Shown here: positions 1 to 53,628 of the stretch, piece by piece | How positions within the stretch are numbered: the first letter of the stretch is position 1 | Layout of the letters: every line of letters begins with the position of its first letter | DNA from: a virus | Lineage: Duplodnaviria; Caudoviricetes | Length of the DNA stretch: 53,628 bases | Virus record (IMG/VR): IMGVR_UViG_3300031974_003381 | Location: 1-53,628 of that record | Strand: one strand, 5' to 3' | Translations under genes and position numbers: made by a program | Notes under the pieces: generated by a model | Seen by the model: only the letters and a program-made list of their open reading frames with translations | The model's database searches: none | What the model was told of the DNA's origin: nothing

Positions 1-477
1 AGCTAACAGCATCGCCACATAATTACAGAACGCCTGTGGCCATGTCCCGACTTGATTTGCGTACGTACCGTTGATGAACCAGCAGAATGTTTGTTGATAG
101 TTCGTACACACATAGCCGTCGATGATCTCGTACTCGATCGGCAGATCATTGCGATCTGTCGTCCCAGCAACGTATATCATCGAAAAGAAATTGGCCGGCA
201 GGTTGAACGTGTAATTCCAGTGAGCAGTAGCTGACACTGGGGACGATGCTGTATCTGTGTTGGTGACCGCCGACAGCTGCCGCATTGTTGTGAACTTTTG
301 CCAATCATACTTCTGAAACGCCTCGCGCACAGAATTGTCCCACTGGTTGTAGATGTCCCGCAGGGTCTGATTGTTGTTGATCTCTGTCGTGGACAGCGAC
401 GTAATTGGCCGCTGACCCAGAACTGACAATGCGTTGTTGATGATCTCAACTTGGCTGCTGTTCGGCGATACCGTCAT
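1..477 (-). CDS. Tail tubular protein A / head-tail adaptor (T7 gp11-like), 3'-truncated by the window edge
   Basis: Not in the ORF track. Manual translation from ATG 477 (ATGA overlap with the upstream stop) gives MTVSPNSSQVEIINNALSVLGQRPITSL...YDWQKF...WNYTFNLPANF...WPQAFCNYVAMLLA, open to base 1. The 'I.N.AL..LG..PI' start is typical of podoviral adaptors. Confidence 0.7.
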   Translation of the reverse strand, partial: MTVSPNSSQVEIINNALSVLGQRPITSLSTTEINNNQTLRDIYNQWDNSVREAFQKYDWQKFTTMRQLSAVTNTDTASSPVSATAHWNYTFNLPANFFSMIYVAGTTDRNDLPIEYEIIDGYVCTNYQQTFCWFINGTYANQVGTWPQAFCNYVAMLLA

Positions 478-989
478 GCTTCAGTGCTTTCCTTTTTGCG
501 TGCTCGACGCGGGGCCGCGCTGACCTTTGCCTGCGCCTTGCGTAGGGCTGCCGATGACTGTTCCTTTTCGAACAGTGCCAGCACCCGCACAACTGCGCCT
601 TCCTGCGAGCTGAACCCGCTTTCGATCCGTACGTTCTTGTTCCAGATCACGTGACCTTCAGCGCCACCGGCGAACTCAACGCGATAATCGCCAGGCAGAT
701 CCATCTCAACATCGAAATGTTGAACCTGCCCGATCGTCACCGTCACACACTGGCCCGCCTGTCTGATCTGCTCACGCACCATCAGGCGCATCATGTAGCT
801 GTTGTCGCGAGGTATGACCTCGATCAGATCACGAGGTGTCAGCACATTGCTCTTCATTGCGCGACCGAAATACTCCGGCGCTTGGATCTGCGCGATGCTG
901 TGCTCAGCCGGCGCATCGTAGATATACGTGTTTCGCGTTTTGCCGGCGACCTCGAGGTTGAGGTATTCAGGCTTTGCATAAACAGTCAT
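474..989 (-). CDS. Hypothetical protein in the head/tail block
   Basis: ORF 474-1022. The ATG at 989 has a GGAGA RBS; the longer start lies inside a terminator hairpin. Confidence 0.7.
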   Translation of the reverse strand: MTVYAKPEYLNLEVAGKTRNTYIYDAPAEHSIAQIQAPEYFGRAMKSNVLTPRDLIEVIPRDNSYMMRLMVREQIRQAGQCVTVTIGQVQHFDVEMDLPGDYRVEFAGGAEGHVIWNKNVRIESGFSSQEGAVVRVLALFEKEQSSAALRKAQAKVSAAPRRARKKESTEA

Positions 990-1002
990 GTCGTCTCCAA
1001 AG

Positions 1003-1038
1003 AAAAAGGGTACGGTCCCCACGCTGGAACCATACCCC
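1003..1038 (-). terminator. Rho-independent terminator after the capsid/decoration genes
   Basis: Minus strand reads GGGTATGGTTCC-AGCGTG-GGGACCGTACCC-TTTTT. Confidence 0.75.
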
Positions 1039-1072
1039 TTCCCCTCGGAATAGAACAGGCCGAAGCCTATCC

Positions 1073-1393
1073 TTACGCCATCGCTGACAGCGTTGCGGCC
1101 CCAGCGGTGCTGATGGCGGTCACAACGTAGTCGGACACTGCGTCAACAGTGCCAGAGGCTGCGGTGCCGTCACCATTGCCACGGGTCTCCGTGTTGGTGG
1201 TTGGCACAGCAGTGCCCCACTCACGAATGACCACGCGATCGCCAAGGCTCATTCCCTTTTCGAAAGCGTCGGAAATGTATCCGGCGCCTGCGACAGTTGC
1301 GGCTGGGTCTGTGCTGTCATAGACCCAGACGCTGTAGCCTACAGCCCCTTTGCGAGACTGCGCTAGTGCGAGGCTTGCGCTTGAATATGCCAT
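1073..1393 (-). CDS. Putative capsid decoration/cement protein
   Basis: 106-aa Ala/Thr/Ser-rich ORF directly after the major capsid gene, with an AGGGG RBS. Function is a positional inference. Confidence 0.55.
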   Translation of the reverse strand: MAYSSASLALAQSRKGAVGYSVWVYDSTDPAATVAGAGYISDAFEKGMSLGDRVVIREWGTAVPTTNTETRGNGDGTAASGTVDAVSDYVVTAISTAGAATLSAMA

Positions 1394-1413
1394 GTCAAAA
1401 TCCCCTTTCTAAA

Positions 1414-2262
1414 TTAAAGCGCTGCTGTGTCGTCGTGCGTCGCGTACAGGCAGCCATTAGGAAGGCACATGGCACGTGCGTCACGATACTTCGACCACGT
1501 TTCCCAACGGTCCTGTGGTTCGAAATAGTATGCGTGCAGCTCTGGCTCACCATCGATCTGGTGACCGATGCTGTCCTCATGCCATACGGCAACCGTGGCG
1601 GTTGAAGTGCCGGTGCCGGCGAGGCCCGTGTGCATGAACCACTTAACACCCATGAAGTTCCAGTATCCGCCTTCGCCGTAGCCATTGACGCCTTGCTCGG
1701 TCTTGCCGGTGGCGCTGACATAATCAGCTGAGGTGAATTCGTTGATCTTCATCAGACGGGCGAGAGCCTTCGGTGTCAGGACACCCCAGACACGTCCGTC
1801 GTTTGGCACGTCGTTTTCCCACAGCGATGTGGTCAGGTCCAGAACTGAGCCGATGTTGGCCAGTGTCGTGGTGCCGTAGTTCGTGCCAGAGGTGAACAGC
1901 TCGATGATCCGCTGATCGCAGGTGCGATAGCAGGCAGCCCGTGCCTTGCGATACTGTGCAGCCCGATAGTTCGGGTTCGCACGGAACGCGTCGAAATCGT
2001 CGACAGAGTATTTCTTGAAGAACTCTTTCGGCGTGTCCGACACTTGGCTGTTGTCCAGCTGATCGACGGGGATGTCGCCATCACGCGCCCGCTCAGCAGC
2101 GTCGCTGGTCGTGCCAACAACGTCCCAGTAAATGGTTCCTGCGCGCATCAGACCGTTGCTGTTAACGGCCTTCATCAGCAGGGATTTCTCACGCTCAAAG
2201 TCGAAACGGAATTCGTCATTATATTTGGAGCGTTCGATATTAGAAACAGTGTTCACTGCCAT
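1414..2262 (-). CDS. Major capsid protein
   Basis: 282 aa from ATG 2262 (GGAG RBS), downstream of the scaffold gene. Motifs RTCDQRII, VPNDGRVWGVLTP, EFTSADYV and FMGVKW resemble podoviral HK97-fold coat proteins. Confidence 0.85.
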   Translation of the reverse strand: MAVNTVSNIERSKYNDEFRFDFEREKSLLMKAVNSNGLMRAGTIYWDVVGTTSDAAERARDGDIPVDQLDNSQVSDTPKEFFKKYSVDDFDAFRANPNYRAAQYRKARAACYRTCDQRIIELFTSGTNYGTTTLANIGSVLDLTTSLWENDVPNDGRVWGVLTPKALARLMKINEFTSADYVSATGKTEQGVNGYGEGGYWNFMGVKWFMHTGLAGTGTSTATVAVWHEDSIGHQIDGEPELHAYYFEPQDRWETWSKYRDARAMCLPNGCLYATHDDTAAL

Positions 2263-2490
2263 GTCTAATCTCCACAATGGATTATGGTGCCTTGCGACAC
2301 CGGTTCAGGTTCGTGCGACTAGATCCAGCGGGTAGGCCTGCAACAGGGGCCGCCTTCACATGACTTTGAGCGTGGGGCCGATCGAGTGCCAGCTGTTGTC
2401 GACGCAACTGGCAGCCTTTCGGGTAGGCCACAGTCCGCATGGTTCATCGCAAACCTGCGAACATGATCACCATACACACTGATCTGGAAC
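2263..2490 (-). promoter_or_regulatory. Structured 5' leader of the capsid gene (candidate cis-regulatory RNA)
   Basis: About 230 nt with no credible coding role. Contains two GGCCUACCCG copies, stem UGCCAGUUG/CAGCUGGCA and GNRA hairpin GGUGUC-GCAA-GGCACC. Confidence 0.45.
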
Positions 2491-2492
2491 AC

Positions 2493-2530
2493 AAAAAAAC
2501 GGCCCCCGCCAAGAGAGGAGACGGGGGCCG
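2493..2530 (-). terminator. Rho-independent terminator downstream of the scaffold gene
   Basis: Minus strand reads CGGCCCCCGT-CTCCTCTCTTG-GCGGGGGCCG-TTTTTTT. Confidence 0.75.
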
Positions 2531-2596
2531 ACAACCAGAGAGAACATGCGTCATGCGTAACGCACTTCTGGTATACTACGCGCACAGGAATGCAGT

Positions 2597-3514
2597 CTAC
2601 CGCTGCCGCGCACGCTCCAAACGTTCCAGCATTTGCTCGTATTTGCCGCCTGGCGCACTGACCTCAGCATACTTGCGTTGCTCTTCAGGTGTGCCAGTCC
2701 GCCACGCCCGCATCTTGTCCAGCTCGCCTTGGATCTCATCAGCACTGGCTGGCCCTTGTGTGTTGACTGCCGCCAGAAACTGGGGGTCGCCAACCATAGC
2801 GCGGCCAGCTGCTGTCATCGCTCGGATGAACTGCTCATTGTCACCCAGCCGCGACCCGTCCATCAGCTGCACCTCAAGGATGTTGTCGTCCTCACTGCTG
2901 TTGTCGAAGTAAGCCTGCACCGCCTGCTGTGCATACTTCATGTTAACGTCATAGTCGTGACCCCATGACGTCTTCAGATCGGTCTCCACCTTAGCTCGCG
3001 CCTGCATACTAATCTCTTGAGCCTGAGCGTTGCGCGCTGCCAGAGCGTCGTGGTAAAGCGCCTGCAGCGTTGCAGCGACCTGTGGCGACGCCGTGATGCC
3101 GCCCTGCTGGTGCAGCTGCTCTAAAGCCTGATCAATGAACGCATTGTCTGCATCGCTCAACTCAATGCCTTCGGGCGGAGCCAAGCGCTCATACCCATCG
3201 ACAGCATCAGGAATGCCCATCTGTGCGCGGAACGCCGCCACATCCTCATCACTGGCGTCTTCGTCGGGCACCTTGAAATAGCCCTCCATCTTCTGGCGCA
3301 GTGCTGTCTGTGTGTCGCGGAACGCCTTGTCATACGCTGTCGGATCACTGAACCGCTGCAGCGCTGCCAGTCTCTCAGCATCACCACCGGCAAATGGCGT
3401 GCGCCAATCGTCAGCTGATGGCGCTGCACTGGCCTGCTCGGTGACAGGCGCCTCTGATACTGGTGCCTCGGCGACTGGTTCACCGCCCTCTGCACTCATT
3501 GCTTCTTCGCTCAT
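2597..3514 (-). CDS. Capsid scaffolding/assembly protein
   Basis: 305 aa between portal and capsid. Acidic Ala/Pro N-terminus, DWR motif, 'LKTSWGHDYD' helix pattern, predicted helical. Confidence 0.8.
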   Translation of the reverse strand: MSEEAMSAEGGEPVAEAPVSEAPVTEQASAAPSADDWRTPFAGGDAERLAALQRFSDPTAYDKAFRDTQTALRQKMEGYFKVPDEDASDEDVAAFRAQMGIPDAVDGYERLAPPEGIELSDADNAFIDQALEQLHQQGGITASPQVAATLQALYHDALAARNAQAQEISMQARAKVETDLKTSWGHDYDVNMKYAQQAVQAYFDNSSEDDNILEVQLMDGSRLGDNEQFIRAMTAAGRAMVGDPQFLAAVNTQGPASADEIQGELDKMRAWRTGTPEEQRKYAEVSAPGGKYEQMLERLERARQR

Positions 3515-3819
3515 TCCTCATTCTCCTCATCGCTGTAATGTCGAAGGGCTGCTAGTTCTGCGATCTTCAGGCCAACATAACGCCGGCCATCATCAAATGC
3601 TCGCTTGTACGGATCCGCGTCCGGTTGCGGGTAATCGGTGACACCGCACAGCACACGCATGATGTGCTTCATTGCCTTGCGTTGCGCCGGTCCATCGGCA
3701 CTGCCACGCACCACCTGACTGAATGCGCGCACTATCAGCGTTGCAGCACGCTGCTGATCCTCGATCATTTTATCTACGGCTGCTGTCGTACGTAGCGGGG
3801 GACTACTGCGGTTCTCCAT
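3511..3819 (-). CDS. Small conserved post-portal protein (Bbp19-like)
   Basis: 102 aa. The 'D.YKRAFDDGRRYVGLKI' motif is typical of the gene between portal and scaffold in BPP-1-like podoviruses. Confidence 0.65.
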   Translation of the reverse strand: MENRSSPPLRTTAAVDKMIEDQQRAATLIVRAFSQVVRGSADGPAQRKAMKHIMRVLCGVTDYPQPDADPYKRAFDDGRRYVGLKIAELAALRHYSDEENEE

Positions 3820-5524
3820 TCACTGCTCGCTGTAACATTCGCAGGTTCTCAGGTTTGGCACTCATTGCAGCCTGACCAGCCTCCATAGCCATTTGCTGCT
3901 CTTGCGCCTCCTGTTGCGCCTGCTGTTTCTGCTCCCGCAAATCGGCCGCCTCTTCGTCCGACCGTTCCCACTTGCTTGGTACTGACGTCTTGAGCACGTG
4001 TCGTGTCATGTCGTCAAACTTAATGTAGTCCAGCGCCGCCATCGCGTCTGGGTGCTGTGACTGCACTGTCTGCATGGTCATCTGCATGACCTGCTCATAC
4101 TGCTGCACGACCTCGCTCTCTTTCGCCTGCGTCAACGGCGTGTCAAAGTCGATCTCTACCTGTCGCCCCTGCAGGCTTTGCGGAATGTCTTCCAGTGGCC
4201 CAAATGCCTGCCGTGTCATGGCCATCTCGAACACCTTGCCCAGCATGCGACGCAGGTCTGCCTCCAGTGGCTCGAAGATGGGCGACGCATCAGCCAGCTG
4301 TGCAGCCAGTCTCTGCCTCACCTCGTATGCAGTCATTGGCTTCTGCGGAATGTCCAGAATATGCAGGAAGAATGCCATGCGCATTTCCTGATATGCACGA
4401 TCGCGCCAGTCCATCGCCAGAGGCACTTCACCGTTCTGCAGATACTCGACGATTGGCCGGTTGCCACGATCAGGCCCGACATTGGCGTAGATCACATCAC
4501 CAGCCTGCCAGCCAATGCGATCGTCCAGTATCGCCTCACGGTCGACGATCTTGATCGGCTCAACGTTTAGCTCGACCGATTTCAGGATCGCATACTCCAT
4601 TGTGTTCATCGCGCGGGCATCGCCCAGAGCCACCGATGTGCATGGGCTGCGAGCATAATCCTCACCTGCCACGCTTTGCCACTGGCGCACGGTGAACGGG
4701 AAATAGCTGTAAGCATCTTCCTTGATGCAGCAGTCAGCCTCATCATCTGCCGAGACATACTGCATCTTGAACTTCGCCTCAGCCGGCATCGCAAAGTTGC
4801 GCTCCTGTCCGTCATAATCACCTTGCTCGATCGGCGTCACGCACATGAACACTGTGCGCTTCTCGTCCAGCTGATCCTGATCGCAAGCACGCTGCCACTT
4901 CTCTGGCAGATTGGCCTGACCAAACTGTGTGCGCCACTGGCCCAGTGTCTTCTCAAGCTTGATAAACATGTGGTCGATCACGCCGAGGTGGTTCTTCTTC
5001 CACGCACAGTCACGCAGGTGGTAGCAGCGGAACAGTATGCCTGGCTCCATGATCCCGCCGACGTCATCATAATACGTGTGCGATATGACGCTGTTGCCGA
5101 AGCAGACAAAGTCCAGATCGCTCTCGGCCATAGCGCGACTGAACATGGCCTTGTTGTCATAGATGATGCGGCGCAGCGTGACCGTGGCGTCCTCCACCCA
5201 GTTCTGCACTGGCTTTTCGTCCATCAGTTCTTCAGGCTTGGCCACGCACTTGAACCAGTTCGTGCTCTGCGGTCGCAGCAGCCGGCCAATGTTGTTGGCT
5301 GACTGGCTGGCAATGCGGCTGGGGATCGATGTGTACAGATCCTCGAAGTATTCACTCGCCTCGCTGTGCTTCATGGTGAAGTCCGCACGCGTTGGGTAGA
5401 ACAGCTCAGCGATGGACTGCCATAGCGTCAGGTACGGCGCTTTCTTCTGAAACGCCATCTGGGCCATCTTGCGCACCTTCTTGCCGCGCTCGTGCCCACC
5501 CTCTTTCGTCATGCCATACTGCAT
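3803..5524 (-). CDS. Portal (head-to-tail connector) protein
   Basis: 573 aa. Motifs WQSIAELFYP, DFVCFGNS, RQWQSVAGEDYARSP, MRMAFF and MTAYEVRQR fit the T7 gp8/Bbp21-type connector. Confidence 0.9.
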   Translation of the reverse strand: MQYGMTKEGGHERGKKVRKMAQMAFQKKAPYLTLWQSIAELFYPTRADFTMKHSEASEYFEDLYTSIPSRIASQSANNIGRLLRPQSTNWFKCVAKPEELMDEKPVQNWVEDATVTLRRIIYDNKAMFSRAMAESDLDFVCFGNSVISHTYYDDVGGIMEPGILFRCYHLRDCAWKKNHLGVIDHMFIKLEKTLGQWRTQFGQANLPEKWQRACDQDQLDEKRTVFMCVTPIEQGDYDGQERNFAMPAEAKFKMQYVSADDEADCCIKEDAYSYFPFTVRQWQSVAGEDYARSPCTSVALGDARAMNTMEYAILKSVELNVEPIKIVDREAILDDRIGWQAGDVIYANVGPDRGNRPIVEYLQNGEVPLAMDWRDRAYQEMRMAFFLHILDIPQKPMTAYEVRQRLAAQLADASPIFEPLEADLRRMLGKVFEMAMTRQAFGPLEDIPQSLQGRQVEIDFDTPLTQAKESEVVQQYEQVMQMTMQTVQSQHPDAMAALDYIKFDDMTRHVLKTSVPSKWERSDEEAADLREQKQQAQQEAQEQQMAMEAGQAAMSAKPENLRMLQRAVNGEPQ

Positions 5525-5748
5525 CAGCCACCTAGCAACGTTGTCGTGGTTGTTGGCGGAGCGCCTGCATATTGGCCGCTACCCAGCGATGACCGCAGCA
5601 GTGTTGACTGTCGGCCCTGTCGTCTCCGCGCACCACGCTCCGTCTCTACTCGCATCTGCTGCACGCTTGGCGCCACCTCAGTCGGCATTGGCGGCGGCGG
5701 AGGCGGTGGAGGGGGAGGCGGTGGAGGTGGTGGCGGAGAACGGAACAT
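5524..5748 (-). CDS. Small proline-rich virion-associated protein
   Basis: 74 aa with a poly-Pro tract, 'RRRQGRQSTLL' and a C-terminal 'TLLGG', typical of the small pre-portal gene of podoviruses. Confidence 0.65.
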   Translation of the reverse strand: MFRSPPPPPPPPPPPPPPPPMPTEVAPSVQQMRVETERGARRRQGRQSTLLRSSLGSGQYAGAPPTTTTTLLGG

Positions 5749-5976
5749 TTAGGCCATGCCTCCGAGAAGACTGCGCTGGCCCATACCTTTGCGCCGTTTG
5801 GGACGTCCGAACTCGTCTAGCTCTTCCACTGCGCTGAGCATTGTCGGCGACAGCTGCTCACCTGCCATCGGGCTCGGGCCCATCATTGGCCGGCTGCGAC
5901 GTGACGCTTGCTTGGGCTTGTTGGCGACCATGCTGCCGCCCTTTTTCTTTTTGGAATGACCGTAGTGACTTGGCAT
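5749..5976 (-). CDS. Small basic hypothetical protein
   Basis: 75 aa with an AGGAGG RBS. Ends 'RSLLGGMA', similar to its neighbour. Confidence 0.6.
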   Translation of the reverse strand: MPSHYGHSKKKKGGSMVANKPKQASRRSRPMMGPSPMAGEQLSPTMLSAVEELDEFGRPKRRKGMGQRSLLGGMA

Positions 5977-6019
5977 CTGTACCTCCTGCTGGTCGCAGAC
6001 TAGCAGCGTGATCGGAACA

Positions 6020-7690
6020 CTACTTGCGACGCACTAAACTGTTGCTGGCTCGACGCCTGCCGGCCAGCTTGGTCAGGCCACTGTCCCGCATGTTGTTGAC
6101 GTGGCCAGTGCGACGGCGACTGGTGACGTAGGCCTGTCTGTTTTCTTTGGCTGTCAGGTTCGGTGCGGCCCACGCAAAGAAAAAGCCCCACGCAATGTCT
6201 GGCGATCGGCCAATGCGTTCGACAATGACATCGTTGGGCTCGACCCTGATCACATTGCGTGCGTCCTCTCGCGGCATCTCTCTGAATGCTGTCAGCTCAA
6301 GCACCACCTCGCGGCCAGGCGGCAGCGCTATGTTGTCACCGTTCTCTGGATCCAGACTGTCGCGAAACTCATAGATCATCTGCGTCCGCAGGTTGGCATA
6401 GGTGCGACCAGTTCGAGGACAGGATCGCGTGGGCTTCTGAGCACCCTTGATCCGCTTGACGTTCATCTGGTTGCTTTCGAGCATGTCAGACACGCCAGAC
6501 CCATAGCCACCGCCGCAGTCGATGTTGATCTGCGCGTCATCCCGCAACACTGTCAGGATGAACGCTGCCTTCGCTGTCGTGGTCGAGACGTCACTGCCTG
6601 CCTTCATCACTGGCGCGCCAAACGTCGCCTGATGCAGCGGCACGCAGACCATCCTGTCACGGCCACCGTCAGCCACGTCCACACCCAGAGCCGTCATGGC
6701 CTTGTTCTGCAGGTCTGTCTTGCGCAGTTCGTACCGCTCCTGTGCCTTCAGGATCCACTGCGTCGGGATGATCTGGCGCTCTGCGTCCTCCAGTGTCGTG
6801 CTGAACTTGCCCTCCAGCAGAGCAGCCCGCAGGTGAGGCGGCAGATTGGCCAGCTGCTCGGCATATCCAGCGTCCACCAGATCAGGATTGTCGGACAGTG
6901 AAGCTGGAATGAAGGTCCGCGATTTAGGACGTATCAATATAGGTCGCCCCAACGCGTCACGGACCTCGATCTCTTCGTCCGGCTGCACCTCGACCTCGTG
7001 GCCCTCAATAGTTGCGTACCAGCGCAGCCGGCCAGGTGCTGCTGGATTGGGGTGCTCGGGATCGAGCCACGCTGCGTAGCGGTCAAATATCCACAGGCCT
7101 TCGGGCGTCACCGGCGGGTTGGATGCCAGCACCACTCGACAGCGCTGATCCATCGGCACGCCCGCGCCTGGCCGGTTCCACGCGCTCAAGAACTGGATCA
7201 ATGGCCACTGAAACTGCACAGCCTCATCGAACCCCAGAAAATCGGCGGCTCGACCCTGATACCGCTCTGCCTCAACCTGATTGGTGAACGCGCCGAACTC
7301 GATCGACCGATCGACACCGTTCGTCACTGCGTGCGGTAGCTGCCAAACGTGCTTCTGGCTATTGTATCCCCTCATGCCCGTTGCGATGAGCTTGCCCATA
7401 GACTGGGCCAGACCACCAGAGCCGTCGATGTCTGTGAACTGCCGGCGGAACAGGCGGGACACGCGGTGCTCTTGCAGGGCTAGCATGAGCAACAGCACCG
7501 ATTTGCCACCACCTGCCGCGCCACCAAAGTACAGCTCGTCTGCTGGAGAAAAATAGGCGTCGGTCTGTGGGCCAGGATTTGGCACCAGAACCATGTCTGC
7601 AGTGCCAGCCATTGCTGCCTGCTCTAGCTCAGCGCGATCGCCCTCGTCCATCTGCTGGACGCGCGCAGTGATTTCATCAAGCAGCCCCAA
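6020..7690 (-). CDS. terL: Terminase large subunit
   Basis: PNPGPQ Q-motif, Walker A GGAAGGGKS, Walker B FLGFDEA, coupling motif LASNPP, nuclease LGVDVADGGRD and C-terminal RSPD. Confidence 0.95.
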   Translation of the reverse strand: MGLLDEITARVQQMDEGDRAELEQAAMAGTADMVLVPNPGPQTDAYFSPADELYFGGAAGGGKSVLLLMLALQEHRVSRLFRRQFTDIDGSGGLAQSMGKLIATGMRGYNSQKHVWQLPHAVTNGVDRSIEFGAFTNQVEAERYQGRAADFLGFDEAVQFQWPLIQFLSAWNRPGAGVPMDQRCRVVLASNPPVTPEGLWIFDRYAAWLDPEHPNPAAPGRLRWYATIEGHEVEVQPDEEIEVRDALGRPILIRPKSRTFIPASLSDNPDLVDAGYAEQLANLPPHLRAALLEGKFSTTLEDAERQIIPTQWILKAQERYELRKTDLQNKAMTALGVDVADGGRDRMVCVPLHQATFGAPVMKAGSDVSTTTAKAAFILTVLRDDAQINIDCGGGYGSGVSDMLESNQMNVKRIKGAQKPTRSCPRTGRTYANLRTQMIYEFRDSLDPENGDNIALPPGREVVLELTAFREMPREDARNVIRVEPNDVIVERIGRSPDIAWGFFFAWAAPNLTAKENRQAYVTSRRRTGHVNNMRDSGLTKLAGRRRASNSLVRRK

Positions 7691-7841
7691 CGTCGGCCTC
7701 TGGCTCGTGCGGAGTGAACACTAGGTAGAACATATCGCATTCAGGACAGGTGAAGTTGCTCTCCAGATAGTATTCTGCATCATCATCCAAATCGTGGTCA
7801 CCACCGTGGATCGTCTCAGTATCGCAACGAATACACTTCAT
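7677..7841 (-). CDS. 54-aa zinc-ribbon protein
   Basis: Below the ORF-track cutoff. MKCIRCDTETIHGGDHDLDDDAEYYLESNFTCPECDMFYLVFTPHEPEADVGAA, with two CxxC motifs and an ATGA overlap with the terS stop. Confidence 0.7.
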   Translation of the reverse strand: MKCIRCDTETIHGGDHDLDDDAEYYLESNFTCPECDMFYLVFTPHEPEADVGAA

Positions 7842-8308
7842 TTGTCTGCTCTCTGTGCTCTCTCTAACAAAAACGCGATGCGCCTCGCGGCCTCTCGGTC
7901 ATCAACCACCTGCGCATCGATCTGGATCGGATCCTCATCCCGATTGCCAATCATCTCATTGACCACTCGCTCACTGTAGCGCTTGGGGCTCAGTCGAGAT
8001 GCGACCCACTTGGCATTGTCTGTCTGCAGTTTGGCCAGCTGGACGGCGATTTTTGGGTCTTCGTGCAGTAACTCAACGCGGGCTGGATCGGACAGGTCCA
8101 TGATCGTGTCACCCCAGTATGCGCCACGAGCCTCGCAGGCGCGCGCGTATTGCTCCTGCAAAGCCTCGTCATCACGCAACCAAACAAAGAAGTTGGACAT
8201 CGCTGGCATCCCCTTTTCCTTCAGGATGCTGCGCACGCTGCGACCCAGAGCCATCTGGTCACAGACGTATCGCATGACAGCGTCTCGATCGTGTTTAGGC
8301 TTGGCCAT
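7838..8308 (-). CDS. terS: Terminase small subunit (Sf6/P22-like)
   Basis: HTH 'GRSVRSILKEKGMPAMSNFFVWL', 'EQYARACE' and 'KWVASRLSPKRY'; upstream of terL. ORF track start is 8332; 8308 chosen. Confidence 0.85.
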   Translation of the reverse strand: MAKPKHDRDAVMRYVCDQMALGRSVRSILKEKGMPAMSNFFVWLRDDEALQEQYARACEARGAYWGDTIMDLSDPARVELLHEDPKIAVQLAKLQTDNAKWVASRLSPKRYSERVVNEMIGNRDEDPIQIDAQVVDDREAARRIAFLLERAQRADK

Positions 8309-8400
8309 TGTAGTATCCATAGGTGACAACAAGAAACAGCGGGACGTAAATCATCGCTAGGATGACACAGGCCTGCAACCATCGCCTGTTTCGATCAGGC

Positions 8401-8601
8401 TCATGTCTCATCTTTAGGGCCGTAACCTGTGGCTTGATATCGTGGGTCATCGTTGGCAGCACAATACATCCGATACTGTATCGTTGCGTCTTGTAGTTTG
8501 TTTGCGATTTCAAGGTAGACCTCGCTCATTACTGAAGCCTCGTCGCGGTCTGGGCATTCGTCAAATTGTACAACCATATTCATCGCCAGCTCGTGCAACA
8601 T
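8401..8601 (-). CDS. Hypothetical protein
   Basis: 3' part of ORF 8401-8706 (MLHELAMNM...). Fills the operon gap; start uncertain. Confidence 0.35.
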   Translation of the reverse strand: MLHELAMNMVVQFDECPDRDEASVMSEVYLEIANKLQDATIQYRMYCAANDDPRYQATGYGPKDET

Positions 8602-8647
8602 CGCCCATTCGAGTAAATCGAGAGTGATACTGCGACAGCGGGCTGTT

Positions 8648-8983
8648 TTATGTGTCATCTGGCTGTATGATCCTCCGACCGCCGTCACAACTGACCTCCC
8701 ACTCACCCTTCTGGTTTACGTACACGGGATGAAACACATGGCAATCTGAACAAAGCTGGCTTTTGCCCTCGACGATATCGCCAAACTTGTACGTTTTGCG
8801 CGCTTTCTGCAGAAGCTCGGCCCTGATGTCCTCACGTACAGCCGACATTGCTTTGCGCTTGCTCTCAAACATCTGCTCAAGTTTTTCGTTTTGATCGTCC
8901 GATCTTCGGGCTGCTCGTGCAGCAGCAAACACGAAAACGATGGCCAGCGATATGACTGTGAGTGCTACAAAACCTGCGATCAT
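8648..8983 (-). CDS. Membrane-anchored hypothetical protein with Cys/His cluster
   Basis: N-terminal hydrophobic helix, CSDCH motif, GAGAGG RBS. Confidence 0.55.
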   Translation of the reverse strand: MIAGFVALTVISLAIVFVFAAARAARRSDDQNEKLEQMFESKRKAMSAVREDIRAELLQKARKTYKFGDIVEGKSQLCSDCHVFHPVYVNQKGEWEVSCDGGRRIIQPDDT

Positions 8984-8986
8984 GCT

Positions 8987-9655
8987 TCACCTCTCCAACG
9001 AACTTATGACGGCTGCCGGAATGTAGACCGGTCGGCCGAACTGATTATGGCACCATAGCGCAAATTCGTCGGTGAGACAAAACTGGCTTGGCTTGCGTTT
9101 CGAGAACGGCGCTGGGATGCCCGCCTTGATGATGCGCTTCTCTAACCTGTGCGCGAGGCGCTTGATGCTTTCTTCTGGAAACTCTGCACGCATCTCATTG
9201 AGTATCCTGACCACGCCTTCCTCATATCGCGCGACGACGCTGGGCTCGTCCAGCCATCGTGGATATGCATTGATGACGACAGCGAGCAGGATCAATTCAT
9301 TGGTCGTGGCGTCGAGATACTCCCGCAGGATCATGGCCGTGTCTGTGCCGGCGATCAGTCTGAAATGAGCCTCCAGTTCCTCACTATCAAAACGTTTCAC
9401 CGGCGTGTTGACGGTCGCTTTCTGGTATGCCCGCCACACCGCCGTCTTGGTGCGCTCCAGCACGTTAGCAATGCGGTTGAATGAGTAGTTCAGCTCGTCA
9501 CGCATCAGAACGATTGCCTCGATCCGCGCTTTGTCCAGAACCTGACGCTCTGCGCTGTTGATCGACAGCATGTGGATGTCGGCCAGAACCTGAGACGGAT
9601 GCACTCCGTGCCGGTCCGCGACCTGACACAGTATGGCTCGTCCAGTCCGTGGCAT
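8987..9655 (-). CDS. DNA-binding protein with a DnaA domain IV-like HTH
   Basis: ILCQVADRHGVHPSQVL...ARIEAIVLMRDELNYSFNRIANVLERTKTAVWRAYQK follows the DnaA C-terminal (domain IV) pattern. Confidence 0.65.
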   Translation of the reverse strand: MPRTGRAILCQVADRHGVHPSQVLADIHMLSINSAERQVLDKARIEAIVLMRDELNYSFNRIANVLERTKTAVWRAYQKATVNTPVKRFDSEELEAHFRLIAGTDTAMILREYLDATTNELILLAVVINAYPRWLDEPSVVARYEEGVVRILNEMRAEFPEESIKRLAHRLEKRIIKAGIPAPFSKRKPSQFCLTDEFALWCHNQFGRPVYIPAAVISSLER

Positions 9656-10047
9656 CAGTCTGCCTGCTGCGCGCGCTTCTCTGCCTGAAACGAGGCGACC
9701 TCTGTCTGATTGAGACGCACTCGGCCGTCAGCAATCTGGTTATCGCTGATCAGGCTGTCCCAATAATATCGACCCAGCCGACTTTTGTCGAAATCAAACG
9801 CCTTGCGGATCGCGTCAGCGCTCATGACCACCTGCGATGGTATCGCCGGCGTCACGACATTGTTGACAGCCTCACCTTTGCCGTCATCGACAAGCGCTGC
9901 TGCGACAAGCGCTGCCTTAGCTTTGTCCAGTTCGATCTCTAGCCACATTTTGCGACGGTCCTGTTCGACAATCTGCTCCAAAAACGTGTCGAGATTGTTC
10001 TGGGCTGCGCGCAGTTGCTGGACTGCTCTAATCAAATGTTCGTTCAT
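9655..10047 (-). CDS. Hypothetical coiled-coil protein
   Basis: ATG 10047 (MNEHLIRAV...) with a GGAGGAG RBS and an ATGA overlap; part of ORF 9655-10230. Confidence 0.6.
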   Translation of the reverse strand: MNEHLIRAVQQLRAAQNNLDTFLEQIVEQDRRKMWLEIELDKAKAALVAAALVDDGKGEAVNNVVTPAIPSQVVMSADAIRKAFDFDKSRLGRYYWDSLISDNQIADGRVRLNQTEVASFQAEKRAQQAD

Positions 10048-10466
10048 TGATCTACTCCTCCAAAAATAGGCAGGTTGCCGCCGGCGCCTACGAACGTCAT
10101 AGACGCAACGCGATGTGAGATGACGCTGCCAGCCACGACGTCGATAAACGACAGGACGAGCAGTGTCGCGCCCACCTGATCTGCACAGGCTCCACTCAGC
10201 ACAAGCAGACACATCAACAGCAGAAAGCAAACGCTGATGATCTGGTCTGCCGTGCCGAGAGCGCGAGCCAGTGTCGCTTTGATCATCTCTGCACCAAGGC
10301 AGATAATGCCCACGATCGTCACCAGACCCGACAACGTCAGACCTATGCTGTACGCACTAAACGTTGGAATGGTCAGCCAAACGCTTTCCGGCGCCACCCA
10401 CGGGGTCAGGAACAGGTACAGCGCAAGCGGTAGACTTAGCGTGGGGACATAGAATAACCGGTTCAT
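10044..10466 (-). CDS. Integral membrane protein (about 4 TM helices)
   Basis: 140 aa, four hydrophobic segments, AGGAGA RBS, coupled to the helicase gene. Confidence 0.6.
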   Translation of the reverse strand: MNRLFYVPTLSLPLALYLFLTPWVAPESVWLTIPTFSAYSIGLTLSGLVTIVGIICLGAEMIKATLARALGTADQIISVCFLLLMCLLVLSGACADQVGATLLVLSFIDVVAGSVISHRVASMTFVGAGGNLPIFGGVDQ

Positions 10467-11851
10467 AGTGTGGTCTCCTGAAAAAAGTTCTCCGCGATCC
10501 GATGCTGCATCCGCACCGTGCCAGGCCGTCCCGATCGAGCCTTCGCAACATCCAGTTCGAATTGATACTGCACCTGTTCGAGCACTTTGAGAAGCATCTC
10601 CGCTCGCTCTGCGTTTTCCTCTGCAATCGCCTCATCGATCGATCTCTGCAGATAGTAATCCTGACGATAGGCCAGCAGCACTACTGACGCATCCTGTTCG
10701 ATCGCTCCGCTCTCTCGCAAATCAGCCAGCTGTGGCTTGTGAGATTGGCGCTGTTCGACCGCACGGTTCAGCTGCGATAGCGCCAACACCGCAATGTTGA
10801 ATTCCTTAGCGATCTGCAACAGCGCATCTGAGACAGCAGTGACAGTCTCATACTGGCTGTTCGTGCGTCGCCCCGCTGTCATTTTGCCGAGGTGATCAAC
10901 CACAATCACGCGCGGCTCTTTCCAGCCCCTCTGCCGTGCGAGGCGCCGCGCCTTGCGAAACTGACGCCTGACGTGGTCAGGACCGATCCCGCCCTTATCG
11001 TCCACGATCACGCGATTGGCATCGTCTGTGCTCAACACCTCACGCCGACGCCTCCAGTCGGACGCCTGCGCTTCGCCAGTTTTGAACGTCGAGTAGAACG
11101 GGACGCGCGACATTGGCTCTTCTGCGTGCATCATTGTGCACGCCATCCTGTTCAGGATGTCCTGACGTGGAACCTCCAAACTGAAATACAGAACTGTCTC
11201 ACCTGCTCGGGCTGCAGCTGCCGCAATCTGCACAGCGATCGCGCTCTTACCCATCCCTGGCCGACCTGCCAGCACCGTGACACCTCCGACCTCGAGACCA
11301 CCACATCGACGATCGACCTGATTGAAGCCGGTCTTCACGAACTCGTCGGCTGGGTCGTCGTCGAGGCAATCCTCAGTCAGCACCAGATCATTGCTGACCC
11401 CAGTATCAAACACGGAACTGATTGCGCCGTGAAGCAGATCACAGGCCTCCTCCACCTGCATCGTTTTCAGGTCCGACAGCACCTGATCTACAGCCATCCT
11501 GATCCTGCGCTTCTGCGCACAGGTGATGATGATGTGAGCAAATGCTGTGACTTCGTCTGGAAAGTCAGCGACGCAATGGATCAAGCCAGCAGAGCCAACG
11601 ATGTGCTTTTTCATGTCATCTGTCAGCGCGTCCTGCTTTTCCAGCCACGCCAGCAACAGGTCGACGTTCACCAGTTTGCTCTCTGCAATGCGCCGGCTGA
11701 TCCAGCCATAAATGTGCTGGTTCCAGTCGTCAAAAAAATGCTCAGCTTCCAGCCCCTCGACGGCATCAACGAAAGCCGACGTTTTGTATAGCAGGCTCGC
11801 AATCACCGACGCCTCGGCTGCGTAGTCATGTGGATCCACTTCGTTATGCAT
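10463..11851 (-). CDS. dnaB: Replicative DNA helicase, DnaB family
   Basis: AEASVIASLL N-domain, Walker A AGRPGMGKS, FSLE, VVDHL, LSQLNRAVEQR, DLRESGAIEQDA and KARSG. Confidence 0.95.
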   Translation of the reverse strand: MHNEVDPHDYAAEASVIASLLYKTSAFVDAVEGLEAEHFFDDWNQHIYGWISRRIAESKLVNVDLLLAWLEKQDALTDDMKKHIVGSAGLIHCVADFPDEVTAFAHIIITCAQKRRIRMAVDQVLSDLKTMQVEEACDLLHGAISSVFDTGVSNDLVLTEDCLDDDPADEFVKTGFNQVDRRCGGLEVGGVTVLAGRPGMGKSAIAVQIAAAAARAGETVLYFSLEVPRQDILNRMACTMMHAEEPMSRVPFYSTFKTGEAQASDWRRRREVLSTDDANRVIVDDKGGIGPDHVRRQFRKARRLARQRGWKEPRVIVVDHLGKMTAGRRTNSQYETVTAVSDALLQIAKEFNIAVLALSQLNRAVEQRQSHKPQLADLRESGAIEQDASVVLLAYRQDYYLQRSIDEAIAEENAERAEMLLKVLEQVQYQFELDVAKARSGRPGTVRMQHRIAENFFQETTL

Positions 11852-12626
11852 AATGCTCTCCCTTGGCCGGCCTCAGCCAACGATATCTGTATCTGTGGTT
11901 TGGAAAACGCGCAGCGCGTAGCTCTCTGGCCTCTGGCAGGTACGTCTGCACGTATCGTTCATACTCTGGGCTGGTCACAACGTTGCTGAACGAAGTGAAC
12001 TCCAGACAGTCTGCTGTGCTGTCTCGTTGCTGTCGGGCTGCCTCGATCAACCTGCTGCTGCTGACAGGACCAGACAGACACAGCTGAGCCGATCGCTTGA
12101 TGAACAGGCTCATCTCTGCTCGGTCAGCGTAGTTATAGACCTGACCATACGCGTTTGCCTGTCCGACAATGCCGAAATCAACGTCGATGCCGATCGTATC
12201 GTTGACGCGATAAGCCGTCAGGGTCTCACATCGATACCCCCACACCAACCAGACCGGCAGTTGCGTGTGTTCCTGCCATGCAATCAGGCGAGCATATTTG
12301 TCGACCTTGACGATCACATCTGCGCATCGGTCGAACGAGACACCAGATTTCTGGTGCACTCCGCTTTTGTCTTTCAGCTCCAGATACGCAATCGGCTGTC
12401 CAGCGTAGTGAACCACAGCGTCGACTGGATAATACCCATCCTCTACATTGCACAGCTCAACCAATGATCCGGCTGGCACATCGGGCAGTTTTGTTATGCA
12501 GTCGCACAGCCGGTCGACCATAGACTGCTCACCGCGCAACAGTCTCTGGCTCGCCTGCTTGCTAGCGTTGGCGCCGGCGCGTGGATAGCGTTCGTAATAC
12601 CATTCAGGAATGTCGTGCGTCTTCAT
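11844..12626 (-). CDS. Putative PD-(D/E)XK nuclease-fold protein
   Basis: E...PVDAVV...AYLELKDK resembles the restriction-endonuclease-like catalytic motif. Confidence 0.5.
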   Translation of the reverse strand: MKTHDIPEWYYERYPRAGANASKQASQRLLRGEQSMVDRLCDCITKLPDVPAGSLVELCNVEDGYYPVDAVVHYAGQPIAYLELKDKSGVHQKSGVSFDRCADVIVKVDKYARLIAWQEHTQLPVWLVWGYRCETLTAYRVNDTIGIDVDFGIVGQANAYGQVYNYADRAEMSLFIKRSAQLCLSGPVSSSRLIEAARQQRDSTADCLEFTSFSNVVTSPEYERYVQTYLPEARELRAARFPNHRYRYRWLRPAKGEHYA

Positions 12627-13306
12627 CTCATACTCTCAAATCGCTCACGGATGCCACTCATGTCGGCCGGCTGGCTGGGCTGGCTTTCAATCAGGTTCTC
12701 GAACTGGAGGCCCTTGCCGGTCCCCGACAGGAACACCTGCAGGCCGCTGTGAAATGCCGCGTCCGTTTTCTGAGCATACACGCGTACCGCTGAGGTGATT
12801 TGTTCAGGTGTGTGTCGACCCAAAAGCTTGGTCAGCGTTTTCATAGTTCGCTGTCTGTTGGTTCTGCCTCTGCCCTGCTCGCTGAGCAGCGCGCGGAGCG
12901 CGTCATATAGTTCACTAGTCTGTTCTCTAGTCTGTTTGTGTATGTCGGGAGATACATGCAGGTTATCTCGTGGGATAACATCCGTTATCTCAGGGGATAC
13001 ATGTATGTCAGGAGATACATGTATGCCGTCACATACATCGTCGAAAACTACCACGTACGTCCACTGCCCAGTTTTCCGCCGCTCGAGTTTGCGAATATAA
13101 CCGCACGCCTCGAGACGCTTGAGCGCTGCGTTGATGTTAGGTCGCGCAATGCCCAGTGTATCGCTCAAAGTCACCTGCGATGGATAGACCTCTCGCGTGT
13201 CGGAATTGACGTACGAACCAATCGCACCCAACACCCGCAGGTCGGTTAGTTTCAACCGCCTGTCCGAAAACGCGGACGCATTCATCATGCTAAATCGCTC
13301 AGACAT
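12623..13306 (-). CDS. Replication initiator (N-terminal winged HTH, lambda O-like organisation)
   Basis: DLRVLGAIGSY...VYPSQVTLSDTLGIARPNINAALKRLEACGYI; internal iterons; upstream of dnaB. ATG 13306 chosen over the ORF-track start 13339. Confidence 0.8.
   Translation of the reverse strand: MSERFSMMNASAFSDRRLKLTDLRVLGAIGSYVNSDTREVYPSQVTLSDTLGIARPNINAALKRLEACGYIRKLERRKTGQWTYVVVFDDVCDGIHVSPDIHVSPEITDVIPRDNLHVSPDIHKQTREQTSELYDALRALLSEQGRGRTNRQRTMKTLTKLLGRHTPEQITSAVRVYAQKTDAAFHSGLQVFLSGTGKGLQFENLIESQPSQPADMSGIRERFESMR
12915..13021. repeat. Iteron array, putative replication origin
   Basis: Four ~18-bp repeats: TATGTCGGGAGATACATG (12941), TATCTCGTGGGATAACAT (12964), TATCTCAGGGGATACATG (12986), TATGTCAGGAGATACATG (13004). 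Also two CTAGTCTGTT copies (12915, 12927). Confidence 0.75.
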
Positions 13307-13676
13307 CAGCCCGCTTCCTGTAAATCTCAGCGCCTGCACGTGTCATCCGATAGCCCATGCCGCGCACAGTCTCGATCACAACGCCATCGCGTGCTGTCTT
13401 AGCTCGCACGCGGCTGACCAGAACCTTGATCATGGGCCATGCGTTCACAGCATCGCTGTCCAAAACGTTGAACAGCGCTTCATAGCTGAACACCATTTCA
13501 GGCCGGCGAGCTAGCGTTTCAGCAATGCGCTGCTCTTGTCTGGTCAGATTGTACGGATGATCTGGCCGATACGAACCGCGCACCTCTTGAAGCTTGAACC
13601 GCAGATCATCGATGATCTTCTCTTGCTTGCGCACGATGCGTATCAGCTGGTCATATGTAAGTCTGCGTCTCTCCAC
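13299..13676 (-). CDS. Stand-alone OmpR/PhoB-type winged-helix DNA-binding protein
   Basis: LTRQEQRIAETLARRPEMVFSYEAL...IKVLVSRVRAK...IETVRGMGYRM is the Trans_reg_C pattern. No receiver domain. GAGGAGG RBS with a GTG start. Confidence 0.8.
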   Translation of the reverse strand: MERRRLTYDQLIRIVRKQEKIIDDLRFKLQEVRGSYRPDHPYNLTRQEQRIAETLARRPEMVFSYEALFNVLDSDAVNAWPMIKVLVSRVRAKTARDGVVIETVRGMGYRMTRAGAEIYRKRADV

Positions 13677-13696
13677 ACGTCCCTCCTCTGTGTTGC

Positions 13697-14062
13697 CTAG
13701 CTAATCAACCTCATTCTGAGCGGCACCCCTGCCGCCACCAGTTTGATCGCTACATCATCGATCGACGTCACTGTCATGTGAACACCACCTGCCTCAACCC
13801 ACTGGTTGGCCCAATCTTTTTGCTTCACGCTCAGCCTGCCTTTGGGCCCCTTCACCTCGATGGCGATAGGTTTGCCATTGGTCAGCACGATCAGGTCCGC
13901 AACGCCTGCAACCACGCCCATCGCCTTGAAGCGCGCAGCCTCAGCCGTTCGCCGCGCACCGCCGTTGGGCACGTGAAAAACGACGCTGTTCTCTGGCAGA
14001 GCAGAGCGCAGAAACATGACTATCGATCGTTGGATCTGGTACTCGACCTGATTTCTACGCAC
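13697..14062 (-). CDS. VRR-NUC domain nuclease
   Basis: EYQIQ, FHVPNGG, GVVAGVADL, IEVK, GRLS..QKDW. Confidence 0.9.
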   Translation of the reverse strand: MRRNQVEYQIQRSIVMFLRSALPENSVVFHVPNGGARRTAEAARFKAMGVVAGVADLIVLTNGKPIAIEVKGPKGRLSVKQKDWANQWVEAGGVHMTVTSIDDVAIKLVAAGVPLRMRLIS

Positions 14063-14294
14063 GCGTCACCTGCTGCAGCGCTTTATAGATGCGGTCATGC
14101 ACATCAATGTGCCGGCTCACCTGCCTGCCCTGATCCTGCGCTGATAGGCTCGAATAAATGGTAGATTGCGGAATACCAGTGCGCTCGCTAATCTCTCGAA
14201 CACTGGTCTGGCCGGCGTCAATGGCCGTGCGCAAACGCGCTCGAATGCCAGTAAAATGGCGCTCGAGGCGCAGCCTGTCTATATAGTCGCTCAT
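14055..14294 (-). CDS. Cro-like HTH regulator
   Basis: 79 aa from ATG 14294 (AGGAG RBS). HTH SVREISERTGIPQSTIYS. First gene of the leftward operon. Confidence 0.7.
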   Translation of the reverse strand: MSDYIDRLRLERHFTGIRARLRTAIDAGQTSVREISERTGIPQSTIYSSLSAQDQGRQVSRHIDVHDRIYKALQQVTRA

Positions 14295-14445
14295 AAATGC
14301 TCCTTGCGTGAAATTTACGACATCTCGCATAGACCGAATTCGAGTGATCTGGCAACCCTCAACATGCCACAAAAACATTACGATCACACGTTGACACGAT
14401 AATACGATCGCCTGTAGTGTGCTGTCGTCATTACAGGAGAGACAC
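14295..14445. promoter_or_regulatory. Divergent promoter/operator region
   Basis: Rightward TTGACA(14391)-18nt-TAGTGT. Leftward TTGCCA-18nt-TATGCG. Operator-like TTACGA-catc-TCGCAT at 14315 and TTACGATC at 14378. Confidence 0.6.
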
Positions 14446-14721
14446 ATGACATATGATATTGCTGAACGTGACCGCGAGGAAATTGCGTTCGAACGCGCTG
14501 AATTCGCATTCATCCATGAAAACAAGGCGGACCTTCTAGACATCGTCAACGGTCTGGCCAAACTGCCGTACCAGATACGCAAGCATCCAGACTTCTGTGA
14601 CGAGGTCATCTGGAACGCGGTGCAGCTGCATCACGAATGGGATCGTGACGAGCATCATTGCGACTGGGCCTACGATTTTATTCGGTCACACCTGCGGGAT
14701 CTGATCAATGCTAAATTCTGA
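14446..14721 (+). CDS. Hypothetical early protein
   Basis: ATG 14446 after an AGGAGA RBS; 91 aa. Confidence 0.7.
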   Translation: MTYDIAERDREEIAFERAEFAFIHENKADLLDIVNGLAKLPYQIRKHPDFCDEVIWNAVQLHHEWDRDEHHCDWAYDFIRSHLRDLINAKF

Positions 14722-14881
14722 GCAAGCCAAACTGTTGCGCCAGATCGCCAACGATCTCGAATGGGACACGGTCAAAATGGACAGCGAGACGCGCCAGCAA
14801 TGGTTTCGCCGGTGCGACAACCTGCGACGTCTGGCCGATCGTCTCGATGAACATCCAAACGAACAATACATAGAGCACTGA
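14708..14881 (+). CDS. Hypothetical protein (57 aa)
   Basis: Manual translation MLNSEQAKLLRQIANDLEW...EQYIEH fills the gap between its neighbours. Confidence 0.55.
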   Translation: MLNSEQAKLLRQIANDLEWDTVKMDSETRQQWFRRCDNLRRLADRLDEHPNEQYIEH

Positions 14882-14882
14882 C

Positions 14883-15179
14883 ATGTTTAACCTGACATCC
14901 AAACTGGCACAGACCGAGCGCCTGCTCGATCCCGTGCTCGTCACCATCCGCCGGCGCGAAGAACGTCGCGTGCTGGATCACAACTGTGCACAGGCCTCGG
15001 CCGAACTGCACAATATGCGTCATCTGGTCGTGACGCTGGAGCGCGAACTGCAAAGCGCAGTCCAGCGCCACAACCTCGCCAAAACGCATCTGGAACGTTG
15101 CCGAGCAGCGCTACAGGAGCACGATCGCTTTACCGCCACTGTCATTAAAGGAGAGAACAATGACAACGCTTACGCTTGA
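14883..15179 (+). CDS. Hypothetical coiled-coil protein
   Basis: 98-aa ORF tightly packed in the operon. Confidence 0.6.
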   Translation: MFNLTSKLAQTERLLDPVLVTIRRREERRVLDHNCAQASAELHNMRHLVVTLERELQSAVQRHNLAKTHLERCRAALQEHDRFTATVIKGENNDNAYA

Positions 15180-15804
15180 TGAGATCGCGACGGTCGACAC
15201 TGTCGCAGCAAAGAAGGCATTCGTCGCTGCGCTGTGCAGCGCGCGTGCAGCCTTCACGTACGTCGATAAGTCGGGTCGCAACAGCCACCTGAAAAGCGAG
15301 TATGCCAAACTGGAGGACATACAGGGTGCCATTGATGAGGCTCTGTATGGCAATGGACTGATCTATGACTGGACGGTCGCTCAGCTGGCAGACAATCAGC
15401 TGGAGGTCACGTGTAATCTGACGCATGTCGACGGATACACGCGCAGTTCGCGCTTTGTGGTGCCGTACGAAGAAGGTGGCCGAGGCGCTAACGCTATTCA
15501 GGCACGCGCTGTCGCCTATACATATGGCCGGCGATATACGCTGATGGGCGTCACCGGCGTGCGCGTTGGTGGAGAGGACACCGACGGCGAGCCAAAGAAC
15601 GGACGCCGGCCTGCGCAAACCACGCCTGCGCGCAATCAACTGCCGTTGATCCGTCAGATGCTGAAACAGCTCGACAAAACTGAGGACCAGTTCCTGCGAT
15701 GGGCTGCTGGCCAGCCGTTTGGCGCATCGTCACTGGACGATATCGAGGCTGTGCATCACGCAGCGATCGTTCGCAAGCTTGAGAGCTGGGGGGCCACACA
15801 ATGA
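15160..15804 (+). CDS. erf: ERF-family ssDNA annealing protein
   Basis: NSHLKSEYAKLEDI, LTHVDG, Q...AYTYGRRYTL.GV...EDTDG. Confidence 0.85.
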   Translation: MTTLTLDEIATVDTVAAKKAFVAALCSARAAFTYVDKSGRNSHLKSEYAKLEDIQGAIDEALYGNGLIYDWTVAQLADNQLEVTCNLTHVDGYTRSSRFVVPYEEGGRGANAIQARAVAYTYGRRYTLMGVTGVRVGGEDTDGEPKNGRRPAQTTPARNQLPLIRQMLKQLDKTEDQFLRWAAGQPFGASSLDDIEAVHHAAIVRKLESWGATQ

Positions 15805-16466
15805 CAGAGAACCCGCAAGAAATCGATCGCGAGCAATGGCTGGCGGATCGCGTTGGCAAAATAACCGCGTCCAAAGTGCACGCTGTGGTTCGTCGCAAGC
15901 GCGATGGCAAACCGTACGCCGACTATGACACGTATCTCTGGTCTCTCGTCACTGAACGCCTGACCGGCCGGCGTGTCGAGGTGCCGACCACTTGGGCCAT
16001 GCAGCGTGGCGTCGAACTGGAGCCACTGGCTGCTGCTGAATATGAAATGCAGACAGACCAGCCGGTGACCTTCAGTGGTTTCGTCGATCACGTCATGCTG
16101 CCGCGCACGGGCTGCAGCCCAGACCGTCTCGTGGGATCTGATGGAGTGCTGGAAATCAAGTGCCCGTTGGACAAAAACTATCTGGAATTCTTCATGAGCG
16201 GATCCGTGCCCGAGCAGTATTATTGGCAGGCCCTGCTGCAGATGTCCTGCACAGGCAGACACTGGGTCGACATCATGTATTATCATCCTGACATGCCGGA
16301 CGATATGCAGATGCGTATCGTGCGTCTGGAGCGATCGAAGTGTGAGGCAGATATCGAAATCATGATGCGTCGCATTGAGGAGTTCGATCGAGAGGTCTGC
16401 ACAGCTGTCACTCGATGCCAGCACGTAGGTCGCGAGCTAATTGGTGGGCGCTGTGAACAACAGTAA
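15801..16466 (+). CDS. YqaJ/lambda-exonuclease family protein
   Basis: WLADRVGKITAS, AMQRGVELEP, GCSPDRLV, LEIKCP, YYWQ..LQM.CTGR.W. Confidence 0.9.
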   Translation: MTENPQEIDREQWLADRVGKITASKVHAVVRRKRDGKPYADYDTYLWSLVTERLTGRRVEVPTTWAMQRGVELEPLAAAEYEMQTDQPVTFSGFVDHVMLPRTGCSPDRLVGSDGVLEIKCPLDKNYLEFFMSGSVPEQYYWQALLQMSCTGRHWVDIMYYHPDMPDDMQMRIVRLERSKCEADIEIMMRRIEEFDREVCTAVTRCQHVGRELIGGRCEQQ

Positions 16467-16785
16467 CATCATCATGCGACACTACGCTAAGGCCAAACTG
16501 CGTGATCTGACGATGCCACACCTGTCATTCTCTGACGTCAACGTCCATGACAGCGTCAACTATGTTCGCCTGATCACGCTAATACGCACAGTCGCGCCAG
16601 TCTTTGAATTGACGCTGCTGCGCATTGGCCATACGCGAGAGGACGGGCCAGGCATTGTGCTGACGCAGGTCTATGAGCAGCCGTACGTGGCCGAGATGGG
16701 ATACAGTGCATTCGTTTCGCCGACAGGCGGTCGTCTGCTACAATACGAACACAAGATTTTTAACAACCTCAGAGGTAAAAGATGA
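16441..16785 (+). CDS. Hypothetical protein
   Basis: 114-aa ORF between the exonuclease and ssb, with an ATGA overlap with ssb. Start uncertain. Confidence 0.55.
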   Translation: MVGAVNNSNIIMRHYAKAKLRDLTMPHLSFSDVNVHDSVNYVRLITLIRTVAPVFELTLLRIGHTREDGPGIVLTQVYEQPYVAEMGYSAFVSPTGGRLLQYEHKIFNNLRGKR

Positions 16786-17174
16786 GCAGTATCAACAAGG
16801 TCATTCTGGTCGGCAATGTCGGCAAGGATCCAGAGGTCCGAGATTTTGGCGACGGTCAAAAGGTAGTTCGCCTGTCTCTGGCCACCAGTGAGCGCTGGAA
16901 AGACAAGAGCGGTCAGCGTCAAGAGCGGACCGAGTGGCACAATGTGTCGATTTACGGCGCGCTGGCAGACATTGCTGAGCGCTACGTGACCAAGGGCAGC
17001 CGGCTGTATTTGGAAGGCAAGGTCCAGACCCGCAAGTACCAAGCCAAGGACGGTTCAGATCGATATGCGACAGACATCGTCCTGCGTGGGTATGGCGCTG
17101 ACATGGTCATGTTGAGCGGACAGGGCCGGTCTGACGTTACAGAGCCAGAGCTGGACGACGCAATACCGTTTTAA
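16782..17174 (+). CDS. ssb: Single-stranded DNA-binding protein
   Basis: SINKVILVGNVGKDPEVR, ATSERWKDK, TEWHNV and an acidic C-tail DDAIPF. Confidence 0.95.
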   Translation: MSSINKVILVGNVGKDPEVRDFGDGQKVVRLSLATSERWKDKSGQRQERTEWHNVSIYGALADIAERYVTKGSRLYLEGKVQTRKYQAKDGSDRYATDIVLRGYGADMVMLSGQGRSDVTEPELDDAIPF

Positions 17175-17180
17175 AAGCTT

Positions 17181-17262
17181 GGCGGTCACGTTTCCCTCCC
17201 CCCCACCGTGACCGCCTTGGGGGCGGGGTCCACACATGTCTCTCCTAGCAGTGGATCCCGCC
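17181..17262 (+). ncRNA. Candidate twin-hairpin small RNA with C/U-rich loops
   Basis: GGCGGTCACG-tttccctcccccccac-CGTGACCGCC and GGCGGGGTCCAC-acatgtctctcctagca-GTGGATCCCGCC. Confidence 0.45.
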
Positions 17263-17293
17263 ATTCCAATTTACATGATACAACAGAACAGAA

Positions 17294-17647
17294 GTGACAG
17301 GAGAAACGATTAAGGCAGAAGACATGACAGACCACACTACACTGAAAGAAGCTGCTGAGGCTTTGGCAGGGCACAACTGGTATGTTCTTGGTCCGCCGTG
17401 GGCTGGTTTCACGGAGACATTCACCATTCTCCGTGACAGTCCTGACCCGCATGTCGGCGAGGCCATTCTTGAGACCATCCCGATTGAAAGCATGGACGAA
17501 GACGACGATCATTACCGTCAGCGAGATTTGGCTAATTGGCTGGAGTTATGTGACCCCTCCAAAGTACTAGAGCTTCTGGCAGAGAATGAAGCGCTGCGTG
17601 AGGCTTTGGCGTTTAAGCAAAGCGCTCGAACAGCAAAGAAAAAATGA
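17294..17647 (+). CDS. Ead/Ea22-like early protein
   Basis: C-terminal 'LANWLELCDPSKVLELLAENEALR' resembles the Ea22-type 'A.P..VL.LL.E.E' helix. Start may be 17324. Confidence 0.5.
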   Translation: MTGETIKAEDMTDHTTLKEAAEALAGHNWYVLGPPWAGFTETFTILRDSPDPHVGEAILETIPIESMDEDDDHYRQRDLANWLELCDPSKVLELLAENEALREALAFKQSARTAKKK

Positions 17648-17973
17648 GACACGTCGTTGCGGTCATCCTGACACTGGGCCTCGTGGCGTGCATTTCGCCG
17701 GCGGCACAGGAGCGCCTACGCAAACCTGCGCCAGAGCCTGCGCCTCCGGCCAATCCTGTCGCTGTCGCCGAGGTCAACCTGTTCGCCGGCAGTATCGGGC
17801 TGGCGCGCGCAGCTGCGTTCGTGAAAGCGCTTGAGGCCTGCAACGCGCAGGATCGAAACGTGAGCGTGATCAGTGGATACGAGACACGCGATGACCGCAC
17901 GCATCGATATGAATTGACCTACGAGTGCGTGATCGACACCACTCCGACCGAAAATCCTGTCCAGTTAGACTGA
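17644..17973 (+). CDS. Putative lipoprotein
   Basis: Signal peptide with lipobox LVAC, followed by a Pro-rich linker. Confidence 0.6.
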   Translation: MRHVVAVILTLGLVACISPAAQERLRKPAPEPAPPANPVAVAEVNLFAGSIGLARAAAFVKALEACNAQDRNVSVISGYETRDDRTHRYELTYECVIDTTPTENPVQLD

Positions 17974-17977
17974 CCCT

Positions 17978-18022
17978 TTACGATCGCCTGTTGACATGTT
18001 GCACGATTACGAGTAGACGTAA
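17978..18022 (+). promoter_or_regulatory. Early promoter with palindromic operator
   Basis: TTGACA(17991)-17nt-TAGACG. TTACGA-gtag-ACGTAA at 18007-18022. Upstream TTACGATC at 17978. Confidence 0.65.
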
Positions 18023-18064
18023 TGGATGCAGTGGATGGTCCGCTGCAGTTGCAGGAGAGACAAC

Positions 18065-18301
18065 ATGGTATTTTATCAAACGTACGTGCTGAACGGCGGT
18101 CACATTGACTGGTTCACATCACTGGCTAAGGCGAAGGCCTTTGGCAAGGAGCATGGTGGCGATTATCGCGTGTATCGCTGGGAAACGCATTCTGACATGA
18201 CCACGCAGGAGCTGATCCTGACGCTGTTGCGCGAGGGTCACTTCACGCAGAAGGTAGAGTGCGTGCATGACACTCGTTACAAAGCTGAGGAGGCCTGCTG
18301 A
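18065..18301 (+). CDS. Hypothetical early protein
   Basis: ATG 18065 after an AGGAGA RBS (MVFYQTY...). Confidence 0.65.
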   Translation: MVFYQTYVLNGGHIDWFTSLAKAKAFGKEHGGDYRVYRWETHSDMTTQELILTLLREGHFTQKVECVHDTRYKAEEAC

Positions 18302-18302
18302 C

Positions 18303-18566
18303 ATGAGCTATAAGTTTGCATATTACGCCTCTGCGATCGCGCCTAACGGCGAGGCCGTCGGAAAGAAAACCAACAAGCGGCTGACGCATTGCGTTGTTGG
18401 TCGTAAAGAGTGGCTGTTCGGCGAGCGTCGCATCGTCGGTGTGGACTGGAGGCCAGTCGCATGGTCTACCAGTGTAGAGCGGGCGCAGATCCGCGCTAGC
18501 TCAGCTCGCAGTGGATACGATGAATTGGCCATCGTCGAGGTCGAGCTTTGGAACCTCAATAACTGA
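18303..18566 (+). CDS. Hypothetical early protein
   Basis: ATG 18303 after GAGGAGG (MSYKFAYY...). Confidence 0.65.
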   Translation: MSYKFAYYASAIAPNGEAVGKKTNKRLTHCVVGRKEWLFGERRIVGVDWRPVAWSTSVERAQIRASSARSGYDELAIVEVELWNLNN

Positions 18567-18573
18567 CATTTTC

Positions 18574-18664
18574 GCGGGGGGCTTCGGCCCCCTGCATTTT
18601 TTTTGTTGACACCCCAAAAAATTACGAGTAGTCGTAAGGCATAGCCAAAGGAGAAACAGCTATG
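18574..18664 (+). repeat. Terminator-promoter-operator-RBS cassette, copy 1
   Basis: cUUCGg hairpin plus T8, TTGACA(18606)-17nt-TAGTCG, TTACGAGTAGTCGTAA, AGGAGA..CAGCTATG. Near-identical to 19179-19268. Confidence 0.85.
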
Positions 18665-18868
18665 AACACGTATTACGCACACAACGGTCGCGGCGAATGG
18701 GTCCGGTATTTCTATGACACATCCATCACACTCTGGACTGTGTACCAAGTGACCGCGCCAAACGACGAGGCCGACCAAATTGGAGACGTTGATTACTGCA
18801 TCAAGCAAGACCTCGCGCACACAATCAGAAACATCCTAGAATGCAGAAATCCTACCCAAGTGATTTGA
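18662..18868 (+). CDS. Hypothetical early protein
   Basis: 68 aa; the start is supplied by cassette copy 1. Confidence 0.7.
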   Translation: MNTYYAHNGRGEWVRYFYDTSITLWTVYQVTAPNDEADQIGDVDYCIKQDLAHTIRNILECRNPTQVI

Positions 18869-18944
18869 TAGCCCCGCCAATCGGCCCCTGCCCCGTCGCT
18901 CTTCGAGTGCGGGGTTTCGGGGTGCCAACACAGGAGAACTAACC

Positions 18945-19181
18945 ATGACACAGCCAACCATCAACGACCTGACCATCAAAAAAGTGGACCGAGTAATGGA
19001 GGAGGCAGTATGGCTCGACGACAGTTACATTGGCAGCCTGCTGTATGACTGTCGATCAACCTACATCACCGCATGGCCCAGACATCTGCGATCTGACAAA
19101 TCCAACATATTCTTCTTCAGAAACATGGATCAGGCGAAGCAGTACCTGATTGATGAGCACTTAAAGAACAGGGAGGACTGA
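18945..19181 (+). CDS. Hypothetical early protein
   Basis: 78 aa with an AGGAGA RBS. Confidence 0.7.
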   Translation: MTQPTINDLTIKKVDRVMEEAVWLDDSYIGSLLYDCRSTYITAWPRHLRSDKSNIFFFRNMDQAKQYLIDEHLKNRED

Positions 19182-19268
19182 GGGGGCTTCGGCCCCTTCA
19201 CTTTTTTTGTTGACAGCCTAAAAAATTACGAGTAGTCGTAGGGCATAGCCAGAGGAGAGACAGCTATG
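19179..19268 (+). repeat. Terminator-promoter-operator-RBS cassette, copy 2
   Basis: TGAGGGGG-cTTCGg-CCCCTTCA plus T7, TTGACA(19210)-17nt-TAGTCG, TTACGAGTAGTCGTAG, AGGAGA..CAGCTATG. Confidence 0.85.
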
Positions 19269-20162
19269 ACATATGAATTCATCCACGTACCGCACAGCTT
19301 TAGAGACTTGCTCGCGGGTAAAACGCGCGAGGAGCATGCCCACAATTTTTTGTATGACGCATATGGCAGCGCTGTGGTCAGTGTTAATGACAACGGCGAG
19401 CCTGCTGAGCGGCTCGTTTCGAGTGTCGGCGATCACTTCGAGAAAAACAAGCGCGGCTGGGTTGCATACGCTGGGCAAAAGTGCAGCCGGTGCGGCGGCG
19501 AAGGCGGGTGGAAAGGCTGGCCTAATTGGGTATGCTACCGTTGTGGCGGGGATGGCAAAGATCCCAAACTGTCACGCACTGCGCTCTACACAGCTGATGC
19601 CGCCGAGAAACTGTGCGCACGTCGCAAGGCCAAAGACAACGCCGAGCGCGCCGCTGAGCGCGCACAGGAGGAGCGTGCAGCTGCAGCCCGCGAGGCACGC
19701 ATCGCTGAGCTTGCCAGTGACGAGCGCTACGTCGCTCTGTGCAACCTCAAAGGTAATTTCGCCGCCGACATCCGCGAGCGGCTCGAAGATGGCAAAAACT
19801 GGGACGATCTCAGTGACAAGCAGGTCGCTGCGGTTGATCGCATGATTGCGAAGGTTCAGGCTGCGGCTGACGCGCAGGCCTCTAGCCAGCACATCGGTGC
19901 ACCACGTGAGCGCTTTGCATTCGAGGCGACCGTTGTTGCCAGCCGGCAGATCGGGCACGAACCGTTCTACCCATACGCACCGCGCTACCTGAGCCGCCTC
20001 GTCACCACCGACGGCAATGTGCTGGTCTGGTTCTCTAACAAGCACCTCGAGCGTTTTGTTGACCAGCAGGTTACCGGCAAGGCGACGGTCAAAAAGCACG
20101 ACAGCTACCGCGACACCGCGCAGACCATCGTGACGCGCCTTAAGGTCGACCAAGATGCTTAA
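19266..20162 (+). CDS. Zn-finger plus putative OB-fold protein
   Basis: CSRCGGEGG...CYRCGGDG zinc knuckles. The C-terminal 'IG...ER...GNVLVW...KATVKKH..YRD..QT..TR' segment looks OB-like. Confidence 0.65.
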   Translation: MTYEFIHVPHSFRDLLAGKTREEHAHNFLYDAYGSAVVSVNDNGEPAERLVSSVGDHFEKNKRGWVAYAGQKCSRCGGEGGWKGWPNWVCYRCGGDGKDPKLSRTALYTADAAEKLCARRKAKDNAERAAERAQEERAAAAREARIAELASDERYVALCNLKGNFAADIRERLEDGKNWDDLSDKQVAAVDRMIAKVQAAADAQASSQHIGAPRERFAFEATVVASRQIGHEPFYPYAPRYLSRLVTTDGNVLVWFSNKHLERFVDQQVTGKATVKKHDSYRDTAQTIVTRLKVDQDA

Positions 20163-20904
20163 GGCGCACCAGCGCATCATCCGTGAGGCGAAAGCCGCTG
20201 AGCCGAGCAATGATTTGTTCGGCCAGTGGTGGCCTGCCAATCCAGACATCAAGGATTGCGAGGTGCGCGCTGTCTCGTATGACACAGCCAAGGCCATCAT
20301 CGAAGAGTATGAGTGGCTCGGCAACATGCCGTCGATCACGCTACATGCCTTTGGCGCTTTTTATGATGGCGCCTGCGCTGGTGTCGTCTGCTACTCCCCA
20401 GAGTATTGCGAAAATCTCGGGCGCTGGGATCGGTTTGGGTACACCGGCAAGATCATTCTGCTGTCTCGCGGAGCCTGCGTGCACTGGGCACACCCGCACA
20501 CTGGCAGCCTGCTGATCCGGCGCAGCATGAAGATGCTGCCAACTAAATACAAGGTCGTCACTGGCATGTCCGACATCAGGGCCGGCGAGATAGGCACGAT
20601 CTATCAGGCTTGCGGTTTCGATTATGTCGGAGCCATGCGTGAGCGCAGCGGACTGATCCCGCGACAGGACACAGTCATTGTGAACGGAGAGCAGTTGGCG
20701 CACCGCACATGCAAGCGCAGGTTCGGAACCGCGTCGGTGACAAAGATCCGCGCTATGGGCCACGTCGTCGACACAACGCCGGACATTGACAAGGCAAGGT
20801 ACTTTGGGTTCCGTGGCACCAAGCGCGAAAAGCGGGAGCTACGCAACGCAATCTTAGAGTATATTCAACCGTATCCAAAAAGAGGAGTAACAAATGGATT
20901 ATAG
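20155..20904 (+). CDS. Mom-like (GNAT-fold) DNA-modification protein
   Basis: AKAIIEEYEWLG, ILLSRG, SLLIRRSMKML and SDIRAGEIGTIYQACGFDYVG match the Mu Mom-family 'D...G..G.IYQA.NF.Y.G' motif. Confidence 0.7.
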   Translation: MLKAHQRIIREAKAAEPSNDLFGQWWPANPDIKDCEVRAVSYDTAKAIIEEYEWLGNMPSITLHAFGAFYDGACAGVVCYSPEYCENLGRWDRFGYTGKIILLSRGACVHWAHPHTGSLLIRRSMKMLPTKYKVVTGMSDIRAGEIGTIYQACGFDYVGAMRERSGLIPRQDTVIVNGEQLAHRTCKRRFGTASVTKIRAMGHVVDTTPDIDKARYFGFRGTKREKRELRNAILEYIQPYPKRGVTNGL

Positions 20905-21160
20905 ACAGGTGCTCGACGATCGCATCGCTGAGCTTGAAATCGAATACGCAAACAACGCATCCTTTCTGGACGCATATGAGCGCGTGCAGGAACTGTCCGA
21001 GCAGATACGTCACCAGAAAGAACAGATTGCAGAGATACAGGTCCGCATGGACGAGCCTCCAGCCGACTGGCAGCCTGAGCCACAAGAGCCACAAATGCCT
21101 TCGGAGGAACTCATCGAGGTTCTGTATAACTCTGGCGAGGAACCTGCCGATGACGCCTAA
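20894..21160 (+). CDS. Acidic coiled-coil hypothetical protein
   Basis: 88 aa with an AGAGGAG RBS. Confidence 0.6.
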   Translation: MDYRQVLDDRIAELEIEYANNASFLDAYERVQELSEQIRHQKEQIAEIQVRMDEPPADWQPEPQEPQMPSEELIEVLYNSGEEPADDA

Positions 21161-21527
21161 GCAGGCCGGCTTTACGCGATGCCCAGAGCAGCCACACGAG
21201 TGGGTGCGCTGGGATCGCCATGCCGAATTCGTTTGTCAGACACGCGTGCACAACGAGGCCGGTCACTGGTGGGCCACTATCGTTGTGCGTGAGCCGGTCG
21301 AGGGCATGTTTGCACGCATACGTGAGGTCAACACCTATGGCCCGTTCAACACGCGCACACAGTCGCTGAACAACGCAGTGTCGAACATCCGGTCGACGAT
21401 GGTGCCTGTGGTCAACTACCGCACAGGCGAGACCGTGATGGAAAGCATTGCTACGCCAGAGAAGGGCAGCGTCAGCAGCCCGTTATACTGGCATCAGACG
21501 AGCGATCACCGCGCTATACCTGTCTGA
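21150..21527 (+). CDS. Hypothetical protein, last gene of the rightward block
   Basis: ATG 21150 (MTPKQAGF...) within ORF 20934-21527. Overlaps the convergent gene by 14 bp. Confidence 0.5.
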   Translation: MTPKQAGFTRCPEQPHEWVRWDRHAEFVCQTRVHNEAGHWWATIVVREPVEGMFARIREVNTYGPFNTRTQSLNNAVSNIRSTMVPVVNYRTGETVMESIATPEKGSVSSPLYWHQTSDHRAIPV

Positions 21528-21924
21528 GGTTAAATCCGATCGACCCATTGATCGACGCGTTGCTGTCGCTTGCGTTAAAGATGCTGATCGATCCGGTGAC
21601 GATCGTGCTAAATCCCGTCGTGATCCGCCACTTTAGCGTGTCATTGTTTGTTATGGTGAACGTGTTGCCGGCGCCGCTTGAGGTTAGAATGAATGAGCCA
21701 TTGTTGATGGATCGATACACCGTGACCAGTTGGGAACCAGACAGCGTGTAGTAGAGCGATATCGGTTGGTTGATGTCACTCAGTGTCACGTTTCCGCTGT
21801 CGACGTTAGCCCCGCCATCAAATGTATCGTTGATTGCGCTCCATGTGCCTGTGACAGTCGGCGTAAAGTCTGGCGGCTGGGGTGCGCCCAGTGCAGCCAT
21901 AGCGCCTATCAGGATCGTTGCCAT
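21514..21924 (-). CDS. Tail/fibre-associated beta-rich protein
   Basis: ATG 21924 (MATILIGAMAALG). Ser/Thr/Asn-rich; resembles the C-terminal domain of 43870-46134. Confidence 0.55.
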   Translation of the reverse strand: MATILIGAMAALGAPQPPDFTPTVTGTWSAINDTFDGGANVDSGNVTLSDINQPISLYYTLSGSQLVTVYRSINNGSFILTSSGAGNTFTITNNDTLKWRITTGFSTIVTGSISIFNASDSNASINGSIGFNLRQV

Positions 21925-21926
21925 GC

Positions 21927-22436
21927 TTACTCCGCAAACGTTGTTCGACACTCGACCATAGCCATGCCGTTAGGATGGTCATCAGTCTCTGTGATGTCGA
22001 CAGTAGCATAGATCGCCGGAACCATATTGCTGAAACTGGAAAACATGATCTGTGCCGTTCGACTGTTGGCTGGAGCGCGCAACAGCTGTCCAGTGCAGCC
22101 AAACGTTTTCAGGTGATCAACGAACAGGCCGACCACAATCTCACCGGCGCCATACAGATCAGGATCCTCTATGCGCCTGAACAGCCCCAGCTCATTGATC
22201 CACACGCCGTCAACGATACGACCCAGAGATATGTTGAACACCCCGTGCTGATCGTGCGTCGCAGATGACAACAGCCAAGGCAGACCGATCGCAGCAGCGG
22301 TGACAACTTCAGTCAGGATGCGCTCTCGCTCGCCTGCCGCGTCGGGATACATCAACTCTATCTGATCTAACGTGTCGGCCCACATCGCATCGATGTTGAC
22401 GGTGTTGAGGTTCATAATGCGGTCAATGGTAATCAT
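21927..22436 (-). CDS. Hypothetical protein in the fibre cluster
   Basis: 169 aa with an ATGA overlap. Confidence 0.55.
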   Translation of the reverse strand: MITIDRIMNLNTVNIDAMWADTLDQIELMYPDAAGERERILTEVVTAAAIGLPWLLSSATHDQHGVFNISLGRIVDGVWINELGLFRRIEDPDLYGAGEIVVGLFVDHLKTFGCTGQLLRAPANSRTAQIMFSSFSNMVPAIYATVDITETDDHPNGMAMVECRTTFAE

Positions 22437-22870
22437 GCGCTGAACGTCACTGTCCTATCGTTGCCGACATTGCTGCTCCACTCACTCCACACACTAAACG
22501 CATCCGACGTACTGTTTCCAGACCACGTGTAGGTCGTGTAGTCATTGCCGCTATCATAAACCACATTGGCCGTGCTGGAGCTAAATGTTTTATTGCTGGT
22601 CACGAACAGGGCTGTGCTAAACGGCGCGGATGCAGACGTGTCAGTTTCGAACCTGATGTAGACATAATATGTCGTCGCGGATTTGATCGTGATGGCCAGC
22701 ACAAAAATATCGTGCAGTGTCTCACCGCCGACGTTCGTGTCATCTATCGAGCCGGCGCTGATATATATCCATCCATACGCGTTGCCGCTCTGTCCAATCG
22801 TTACCGTGCGATCTCCGTAGTCGCTTGCGGCTGTAAGCAAAGCAAATCCGAATGCCTTCAGCATGGTCAT
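22433..22870 (-). CDS. Putative fibre-tip/receptor-binding protein
   Basis: ATG 22870 (ATGA overlap). Aromatic- and Ser/Thr-rich, beta-type sequence. Confidence 0.5.
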   Translation of the reverse strand: MTMLKAFGFALLTAASDYGDRTVTIGQSGNAYGWIYISAGSIDDTNVGGETLHDIFVLAITIKSATTYYVYIRFETDTSASAPFSTALFVTSNKTFSSSTANVVYDSGNDYTTYTWSGNSTSDAFSVWSEWSSNVGNDRTVTFSA

Positions 22871-23367
22871 GTGACAGCAGACCCACCAACCACCGCGCTG
22901 GTCGCGCTGGTAAAATACAGACACGCCATTCCGAAGGGTCCAATCGTGCGCGTGCCAGAGGACGTAGCTGCACCCGCCAGACGCAGCGTGGTCAGGCTTG
23001 ACGTCAGCGACTTCGCTGTCGTGGTGTTGTTGACCAGTATGATCATGTCGCCAGCGCTGAAGACGCTGTTCGGGATCGCAATGTTGCCGGTGATCACGAG
23101 GCTTTTGTTGGCGTCGGCGGCAACCAGTGTGCCGCTAGTCCGTGTGCTTTGATCAACCGGCCCAACGAATGCATTGGCTGTCACTGTGGCTGTCACCGTC
23201 AGCGCACCAGACATCGTGTCCCCAGTATCAACGACATAACTGCCCAGATCGCTGATCTGACTTTCAGTTACAGACAGGCTGGTCTGCAGTGCTGATTTGG
23301 TAATCCTGCGCAGGCCGGCGTCTGCGGATCTCTGTGTCAGCAGAAAATCGGTATCCGCAATAGCCAT
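22867..23367 (-). CDS. Short tail-fibre-like protein
   Basis: TESQISDLG and GDTMSGALT fibre motifs. C-terminal domain paralogous to 23369-24160. Confidence 0.65.
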   Translation of the reverse strand: MAIADTDFLLTQRSADAGLRRITKSALQTSLSVTESQISDLGSYVVDTGDTMSGALTVTATVTANAFVGPVDQSTRTSGTLVAADANKSLVITGNIAIPNSVFSAGDMIILVNNTTTAKSLTSSLTTLRLAGAATSSGTRTIGPFGMACLYFTSATSAVVGGSAVT

Positions 23368-23368
23368 G

Positions 23369-24160
23369 TCACGTCACCGCTCCGCCGCCGACAACGCACT
23401 CTGTGGCGCTTCGGAAATAGATAAGGGCCAAGCCATAGCTCGCAACAGTGCGGTTGCCATCGGATGCTGTAGTGCCGTCGAGATGCATGAGCGAAATGCC
23501 TGCGGTGATCTGCAGATTGCTGGTCGTGGTATTGTAGACCAGTATGATGTCGCCTGCGCTGAACACGTTGTTTGGCACCGTGATCGTGCCCGTTGCGTTG
23601 ATCGTGGTGTTGGCGTCGCTCGCGTCCAGCGTACCGCTTGTCTTGCTGTTGTGTTCTGCTGCACCCGAAAAGCTTGCAGCTGTGACCGTTCCTGTCGTCT
23701 CAATGTTGCGCGTGTCAGAAACCAGTGCTGCGTTGTCCAGATTGATAGCGCCTGTAACTGTGACCAGAGCCAGCTTGTCGAACTGCGCCGGCAGCATAAG
23801 GCCTGCGTTGGTTGTTGTGGCAGCTGTCAGTGTCGCGTCCGTGCCCGTGCTACTGACGACCAGCCCATTAGTCGGAGCCGCTGTGTAACTGAGGTTTGTA
23901 ACTGAGGTTCCGCTCTGGCTGATGATCCAGTCCGCTGCACTGGCCGTCCCGCCAGCGATGTAGGTCTGATCATTGAGCGTATCGACATACACCTCGCCGA
24001 TCAGTGAGGGCGTGGTCGATGGCGCGCCGGATCCTGATGTTGCAGTGAGGTATCCGCCGGCAGTTGCCAGACTGGTCTCCAGTGCGCCAAACGTAATGCT
24101 CTTGAGCGAACTGTCTGCGTTCACCTGAACTATAAACAGATCGTTCGTTGTAATGGCCAT
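23369..24160 (-). CDS. Short tail-fibre-like protein
   Basis: SGSGAPSTTP...EVYVDT motif and ATTTNAGLM motif; shares the C-terminal domain with its neighbour. Confidence 0.65.
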   Translation of the reverse strand: MAITTNDLFIVQVNADSSLKSITFGALETSLATAGGYLTATSGSGAPSTTPSLIGEVYVDTLNDQTYIAGGTASAADWIISQSGTSVTNLSYTAAPTNGLVVSSTGTDATLTAATTTNAGLMLPAQFDKLALVTVTGAINLDNAALVSDTRNIETTGTVTAASFSGAAEHNSKTSGTLDASDANTTINATGTITVPNNVFSAGDIILVYNTTTSNLQITAGISLMHLDGTTASDGNRTVASYGLALIYFRSATECVVGGGAVT

Positions 24161-24744
24161 TACGCGTCCTGCAGAGTTGATATGTTGAAGCCTAGCGACT
24201 GACCGCTCAGCGTCAGCAGGCTGTCCGCGTCGCCTGTCGTTGAAATAGTTACGGCTGCATGGCTGGCCGTCTCTAGTGCGTCCAGATCAACGGCCTGTGT
24301 CACGCTGATGTGACCAAGCTTTGTAAAGCCTGCGGGCAGCAGCAGGCCTGCAATAGAGGCAGTAGCAGCTGGCAAGGTAGCATCGCTACCTGTGGACGAT
24401 GTGACTACGCCTTGCGTCGCGCTTGATGTGTAGCCGAGGTTCGTTGTCGTGCCGACATCCAGACCCTCCTGCTCCGCAATCTTAGTGTAGCTCGATCCGT
24501 TCCAACGATAGATTGCCCAACCACTCGACACGGTAGCGTCACCTGATGCGTTGGTCACAAACACTCGATCGCCTACCGACAACGTATTCGTCAGAGAAGT
24601 GGCGTCGCGCGCAGTGATGTCGGCAGCTGTATATTCAACTGTGCCCAACTGGTCCTGCATATACGTGACCATGTCTGACAACGTGGTTTTCTTTAGGGTC
24701 GCCCCTTGCTGAACGAGCATGTAATCGGTGCCGCCTAATGCCAT
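24160..24744 (-). CDS. Short tail-fibre-like protein
   Basis: ADITARDA...GDRVFV..ASGD.TV.SGWAIYRW and ATASIAGLL fibre motifs. Confidence 0.65.
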   Translation of the reverse strand: MALGGTDYMLVQQGATLKKTTLSDMVTYMQDQLGTVEYTAADITARDATSLTNTLSVGDRVFVTNASGDATVSSGWAIYRWNGSSYTKIAEQEGLDVGTTTNLGYTSSATQGVVTSSTGSDATLPAATASIAGLLLPAGFTKLGHISVTQAVDLDALETASHAAVTISTTGDADSLLTLSGQSLGFNISTLQDA

Positions 24745-24753
24745 GCTGTTCTC

Positions 24754-25560
24754 CTATACGCTATCTAGTTCTGCGATGTCGACGCTGATAACAGCGCCAG
24801 TGATGTTGATGCCAGCTCCACCCAAGTAGGTTGTGCCGCCACCGCCACCGCCGCCTTGCGCCACTGTGATGATGCTGTCGATGTTTTCTGCCACTGTGCC
24901 AATGTTGTCAGCACCAACCAGATCACCAGCAACAACGCCAATAGTGTCAGCTCCCGACAGGTCCGCTGCTACCGTCTCGATGTCTGCAATGTTTGCTGCG
25001 ACCAGCGCAACATCTGTCGTCAATGTGCTTGCATCGATGGTTGACCAAGATGGACTGGCAGCGGTGCCAGTGAGGTACGGTATCTTGTTCAGCGCAATGT
25101 CGACGGTCAGGCCATCTGTTGGCAGCTCGTCCAGTTCAAAGTTGACGATGCGCACACTGTTGTTGATCTGACGCTGGAGGTCTTGGACCTGTCGGACGAT
25201 GTGATCATACGCGTCCTCAATCGAGGACGCACTGAAACTGCCACCTGTTGTGAACGCAGTCTCCTGATCCAGCGGTGTCGATCGATACACGAACAGACGC
25301 TGATTGGTTGTCAGCGCTGTTTGCGCAGGCGTCAGCAGCGTTACCGTTCCACTGCTCGGTCCGCCGGCAATGCTGTAGTCAACGTTCTCAACTAGCAGCT
25401 CTGGAACCAGATCGGTGACGGTGTCATACCGCAGCACGACGATCTCAGCACTGTCCGCAAAGTAAATTGGGACAGTGCTTTTGATCAGGCTGAACGGACC
25501 TAGTGTCCCCTCTGCGGTGCCTGCAAACGAGATCTGTGACGTGACTGCGGTCGTGGTCAT
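24754..25560 (-). CDS. Tail fibre attachment protein (T7 gp17 N-terminal-like)
   Basis: LVENVDYSIAG...GTVTL...VYRSTPLDQ...FSASSIEDAYD..VRQVQ is the adaptor-domain pattern, followed by short I.TVA repeats. Confidence 0.75.
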   Translation of the reverse strand: MTTTAVTSQISFAGTAEGTLGPFSLIKSTVPIYFADSAEIVVLRYDTVTDLVPELLVENVDYSIAGGPSSGTVTLLTPAQTALTTNQRLFVYRSTPLDQETAFTTGGSFSASSIEDAYDHIVRQVQDLQRQINNSVRIVNFELDELPTDGLTVDIALNKIPYLTGTAASPSWSTIDASTLTTDVALVAANIADIETVAADLSGADTIGVVAGDLVGADNIGTVAENIDSIITVAQGGGGGGGTTYLGGAGINITGAVISVDIAELDSV

Positions 25561-25785
25561 CTATCTATATTCTGGCGGTGTTGGCTTTTTCAGGTTCGCG
25601 CGACGCCGGTTCAGGCTGCCGTTCGCGTACAGTGATCCGACAACGGCTGCGATGATCAGGCCAATGTTGGGAATGCCAAACATGCCCATCAGGATCCACA
25701 CACCCATGCCGACCAGAAAACCCAGTCCGGCGCTCTCGATTGCGTCCGCCGAGATCGACGTGACTTTGCTTAGCCAGTTAGCCAT
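25561..25785 (-). CDS. Small 2-TM membrane protein, holin candidate
   Basis: 74 aa, two hydrophobic helices, basic C-tail, located in the lysis cassette. Confidence 0.5.
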   Translation of the reverse strand: MANWLSKVTSISADAIESAGLGFLVGMGVWILMGMFGIPNIGLIIAAVVGSLYANGSLNRRRANLKKPTPPEYR

Positions 25786-26227
25786 TAGGCTGCTCCTCTT
25801 CTAGCGATGGTTCCTGCACATTAACAGCCCAGATGGAACGCAGCTTGTCATGCCAGCGAACAAAGGGATGTTTGCCATGACACAGATCCAGCATTGCCTG
25901 TATGTCGCCGGCGCTGGCCGCTGGCAAAAACAGGTAGCTGCCCTGCGTGCAGGCGGTCGCCACATAACGATCGCCTGCCGCCTTTGGATATTCAGGCGGT
26001 ATGTCTATGCACACTGCGGCAGTCGGAACTGGCAACGCTTGTTTGCAGAACCGATCCGCCTTAAGCCCAGTATCAATCAGCACGCCTGGCACAAACCACA
26101 GAGCCAGCCATGCTGCCACACACAACGCAATGACGCGCGCCATGAACACAGACCAGTCTGGGAGCCAGACAATGTGTGTGCCTATTTCTTCATGCGCTCG
26201 GAGGGCCAGACGCTCTCCGCGACGCAT
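25778..26227 (-). CDS. Membrane-anchored Cys-containing protein
   Basis: One TM segment followed by four Cys; located in the lysis cassette. Confidence 0.5.
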   Translation of the reverse strand: MRRGERLALRAHEEIGTHIVWLPDWSVFMARVIALCVAAWLALWFVPGVLIDTGLKADRFCKQALPVPTAAVCIDIPPEYPKAAGDRYVATACTQGSYLFLPAASAGDIQAMLDLCHGKHPFVRWHDKLRSIWAVNVQEPSLEEEQPNG

Positions 26228-26472
26228 CAGTCTTCTTCACAGGCAGACTGATACTTAGTGTTGTACCGAATGATCCGCTCGACCGTTTCCGGTGTGTCGC
26301 ACAGGTTCTGGTCATCATACTTGCGCGAGCCGTCGCCTTTCTCTGGCGTGCAATAGTGGTAGTCGATTGCTTCGATCTGGTTGCAGATCATGGGCGAGGT
26401 CTTGCCAACCTCAACGGTGGACACACAGCCTGTCGTTAGAAACGCAGCTGCGCCAAACATAACCATCCTCAT
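26227..26472 (-). CDS. Putative o-spanin (Rz1-like lipoprotein)
   Basis: Lipobox-like FLTTGC, 81 aa, directly after the i-spanin candidate. Confidence 0.65.
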   Translation of the reverse strand: MRMVMFGAAAFLTTGCVSTVEVGKTSPMICNQIEAIDYHYCTPEKGDGSRKYDDQNLCDTPETVERIIRYNTKYQSACEED

Positions 26473-26738
26473 AGTAGTGGTCCTCTGTTGTGCGGATCTG
26501 TTTCCGCAATGGCCTCCACCCCACCGGTTGCGAGTGCACGATCCAGCTCATCTTCTGCCTGCTGTACGCGATCAGTTACGCGCATCTCCTCATCAGCCAG
26601 ACGATTTCTCCAAACCAGATCGCGTTCTTTTCTAATACGATGATCCCGCGCAGCCAACCACGCAGTCCATCCAATGAATGCCAGCAGCGCGCCACCAATG
26701 CCTTGCGCTACACGATTGCCGAGAAACCACTGCCACAT
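26469..26738 (-). CDS. Putative i-spanin (Rz-like)
   Basis: N-terminal TM then a helical charged region; directly after the endolysin. Confidence 0.55.
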   Translation of the reverse strand: MWQWFLGNRVAQGIGGALLAFIGWTAWLAARDHRIRKERDLVWRNRLADEEMRVTDRVQQAEDELDRALATGGVEAIAETDPHNRGPLL

Positions 26739-26747
26739 ATCGATGCC

Positions 26748-27860
26748 CTATATCATAACCTGTGTTGCACTGTCGCGACCGCGCTGCCGTATGGTTTCGC
26801 CACGCCGCTCCATCACCCAGCCAGCAACCCACTGCACTGCTGCGATCACAACGACAATGCCGCCAACCAAAAGCGCCAAGCTTGTGGGGTTGCTGACCAG
26901 CTCCATAAACATGGTAGCGACCACGCCACCGATGCCACCGATCTTCGCCACGGACCCAGCCATTGCGCGCATCATAACGCCGATCGTGATGAGCATCTGC
27001 CCAACGAAGCGCTCCGTTGCTTCCATAGGTTTGGCGCCATTGTTCGGATCGATCTGTGGCGGCAGCTCTGCCATAGGTACTGAGCGCGGGAACTGCTCTT
27101 TAGGCAATGACTTCAATCGATCTGCACCACGCGCCTGCTGATCCAGCGGATAGTTCTTGGCGACGCGCAACACCTCTTCCCACGTTGTCTTGCGGGTCAC
27201 GCGATCCTTCCAGCGCCCAACCTTTTTTCCATCGGCGTTGACGTAGTCAGGATCCCACTCGCTTTCTACCTCCATGACAATGTTGTCTTCGTGGCAGGCA
27301 ATGCTCCAGTCGTATCCTAAAAACAGACAGGCCTCTGCGTAGTGTCTCCGCAACAGCCCGCGCAACGCGCGCTTCCATTCCGACCCCAGTTCCAGCGGCT
27401 GACCGTCAGGGCCCTGCGCCCAGTTTATCGTGCCGTCTGCGTTTTCCGTCGAGCGCACCGTGCCATAGATCCATTCGCCGAAATGCGCGGCCGCATCCGT
27501 CATGCGATTGCTCAGCACATAACTGACTACGGTCGACGTCCTGAACGCGGTAATGCCGACGTTGTAAGCGAAGACAACCAGCGCATCGAACTCATGCTGT
27601 TTCAACTGGGTCGGCACATGCTGACGCACTGCCCGCTCATAGACCTGCAGTGTTCGGCGGTTCAGCGTCGCTGCCTGCTGCCGTGTCAGGCGATCACCCT
27701 GTTTCACCTGAGAGCCATCAGGATACTCCGTGACGCCGTCGCCGATCGTCCATGTACCTACCGCATCCTGATACGCCACAAGGTGCGTCAGGCCGTCTCC
27801 CTGCTTCTCAAACGACGCGTTAAGCGCAAGGCCCCACATGCTGGTTGATGTAACTGTCAC
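26748..27860 (-). CDS. Endolysin, GH24 lysozyme with C-terminal hydrophobic helices
   Basis: FE...AYQDAVGTWTIGDG (E-D-T triad), QHEFDALVVFAYNVG and GLLRRH.AE; C-terminal TM segments. Confidence 0.9.
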   Translation of the reverse strand: MTVTSTSMWGLALNASFEKQGDGLTHLVAYQDAVGTWTIGDGVTEYPDGSQVKQGDRLTRQQAATLNRRTLQVYERAVRQHVPTQLKQHEFDALVVFAYNVGITAFRTSTVVSYVLSNRMTDAAAHFGEWIYGTVRSTENADGTINWAQGPDGQPLELGSEWKRALRGLLRRHYAEACLFLGYDWSIACHEDNIVMEVESEWDPDYVNADGKKVGRWKDRVTRKTTWEEVLRVAKNYPLDQQARGADRLKSLPKEQFPRSVPMAELPPQIDPNNGAKPMEATERFVGQMLITIGVMMRAMAGSVAKIGGIGGVVATMFMELVSNPTSLALLVGGIVVVIAAVQWVAGWVMERRGETIRQRGRDSATQVMI

Positions 27861-29350
27861 CCAAATGCTCCCTCATAAACAACGATAGCGGCCGCCTCTG
27901 GCTGTGTCAGATCGTGCGCGTGGACCGTCAGCAATCCATTTGCATCAATGTTAAACACCAGCTGCAGCTCTGCCTCTTGCTCCCCCAAGCCCTCTGGCAA
28001 TTCGAACGTGTACGCTTGTATCAATTTGTTGTCGGCAGCGCGCGGCTTGTCGCCTTGGTATACGCCAATCGCAAGACAGGACTGCGCTTCCTTGACGTTT
28101 GTTATCGTGGCCTCAGCGCGGAACCCAAACGCTGTGCCCTTCGACACGACCTGATGTATGTTGCCGCCAGCAGTCTCGATCCCGATCGACATGGGCAGGA
28201 TGTCTGCCTCCATAATCGACGCAATCCTTTCGTCCAGCGCGGCGCCTTTGATCGCCGCACCGATTGCCACGATCTCGTCTGGGTTGATGTCAGCCCTAGG
28301 CTTTTTGTTGAAGAACGCCTGCACTGCCTCGCGGATCATGGGCACACGCGTCATTCCGCCGACCAGTATGATGGCGTCAATCTGGGCCGCGCTTCGCTTA
28401 GCTTCAACCATTGCCAGCTTCGTGCTTTTCAGACAGGTCATCACAAGGTGCTCGACCAGCGCTTCATATGCGTCGCGCGACAGCGTTTCCTTAATGTGGA
28501 CTGGTGCCTGTCCCTCTTCGGCATTGACGTAGGCGAACGCCAGCTCGACGTCTGCCTCGTTCTTTGTCGTCAGTGTGATCTTGGTACGTTCAGATGATCG
28601 CATCAATCGCAGAAACCGATACGCATCTGCCGATAGATCGACGCCTGTCTGCTCTTTGTGCTGATCAACCAGCCAGCGCGCAATCTCTTCATCAAAGTTC
28701 AGGCCGCCCAGTCTCGTGTCGCCGTTGGTCGCTAGGTGCTGATGGAAGCCTTTGCCAATCTCCATGATGGACACGTCGAACGTACCGCCGCCCAGATCGA
28801 ACACTGCAACAGTGCTGAACTTGTCATGGTCCAGCCCGTACGCAATCGCGGCAGCCGTCGGTTCACCAAGCAGGTGCACCTCTTTGAACCCTGCCAATTC
28901 GCCCGCCTTCATAGTTGCGCGCTTAGCTTCTTCATCGAAGTAGCTCGGGTGCGTAATGACTGCGCGATCCAGCGTCTCGCCAATCTCTTTCTCAGCTGCT
29001 TCCTTCAGCTTCTCTAGGACCAGACCAGACAGCTCAGCTGGATGCCACGTCTTGTCTGGACCGCGCAAAGCAGCAAAGCCCAGATCGCCTTTGACAACCT
29101 GTGGCCCCATGTCGATATCATCATTGTAGCGCACACCCATCAGGCGTTTGTAGTTGGTGAATGTGTGCTCAAGATTACGAGCCGCCTGCGCTATCGCCTC
29201 ATCACCAATGAACAGGTTGTCGCCAAGGAATGCGACGGCCGACGGCATCGTGGTTTTGCCAGACGGCAGCGTGATCACCTTCGTGATATCGCCGTGGTGA
29301 AACGCAATCGCGCTGTTGCTGGTACCCAAATCAATGCCGCATGTGAGCAT
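27857..29350 (-). CDS. dnaK: Hsp70/DnaK-family chaperone lacking the alpha-helical lid
   Basis: GIDLGTSNS, EPTAAAIAYG, VFDLGGGTFDVSI, ILVGGMTRVP, NPDEIVAIGAA, YQGD..RAADNK and FNIDANGLL. Ends at 497 aa. Confidence 0.92.
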   Translation of the reverse strand: MLTCGIDLGTSNSAIAFHHGDITKVITLPSGKTTMPSAVAFLGDNLFIGDEAIAQAARNLEHTFTNYKRLMGVRYNDDIDMGPQVVKGDLGFAALRGPDKTWHPAELSGLVLEKLKEAAEKEIGETLDRAVITHPSYFDEEAKRATMKAGELAGFKEVHLLGEPTAAAIAYGLDHDKFSTVAVFDLGGGTFDVSIMEIGKGFHQHLATNGDTRLGGLNFDEEIARWLVDQHKEQTGVDLSADAYRFLRLMRSSERTKITLTTKNEADVELAFAYVNAEEGQAPVHIKETLSRDAYEALVEHLVMTCLKSTKLAMVEAKRSAAQIDAIILVGGMTRVPMIREAVQAFFNKKPRADINPDEIVAIGAAIKGAALDERIASIMEADILPMSIGIETAGGNIHQVVSKGTAFGFRAEATITNVKEAQSCLAIGVYQGDKPRAADNKLIQAYTFELPEGLGEQEAELQLVFNIDANGLLTVHAHDLTQPEAAAIVVYEGAFG

Positions 29351-30462
29351 TACGCATCCCCCTCAAGATGATCGTCGACCCGCAGGTGATGCGCGCGCTT
29401 CGCTTTCTTGTAATGGGCATTGGCGTTGCCGCCTTTTTGCCCACGTATTTGTGCAGCGGTCAGGTCCGGCAGCGTCTCCTCTTGCGACGCTTCCTCCTCT
29501 GGTGCATCTGCTGCAGGTTCTTCGGCGGGCGGGGCGGCGGTGTTGACTTTGCTGACATGCTCTTGCTCCTCCACTTCTAGCTCGCGCAATTTGCCTACAA
29601 AGAACCGGTGCAGATCGTAGTACGCACCAAGGCCAAATGCCGCCATCGCTTCAATGAACAGCGCGAACATGAACAGCACAGCGATGCTGATATTGTTGGC
29701 AGACCAAGGTAGGATCTTACCGAGCACATCAAAGATTGCGTAGAACACGCTGACCTCTGTTGTCTCCTCGGCATTCTTCACCTCTACCTGTTCGGTCTGC
29801 GTCAGGATCACGCGCTTCTCATCGCGCTTCTCCTCAATCAATTCGCCAAACCGCGCACGAATGCCGGCCATGTCAGAACGGATGCCTGCAATCTGTTCGT
29901 TGTCTGCTCGGCTAATGCCAGGCACGCCATCGTCAGCAATCAGATCAATCTGCTGCTGGCTGAGAGCCAGTGCTGCATCCCGCTCTTCTGCCAGCGCTGC
30001 AATCTCTTCATCGATCAACGCCAGCTGCTCGTCATTGTTCTGTACTGTCTGCTCAGTGGTGACCTGCGAAACTTCGGCGTTCTTCGTCTGGGCGCTGTGA
30101 CCGCCGGCAAAAAACGACATGGCAGGGATAAGGCACAGGAGGATTGAGCCCACCCACAGAGCGCGCACTGTCGCCCTAGCGCCTCTGATTTCTGCCATGC
30201 CGCGAACCCACTGCAGCGCAACGCCTGCAGAGATCGCCACTGTTCTGATCACCAACGCGATGAGCATGAACACTGGAATGAGGTAGGCCTCTGGTGCCCA
30301 CGCCATGAAGAAGATTGCGTCTAGTATGTAGACCGCAACGATCGCGCCGATGCACGCAAATAGGAACGCCTGATCAGCGAACCGAATGATCGCAGTCGGA
30401 TCCGCGTCAAAACGTTCCTGCACATTTTCGTTTCGCGCGCGTGTAAACGGGTTCAGGTTCAT
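29350..30462 (-). CDS. Multi-pass membrane protein with a long coiled coil
   Basis: Three N-terminal TMs, a ~130-aa coiled coil, a further TM, then an acidic/basic tail (DUF4407-like topology). Confidence 0.65.
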   Translation of the reverse strand: MNLNPFTRARNENVQERFDADPTAIIRFADQAFLFACIGAIVAVYILDAIFFMAWAPEAYLIPVFMLIALVIRTVAISAGVALQWVRGMAEIRGARATVRALWVGSILLCLIPAMSFFAGGHSAQTKNAEVSQVTTEQTVQNNDEQLALIDEEIAALAEERDAALALSQQQIDLIADDGVPGISRADNEQIAGIRSDMAGIRARFGELIEEKRDEKRVILTQTEQVEVKNAEETTEVSVFYAIFDVLGKILPWSANNISIAVLFMFALFIEAMAAFGLGAYYDLHRFFVGKLRELEVEEQEHVSKVNTAAPPAEEPAADAPEEEASQEETLPDLTAAQIRGQKGGNANAHYKKAKRAHHLRVDDHLEGDA

Positions 30463-30472
30463 GGCGTCATCC

Positions 30473-30913
30473 TCAAAATAAACTCTGCATTACGTTGGCA
30501 ACGTACCTGCTCTGACTGGCGTTGGCTCCGATGATCACAGCCAGAATGGATGCGATGGACCAGAACAGCGACCACGCTTTCGATCGGCTTGCCGCTTGCC
30601 GCGCTTCCTGCTCGTGCTTCAAGTCTTCGATCGCCTTGTCGATTTTGATCTGCGCCTCGCGTATGATCAGGTCGTATTGATCCTGCAGCTGATTGGTCAA
30701 CGCAGCATCCTGATCCTTGGATTGCTCGCGCACCTGCATAGCCAAACACTTGATCCGTTCCTTGATGTCTTTCATCATGGCGTCCAGATGCGTATCGTTC
30801 AACGCGCTGACGCGACGCTCCAGTTCGGCCAAATGTTTGTAGCCAGGCGCAGTCTCGAACGCCATTTCCAGTCTGGCTATTCGCGTCTCTATCGACAGGT
30901 CTGACATGCTCAC
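30473..30913 (-). CDS. Coiled-coil protein with a C-terminal TM (holin/XhlA-like topology)
   Basis: 146 aa: heptad-rich region followed by WSLFWSIASILAVIIG. Confidence 0.55.
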   Translation of the reverse strand: MSMSDLSIETRIARLEMAFETAPGYKHLAELERRVSALNDTHLDAMMKDIKERIKCLAMQVREQSKDQDAALTNQLQDQYDLIIREAQIKIDKAIEDLKHEQEARQAASRSKAWSLFWSIASILAVIIGANASQSRYVANVMQSLF

Positions 30914-31425
30914 CCCTCATGACGGACCGCTTTGCGGATTTCAAATTGTATCTGTGCAAGAATGCTGTGCTCGACGAACTCATCCCGCGTTGCATTGCCA
31001 TCGACAATCGCAGCCGACAGTATCTCCCAGCGTCGCCACAAACGTGCTGCTGTCTGCTCAACGGTTTCGTCTTCGACCATCTGCGCACGAAACGCATCGG
31101 TCATGCGCTCCGGTGTTAGCGTTATGTCGCCGGCCTCATCATGCGAACGCCCTTCGCCTTCGTTCAGCTCACGCTCGTTGATCGTCTCGATGATGTCGGC
31201 TTCTTCCTTTTTGTCGACATATACCTTGACGATCTTCTCAACCTCATACGGCTCAGACACACGCCGCTCGCGCCAGCGCACAATCTCACGCGGCCCGTTG
31301 TCTTCGACGGTCTTGCGTCGCGACTTCATCCATTCGATACGCGCGACCTTCCACTCCGCTGTCGTTTCGAAGTCTTCTCTGCAAGGTGGATACTTGCTCA
31401 GGATGATTGCACGATCGATGGCCAT
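30910..31425 (-). CDS. Hypothetical protein
   Basis: 171-aa charged ORF with a GTGA overlap with the next gene. Confidence 0.6.
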   Translation of the reverse strand: MAIDRAIILSKYPPCREDFETTAEWKVARIEWMKSRRKTVEDNGPREIVRWRERRVSEPYEVEKIVKVYVDKKEEADIIETINERELNEGEGRSHDEAGDITLTPERMTDAFRAQMVEDETVEQTAARLWRRWEILSAAIVDGNATRDEFVEHSILAQIQFEIRKAVRHEG

Positions 31426-31456
31426 GCCACACTATCGCAAGTAAACTGGAATGAAC

Positions 31457-34400
31457 TCAGCCAGGCTCGCCTTCTTCGAAGTCATAGCCTTGCATCATGG
31501 ACTGGCCGAAGGTTGGCAGGTCTTCGATCTCACCCGTCATGGTCGCAAGGCCTGTCTCAACAACCTTCTCGGCTTGGAAGATTGGGAAGCCACGCGCTGC
31601 TGCAAAGCCTCGACCCAATGCGTAAAGCAGATCAGACATTGCGTCGTCATCCATTTCCTCTCCGGTTAACAAACGATTGACCGCTTGGGATGCGAACGAG
31701 CCAGTTTCCGCAACAGCATCACCGAGCACACCTATTGGTGCCAAACCGGCCGGTCCTGAATATCCATATGGGCTCAGCGACTGCGCAAGCAAATTGGTGG
31801 TTGGGTTCATACCTAGGAAATATTTTGCCATCTCGTTGCTGAAGTGGGATGGCCATTCCTCTTCATCCTCTGGCAACTGACCACGCATGTACTGGATCCA
31901 CATGTAATACATGGTTGGCAATACCGAAAGCAGCATCAGGTCGTTGAGGTTCGCCATAAAACCATTGAACGAAAGGTGATTGCGGTTAGCCATCTTTGCG
32001 CGACCAAGATTGTAGATCGTAAACATCACCGACAGGAAGTTCGTCAAAAGCTTTTTGACAAGGCCTCCGCGCTGCGTGCCGGCCAAAGCCTGTATCTGAC
32101 CAGAGCCTTGGCTGTCAGTGACCGCCTGATCGGCGATCGCTGAGGCATCCACATCATCAAAACCACGGCTGCGCGCGAGATCAAAGGCACCGTTCCATGT
32201 CGGCAAATCTACCATGTAGAATTGCAGCTGCTGCATGGGCACCAGAGAATACTCTGCGATCTTGTCTACAACGTTGGACCTGCCCTGCATCCGCGCCAGT
32301 GCATCATTGACCTCGCGGTTCATCGTGTCCATGCGTTGCTGCATATACAGCGATTGGCGCGCGGCTGTTTCGGCAGTTTCTTTAAGCTTCGCGCCATTGC
32401 CCGAGTACGTCATAAGCATACCCTTCAGGGTTTGCCTCTTGCCAATCAGGGACATTGTCTGGAACAAACCAGCTGGCTGCAAAAAGATTGTGCCGAGGTT
32501 TGCGCCCAGCGCCATAATCGACATGTTGTTTCGCAGGCCACTCAGCGCGCGCTCTTCCCATGTCGTCAGGATTTGTGGCCCCTCTTTGGTTTCGCGAATG
32601 TGGGAAACAATTTGATCGTATGTTTTCCTGCCATACTTTTCGACGATAGCTCGCCGCACGTCTTCGTTTGTCAAGATCCGCGCAACGTCCAGCAACGCAC
32701 GCGTCAATCCGATCTCGGAGGAAACCTGATCAACGTGGCGCACAACAACTGACGTGAAGTCCAGCAGCACTGGCAACGTGACAACGTCCGCACGTTCCTT
32801 CTGAGCAGACACTTTCGTTTTGGCCGTAATAGATCCACCGGTTTTGCGCGCCTCTTGCATTGCTGCGTCATTCAACTGGCGCTGCTGTGTTGCAGTGGAC
32901 TGGCGTCCGTCATAGACCAGAGGGAAATACCCACCAGCTAAAATGATCTGCCTGCCATTCTCATCTTTGAATGGCGTAGCCAAAGGCACGGGCGGTTCCT
33001 TCTTCAGCGGCAATCCATGTATGTCTCTGTGCGCAGCATCCATGTCGCCGAAATAGCTTTCCAAGATGTCCCACATGTCCTGCACGAACATCACGTCGTC
33101 CACTGTCAGCAGTTCCATGATGCGCTGCAGGTCTTGGGGCTTGATGCCGCGACCATCAGCGAGACGCTGACGACCTTTGGCTGTGCCCGCATTCAGCAAA
33201 ATGCTGATCGCCATTTGTCGCGTGACCTCAGTGTTATTCTCGTCACTCAGGCGAAACCCTATCTTGTCTTTGCCCAGCTGATTGATGCCAGACACGCCAA
33301 ACCTTTCCTCAAGCGCATCCACTATGCGCTGCATCATCTCCTGCCGGATCTGTTCCTTGCGGGATATCGCTTCGTTCAACGGGCGCACTATGAAGTTCCA
33401 CACTACGCCGCCAGACTTAGCGCCATCCATCTCAAACGCGATCGATTGCAGAGAACGCTGCCCCGCTAAGATTTCTCGAACACCATCTACAAATCTGCCC
33501 CTCAGCGGATCAGAGCTGGGCGCCGCGACTGAACCCTTCTTCCTGCGAACCTGCGTTGCAACATCTGCCGCCGCTCTGGCAATGGTGCGGTTTTTGCGAT
33601 CGGTCAGCAGGCGATCCTTCGTTTTGGCAAGGCTGTGCACAAGGCTTGCCTGTGCTGCCACCTCTTCCATTTCGGCCAGCGTCATCGTGCGATACGACCT
33701 GCCACGCATGGAAGCAGCCATGTCGCGCAAGCGTTGCTCACGCTCCATCTCCGCCATCATTGCAATGGGATCTCCGCCATCTTCCACGCCGTCAAGCTTC
33801 ATATCGGATAGCTTCAACGGATCCTTGTCCAACAGTTGACGATCAACCCAGCTAAGAAAACGCTCGATCGATATGGACTGGCGATTGGTCTCAGGCTTCA
33901 GGCGATAGCGGTCGATGATGCCATTGAGGTGTTCGACATACTGGTTGCCTGCGCGCACGATACGCTTGAACCGCTCGCCCTTCGTGTAGCTGATAACCTC
34001 TTTGCGCTTACTCTCGAAACGCTGCAGCGCTTTCTCGCCCTTGCGATACATCTCTCGCAGCAACTGCGCCCGCGCTTTCAGGCGTTGCGCCTGTTCGATC
34101 TCACCCTCATTGATGGCGGCCGCCACTTTGTTTTCCAACCGATCGGCCTCAGCGCGCCACTGTCTCCAGCCAGCCAGCTGGTTGTATGTCATTTTCTCCA
34201 GCGCTTCGTCGGCAGCTACACGCGCCAGCCTGAGCGCCGGCTGTACGCCCATAGCCTCACTCAGAGCGATCATTTCTATTTCATGCTGCCGTTCACGGAC
34301 CTCGTTGTTGGCGAGGTCTGCAGCCATATCGGCCAGCTTCTCTTTGTCATACTGCGTTTCAGGATACTCATTTTCCATGACGGAATTGGTCATGTTGGCA

Positions 34401-37400
34401 ATCGCTTTGCCACGATCACCCCCGACCCCATTGAACGCTTCCAGCATTTCCGTTCCGTTAGCGAAACCAAACATGTGCGCTGCTTGTTCGACGCTGGTTT
34501 CCGGCAACGTTTCGTCATTCATCCGTAGCTTGATCTTGCGCGGCAGCGCCTTCACCAAATGCTTAGGGTAGTTTTTCAGATCCTGTCTGCTCAACCGCAT
34601 TGGTTTCAGCCCATCGGGCGGATCGATCGGCCCCCAGTTTTTGTACTTCGGTCCGTTCTGGAAGAATACGTTTTTGGCTTGCAGCTTTTTGATCGCTGTG
34701 ATGCGGTCGGTCTTGCCGCCGTACTTGACCACCTGCAGACCAGCATCCCGAAGCATCTTCAATATGTCTGCCTCTGTGTCATCAGGAACGACCGCAGCGA
34801 CGAACTCCTGCAGTGCCACGGGTCGCGTTGCCTTTGCCTCAAAGTACTCCGTTGGCATACGGAAAAACATTTCAGTGATCTGCCGCTTCAAGTCCATCAA
34901 TGCTGTATTACGATCGCTTGCATACACTCCGTCCAGATTGCCCAGCAAAAGTTGATTAATCCAGTCGTCGGGATCCCGATTGTTCAATACCTCTTCGGGT
35001 AAGATGCGTTTGATCTCACGCTCGAAGAGGCCCACGGCCTGATCGGCAAATGATTTCAGCGAGTGGAACTGACGAGCGCTGACAATTTGCTGGCGCGCTT
35101 TGGCGACTGCCTCTTTGCCCGCGAGCTTTTCCGCGACCAACCCGCGTACGTAACCAGCCCCGCCGAACGCACCTTCTCCACCACGGATGCCGTGCAAGAA
35201 CATCGCTTCGACAACGTTCTCCAAAGTGTACTCTTTAGTCACTGGATTTCCGTCTGCGTCGAAACCGACGAGTACCTCCGAGCGCCGTTCTATTGAGGCA
35301 AACTGCGTGTCGACATAATCAAGATAGCTGTTGAGCAATTCGCCAGCTTTCTTCTTGCGCGTGCCATGCGCCAACGCAACACGCACACGATCTTGCACCC
35401 GCATGTGCGCAATGTTCCCATGATTTTTGACGTGCTGGTAATATGCAGCCAGCGTGATGAACCGCCGATAGTCAGCGTTCTGCATGAGCTGCTCACTATC
35501 GAGGCCGGTCTCCTCCGCATACGCCTCTCTCAGCTTTTTGCTAAGTGCCACATCAAAATACGCGTTCTTCCATGCCTCCATAAAAAATATATTGTCATCA
35601 ATCTGCATGATCGACGTACGGTCTTTCGCCATTTCCCAAATGTTATCGATTGCTACGATGGGCCGCCTAGCCTCAATAACTGCTTGACCTTGATCGGCGA
35701 TGTCGAATGCCTTACGCGCCAGCAACTTGATGTTACTATCAAAGCCTTTGTCCATCTCCGGCAGACGAAACTCAGCAGCATCTTCGCTGATCAACCCTTC
35801 CCTGTAACCCCACAACAAAAATTCCATACTGGACTGATCATCAAGTCCTGTTTTGCCATACCGCTTGATAGCCGACTCGTTGTTATACGTTGTAGGTTTG
35901 CTTACGAAGCGTGTGACATGTTCAGGTGCACGCTGATAGCGATCAGGAAGTTCAGCCCTAACTCTTTCGTAAAGCGCTTCAACAGACTTTTCTTCGATGA
36001 CTATTTGTTCCTTGGGCTGGCGCGGCGAATACACGTCCGCATTAAAGACGTGTATGTCCTTGTCATCCAACAACTCAGGCGACGCTATCAATGAGATATC
36101 ACCGAAGCTTTCAAACTCTCCAATATCGGTACGCGACACGGCGATGGATGGCCCTGCAAATCCGCCCAGCTCATCTTGAAAACGTAGTGCTCTGTCTCGC
36201 GTGTTGTGCACAACATACAGATTGCGCTCACGTGTTGGCTCCAGCACGCCAGCCATTTGCTGCTCATTGGCGAGATTGCTGACGCTGAGATATACGCTTT
36301 CCATGCCCAGCTTTTCTTGCAACCGCTCGACAGTCAGTTGTGTTATGGGCCTGTGGCCAAATGGGTCCGGCGGCATTGGGATACCCGCAGCCATCGCCTC
36401 AACCATAATCGCCGCCGACTGCAATGCATTAAGCGGCGTAGTTGTGTGCCAAGGAATGTCAGGGAAACCGTCCGGCACGAGCACAGCCAGACGATCATCG
36501 TCTGTTGTATCCAGAACGGACTTTAGCTCACGACCTGACTGCAATACCGGACGAAGTTTTCTCGGTGCCCGATGGCCGCCGTCTGACCAGACCTGTACCG
36601 ATCCATCTTCTTCGACAAGAACCCAGCTAGCTGAATAGTCAAATTTCTGGTGCGGCGAGATAATCATCATGCGCGTCGCTTCGAAGATTTGTTCCGGCGT
36701 CTTTTTCGCCTTGTACATCTTCATCGCTTGCGCCATCGCCTTGTCTTCGCGCGTGTTGCCTTGGAACAACCATTGGCCAGGTTGCCTGCGTGGCAGGTCT
36801 GCCGTGCCTGCCTCTTTGTTAATGGCTTCAACCTCAGCGTCTGGCAGGACACGAACGACACGCATCTCGCCGCCAATGAGCCACTCACCCTGCATGTTTG
36901 GGTTTGTCTTGTACCGGTAGTGCCCACCCTCTGGGATGCGATCGGTAATGTCGGCTGTGCTGGCAATGATTTCGCCGGCCTTATTGCGACGCGCTCCAGC
37001 GTTTGCCTGAGACTGCCAGTCAACATCGTCGCCCAGTTCAACCTCTGCCCACACCTGATCTGGCCGGCGCGTGTCTGGCCCCTTGCTCTGGCTGCTAAGC
37101 TTAGCGCCAATGTGTGGCGCCGCAGGGACATCGCCGGCGTGCCAGCCAGGCCGGTACTTCAGCGCGCCAATGCTGGACTTCACGCGGCCCTGCGCGTCCA
37201 TCACCCCAGACGTCGCGCCGATCCACCGCCCCATAGGCACAGGTGTTTTCGACTGCACGAACAATGGGAACAGTTCGCCTGGCCGCTTCGGATCCAGCCG
37301 GAATAGCTTGTAGGCTTTCACCTTCTTTTTTGGTTCCTGCACGAAGGGATATTCTTCCGCCTGCTCCTGCGCAGTCTCCTCAATGAACGGCTGACGCCCT

Positions 37401-40400
37401 TCGGTCCACGCCCATGACGGCAGCAAACCTATTTTTTGTTCGGCGAAGATCGTGTCTTCTAAACTCGCCGTTCTGTTCTGCTCTCCATACGGACCGTAGT
37501 TCAGCCAGCTGTTTTGTCCGCGCGTCTCCGAAGTCATGGCAGCTACTGCGCCACCAAAATACAACTGGACGTGCGCTTGCCACGCGTTCTCTTCACCACG
37601 CGCCCTAAACCCAGAACCTTCAAGACCGTGCCCCATTGCGTCGTGCACAGCGCGGAAGATGTCGTTGTATGTCACTGGCTGCTGAACGCCTGCCTGATCC
37701 GGCCACGTCAGCCCGCTGTCTTCCAGCATTGGGTTGTCGGCAATGTCGCTGTCCGTTATGCCTTCTGTTCCGTAGCCATCCGACGTAGCAAAGACTGCCA
37801 TCGTTTTGGTTGCGCGCAGGTCGCGCATCGCGTTCCACGGATTACCTTCATAAGGATCTGAGTGTCTGTCGAAAAACGTAAACGAATATCCTGCTGCGAC
37901 AAGAGCGTCGTATTGGGCTTTGGTCTGCTCAATCAACGCTTGATATGCCGCAGCAGTTTCTGGATCCTGCGGATCGTGTTTCATTTCTTCGTAGGCTTGC
38001 GCTATCCGCTGCGCAAGGTCGACGTCTACTCCGGCGAACGCGGCTTGTCTGCCGACGGGGATACCGTTTGCTCGGGCGTATTCGTCTGCGACTGCGACGA
38101 TCTCTGGGATCGGGCCCGCGAAGTTTGGGACTGCTGGCGCACCTTCAAGGCGCGCAAGGCGAGGTATCCGTGGCTGTCTTCTTCCGTCTCCGGTGCGTTC
38201 GGGTCCCACTCCGTCTTGGCCGAGGATGTTTTCAGTCTCTGGTCCGGCTGCATCGGTAGGGTTTGCCCAATCGATCGGCGCAGCAGTTCCTCCGCTTTTG
38301 ATTGCTTCGTCATATTCATTTCTCTCTTCTTCTGTCAGCGCGTCATGCCACGGACGCGATGTGCCAAACTCTGTACCACGCTTGCGCGCTTTTGACGATA
38401 GCTTGCTGAGCGCCTTGCGCGTAGGAGACTTGCTGTCGGCCATCACACTGTGCGGGAGTAGGTATGCGGTTGGGGCGTCAGCGTCTGTTACAGGCTGCAA
38501 CATTTCTACCAAGATGGCGGGCTTACCGTCCTCCATAACGGTGTACCGAAATCCGTAGTCGTACGATCCATACTTGCCCTGACGAACATACGCGCCGACG
38601 TATGGCGCGGCCGCTCCCTGCGCTTCGCGAAACAATCCTTCGACCGACGCGTGGCCCACTTCCTGATCGCTAGCGGCAAGCCAGCTGTCCCAATGGTAAC
38701 GACCTAGCGATCCTTCCATGCCCATGTTTGCGTAGGCTTGTTCGACAATGGGCTGGAGTGCACGCTCCATTGCTTCATAAAAGAACAGACCGATGTGGCC
38801 TTTGCCAAACTCTTGCAGCCCTGTGCCCGTCAGGGCTTTGCCGTTTTCGTCTTTAAGATTGTCATACAGGTTTTCATCACCAAAACGACCATCGTTAAAC
38901 TGGTTCCGTATCTGCACCCTATCAAGTATGAGAACATCTGTTCGTCCGACCAACAACATCATGAACGAGAACACTTTGTTGTCGATGCCGGAGCCCGCGC
39001 CCAATCGCAGAAACTCACGCCGAATGATGTATGAAGGAACGCCACTAGCCAGCATGTCATGAATGATTTGAACGTGCGTCTTACCGTTTTCCTTTTGCAT
39101 CATGACAGGCAGGAAGAAATCTCCGAACGCGTTTAGGTTCAAGATTGCACTACGTCCGCCGCTGCCTTTAGGAATTGCTTGCGATGCCCAGTCCTTAAAA
39201 CGCACAGCCAGATCGTCCGACCAACCGCGTTCAAGCCCCTCCGTCAAAATAGCATTGAATTCTGGATCACTGATCGTGTCCAGAAACGCACTCTCCTGAA
39301 AGTACGGCGTTATCCGTCGGGACAGCATGGACCAATAGAAAGCCTTCAGGGTGATGATTGGATCGACCTGTCCAGATGCGTACAGCTCGCCAAACTCTTT
39401 TGCCGTTTGCAGCCCTGCCTCAGCATCGCGACGCATACCTTCCGACAGCGTACCCAACTCGCGCTCGACAGCAGCTGATCCTTCTTTAACAATGGCCAGT
39501 GTTCGCCACGGTGGCATGGGTACACGCGTGTTGGAAAAGGCGTCGTTGCCATACGCCACCCATTCTTCCAGACTGTTTAATGGCGTGCGGTGGCGAACCA
39601 GCAAAGCATCTAACGCTTCCGATTGCTTTGCGGCATTGGTCGCGTTCGTCGTCCCCGTAATCAACGAGGAGCCTTTCACCATCTTTGGCGCGGTGGCGCT
39701 ATTGTTCTCCACTGTAAACCGCTCAACCACTCCAGCCACAACGGTTTTTGCGCCGGCCTTTGTCTTGCGCGGCGGCTCCCGATCCGCCAGCCGTTCGACT
39801 GGGCTCTTGTCCTGTTGGCCCAAGATGTTTGCAGTGGCAGGATCATTGAACGCGGCGAAGATGGACCGGATATTTTCCGGCTCGAACACAATGACAATGT
39901 CTCCATCCGGTCCTATAAACCCACCGCGTTGCTTACGTCCTGCGAAACCCATGTCGCGGGCCATTTCGCTTTTGACCTTTTCGTACGTGTCATACGAAAA
40001 CTCTCCCGCGTCAGCCAGTGCTTGGACACGGTCTGCAAAATCTTTAGCCATTGCAGGTTCCGACAACATGGCATCAAGCTCTTCGTTGTCGATAATCGCA
40101 CCGCGTACATACAGCGGGTAAAGCGTGCCTCTACGGCCCGCATAATTTTGAGCATATGCGGACACATCACTCATGTAGACGCCACGCCCCATTGCACCAT
40201 GTCGGCTTGGCCGGAACTCCGTGATCGTACTGACCGGAGACCCGTGATAGTAAACGGTTGCCGTGTCGAAGCCCATCTGATCAGCGCGTTCGATTGCAGC
40301 GTTCCGCAGAACCGTCTGCGTGTGCGTCAGCTCAACCTTGCCATCTTCGTCAAGGGTAACGCCATTCTGTTTGACGATGTTGGCGACAGGATCGCCAGCC

Positions 40401-43222
40401 GGCAACGCCGGATCGAAGATCGATATGACTGCGTCTTGGTCAAAGATCACGACCTCGGCGCCGTACCGGTACTTGGCCATGCTGCCGAGTAGTACGTCTT
40501 CGTCTCCCTCTTCATACTCTGGATGCCAGATCGCGTGTGTGTAGCCCTGCTCCTTCAATGCGGCGACGGCTTTTTCATCATAGCCTAACTGCATTATTGC
40601 TGTTTCGTCCGATACCCACAACGGTTTACCGCGCTTCAAGAACACGGGATACAACGCGGGGTCACCTGCCTGACTGGTGTCAAATATGGCCCGTAGGTCC
40701 CAGCTTAATTCGAACAACTGCTCGTTCAGCTGCTCGTACCCTTCGGTAATTGCGCGGATGTTATGCGTGCGATTTTCGAATTCCTTCCATCTTTCGCGCG
40801 CCTGACCTTGCAGCCTGTCAAACGCTTGGCGTTCGTCCGGCAGTAATTGATCAGGGTGCAAAATAATTTCTGCGTTGCGATACTCGATCAACGCCTGCTC
40901 ACGCATACTCCATACGGGCGGCACTGCCGGTGAAGCGGGCACTATGTTTGAAGCGCCGAACGATACCACGTTGTCAACTATCTCAATCTGTTTTGCTGTG
41001 TTGTTCCACCTGAAGACTGGCAAGCCGCTTCGTCCGAATTTTTCCATGATAAACAGAAAGTCGCCTTTCGCCACTCTGGCCGATTGCGCAAAACGGTCTA
41101 GCAGATCAATCGATGGAAACGTGCTCAAAGCAAAGGGCAACGGCTCCACGCTATATCGCTGCACCTCCTCCTCCGGCATACTGTACTTTGGCAAAACTTC
41201 TTCGAGTAGCGGCCGGCTCATCATACGATCATTAGCAACTTGATCGATTGGCCGACCTTCCCGCTCAGCTTCAGTTAAGGCCAATATTTGCACACGATCT
41301 TTCAGGTCTGTCAGCTCGTCTGGATACGCATTCGCTAAATTTTCGGTGCGCCGCATATCTTTCAGCATATCGTTATACTGGCGTCTCAACTGAGCGATAT
41401 CGTCCTCAAACTCGCGATCGGGTCCGCGAAGCCTTTCAAGTTGGTCGATAACCGGCTGGTAATTTGCAGCCTTCCATTCCTCCAAACGCTTCTGCATCTG
41501 TGGAATGCTTTCCTCGAACAACAGATCGCTTTCAAGGTTCATGCTTAACGGACTGCCAGTCGGCTCACCGAATGCGTAATACGAAGCGTAAAACGGACTG
41601 TCGGTGTAGTATTCGAACAGCGCCTGATCAGGCCCGCGCACACTGGGGTCCGACCTGACGCCACGATACAGAACTGTGCTGGTGTCGTAGCCCATGTCTT
41701 CCATGCGCTTGTAACGCGCCTCACGCGCCAGCTCTTTCTGCCCCAGTATGTTGCTGGTGTTGGCGTCCTCGAAACGAGCAAAGGCGCCACGCACATTCTT
41801 GGGGTCGAAGATCGAAAACAACGACCCCATTTCATCAGTTAATTGGATGCCATCAAAACCTCTTTCGGCAAGAAGGTCCGCCACTTCTTGTTCAACATTT
41901 GCTGCGTCTGCTACGGCCTTTCCCACATTTTCGTAGCGGCGCCTGATGTCGGCTTCTGCGTCTTTAAGATCATTCTTGTCTGCTAATTTGCCTCTAACAA
42001 AAACTGGATAAATAACGCCAGTTTCACCAGCGTAATCCGTAGCCTCTTCAGCGCGTGAGGTGAGATAAACTCCAGCGCCGAGCACTCCTTCTGTGCTACG
42101 GCGAAATTGTGCTATGTCTGTGCTCTCAGTCCCATGATACAGCCTCGTACTTGTATCAAACCCCATCGCCTCCGCGCGTGCCAGTCGATCGCGCTCACCT
42201 TGCTGCCCCAGCTTGTTGCCGTTCCACTCGCCATCAGTCAGCCAGTTCATTGCGCGGCCGGTCTTGCTGGTGTCGAACTCCTCCGTGCTTTCGCGACGCA
42301 CCCTGCGCCGTATGCGCTCAGCTTCCTGCGTGAGGCGTGCCTCGTGCTCTTTGGTAAGCTTCGCCAGCATCTCTTCTGTCGCGCGCTCGCGAGCTTCTAT
42401 GAGCCGCTTAGCAACGTTCTGAGCCTGCTTCTCCGTCAGGATGCCTTTGGCCACCATCGCTTTGACACGCTCATCTGCCATAACGTCCAGCTCAGCAGCT
42501 GCTGCAGAACTGTGATCCTCCGCTTCGATCATGCGGTCGAACCAGTCTGTGACCTCGTCATTCATCAGTTCTTTGGCGCGTGAAATGCGCGGGTCATCTG
42601 CGGATCGGTAGATGCTGGTCATCCACCGCCGATAGTTACGCATCGCTTTTTTCTGACTGACGTTGTTGGTCTTGCCGCTGCGCAGGTACGTCTCGAACAT
42701 TTCTGCGAACGTCTCGTGGATCTCAATGCCTTCAGTGGTCAGTTCGCCGACCTGCTTGTCCGGCTCGAGGTACAGCGTGTCTGCAGTATGGAACAATGGC
42801 GCCACACGCTTGAAGCCAGTCATCTCCTTGATGTCGCCCAGTTGCTTCTCGGCCCACGCCTGCGCCTCTGCACCAAACGCACCTTTGGACATGCGGTCCA
42901 GCATGTCGAGATAGGCGTGCGCCATCTCATGGTTGACGGTCGACACGTCGGCCTTGCGGCCCAGCTCAAGCAACGGGCGCCGATCGGGAAACACCTGCAG
43001 CTGCCCACGCGTGTCGCTCTTTACCGTTGGCGTCACCTCAGCCGGTACGCCCATCTCTTGCAGCTTGGTGCGCAAATCGTTGAGGCTCTTTTCCGTCGAG
43101 CTGAGGTAGGCCTGCGTACCCAGAACCTCGTCACCAACTTCATCGATAAACCGACGCAGATCAGCTACGTCGGCTTCGGGTGGATTTACGCGTCGAACGC
43201 ATACGTCAAAACGATTTGCCAT
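31457..43222 (-). CDS. Giant polyvalent internal virion (ejection) protein, 3921 aa
   Basis: Uninterrupted ORF with an HEMAH zincin motif, three ART-like repeats, further globular domains and a helical C-terminal ejection-protein-like region. Confidence 0.85.
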   Translation of the reverse strand: MANRFDVCVRRVNPPEADVADLRRFIDEVGDEVLGTQAYLSSTEKSLNDLRTKLQEMGVPAEVTPTVKSDTRGQLQVFPDRRPLLELGRKADVSTVNHEMAHAYLDMLDRMSKGAFGAEAQAWAEKQLGDIKEMTGFKRVAPLFHTADTLYLEPDKQVGELTTEGIEIHETFAEMFETYLRSGKTNNVSQKKAMRNYRRWMTSIYRSADDPRISRAKELMNDEVTDWFDRMIEAEDHSSAAAAELDVMADERVKAMVAKGILTEKQAQNVAKRLIEARERATEEMLAKLTKEHEARLTQEAERIRRRVRRESTEEFDTSKTGRAMNWLTDGEWNGNKLGQQGERDRLARAEAMGFDTSTRLYHGTESTDIAQFRRSTEGVLGAGVYLTSRAEEATDYAGETGVIYPVFVRGKLADKNDLKDAEADIRRRYENVGKAVADAANVEQEVADLLAERGFDGIQLTDEMGSLFSIFDPKNVRGAFARFEDANTSNILGQKELAREARYKRMEDMGYDTSTVLYRGVRSDPSVRGPDQALFEYYTDSPFYASYYAFGEPTGSPLSMNLESDLLFEESIPQMQKRLEEWKAANYQPVIDQLERLRGPDREFEDDIAQLRRQYNDMLKDMRRTENLANAYPDELTDLKDRVQILALTEAEREGRPIDQVANDRMMSRPLLEEVLPKYSMPEEEVQRYSVEPLPFALSTFPSIDLLDRFAQSARVAKGDFLFIMEKFGRSGLPVFRWNNTAKQIEIVDNVVSFGASNIVPASPAVPPVWSMREQALIEYRNAEIILHPDQLLPDERQAFDRLQGQARERWKEFENRTHNIRAITEGYEQLNEQLFELSWDLRAIFDTSQAGDPALYPVFLKRGKPLWVSDETAIMQLGYDEKAVAALKEQGYTHAIWHPEYEEGDEDVLLGSMAKYRYGAEVVIFDQDAVISIFDPALPAGDPVANIVKQNGVTLDEDGKVELTHTQTVLRNAAIERADQMGFDTATVYYHGSPVSTITEFRPSRHGAMGRGVYMSDVSAYAQNYAGRRGTLYPLYVRGAIIDNEELDAMLSEPAMAKDFADRVQALADAGEFSYDTYEKVKSEMARDMGFAGRKQRGGFIGPDGDIVIVFEPENIRSIFAAFNDPATANILGQQDKSPVERLADREPPRKTKAGAKTVVAGVVERFTVENNSATAPKMVKGSSLITGTTNATNAAKQSEALDALLVRHRTPLNSLEEWVAYGNDAFSNTRVPMPPWRTLAIVKEGSAAVERELGTLSEGMRRDAEAGLQTAKEFGELYASGQVDPIITLKAFYWSMLSRRITPYFQESAFLDTISDPEFNAILTEGLERGWSDDLAVRFKDWASQAIPKGSGGRSAILNLNAFGDFFLPVMMQKENGKTHVQIIHDMLASGVPSYIIRREFLRLGAGSGIDNKVFSFMMLLVGRTDVLILDRVQIRNQFNDGRFGDENLYDNLKDENGKALTGTGLQEFGKGHIGLFFYEAMERALQPIVEQAYANMGMEGSLGRYHWDSWLAASDQEVGHASVEGLFREAQGAAAPYVGAYVRQGKYGSYDYGFRYTVMEDGKPAILVEMLQPVTDADAPTAYLLPHSVMADSKSPTRKALSKLSSKARKRGTEFGTSRPWHDALTEEERNEYDEAIKSGGTAAPIDWANPTDAAGPETENILGQDGVGPERTGDGRRQPRIPRLARLEGAPAVPNFAGPIPEIVAVADEYARANGIPVGRQAAFAGVDVDLAQRIAQAYEEMKHDPQDPETAAAYQALIEQTKAQYDALVAAGYSFTFFDRHSDPYEGNPWNAMRDLRATKTMAVFATSDGYGTEGITDSDIADNPMLEDSGLTWPDQAGVQQPVTYNDIFRAVHDAMGHGLEGSGFRARGEENAWQAHVQLYFGGAVAAMTSETRGQNSWLNYGPYGEQNRTASLEDTIFAEQKIGLLPSWAWTEGRQPFIEETAQEQAEEYPFVQEPKKKVKAYKLFRLDPKRPGELFPLFVQSKTPVPMGRWIGATSGVMDAQGRVKSSIGALKYRPGWHAGDVPAAPHIGAKLSSQSKGPDTRRPDQVWAEVELGDDVDWQSQANAGARRNKAGEIIASTADITDRIPEGGHYRYKTNPNMQGEWLIGGEMRVVRVLPDAEVEAINKEAGTADLPRRQPGQWLFQGNTREDKAMAQAMKMYKAKKTPEQIFEATRMMIISPHQKFDYSASWVLVEEDGSVQVWSDGGHRAPRKLRPVLQSGRELKSVLDTTDDDRLAVLVPDGFPDIPWHTTTPLNALQSAAIMVEAMAAGIPMPPDPFGHRPITQLTVERLQEKLGMESVYLSVSNLANEQQMAGVLEPTRERNLYVVHNTRDRALRFQDELGGFAGPSIAVSRTDIGEFESFGDISLIASPELLDDKDIHVFNADVYSPRQPKEQIVIEEKSVEALYERVRAELPDRYQRAPEHVTRFVSKPTTYNNESAIKRYGKTGLDDQSSMEFLLWGYREGLISEDAAEFRLPEMDKGFDSNIKLLARKAFDIADQGQAVIEARRPIVAIDNIWEMAKDRTSIMQIDDNIFFMEAWKNAYFDVALSKKLREAYAEETGLDSEQLMQNADYRRFITLAAYYQHVKNHGNIAHMRVQDRVRVALAHGTRKKKAGELLNSYLDYVDTQFASIERRSEVLVGFDADGNPVTKEYTLENVVEAMFLHGIRGGEGAFGGAGYVRGLVAEKLAGKEAVAKARQQIVSARQFHSLKSFADQAVGLFEREIKRILPEEVLNNRDPDDWINQLLLGNLDGVYASDRNTALMDLKRQITEMFFRMPTEYFEAKATRPVALQEFVAAVVPDDTEADILKMLRDAGLQVVKYGGKTDRITAIKKLQAKNVFFQNGPKYKNWGPIDPPDGLKPMRLSRQDLKNYPKHLVKALPRKIKLRMNDETLPETSVEQAAHMFGFANGTEMLEAFNGVGGDRGKAIANMTNSVMENEYPETQYDKEKLADMAADLANNEVRERQHEIEMIALSEAMGVQPALRLARVAADEALEKMTYNQLAGWRQWRAEADRLENKVAAAINEGEIEQAQRLKARAQLLREMYRKGEKALQRFESKRKEVISYTKGERFKRIVRAGNQYVEHLNGIIDRYRLKPETNRQSISIERFLSWVDRQLLDKDPLKLSDMKLDGVEDGGDPIAMMAEMEREQRLRDMAASMRGRSYRTMTLAEMEEVAAQASLVHSLAKTKDRLLTDRKNRTIARAAADVATQVRRKKGSVAAPSSDPLRGRFVDGVREILAGQRSLQSIAFEMDGAKSGGVVWNFIVRPLNEAISRKEQIRQEMMQRIVDALEERFGVSGINQLGKDKIGFRLSDENNTEVTRQMAISILLNAGTAKGRQRLADGRGIKPQDLQRIMELLTVDDVMFVQDMWDILESYFGDMDAAHRDIHGLPLKKEPPVPLATPFKDENGRQIILAGGYFPLVYDGRQSTATQQRQLNDAAMQEARKTGGSITAKTKVSAQKERADVVTLPVLLDFTSVVVRHVDQVSSEIGLTRALLDVARILTNEDVRRAIVEKYGRKTYDQIVSHIRETKEGPQILTTWEERALSGLRNNMSIMALGANLGTIFLQPAGLFQTMSLIGKRQTLKGMLMTYSGNGAKLKETAETAARQSLYMQQRMDTMNREVNDALARMQGRSNVVDKIAEYSLVPMQQLQFYMVDLPTWNGAFDLARSRGFDDVDASAIADQAVTDSQGSGQIQALAGTQRGGLVKKLLTNFLSVMFTIYNLGRAKMANRNHLSFNGFMANLNDLMLLSVLPTMYYMWIQYMRGQLPEDEEEWPSHFSNEMAKYFLGMNPTTNLLAQSLSPYGYSGPAGLAPIGVLGDAVAETGSFASQAVNRLLTGEEMDDDAMSDLLYALGRGFAAARGFPIFQAEKVVETGLATMTGEIEDLPTFGQSMMQGYDFEEGEPG

Positions 43223-43229
43223 GCGATTG

Positions 43230-43460
43230 TTATAGCTTCATGCGTCGGAACAAAGCTTCCAATATCATCGCCACCGCATCATCTTCCTCCGCAATGATCC
43301 GTTCACGCAGTCGCAGACTGTATGCGCGGTCGCTTGCCCCACCAGATGGCGTGACCTGCGGCGTTACCTGAACCTCCAGTGTCAGGTATCCGCGACTGGC
43401 CTTGGTGATAGTATCGGGCCCATCAACCAGTCCATCAGTTGCGACGGCTAACGGCGTCAT
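43230..43460 (-). CDS. Small protein with acidic-hydrophobic C-terminus
   Basis: 76 aa ending IIAEEDDAVAMILEALFRRMKL; ATGA overlap. Confidence 0.55.
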   Translation of the reverse strand: MTPLAVATDGLVDGPDTITKASRGYLTLEVQVTPQVTPSGGASDRAYSLRLRERIIAEEDDAVAMILEALFRRMKL

Positions 43461-43873
43461 GAGCGCTGCACAGTAGACGTTGTCGTGCCGTTACCAGCAA
43501 TGGATTGCGATATGTCTCCGGCGGTTCTGGATGATGTCGTGACGGTCATGGGGTTGGACGCGTCAAGACCTTGCAGCTGCCACAGCTCGAACGCTTTTAG
43601 GTCTGTGGTCTGATCGGTGATTTCCGCCGACCCATCCCACGCAATGCTGCCACTTCCATACAGCGTACCGCCAGAAAAGAATTGCACGATATACATGCCC
43701 GCTGTCGTCTGGGATGTCGGGAAGTTGCCGACGTATATCGCTGTGCTTCCGCTTTCACTGCAGCTGATGCCAGTAGATACCGACGTGCCAGAAGACGTCA
43801 GCACATTTGCTGTCATTGTCAGGCCGCTGTCCGCTGCAGGGTCTGCCACAAGAACCAGTTCGTTAGCCATCAA
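43457..43873 (-). CDS. Putative virion fibre-associated protein
   Basis: 138 aa, Ser/Thr-rich, with 'ELWQLQGLD..NPMTVT...RTAG.I.Q' C-terminus. Confidence 0.55.
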   Translation of the reverse strand: MMANELVLVADPAADSGLTMTANVLTSSGTSVSTGISCSESGSTAIYVGNFPTSQTTAGMYIVQFFSGGTLYGSGSIAWDGSAEITDQTTDLKAFELWQLQGLDASNPMTVTTSSRTAGDISQSIAGNGTTTSTVQRS

Positions 43874-46134
43874 TCGACCTCCAGTGTAACTGTAAACGTA
43901 TCTAACAGCGTGTTGCTGTCGCTTTGGTTATAGATGGACACCTGACCGTTGTCCGTTCTGTCGACCGTGTCCAGAAAAAACGCGATGGTGTCACCATTGC
44001 TGACGGTAAACGTAAACGCATCTGCCGTATCGATAGGTGTGGTCTGTGCCGTACCAACCAGTGTGCCATTCACACGTGGCCGGATGCTGTAAGCGTCACC
44101 GCCGCCGGTGGTCGCTTCGATGCGGAGTGTGATTGTGGCGTTGATGCCGGCAATGGTAATCGTGTTTGTGTTTGTAGTCCCCGAGCCGTTGACAACATTG
44201 ACGTTGTTCCACCAGCTCGTGTTGCTCGGTGTGACGTCCGCAGATGCCACTGTGGTCGACGTGTACGTGTCCATGACACCACCAATCGTCAGCATTGTGT
44301 CGGTGGACGTGCTGTTGCTGGCCGACGACGTGTGACGCACACTGAACGTGTCATTGTTTTGCGCGGTTCCGTCTGCGGACGTGTATGCCCCACCATTTTT
44401 GCTGTACGTCCCGCCAGTCACCGTCACTGTCGCTGAAGCACCTGCCGACATGCCAGAAACCGTGATTGTGTTGGACGTTTGCGTCGTGGAAACAGCAACG
44501 TCCGTTACGTCTGTAAACGTAAATGCATCTGGTGTGGTGTCCGTAGCGCCTTGCTTATACACGCCGTACATATCGGACAACGTGATCTCGCCTGTCGTCG
44601 GCACTGCTGCGTTCTCTGTAATGTCCGGCACGATACCACCGCCCCGATACAGATCGCCAAGCGATATGCTGCCAGTGTCACCGAAAAAGCTTTGCACACC
44701 GGCCAATGTTATCTGACCACTAGTCACCGGATACTGCTGGTTGCCAGTGCCGGTATCCTGCAACGTGTCTAGGTTTAGACCCAGAAATCCTGACCAGTTT
44801 GGCTGAACCTCAAACTGTCCGCCGTCCTCACCACCAGCCAGCTCTAACGTTTCAATTCCAATGTCGTCACCAGCACTGGCACCTATAAATCCAGCCACGT
44901 TACAGCTCCAGCCAAACGTATCCTGTGTGCCTTGATTGTTACGCGCATAGTTGCCGTGAAATATGTCAGTGTCTGCCGTACCGTTTACCGTTGGTGTGGC
45001 TTGCGCTGTCCAGCGTGACGATGTTCCCACCACCTCCTGCGCTGCGGATATATTAGCCGCCACAAATATGTCTGCCGCTACGGTCACATCCATTGCTGTG
45101 TCGGTCGAGCGTGTGAACGACGCAGCGTCATTAAATGTGATTGCTGCCGTGCGGCACAGCGCATGATCGACAGGCGTCGTTACGTTCAGGTCGACCCCGC
45201 CAGTGTTGTCAATCGTATGGAACCCTTCAGCGGTGCTGTTCAATTCCATAATGACCATAGCATGGTCGCCAAGCGTCGGCGTTGAACCGTCAACATCCGC
45301 GCCGCCCTGACCCGCAGCTACGCCATCACCACGATAACAGAACTGATCAACTGTTACGTTGGCCGTTGTTGTTTCGAACAGGTGAAAAAAGTTCCCCCCA
45401 TTGCTGTCGTCCGAGCCATTGCGGTAATACGCATAAGCCTTGCCGTAGTCGATCTTCGTGCTGCCGATCCGCCAGCCCATCCAGCGCTGCGTCCTGCCAC
45501 CACGCCCTTCATAATACTGCGAGCCAATGCACAAGTACCGCACATTATCTGCCGCACATGTTACAGCATTGCTGGCAAGTGTAATATTCGTGCCGTTAGT
45601 GCCAGTCCAGCCAGTGACCTGATTAGGTGTCGTGCCACCATACAGAGCCGAGCTGGTGCTAGTGTATATCCCAACGTCGTTGTAGTAAAACGGGATGACA
45701 TCAAACGTGGCGATGATCGTGCTGCCTGTCGCCGCGTCGGCGTCCCGCTTCCATTGAAACTGATATGTGCTGCTGGCTGACGGGTTATGCACGAACGCCC
45801 ATGTGTTGAAATACGCTCGGTCTTCTGACGTGTCTCGGCTGTAACCTGCGCCTGGCGAATTAACAAACGTGCCCGTACCGCTGGCCTGCACGATCTGGCC
45901 GATTGGATTGAACCTGCCGTTCGATGTGTCGTCTGTTTCAACACGCGCCATCAACAGGTAACCATCGGCAAGCCCAGTGCTGGGCAGGGTCAACGTCGAT
46001 GTGCTGGCAGTGAATGTGTATGCGCTGCTGTCGTTACGAACCTGCGTTCCGAACAGGTTGCTTGGTGCGCCAAACGTGGTGGTGCTTGGGATCGTCGCTA
46101 CGTTAGTGCCTCGCCATCTGCCCAGTGTCGCCAT
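43870..46134 (-). CDS. Large fibre-associated/adhesin-like structural protein
   Basis: ATG 46134. Thr/Gly-rich beta domains, DTTPDAFTFTD Ig-like module and an internal fibre-tip-adhesin-like motif. Confidence 0.65.
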   Translation of the reverse strand: MATLGRWRGTNVATIPSTTTFGAPSNLFGTQVRNDSSAYTFTASTSTLTLPSTGLADGYLLMARVETDDTSNGRFNPIGQIVQASGTGTFVNSPGAGYSRDTSEDRAYFNTWAFVHNPSASSTYQFQWKRDADAATGSTIIATFDVIPFYYNDVGIYTSTSSALYGGTTPNQVTGWTGTNGTNITLASNAVTCAADNVRYLCIGSQYYEGRGGRTQRWMGWRIGSTKIDYGKAYAYYRNGSDDSNGGNFFHLFETTTANVTVDQFCYRGDGVAAGQGGADVDGSTPTLGDHAMVIMELNSTAEGFHTIDNTGGVDLNVTTPVDHALCRTAAITFNDAASFTRSTDTAMDVTVAADIFVAANISAAQEVVGTSSRWTAQATPTVNGTADTDIFHGNYARNNQGTQDTFGWSCNVAGFIGASAGDDIGIETLELAGGEDGGQFEVQPNWSGFLGLNLDTLQDTGTGNQQYPVTSGQITLAGVQSFFGDTGSISLGDLYRGGGIVPDITENAAVPTTGEITLSDMYGVYKQGATDTTPDAFTFTDVTDVAVSTTQTSNTITVSGMSAGASATVTVTGGTYSKNGGAYTSADGTAQNNDTFSVRHTSSASNSTSTDTMLTIGGVMDTYTSTTVASADVTPSNTSWWNNVNVVNGSGTTNTNTITIAGINATITLRIEATTGGGDAYSIRPRVNGTLVGTAQTTPIDTADAFTFTVSNGDTIAFFLDTVDRTDNGQVSIYNQSDSNTLLDTFTVTLEVD

Positions 46135-46135
46135 G

Positions 46136-49100
46136 TCATTGGTTCCGCTGCAACGCAAAGAGTTGAGCACGCAGTGAATTGATCTGGCTCTGCTGTTCCT
46201 TCATGCCTTCGATCAACAGCCCTATCAGCTGGTTGTAATCGACCGCCTTGTACGTTTCGCCGCTATTCAGCTGCTCCATCTCACGCACAGCGCTGGGCAT
46301 AACCTGCTCAACATTCTGCGCAATGACGCCCGCTGACTTGCGATTGTCTCTGCGGTACTTAAACTTGACGCCGGTCAACGACATCACCTTTTCCAGAGCA
46401 AACGGGATTGGCTCGATCGCGTGCTTTAACCGCTCATCAGATGCCACCGTTGTTGAGAATGCCACGACGTCCGCATCTGCGTGGAACGTACCGCCTGCAG
46501 CAAAACGAAACTCCTCGACGTTTGCAAGGAACACGCTGACCTGACCGCTGGTGCCAAAGTCAATGTACTCTGTGGTGCTGCTGCGCCCCACCTCAAGCGC
46601 CGTGTTGTAAACGCTGGTGACGCCAGTCAGGCTGCCGCTCACCGATCCCCCCAGTGTCAGGTTGCCGCTGGTTGTTACCGTGCCGCTAAGTGTCAGACCA
46701 TTGACCGTACCCGTGCCGCCGACGGATGTGACCGTGCCGGTGTTGGTGGTGTAGCCACTGTCGTTCGTCCACTGGCTGATGTTGCCTGATTTATTGGTCA
46801 GCGTGTCTGTGCTGCTGGCGGTGATGTACGCGCCCAGATCACTGATTTGGCTTTCTGTTATAGACAGCGCCGCTTGGTGCTGGGTGACGTTGCTTTGTGC
46901 AATCCGTGCGTCAGCAAACGTGCCGGTCGTAATGTTGCTGGTATCCGCGGCCAATGTGCCGCCAAGGGTGAGGGATCCTGATGTTGTGACCGTTCCAGAC
47001 AGGGATATGCCAGACACTGTCCCCGTACCCGAAACACTGGTCACCGTACCACTGCCGCCGCCACCGCCGTCGTTTGACTTTTCCCAATCAGCAGAACTAG
47101 CTGTGCCAACAGCGATGTAGGCGTCGTCATTTGTCGTGTCGATATAGATGTCACCGAGCGCTGTTGGCGTTGTGCTGGGCACACCCGCGCCACTCGTCAC
47201 AGCGCTGTACGTCCCAAGATCGCTGATCTGGCTTTCGGTGATTGACAGTGCCGCCTGATGCTGCGTCACGCTGCCTTGCGTGATGTTAGCGTTAGGCACG
47301 TTCGCCCATGTCACTGCTGCTGTCAGATCATTTGTTTCGGTAAAGCTTGTGAGGTATCCCGCCGCCGCGTGATCCCCCCACCCAAACGCGGTGTTCCAGT
47401 TAGCGCTATTGTCTGTGACTATAGAGTATGAGCCTGCCGTTGCACCACGCCGCATCAGACCCTGCGATGCAAAGTCTGCATCAACCACCACGTCAGCGTG
47501 GCTTGTCTCGCTGGTCAGGTAGCCACTGTCATTAGTCCATTGAGAGATGTTACCCGATTTGTTTGTCAGCGTTGCTGTGCTGCTCGCCGTGATATAACCG
47601 CTGTCGTTTGTAAACGTGCTGACATTGGTGGGCTGCGTGTAGCTAATGACACCCGTGCCGCTATCATAGCTGAGTGAACCGCTGACGCTGATCGCCGCAC
47701 GCGCGCGAGCGTTGGTGAAATACAGATTGGTGCTACCCTCGGTAACCTCGTCCGTTGAGCCAGGCGAGGCGCTGATCTCTACATACTGTGTGCCAGACCA
47801 GCGGTAGGTTTTGTTGGCGCTGGTATCCACATAGATTTTGTCGGCCTCACCCGTTGCTGGGAAGTTGCCAGTGCCTGCCGCCTCTACAACATCATCAACA
47901 TATGACGGTAGCTTGCCTGCTGGTATAATTGGCAGTTGTGTAGTTGGCAAAAATCCACTGCCATCAAGAGATGCATAACCATTTGCTTGGCCTTTGTTGG
48001 CGCTATTCTCTGGTGTAAAACCAAGCGCTGCCAGCACATTGGTATTGTCTGTTACGTCTGCGCCAGTTTCGATACCATCCAGCTTGGTGCCGTCTGTTGC
48101 TACGTCACGCCCATCAAGCAATCCAGTTAAAGCAACGTCACCAGTAACGCTAATGCCTGTCGATGTTGTTGTTAGCTTTGCAACATTATTGTGCCGCAAG
48201 GTAACATTTGCGCCTTGAACAACCTGCACTCCAATCGTGCCGTCGGCACCACCAATGTTAACTTGCGTTGCTCCTTGTATCCAAAGGTTGCCGGTGCCGC
48301 CATCTCGAACAAAACTATTTGCGCCGTTGTGATATATGGACAAGTCGTTGTCCGTACCAATCAGCAATAGATCGTTGTCTAAAAACCGAACATTACCAGT
48401 CACGGTCCCGCCACTGGTAGGCAGGTATGTTCCCAGATCACTGATCTGGCTTTCCGTTATAGACAGCGCTGCTTGGTGCTGGGTAACACTAGACTGTGTA
48501 ATGTTGGCATCAGGCACATTGGCCCATGTCACAGCCGCTGTCAGATCGTTGGTCTCGGTGAAACTGGTGAGGTATGTACCAAAGTCACTGATGTCCGCTT
48601 CGACAAGCGCCCGCACTTCCGCCTGATTGCTCGCGTTACCAATAAAGACATTGCCGTTGTTTAGGTTCGGGACTGCGTTCGTTCGTCCTGCTCCTTGGAT
48701 CTTGATGCTGCCGGCTGCATTATCAACGCGAGTAACTTTCGCGATGTTTTGGAGGAGACTGCTTTGGCCGGTCGGCGGGGTGTTGACCAGTGCGCCAGGT
48801 GTCGTGCCGACATAGAGCGTATCGCCCAGCGTATAGCCGGATGTGTTGAGATTGCTGAGCGTGCCGAACGTGTAAATATTAACAGCCGTGTTGAGGCTGG
48901 CGTCTGCCGCGACGACACCGAACGCCGGCATTTTGTTTGCGTCATCTGCATCTGCTTTGCTAACCACGGTCGTGTTGCCGCTGATGCCGCTGATATAAAC
49001 GACCTCTCCTTTGGTCAATGCCTCACCGGCCTGAGCCTTGAACAGGACCGCACCACGCAGGTCGCCGATAAACTCCACAGCTTCAATGTTGGCCGTGCTG

Positions 49101-49612
49101 TCAACGTCACCAGTAAGCGATCCGCCCGTCAGTGGCAGGTAATCTCCAAAGTCGCTGATCTGGCTCTCAGTGATGCTGAGAGTGCCGCCAAGCGTCAGCG
49201 TCACATCAGTGGTGCCAGAGCCGCTCAACGTAATACCGCTGACCGTACCAGTGCCTGTCACCGACGTAACTGTACCAGTCCCGCCGCCCCCAGAGCCTGA
49301 CACGTCCGACAGCGTGAACCGGCTGTTCGTGTTGTCCCACGTAACGCTGTAACCCTGCTGCGCGCTGGTCGGTGCAGCTAAAGTCGATGACACATCAGCG
49401 CCCACAAGGTGTGCATCAACATAGCCGAGATCGACTAGCGATCGTGCGGTGAAGTTGGCACTGTAGTCGCCACCATACTGCACACCTGCTGTGCCCGCGG
49501 AGCCGGTAACCGTCAGCGTGTTGCTGCCCAGCGTCAGAGTGCGGTTGGCTGATAACGTGCCATTGGTATTGTAGATATTGGTATCGGCATCGGTTGCCTT
49601 GATGACAATCAT
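46136..49612 (-). CDS. Long tail fibre with C-terminal intramolecular chaperone (peptidase S74)
   Basis: 1158 aa of repeated fibre motifs. SDERLKHAIEPIPFALEKV...GVIAQNVEQVMP...VDYNQLIGLLIEGMKE is the S74 signature. Confidence 0.88.
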   Translation of the reverse strand: MIVIKATDADTNIYNTNGTLSANRTLTLGSNTLTVTGSAGTAGVQYGGDYSANFTARSLVDLGYVDAHLVGADVSSTLAAPTSAQQGYSVTWDNTNSRFTLSDVSGSGGGGTGTVTSVTGTGTVSGITLSGSGTTDVTLTLGGTLSITESQISDFGDYLPLTGGSLTGDVDSTANIEAVEFIGDLRGAVLFKAQAGEALTKGEVVYISGISGNTTVVSKADADDANKMPAFGVVAADASLNTAVNIYTFGTLSNLNTSGYTLGDTLYVGTTPGALVNTPPTGQSSLLQNIAKVTRVDNAAGSIKIQGAGRTNAVPNLNNGNVFIGNASNQAEVRALVEADISDFGTYLTSFTETNDLTAAVTWANVPDANITQSSVTQHQAALSITESQISDLGTYLPTSGGTVTGNVRFLDNDLLLIGTDNDLSIYHNGANSFVRDGGTGNLWIQGATQVNIGGADGTIGVQVVQGANVTLRHNNVAKLTTTSTGISVTGDVALTGLLDGRDVATDGTKLDGIETGADVTDNTNVLAALGFTPENSANKGQANGYASLDGSGFLPTTQLPIIPAGKLPSYVDDVVEAAGTGNFPATGEADKIYVDTSANKTYRWSGTQYVEISASPGSTDEVTEGSTNLYFTNARARAAISVSGSLSYDSGTGVISYTQPTNVSTFTNDSGYITASSTATLTNKSGNISQWTNDSGYLTSETSHADVVVDADFASQGLMRRGATAGSYSIVTDNSANWNTAFGWGDHAAAGYLTSFTETNDLTAAVTWANVPNANITQGSVTQHQAALSITESQISDLGTYSAVTSGAGVPSTTPTALGDIYIDTTNDDAYIAVGTASSADWEKSNDGGGGGSGTVTSVSGTGTVSGISLSGTVTTSGSLTLGGTLAADTSNITTGTFADARIAQSNVTQHQAALSITESQISDLGAYITASSTDTLTNKSGNISQWTNDSGYTTNTGTVTSVGGTGTVNGLTLSGTVTTSGNLTLGGSVSGSLTGVTSVYNTALEVGRSSTTEYIDFGTSGQVSVFLANVEEFRFAAGGTFHADADVVAFSTTVASDERLKHAIEPIPFALEKVMSLTGVKFKYRRDNRKSAGVIAQNVEQVMPSAVREMEQLNSGETYKAVDYNQLIGLLIEGMKEQQSQINSLRAQLFALQRNQ

Positions 49613-49980
49613 TTCGGCGTAGCCTCCGCTCCTGTGATCCGCCCCTCTGCGTCACGTGTTATAGTGACGTCATAGCCGGTGACCCGCTGCTCGATTGCTT
49701 GCTCGACTGCAGCCTGCACCTCACCCACGTCGAGTGTGGGCATCTCAGGGATTTCAACCTGTTCAGGGATTGCGCTAACAATAGCTTCCATGCGGCGCGT
49801 CATTTCATCCTGAAGCGCTGCCATCCTCTGCACCATCAGAGACGTTTGCTCGTCCAACTGTGTTCGAAGGTCTGCTTCGTCGAGGCCTACGTGTTGCACA
49901 GTGTATGTGACTTCCTTCATGCCTTTGGGCTGAACTGGTGCGGCTCGCGATCGGATCCGGTTTTCGTACAGGTCTCTCAT
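49609..49980 (-). CDS. Hypothetical protein
   Basis: 123 aa ending VTITRDAEGRITGAEATPK; coupled to both neighbours. Confidence 0.6.
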   Translation of the reverse strand: MRDLYENRIRSRAAPVQPKGMKEVTYTVQHVGLDEADLRTQLDEQTSLMVQRMAALQDEMTRRMEAIVSAIPEQVEIPEMPTLDVGEVQAAVEQAIEQRVTGYDVTITRDAEGRITGAEATPK

Positions 49981-52040
49981 CAGTTACCTTTCAAACAGTC
50001 CAGAAAATCTTCCGCATACATCTTGCGGTCCATGAAATCATCAAACACGTCACCAGCGTTGCGCGTTTCGCCATCAACGTCCACTTGCTTGGTACGCCAC
50101 TCATCCGCCTCCATCAGCTCATCGGCCTCGGTGTCGCGCGTAAATATGGTCTGCCCCTCTAGCGTCATGCCGGCAACGGTGGGGGCAATCTGATTGTACA
50201 GCTCGACAGGGTCGACGTTCGCTTCAGCCGCCATCGTAGTGATAATGCTAGCCCACGTGGTCGCGCTCTCCCGCACCTGCTCTGGCGATATGTCCGCACC
50301 CTTTTGTTCAGCTTCGACCGTAAAGATGCGCGACAGGTTTTCGATCATCGTTTGTTTGATGACCTCGGCGTTGAGCTTTTCCTCTCCGCTAATTCCCGCA
50401 CGCTCCTGCAGCTGGGCGACAACGTTAGCAATCTCCTCAACCATGATCGCTTCACGTTGGCTCATCGTCGACTGGCCAGGCGTGTTGGTTTTAGTGTTAC
50501 GCTGCAGTACAGTCAGATTGTCGCGCGCGGCCTCAAACAGCTGACCGGTTGGCACCTCAACCTCTAACCCAACGCCCGCCTTGGCATCTTCAATCTGTTG
50601 ATCGCTCAAGCCGAGCTTGCGCAGATAATCATCTGGATCGATCCCAGCCTGCTGCAGATCATTCACAATGCCATCAACGTCGACGACCGTTGTCTCCAGC
50701 GGCGTGTCCTTCGTTACATCCTCTACAAAACCCTCCGCCGCCGTCCGGTCGCGATCGTACGTTTTCATCTTCGACATATCGCGCAGATGATCGTACAGCG
50801 TCTGTCCTTCTGGTGTCAGCGTTGCTCGCATCCGTTCCTCGAACTTCTGCAGGCTGCGTTTCTCCATAGCCAGAACGGTAGCGTTGATCGGACCTGACGC
50901 TGCTAGGGTCGCCAGAGCAACATCGCGCCGGCGCGCGGGATCAACAATGGCACGAGCCCAATCCTCTATCGACTTGTCGCGATCTAAAAACGCCAAATCG
51001 ATAAATGCCTGCGCCTCTTCAGCGACTGCTTCCTCTACCTGTTCGACCGCCATGCTTTCGAGGAACCGGCGGGTCATGCTTTTGCCGCGCTGACTTTTGC
51101 CAAACAGCATTTCAAACGGCAGCCTGCTTGTCGCTGTCTCGACCGCGCCCATTCCATATGCACGCTGCAATGCGCTGTCGACCTCAAGTCCGGCTTCAAT
51201 GCCGTCCATGTAACTGTCGCCAGCAGTGGTAATACCAGCAACGATAGCGGCAGCCTTTGGACTTCTTGTGAGCGCGCCGACGGCAATAGCAGGCAACATG
51301 CTTGGGATTGAGCTATAACCCGAGTACAGTGCTGCAAGATTTGGGTTTTCGAACTGAGGCGTCAGATCTGCTGCTACCTGCCTGCGCATCAGTATTCGCA
51401 ATTCTGTTGGCGACAGTTCTCCCTCAGCTGGTCCGAAACGGACAAACGGCTCATACTCACCACCACCAATATAATATTGTGCAGCAGACTGCAGATTGTT
51501 GAGGCCTTGCTGCGCTGACCGCATCCCCAACGCCCACAAACCCTCTCCAGTGTTAACGCCGTTTATGAAGGGCACCGCACCGGCCGCCGCGCCAAAGCGC
51601 AACAGTTGCTCGCCGAAGTCGGGCGCATCTTTGATCCGAACTTCCATGCCTTCGAGGAGTGGCATCTCATCATTCGAAATAGCCCACTGATCCTGCCGCG
51701 CAAAATACTCTGCGGTGAATGGCGCCCTGTTCGGCATCTCTAGGACGTTTCGCGTCCGGTCGCTTTCATCTATCTGCTCACGTGCGGCAGAGACCATCGC
51801 AGGCGGAGCACCATACCGTCGAGCCAGCTCAAGGTCTTTCGCTACCGCATCGGGATCGCGTCGCTCCTGTTGCAAGTTATAAAACAGCTGCGCCTTTTGC
51901 TCTTCGTAACGACGCCGCCGATAGTCACCCTGCAGCTCATCACGCGTACGGTATGGGTTAGCGAACGCTTCTGCACTGCCGACGTCATCGTATAATGCGC
52001 CGACATCATCGTATTGCTCTAGCTCGTCCCACTCCATCAT
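49980..52040 (-). CDS. Internal virion (ejection) protein
   Basis: 686 aa, helical, with a Gly/Ala-rich amphipathic middle and 'E..EEAVAEEAQ' motif. Function is a positional inference. Confidence 0.65.
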   Translation of the reverse strand: MMEWDELEQYDDVGALYDDVGSAEAFANPYRTRDELQGDYRRRRYEEQKAQLFYNLQQERRDPDAVAKDLELARRYGAPPAMVSAAREQIDESDRTRNVLEMPNRAPFTAEYFARQDQWAISNDEMPLLEGMEVRIKDAPDFGEQLLRFGAAAGAVPFINGVNTGEGLWALGMRSAQQGLNNLQSAAQYYIGGGEYEPFVRFGPAEGELSPTELRILMRRQVAADLTPQFENPNLAALYSGYSSIPSMLPAIAVGALTRSPKAAAIVAGITTAGDSYMDGIEAGLEVDSALQRAYGMGAVETATSRLPFEMLFGKSQRGKSMTRRFLESMAVEQVEEAVAEEAQAFIDLAFLDRDKSIEDWARAIVDPARRRDVALATLAASGPINATVLAMEKRSLQKFEERMRATLTPEGQTLYDHLRDMSKMKTYDRDRTAAEGFVEDVTKDTPLETTVVDVDGIVNDLQQAGIDPDDYLRKLGLSDQQIEDAKAGVGLEVEVPTGQLFEAARDNLTVLQRNTKTNTPGQSTMSQREAIMVEEIANVVAQLQERAGISGEEKLNAEVIKQTMIENLSRIFTVEAEQKGADISPEQVRESATTWASIITTMAAEANVDPVELYNQIAPTVAGMTLEGQTIFTRDTEADELMEADEWRTKQVDVDGETRNAGDVFDDFMDRKMYAEDFLDCLKGN

Positions 52041-53628
52041 CGGTCCCGCGCGTCCGGCGCACTCGGCCGAGCAAAAAGTTCAGGGAAATGCGTGATTAGT
52101 GCTTGTGCTTGGAACTGTCTGTATTCGTCTGACGTGATTGGCTTGTCCGGTGCACTGTTATAGCGCTGTGCGATTAGGGAGTTGTAAAGACCCAAGGCCG
52201 CGGCCGATTTCCTGAACCGCGCCATCTCGGCGTCGTATTCTTTCCTTTCTGACGTCTTCAGATCGGTATAGCTTTCCCGTCCTTCGGGCAGATCAGGCAT
52301 TCGAGCACTGAAAATATCTCGACTTGCGCCAGGTATATTCCTAACTGTAGTTTCACTAATTGGTTCGTAGCCAGCCATTGGGAAGGCTTGATTGTACGTC
52401 ATGCCGGCCTGAACAGCCCTCATCAACCCTTCGTTTTGCTCGCCGGTGCCCGCCGTAAAGTTGAACCAACCCGTTTCTACCGTTATCTTTTGCGCCGGCG
52501 TCAACGCTGCCCACGCATCGAGCAGCGCACTACTCTCTCCCGCCTCAAGCGCACGGTTCCACGCTTCGGGCCCCTGCATGTATAGACCAGCCCGCCCAGT
52601 GGCCCTGTACTGCGCTTGCTCCAACAGGAAGACGCCCTGCATGTCTCTTCCCAACCGCTCCCTTGCGGCACGATCGGCCTCCGATACGTACCGCAGGAAG
52701 CGCACGTTTGCTTCATGATACCCGCGCAAGCGCCGCTCATAGATATCCCCCATCCCATCAAACGTGGATGCTGGAATGCTGTTCAGGTTTCCTGTGTTGT
52801 TGAAGATGTCCAGCCCCTCAAGGAACGAACGCTTCTGACCAGCGTTGACCTCTCTCTCGTGCAGTGTCTGAGCCTGCGCCACTCCCGTCTGCACTGCACG
52901 CCGAAGATCATCGTCCTGTATCTCGTCAGCCTCCCCAAGCATCTGATCCCAGTTCGTCCCATAGCGTGCCTCGTAATCAGCCACCGTGCGGAGTGCGGTC
53001 TGGTCGATGCGGATTTTCTCTGCGCGCTGTGTGTATTGATCTACCTGTTCTGGCGTCAGGAATTGCTTGTTGCTTTCTATGGCGCCTTGAGCAGTTTGCC
53101 AGTCATCGTTGTTAAGAGCCTGAATGACACTGTCTGAAGCACGCAATCCTTCTGCTCGTTGCAGCAGCCCTGCCGACTGTTGGCGCATTTCTGCAGCCTG
53201 CTCTGGGGGCAAGACACCTGTCGCCACGAAGCCGTTGATTGTGGCGTTCAGGTTCAGCATGGCATCCGTAACTTGCTGCATTGGCACAGTCGGGTCGGTG
53301 GCCAGCTGTTGGATAGTTGTTTCCAAATCAGTCAGGTCTGCCTTTGCCTGACCCAGCCGCTTCTCCCCAGCCAGCGCCATTGCCCGCAAGCCAAACTGGC
53401 CCTGCGTCTTTGACGCCTGAACCTCCCAGTTCCTGCGCGCAAAGGGCGATTGCATCTGCTCAGTGCGCTGGTTCATCAGCTCCTGTGAGCGCTCGGCAAA
53501 TACTGCCTCAACATCGTCACCACTTATGCTGGGATCCGACTTGATCTCCTGCATCAGCCCGCTCAGGTCTTGCTGGAACTGAACCTCACTCTTTGCCACC
53601 TCAGCCATCTGTCGCGCCTGACTGGTCT
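52037..53628 (-). CDS. Internal virion protein (T7 gp15-like position), probably 5'-truncated
   Basis: ORF 52037-53608; the frame stays open to the window end (TSQARQ-MAEV...). Gln/Ala-rich and helical. Confidence 0.6.
   Translation of the reverse strand, partial: TSQARQMAEVAKSEVQFQQDLSGLMQEIKSDPSISGDDVEAVFAERSQELMNQRTEQMQSPFARRNWEVQASKTQGQFGLRAMALAGEKRLGQAKADLTDLETTIQQLATDPTVPMQQVTDAMLNLNATINGFVATGVLPPEQAAEMRQQSAGLLQRAEGLRASDSVIQALNNDDWQTAQGAIESNKQFLTPEQVDQYTQRAEKIRIDQTALRTVADYEARYGTNWDQMLGEADEIQDDDLRRAVQTGVAQAQTLHEREVNAGQKRSFLEGLDIFNNTGNLNSIPASTFDGMGDIYERRLRGYHEANVRFLRYVSEADRAARERLGRDMQGVFLLEQAQYRATGRAGLYMQGPEAWNRALEAGESSALLDAWAALTPAQKITVETGWFNFTAGTGEQNEGLMRAVQAGMTYNQAFPMAGYEPISETTVRNIPGASRDIFSARMPDLPEGRESYTDLKTSERKEYDAEMARFRKSAAALGLYNSLIAQRYNSAPDKPITSDEYRQFQAQALITHFPELFARPSAPDARDR

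Follow-up and report, generated by a model that had tools for sequence, protein, structure and literature searches.

A lid-less phage Hsp70 encoded with a C-terminally anchored endolysin suggests chaperone-assisted host lysis

Description

The window analysed here, 53,628 nucleotides of a tailed virus (Duplodnaviria; Caudoviricetes; positions 1 to 53,628 of IMG/VR record IMGVR_UViG_3300031974_003381), encodes a lid-less Hsp70 between a 4-TM membrane protein and an endolysin with a C-terminal transmembrane (TM) anchor, and the analysis suggests a so far undescribed form of chaperone-assisted host lysis. Tentatively, we favor a reading in which the Hsp70 would be a J-independent chaperone dedicated to this endolysin. 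The three genes (hereafter the trio) and their neighbors are listed in Table 1. The source of the Hsp70 gene is a marine phage.

Table 1. Features of the Hsp70 module and flanking genes, in order of transcription (positions in the window)
Feature	Position	Strand	Characteristics
146-aa coiled-coil protein, tail-anchored type	30473..30913	-	C-terminal hydrophobic segment 115-133 (hydropathy)
4-TM membrane protein, 370 aa, DUF4407-related	29350..30462	-	Read from hydropathy and AF2 model
Lid-less Hsp70, 497 aa	27857..29350	-	NBD, polar linker, beta-sandwich SBD; short conserved hydrophobic-x-Y/F-x-G tail
Endolysin, 370 aa, GH24 lysozyme	26748..27860	-	Directly downstream of Hsp70
i-spanin-like protein, 89 aa	26469..26738	-	N-terminal hydrophobic stretch, then charged helix
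o-spanin-like lipoprotein candidate, 81 aa	26227..26472	-	Signal-like N-terminus, LTTGC
149-aa protein	25778..26227	-	One N-terminal TM; no family match
Holin-like protein, 74 aa	25561..25785	-	TM 15-33 and 34-52, basic C-terminal tail; no family match

A preliminary description, made from the sequence alone, had called the Hsp70 a DnaK homolog with intact ATPase motifs and no helical lid, and both points hold. Its match to Pfam HSP70 (PF00012, E 4e-133) spans positions 2-496 of the 599-position profile and so ends ahead of the lid; PDB searches align the protein to DnaK residues 5-496, and in a 32-row alignment the lid-less relatives (n=22) have just 0-6 residues each opposite DnaK 508-605. 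The ATPase residues D8, G10, T11, K70, E171, D194 and G196-T199 (E. coli numbering) are all present and are kept in 22/22 family members. The substitutions pointed out earlier are seen in the alignment: the linker reads SIMEAD where DnaK has DVLLLD, and the substrate loops read TNVKEAQ vs TAEDNQ and ELPEGLGEQEA vs GIPPAPRG. Across the family the VLLL linker is lost, the substrate pocket (I401, F426, V436, I438) keeps its hydrophobic character, Q433 is kept in 20/22 members, and both arch residues (M404, A429) as well as the latch residue R467 are lost. An AF2 model (pLDDT 92.5, pTM 0.90) superposes on ATP-state DnaK (4b9q, 5nro, 7kzu) with TM 0.92-0.93 and adopts a docked, ATP-type state, possibly learned by the method from DnaK structures. 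The retained ATPase and pocket residues and the confident docked model argue for a protein competent as a chaperone.

Of the J-domain contacts listed in the cited portion of PMC8215388, R167 is kept in 1/22 family members, Q378 in 2/22, L391 in 6/22 and D477 in at most 1/22, a family-wide loss that fits J-protein-free working. As first described, searches of the window (77% complete by CheckV) turned up neither a J domain (PF00226) nor GrpE (PF01025); four phage records, including one that is 100% complete, likewise yielded no J domain. A decoy role toward host J proteins, GrpE or sigma-32 control, or toward defense sensors, goes back to the preliminary suggestion of a viral Hsp70 soaking up host partners and is very improbable: no result points there, loss of the four contact residues would make this Hsp70 a poor J-protein decoy, PADLOC returned no match, and the close association with membrane lysis genes would stay unexplained.

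In a tree with DnaK, HscA and HscC, the 22 lid-less sequences form a monophyletic clade (SH-aLRT 100) outside all three, with members met only on contigs of at most 62 kb. Judged from this tree, the clade is monophyletic, old and of single origin, and the one-off capture that had been considered was not borne out. Any Hsp70 match was found in 46/50,697 phage records (all <60% identity, best rows near 38%), consistent with the expected rarity of Hsp70 in small phages; these are mostly jumbo phages or small unannotated or draft records, the latter in our reading host fragments. Among NCBIfam models DnaK scores highest (466 bits), and the phage protein is about 40% identical to alphaproteobacterial DnaK and shares its NBD with full catalytic residues, its beta-sandwich and its ATP-state fold (TM 0.93). 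Unlike DnaK, it is without the helical lid, the VLLL linker and the J-contact residues, scores under the equivalog cut-offs (466 vs 648; 461 vs 822) and falls in a separate, long-stemmed clade. In domain content it is like the lid-truncated laboratory constructs of M. genitalium DnaK (5obu/5obv), BiP (7a4u/7a4v) and mortalin (9blu), all among the fold matches of the model. Those were engineered from canonical Hsp70s whose linkers and J interfaces are normal, whereas the phage truncation is natural and ancient and goes together with changes in the linker and the interface.

The overlap of the Hsp70 gene with both neighbors, noted previously, is read directly from the DNA: TAATG is common to the 4-TM stop and the Hsp70 start, GTGA to the Hsp70 stop and the GTG start of the lysozyme gene, and a Shine-Dalgarno-like GAGGGGGA or GAGGGAG lies ahead of each overlapping start. 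The order 4-TM protein, Hsp70, GH24 lysozyme was found in 3/3 distinct phage contexts fetched (the window, L095/L096, which are one phage, and L100), with both junctions overlapping by 1-4 nt in each. These represent three of the four main Hsp70 sub-clades, with roughly 19 further clusters of the lid-less family lying outside the synteny comparison. Identity to the window in L096 and L100 is 40% and 38% for the Hsp70, 33% and 31% for the TM protein, and 40% and 36% for the lysozyme. A fourth case is suggested only by the equal length (31,725 bp) of the contigs that carry P0002 and the TM homologue P0290.

Against one strain variant (L002), pN/pS is 0.067 for the Hsp70 (223 codons), 0.018 for the TM protein (371 codons) and 0.03 for the 146-aa coiled-coil protein. 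A 2,875-nt contig of a variant covers the Hsp70 and TM genes with 79 substitutions and no gap, and a lone RNA-library contig covers 26200-26735 only. The comparison with L002 shows strong purifying selection, and relaxed selection, raised as a possible objection, was not borne out. The repurposed Hsp70 proposed in the preliminary description thus stands as a selected, correctly assembled gene tied to lysis genes, and its part as a decoy for host co-chaperones is not supported, given the lost J contacts. Absent from that description are the membrane anchor at the endolysin C-terminus, the place of the 4-TM hairpin protein in the conserved unit, and the spanin-like and holin-like genes farther downstream.

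In the window, the module's neighbors within the late structural operon are a 3,921-aa polyvalent protein (ART-PolyVal and PBECR5 domains) on one side and tail-fiber genes on the other. The Hsp70 could therefore be a general folding or assembly chaperone for late products (tail fibers, large internal proteins, capsid parts), its adjacency to lysis genes being incidental; jumbo phages do carry their own Hsp60, Hsp10, Hsp20 and J proteins (PMC7824862, cited in part). Fifteen late proteins of the window were searched by tblastn against L096 and G002, a complete trio phage record (59,671 bp, terminal repeats). The giant polyvalent protein occurs in two trio phages. In G002 only the TM protein, Hsp70 and lysozyme are matched, none of the other 12 late proteins is, and the giant protein is absent. 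A trio shared without any other tested late protein is a portable module, and from the gene context the Hsp70 is predicted to be a constant member of this mobile set of lysis genes. Since the Hsp70 moves with the TM protein and lysozyme, and both junctions overlap in 3/3 phages, we consider a general late-gene chaperone unlikely.

The endolysin begins with a GH24 domain (1-136), which leads through a conserved middle domain and a proline-rich linker to an amphipathic stretch rich in Gly and Ala, a C-terminal TM and a basic tail. Its layout is identical in the orthologues P0284 (40% identity) and P0286 (36%). It matches Phage_lysozyme (PF00959, E 9e-27) and the phrog_7 endolysin; PDB profile matches to 6et6, P22 2anv and R21 3hde are confined to residues 1-136, and hydropathy gives one strong C-terminal TM at residues 328-346. 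Topologies of this protein and the 4-TM protein are our own reading from hydropathy and the positive-inside rule. The lysozyme also matches the NCBIfam models of two alphaproteobacterial proteins, the GTA endolysin BgtA (E 8e-22) and SpmX (E 2e-9), but scores far under their cut-offs (78 vs 315; 37 vs 700). SpmX likewise joins a muramidase domain through a linker to C-terminal TM helices, but it acts in cell polarity and is not a lysis enzyme.

Downstream of the lysozyme, 3/3 trio phages have i-spanin-like, lipobox-bearing and small holin-like ORFs. The i-spanin-like protein, whose TM is read from sequence and falls below threshold in a 19-residue hydropathy window, has counterparts in L096 (104 aa; weak tblastn match, E 5e-4) and L100 (126 aa), with a W..RD..[IV]R motif past the TM in common. 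The o-spanin-like start overlaps the i-spanin-like stop, and the lipobox counterparts are LATAC in L096 and LLTSC in L100, the latter when an internal Met is taken as the start in an ORF overlapping the i-spanin gene out of frame. Small basic-tailed TM proteins occur at the position equivalent to the 74-aa protein (L096 13616-13843, L100 12963-13151), and we infer from its features that the 74-aa protein would act as a holin.

Upstream, the 4-TM protein (AF2 pLDDT 83.5) has a hairpin of two long helices (~85 A), the tip of which, DDGVPGI, is invariant. It also has a disordered stretch of acidic residues and a basic helix at the C-terminus. Its orthologues lie immediately upstream of the Hsp70 in L096 and L100. 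Its family comprises 71 clusters, of which 20 match PF14362; the window protein itself scores 20.3 bits, under the 31.3-bit cut-off. In L100 the trio is preceded by a 132-aa protein (TM 106-124) with the layout of the 146-aa window protein, the two having no similarity by tblastn.

With virion and ejection genes next to it in a long late operon, the module may have a virion-related role: the lysozyme and the 4-TM hairpin protein, possibly along with the Hsp70, would be packaged or act at infection, for wall cutting and as a channel, with the Hsp70 keeping hydrophobic proteins soluble before packaging. The neighbors are of ejection type (the ART-PolyVal/PBECR5 protein here, and a phrog_4287 'DNA ejection protein' match upstream in G002), and the hairpin resembles many helical hairpins, the IpaB translocator (Z 11.6) and a chain of the T7 tail complex (Z 11.1) among them, both below the noise bar of about Z 13 for helical models. 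Yet spanin-like and holin-like genes directly follow the trio in every phage compared, and the lysozyme is the sole muralytic match among the 40 G002 ORFs scanned (~125 aa or more). Lysis cassettes, moreover, move by themselves from phage to unrelated phage, which structural modules seldom do. An entry-stage module, including the solubilizing role of the Hsp70, is thus distinctly improbable.

In the reading that we favor, the Hsp70 would act as a cytoplasmic, ATP-driven chaperone requiring no J protein. The endolysin anchor is last out of the ribosome, so the enzyme part of about 300 residues would be handled post-translationally; the Hsp70 would hold and target this product of the overlapping downstream gene, keep it unfolded or inactive, and then deliver it to the membrane, probably jointly with the upstream 4-TM protein. 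The Hsp70 might instead be a lysis timer that keeps its client (the anchored endolysin, or the 4-TM, holin-like or tail-anchored proteins) inactive as long as ATP is abundant and releases it once cellular energy collapses. Linkage and lysis context fit a timer equally well, and because lid, arch and latch are lost, fast, nucleotide-dependent on/off rates should follow, an expectation based on lid-truncated DnaK. Nothing separates a timer from delivery, but holin-like genes able to time lysis are already present, and we hold a timer to be quite unlikely.

The favored reading has precedents. To our knowledge, Gp1 of mycobacteriophage Ms6 is not an ATPase; its sequence class is unrelated to Hsp70, and its client is without a C-terminal anchor. 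Like the Hsp70, Gp1 is encoded directly upstream of the endolysin gene (lysA); it binds the endolysin and aids its export by holin-independent membrane crossing, and is described in the cited portion of PMC3111421 only as a small chaperone-like protein. DnaK is required for insertion of tail-anchored proteins, and HscC of E. coli, an atypical, specialized Hsp70 that presumably serves membrane proteins at the plasma membrane, works with tail-anchored J proteins, DjlB and DjlC, encoded by adjacent genes (PMC8215388, cited in part). Unlike the phage protein, HscC retains its lid (550-580 aa), works via J proteins and falls outside the lid-less clade, its own long branch (1.66) making its position unsure.

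The endolysin resembles Enc34 ORF39, M4Lys and AP1 LysAP, which have an N-terminal catalytic and a C-terminal TM domain, are encoded between holin-like and spanin genes, and reach the wall by an unexplained route (PMC8943055, PMC7143992, PMC8879335, cited in part). It differs in that the catalytic domain of Enc34 ORF39 and M4Lys is of PHA02564 type, not GH24, and the cited parts of PMC8943055 and PMC7143992, which state this route to be unknown, make no mention of an Hsp70 or a 4-TM hairpin partner. If true, the proposed role of the Hsp70 would bear on how C-terminally anchored endolysins reach the wall.

The Hsp70 protein and its clade

The Hsp70 gene encodes a protein that matches PF00012 in Pfam at 445 bits (cut-off 20.6, E 4e-133), the match covering positions 2-496 of the 599-position profile, and its alignment to solved DnaK structures spans DnaK residues 5-496, which bears out the lid-less, 497-aa DnaK homolog of the preliminary description. 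In NCBIfam it scores below both DnaK equivalogs (466 vs a cut-off of 648 for NF001413 and 461 vs 822 for TIGR02350) and below both HscA models (364 vs 620 for NF003520 and 361 vs 708 for TIGR01991), and no HscC-specific model is among its matches. The ATPase motifs are intact, as first described: in E. coli DnaK numbering, D8, G10, T11, K70, E171, D194 and G196-T199 are all retained by the window protein and by 22/22 members of a lid-less clade, and D201 is kept in 21/22. Substrate pocket positions 401, 426, 436 and 438 are hydrophobic across the clade in the alignment with E. coli DnaK, Q433 is kept in 20/22 members, and an Arg at 385 (21/22) and a Gly at 415 (22/22) are family-specific invariants. 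An AF2 model built from a 21-row alignment (pLDDT 92.5, pTM 0.90) has visible beta-sandwich strands and superposes on ATP-state, domain-docked DnaK (7kzu, 5nro, 4b9q) with TM scores of 0.92-0.93 and an rmsd of 2.4 A, a likeness to the docked state that could be due in part to the method's training.

Opposite DnaK residues 508-605, the lid region, all 22 lid-less Hsp70s have 0-6 residues, and R467, the lid latch, is missing. The linker reads I-M-E-A in the window protein where DnaK has VLLL, and across the clade this site holds one hydrophobic residue followed by mostly polar ones; the linker and substrate-loop substitutions quoted in the preliminary description are present in the alignment. 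Arch residues M404 and A429 vary within the clade. The J-domain contact residues of DnaK are listed in the excerpted text of a review (PMC8215388); the contact sites R167, Q378, L391 and D477 are occupied in the window protein by H, K, E and N, respectively, and the DnaK residues occur in 1/22, 2/22, 6/22 and at most 1/22 clade members. A J domain was found in none of the four phage records carrying the Hsp70, one of which is a complete genome with terminal repeats, and neither a J domain nor GrpE was found in the window (77% complete), again as first described. The loss of J contacts across the clade conflicts with the earlier idea that the protein is a decoy for host co-chaperones or defence sensors, which we consider highly implausible.

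A word-indexed search with the Hsp70 returned one near relative (P0002, 498 aa, 57% identity), followed by alphaproteobacterial DnaKs at approximately 40%. An exhaustive HMMER search of 1.84 billion representatives with a two-row profile placed many proteins of 481-509 aa above or among the DnaKs. When 27 of the best 150 matches were compared, 19 aligned end to end with the window Hsp70 and stopped after the beta-sandwich; the linkers of the other eight are of the LLLD type, and these proteins resemble fragments of DnaK, or Hsp70s of other kinds. Three metagenomic proteins labelled DnaK (P0003-P0005, 759-773 aa) were set aside as relatives, as they outscored DnaK only because of internal duplications. 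These duplications, of roughly 130-230 residues, inflate scores in Hsp70 searches and are probably assembly artefacts.

Set in a tree against DnaK, HscA and HscC, as the preliminary description had proposed, the 22 lid-less rows form one clade of their own (SH-aLRT 100, stem 0.47) with long internal branches, outside the 10-row DnaK clade (support 97); the single E. coli HscC row does not join the lid-less rows in this tree, but its branch is long and its placement unsure. The tree holds 42 rows (22 lid-less, 10 DnaK, 8 others, E. coli HscA and HscC) and was obtained by a quick IQ-TREE search rooted on HscA. Lid-less clusters were seen only on contigs of at most 62 kb and never on chromosome-sized ones. 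The clade appears to be a fourth type beside DnaK, HscA and HscC, one that is natural, ancient, lid-less and phage-carried, and apparently J-independent.

Conserved gene order

The Hsp70 gene overlaps both flanking genes, as originally noted and as read directly in the window, through TAATG at the upstream junction and GTGA at the downstream one, and a Shine-Dalgarno-like run precedes each start. Synteny, which the preliminary description had put forward as a check, is conserved in the three contexts read (the window, L096 and L100), each with the order 4-TM protein, Hsp70, lysozyme. Locus L096 belongs, with L095, to one phage (47 kb, 84% complete) and runs from the 3' part of a giant ART-PolyVal protein through small genes to a trio of 446 aa (4-TM protein), 495 aa (Hsp70, P0127) and 430 aa (lysozyme with a C-terminal TM), after which come i-spanin-like, lipoprotein and small TM genes. 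Locus L100, in phage record G002 (59,671 bp, terminal repeats, 100% complete), carries a trio of 411 aa (4-TM protein), 490 aa (Hsp70) and 404 aa (lysozyme with a C-terminal TM); next come an i-spanin-like gene, a lipoprotein ORF that overlaps it, and a TM protein of 62 aa. Both trio junctions overlap by 4 nt in L096 and in L100.

The portal and terminase of G002 differ from those of the window and it has no giant protein; when 15 window late proteins were searched against it, only the three trio proteins matched, so the trio is a module common to otherwise unrelated phages. Of the four main sub-clades in the Hsp70 tree, the three phages represent three. The presence of P0002 and of the TM homologue P0290 on contigs of one length, 31,725 bp, is the sole hint of a fourth co-occurrence.

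Coordinates of the trio and of other features in the window and in G002
Feature	Record	Coordinates	Strand
4-TM hairpin protein	window	29350-30462	-
Lid-less Hsp70, 497 aa	window	27857-29350	-
GH24 endolysin, C-terminally anchored	window	26748-27860	-
Polyvalent protein, 3,921 aa	window	31457-43222	-
Tail-fibre-like protein, 1,158 aa	window	46136-49612	-
LPD22-domain protein, 686 aa	window	49980-52040	-
Adjacent ORFs of 166 aa and 263 aa	window	22867-24160	-
Plus-strand early block	window	15160-16466 and 20155-20904	+
o-spanin-like ORF overlapping i-spanin-like gene	G002 (L100)	12469-12958	

Endolysin, spanin-like and holin-like genes

Endolysin residues 1-136 are a GH24 lysozyme (PF00959, phrog_7; PDB matches 6et6, P22 2anv and R21 3hde), and the catalytic Glu (E18) is invariant in 3/3 orthologues. 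By hydropathy the sole strong TM lies at residues 328-346, preceded by a long proline-rich linker and followed in all three phages by a basic cluster; a SAR-type N-terminal signal anchor was not found, as the endolysin has no N-terminal hydrophobic segment. Tethering of the enzyme on the periplasmic face would fit this arrangement. The lysozyme domain matches the Bartonella GTA endolysin BgtA and the Caulobacter polarity factor SpmX in NCBIfam, both far below cut-off, which hints at an alphaproteobacterial host range. P0299, a relative in the TM family, has the source label Acidiphilium sp.

Genes recognised by their features as i-spanin-like and o-spanin-like occur in all three phages, as do holin-like small proteins with 1-2 TM and basic tails, in each case without a family match; the window o-spanin-like lipobox (LTTGC) is non-canonical. 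The o-spanin-like ORF of G002 (lipobox LLTSC) overlaps its i-spanin-like gene out of frame, while the i- and o-spanin-like genes of the window and L096 overlap at their ends only. The lysozyme is the only muralytic match among 40 G002 ORFs scanned. Identification of the neighbourhood as lysis genes is supported by this match, by the spanin- and holin-like genes in 3/3 phages and by the portability of the module.

The 4-TM hairpin protein

The protein encoded upstream of the Hsp70 has four hydrophobic segments by hydropathy. Its family comprises 71 clusters, and for 20 of them there is a precomputed match to PF14362 (DUF4407); the window protein scores 20.3 bits against this model (cut-off 31.3). 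Three papers in the open-access full-text and bioRxiv collections mention DUF4407, and by title and abstract none is about it. In its model (pLDDT 83.5) a four-helix membrane bundle carries a projecting hairpin of two long helices, approximately 85 A in length, with an invariant DDGVPGI at the tip, and beyond the hairpin the chain is acidic and disordered for a stretch and then forms a basic C-terminal helix. The positive-inside rule would put the hairpin in the periplasm and both ends in the cytoplasm. Foldseek gave no match to the fold at E <=0.001, and the best VIA-align Z scores (10-11.6) were to assorted helical hairpins and below the helical noise bar.

Selection and expression

Selection, another of the checks first proposed, was assessed as pN/pS against L002, a strain-variant fragment 96.3% identical to the window. 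Five of the six non-synonymous differences in the Hsp70, in three codons, fall within the last five codons at the L002 contig end. Another variant, a 2,875-nt contig over 27610-30484, has 79 substitutions and no gap. RNA-library coverage consists of one contig over 26200-26735 only, with the Hsp70 gene outside it.

Identity of the trio proteins to those of the window, and pN/pS of window genes relative to L002
Gene	Identity, L096	Identity, L100	Codons	Synonymous / non-synonymous	pN/pS
Hsp70	40%	38%	223	28 / 6	0.067
4-TM protein	33%	31%	371	35 / 2	0.018
Lysozyme	40%	36%			
146-aa gene			131		0.03

Occurrence in sequence collections

Scans of IMG/VR with the Hsp70 as a single sequence or 2-row alignment, and with the single TM protein, returned no match; with the 21-row Hsp70 alignment the scan was swamped, all 80 of the 80 loci kept being full-length DnaKs with VLLLD linkers. 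The same 21-row profile was also swamped by DnaK in a word-index search, with three lid-less proteins among the matches listed. A family-specific degenerate DNA pattern for the lid-less Hsp70 had 0 matches, and a scan of JGI metagenomes gave only one 2.2-kb fragment, from the same phage. In tblastn against the phage collection the TM protein had no match, and the matches of P0130, a member of the lid-less Hsp70 clade, were all below 60% identity (best rows 35-38%) and mostly in records already matched by the window Hsp70; blastn of the region against phages gave one dnaK-like match of 103 bases. The Protein Atlas yielded unnamed, mostly viral clusters only.

No GTDB genome was found with the TM-protein patterns, no Hsp70 lay near any of 22 genomic (GTDB lysozyme patterns) and 11 viral generic lysozyme loci, and the TM-family profile matched 0/401 sampled alphaproteobacterial genomes (positive control, 3/3 phage records); no prophage copy of the trio thus turned up in the genomes covered.

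The phage record and its other genes

The window is a linear record of 53,628 bp with a completeness of 77% (CheckV). It encodes a T7-type connector (phrog_332, approximately 25% identity to Pelagibacter podophage connectors), a large terminase, a protease and a major head protein, and its late operon is one long minus-strand run from about 53.6 kb down to 21.5 kb. DNA near-identical to the window is present in seawater, marine, estuary and aquatic-virome runs from several studies; 17 runs hold at least 0.39 of the sampled window words, and 5 of these may be the source of the record. The native host is probably a marine bacterium. Between 24500 and 32000 the count of promoter and terminator sites is no higher than in shuffled sequence.

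In the 3,921-aa polyvalent protein two ART-PolyVal stretches occur together with a PBECR5 nuclease-like domain, and phrog_9880 matches its C-terminal 1,000 aa (E 3e-142); an ART-PolyVal relative is located upstream of the trio in L096 and is absent from G002. LPD22, a domain associated with large polyvalent proteins, is present in the 686-aa protein, which also matches phrog_9880; this suggests a second polyvalent-type protein of the same late operon. A Peptidase_S74 intramolecular chaperone domain (E 1.5e-13) forms the end of the 1,158-aa tail-fibre-like protein. The adjacent 166-aa and 263-aa ORFs are alike at both termini (M-A-I start, GG.AVT end), share an NTTT..L motif and look like duplicated fibre or receptor-binding genes. 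Proteins encoded in the plus-strand early block resemble the annealing protein Erf, the exonuclease RecE and the DNA-modification protein Mom. PADLOC found no defence-gene match for the Hsp70, the TM protein, the lysozyme or the 171-aa and 149-aa proteins, and only two marginal matches for the 146-aa protein (LeoC and Cas5b, E approximately 0.004).

Interpretation

Prokaryotic Hsp70 types in the excerpted text of a 2021 review are DnaK, HscA and HscC (PMC8215388). DnaK has a helical lid, a VLLL linker and J contacts, whereas the window Hsp70 is without all three. HscC works with tail-anchored J proteins (PMC8215388, excerpt), and the adjacency of hscC and djlC was observed here; in contrast to HscC, the window Hsp70 has no lid and the window no J gene. 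DnaK has a role in inserting tail-anchored proteins (PMC8215388, excerpt), and Ms6 Gp1 is a precedent for chaperone help to an endolysin (PMC3111421, excerpt); the one feature seen in common between Gp1 and the window Hsp70 is gene position, directly upstream of and overlapping the endolysin gene. From the lysis context and these chaperone precedents we therefore favour, tentatively, a dedicated J-independent chaperone of the C-terminally anchored endolysin, probably acting together with the 4-TM protein; the preliminary description had already raised a dedicated chaperone for lysis. A complex prediction for the Hsp70 and the endolysin scored 0.00 (mark 0.32) without controls and speaks neither for nor against.

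Other roles within the late region may be considered. A chaperone serving late proteins generally is unlikely. The ATP-sensing timer proposed earlier corresponds to a nucleotide-dependent restraint on lysis, which appears quite improbable, and we are very doubtful that the trio is a module acting at entry or in the virion.

Endolysins with a C-terminal TM domain are a recently recognised class whose way to the cell wall is explicitly left unexplained in the excerpted text of PMC8943055. The window endolysin resembles the Enc34/M4Lys type in its N-terminal catalytic and C-terminal TM domains; the catalytic domain of that type is PHA02564 (PMC8943055, excerpt), whereas that of the window is GH24 (PF00959). 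It is conceivable, if doubtful, that the three proteins together form a self-contained device, driven by ATP, that exports or inserts an endolysin with a C-terminal targeting signal. The lid-less Hsp70 would keep the lysozyme-plus-linker part of approximately 300 residues unfolded, and the 4-TM protein, with its long hairpin, would be a dedicated insertase or conduit. The enzyme would end periplasmic, tethered by its C-terminal helix and reaching the wall via the proline-rich linker. This would happen independently of Sec, and either ahead of holin holes or in their absence. If true, such a device would add to DnaK, HscA and HscC a fourth kind of prokaryotic Hsp70 system and would explain by what route C-terminally anchored endolysins get across the membrane.

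No paper on an Hsp70 in a lysis cassette or on a lid-less phage Hsp70 was found among open-access full texts and bioRxiv preprints. The trio comprises three genes in approximately 3.7 kb and is portable between unrelated phages; being small and portable, it is directly testable by expression. The lid-less clade is a natural experiment in Hsp70 function when lid, hydrophobic linker and J protein are absent, and for phage biology it places an ATPase chaperone within the lysis cassette, linked to the class of C-terminally anchored endolysins.
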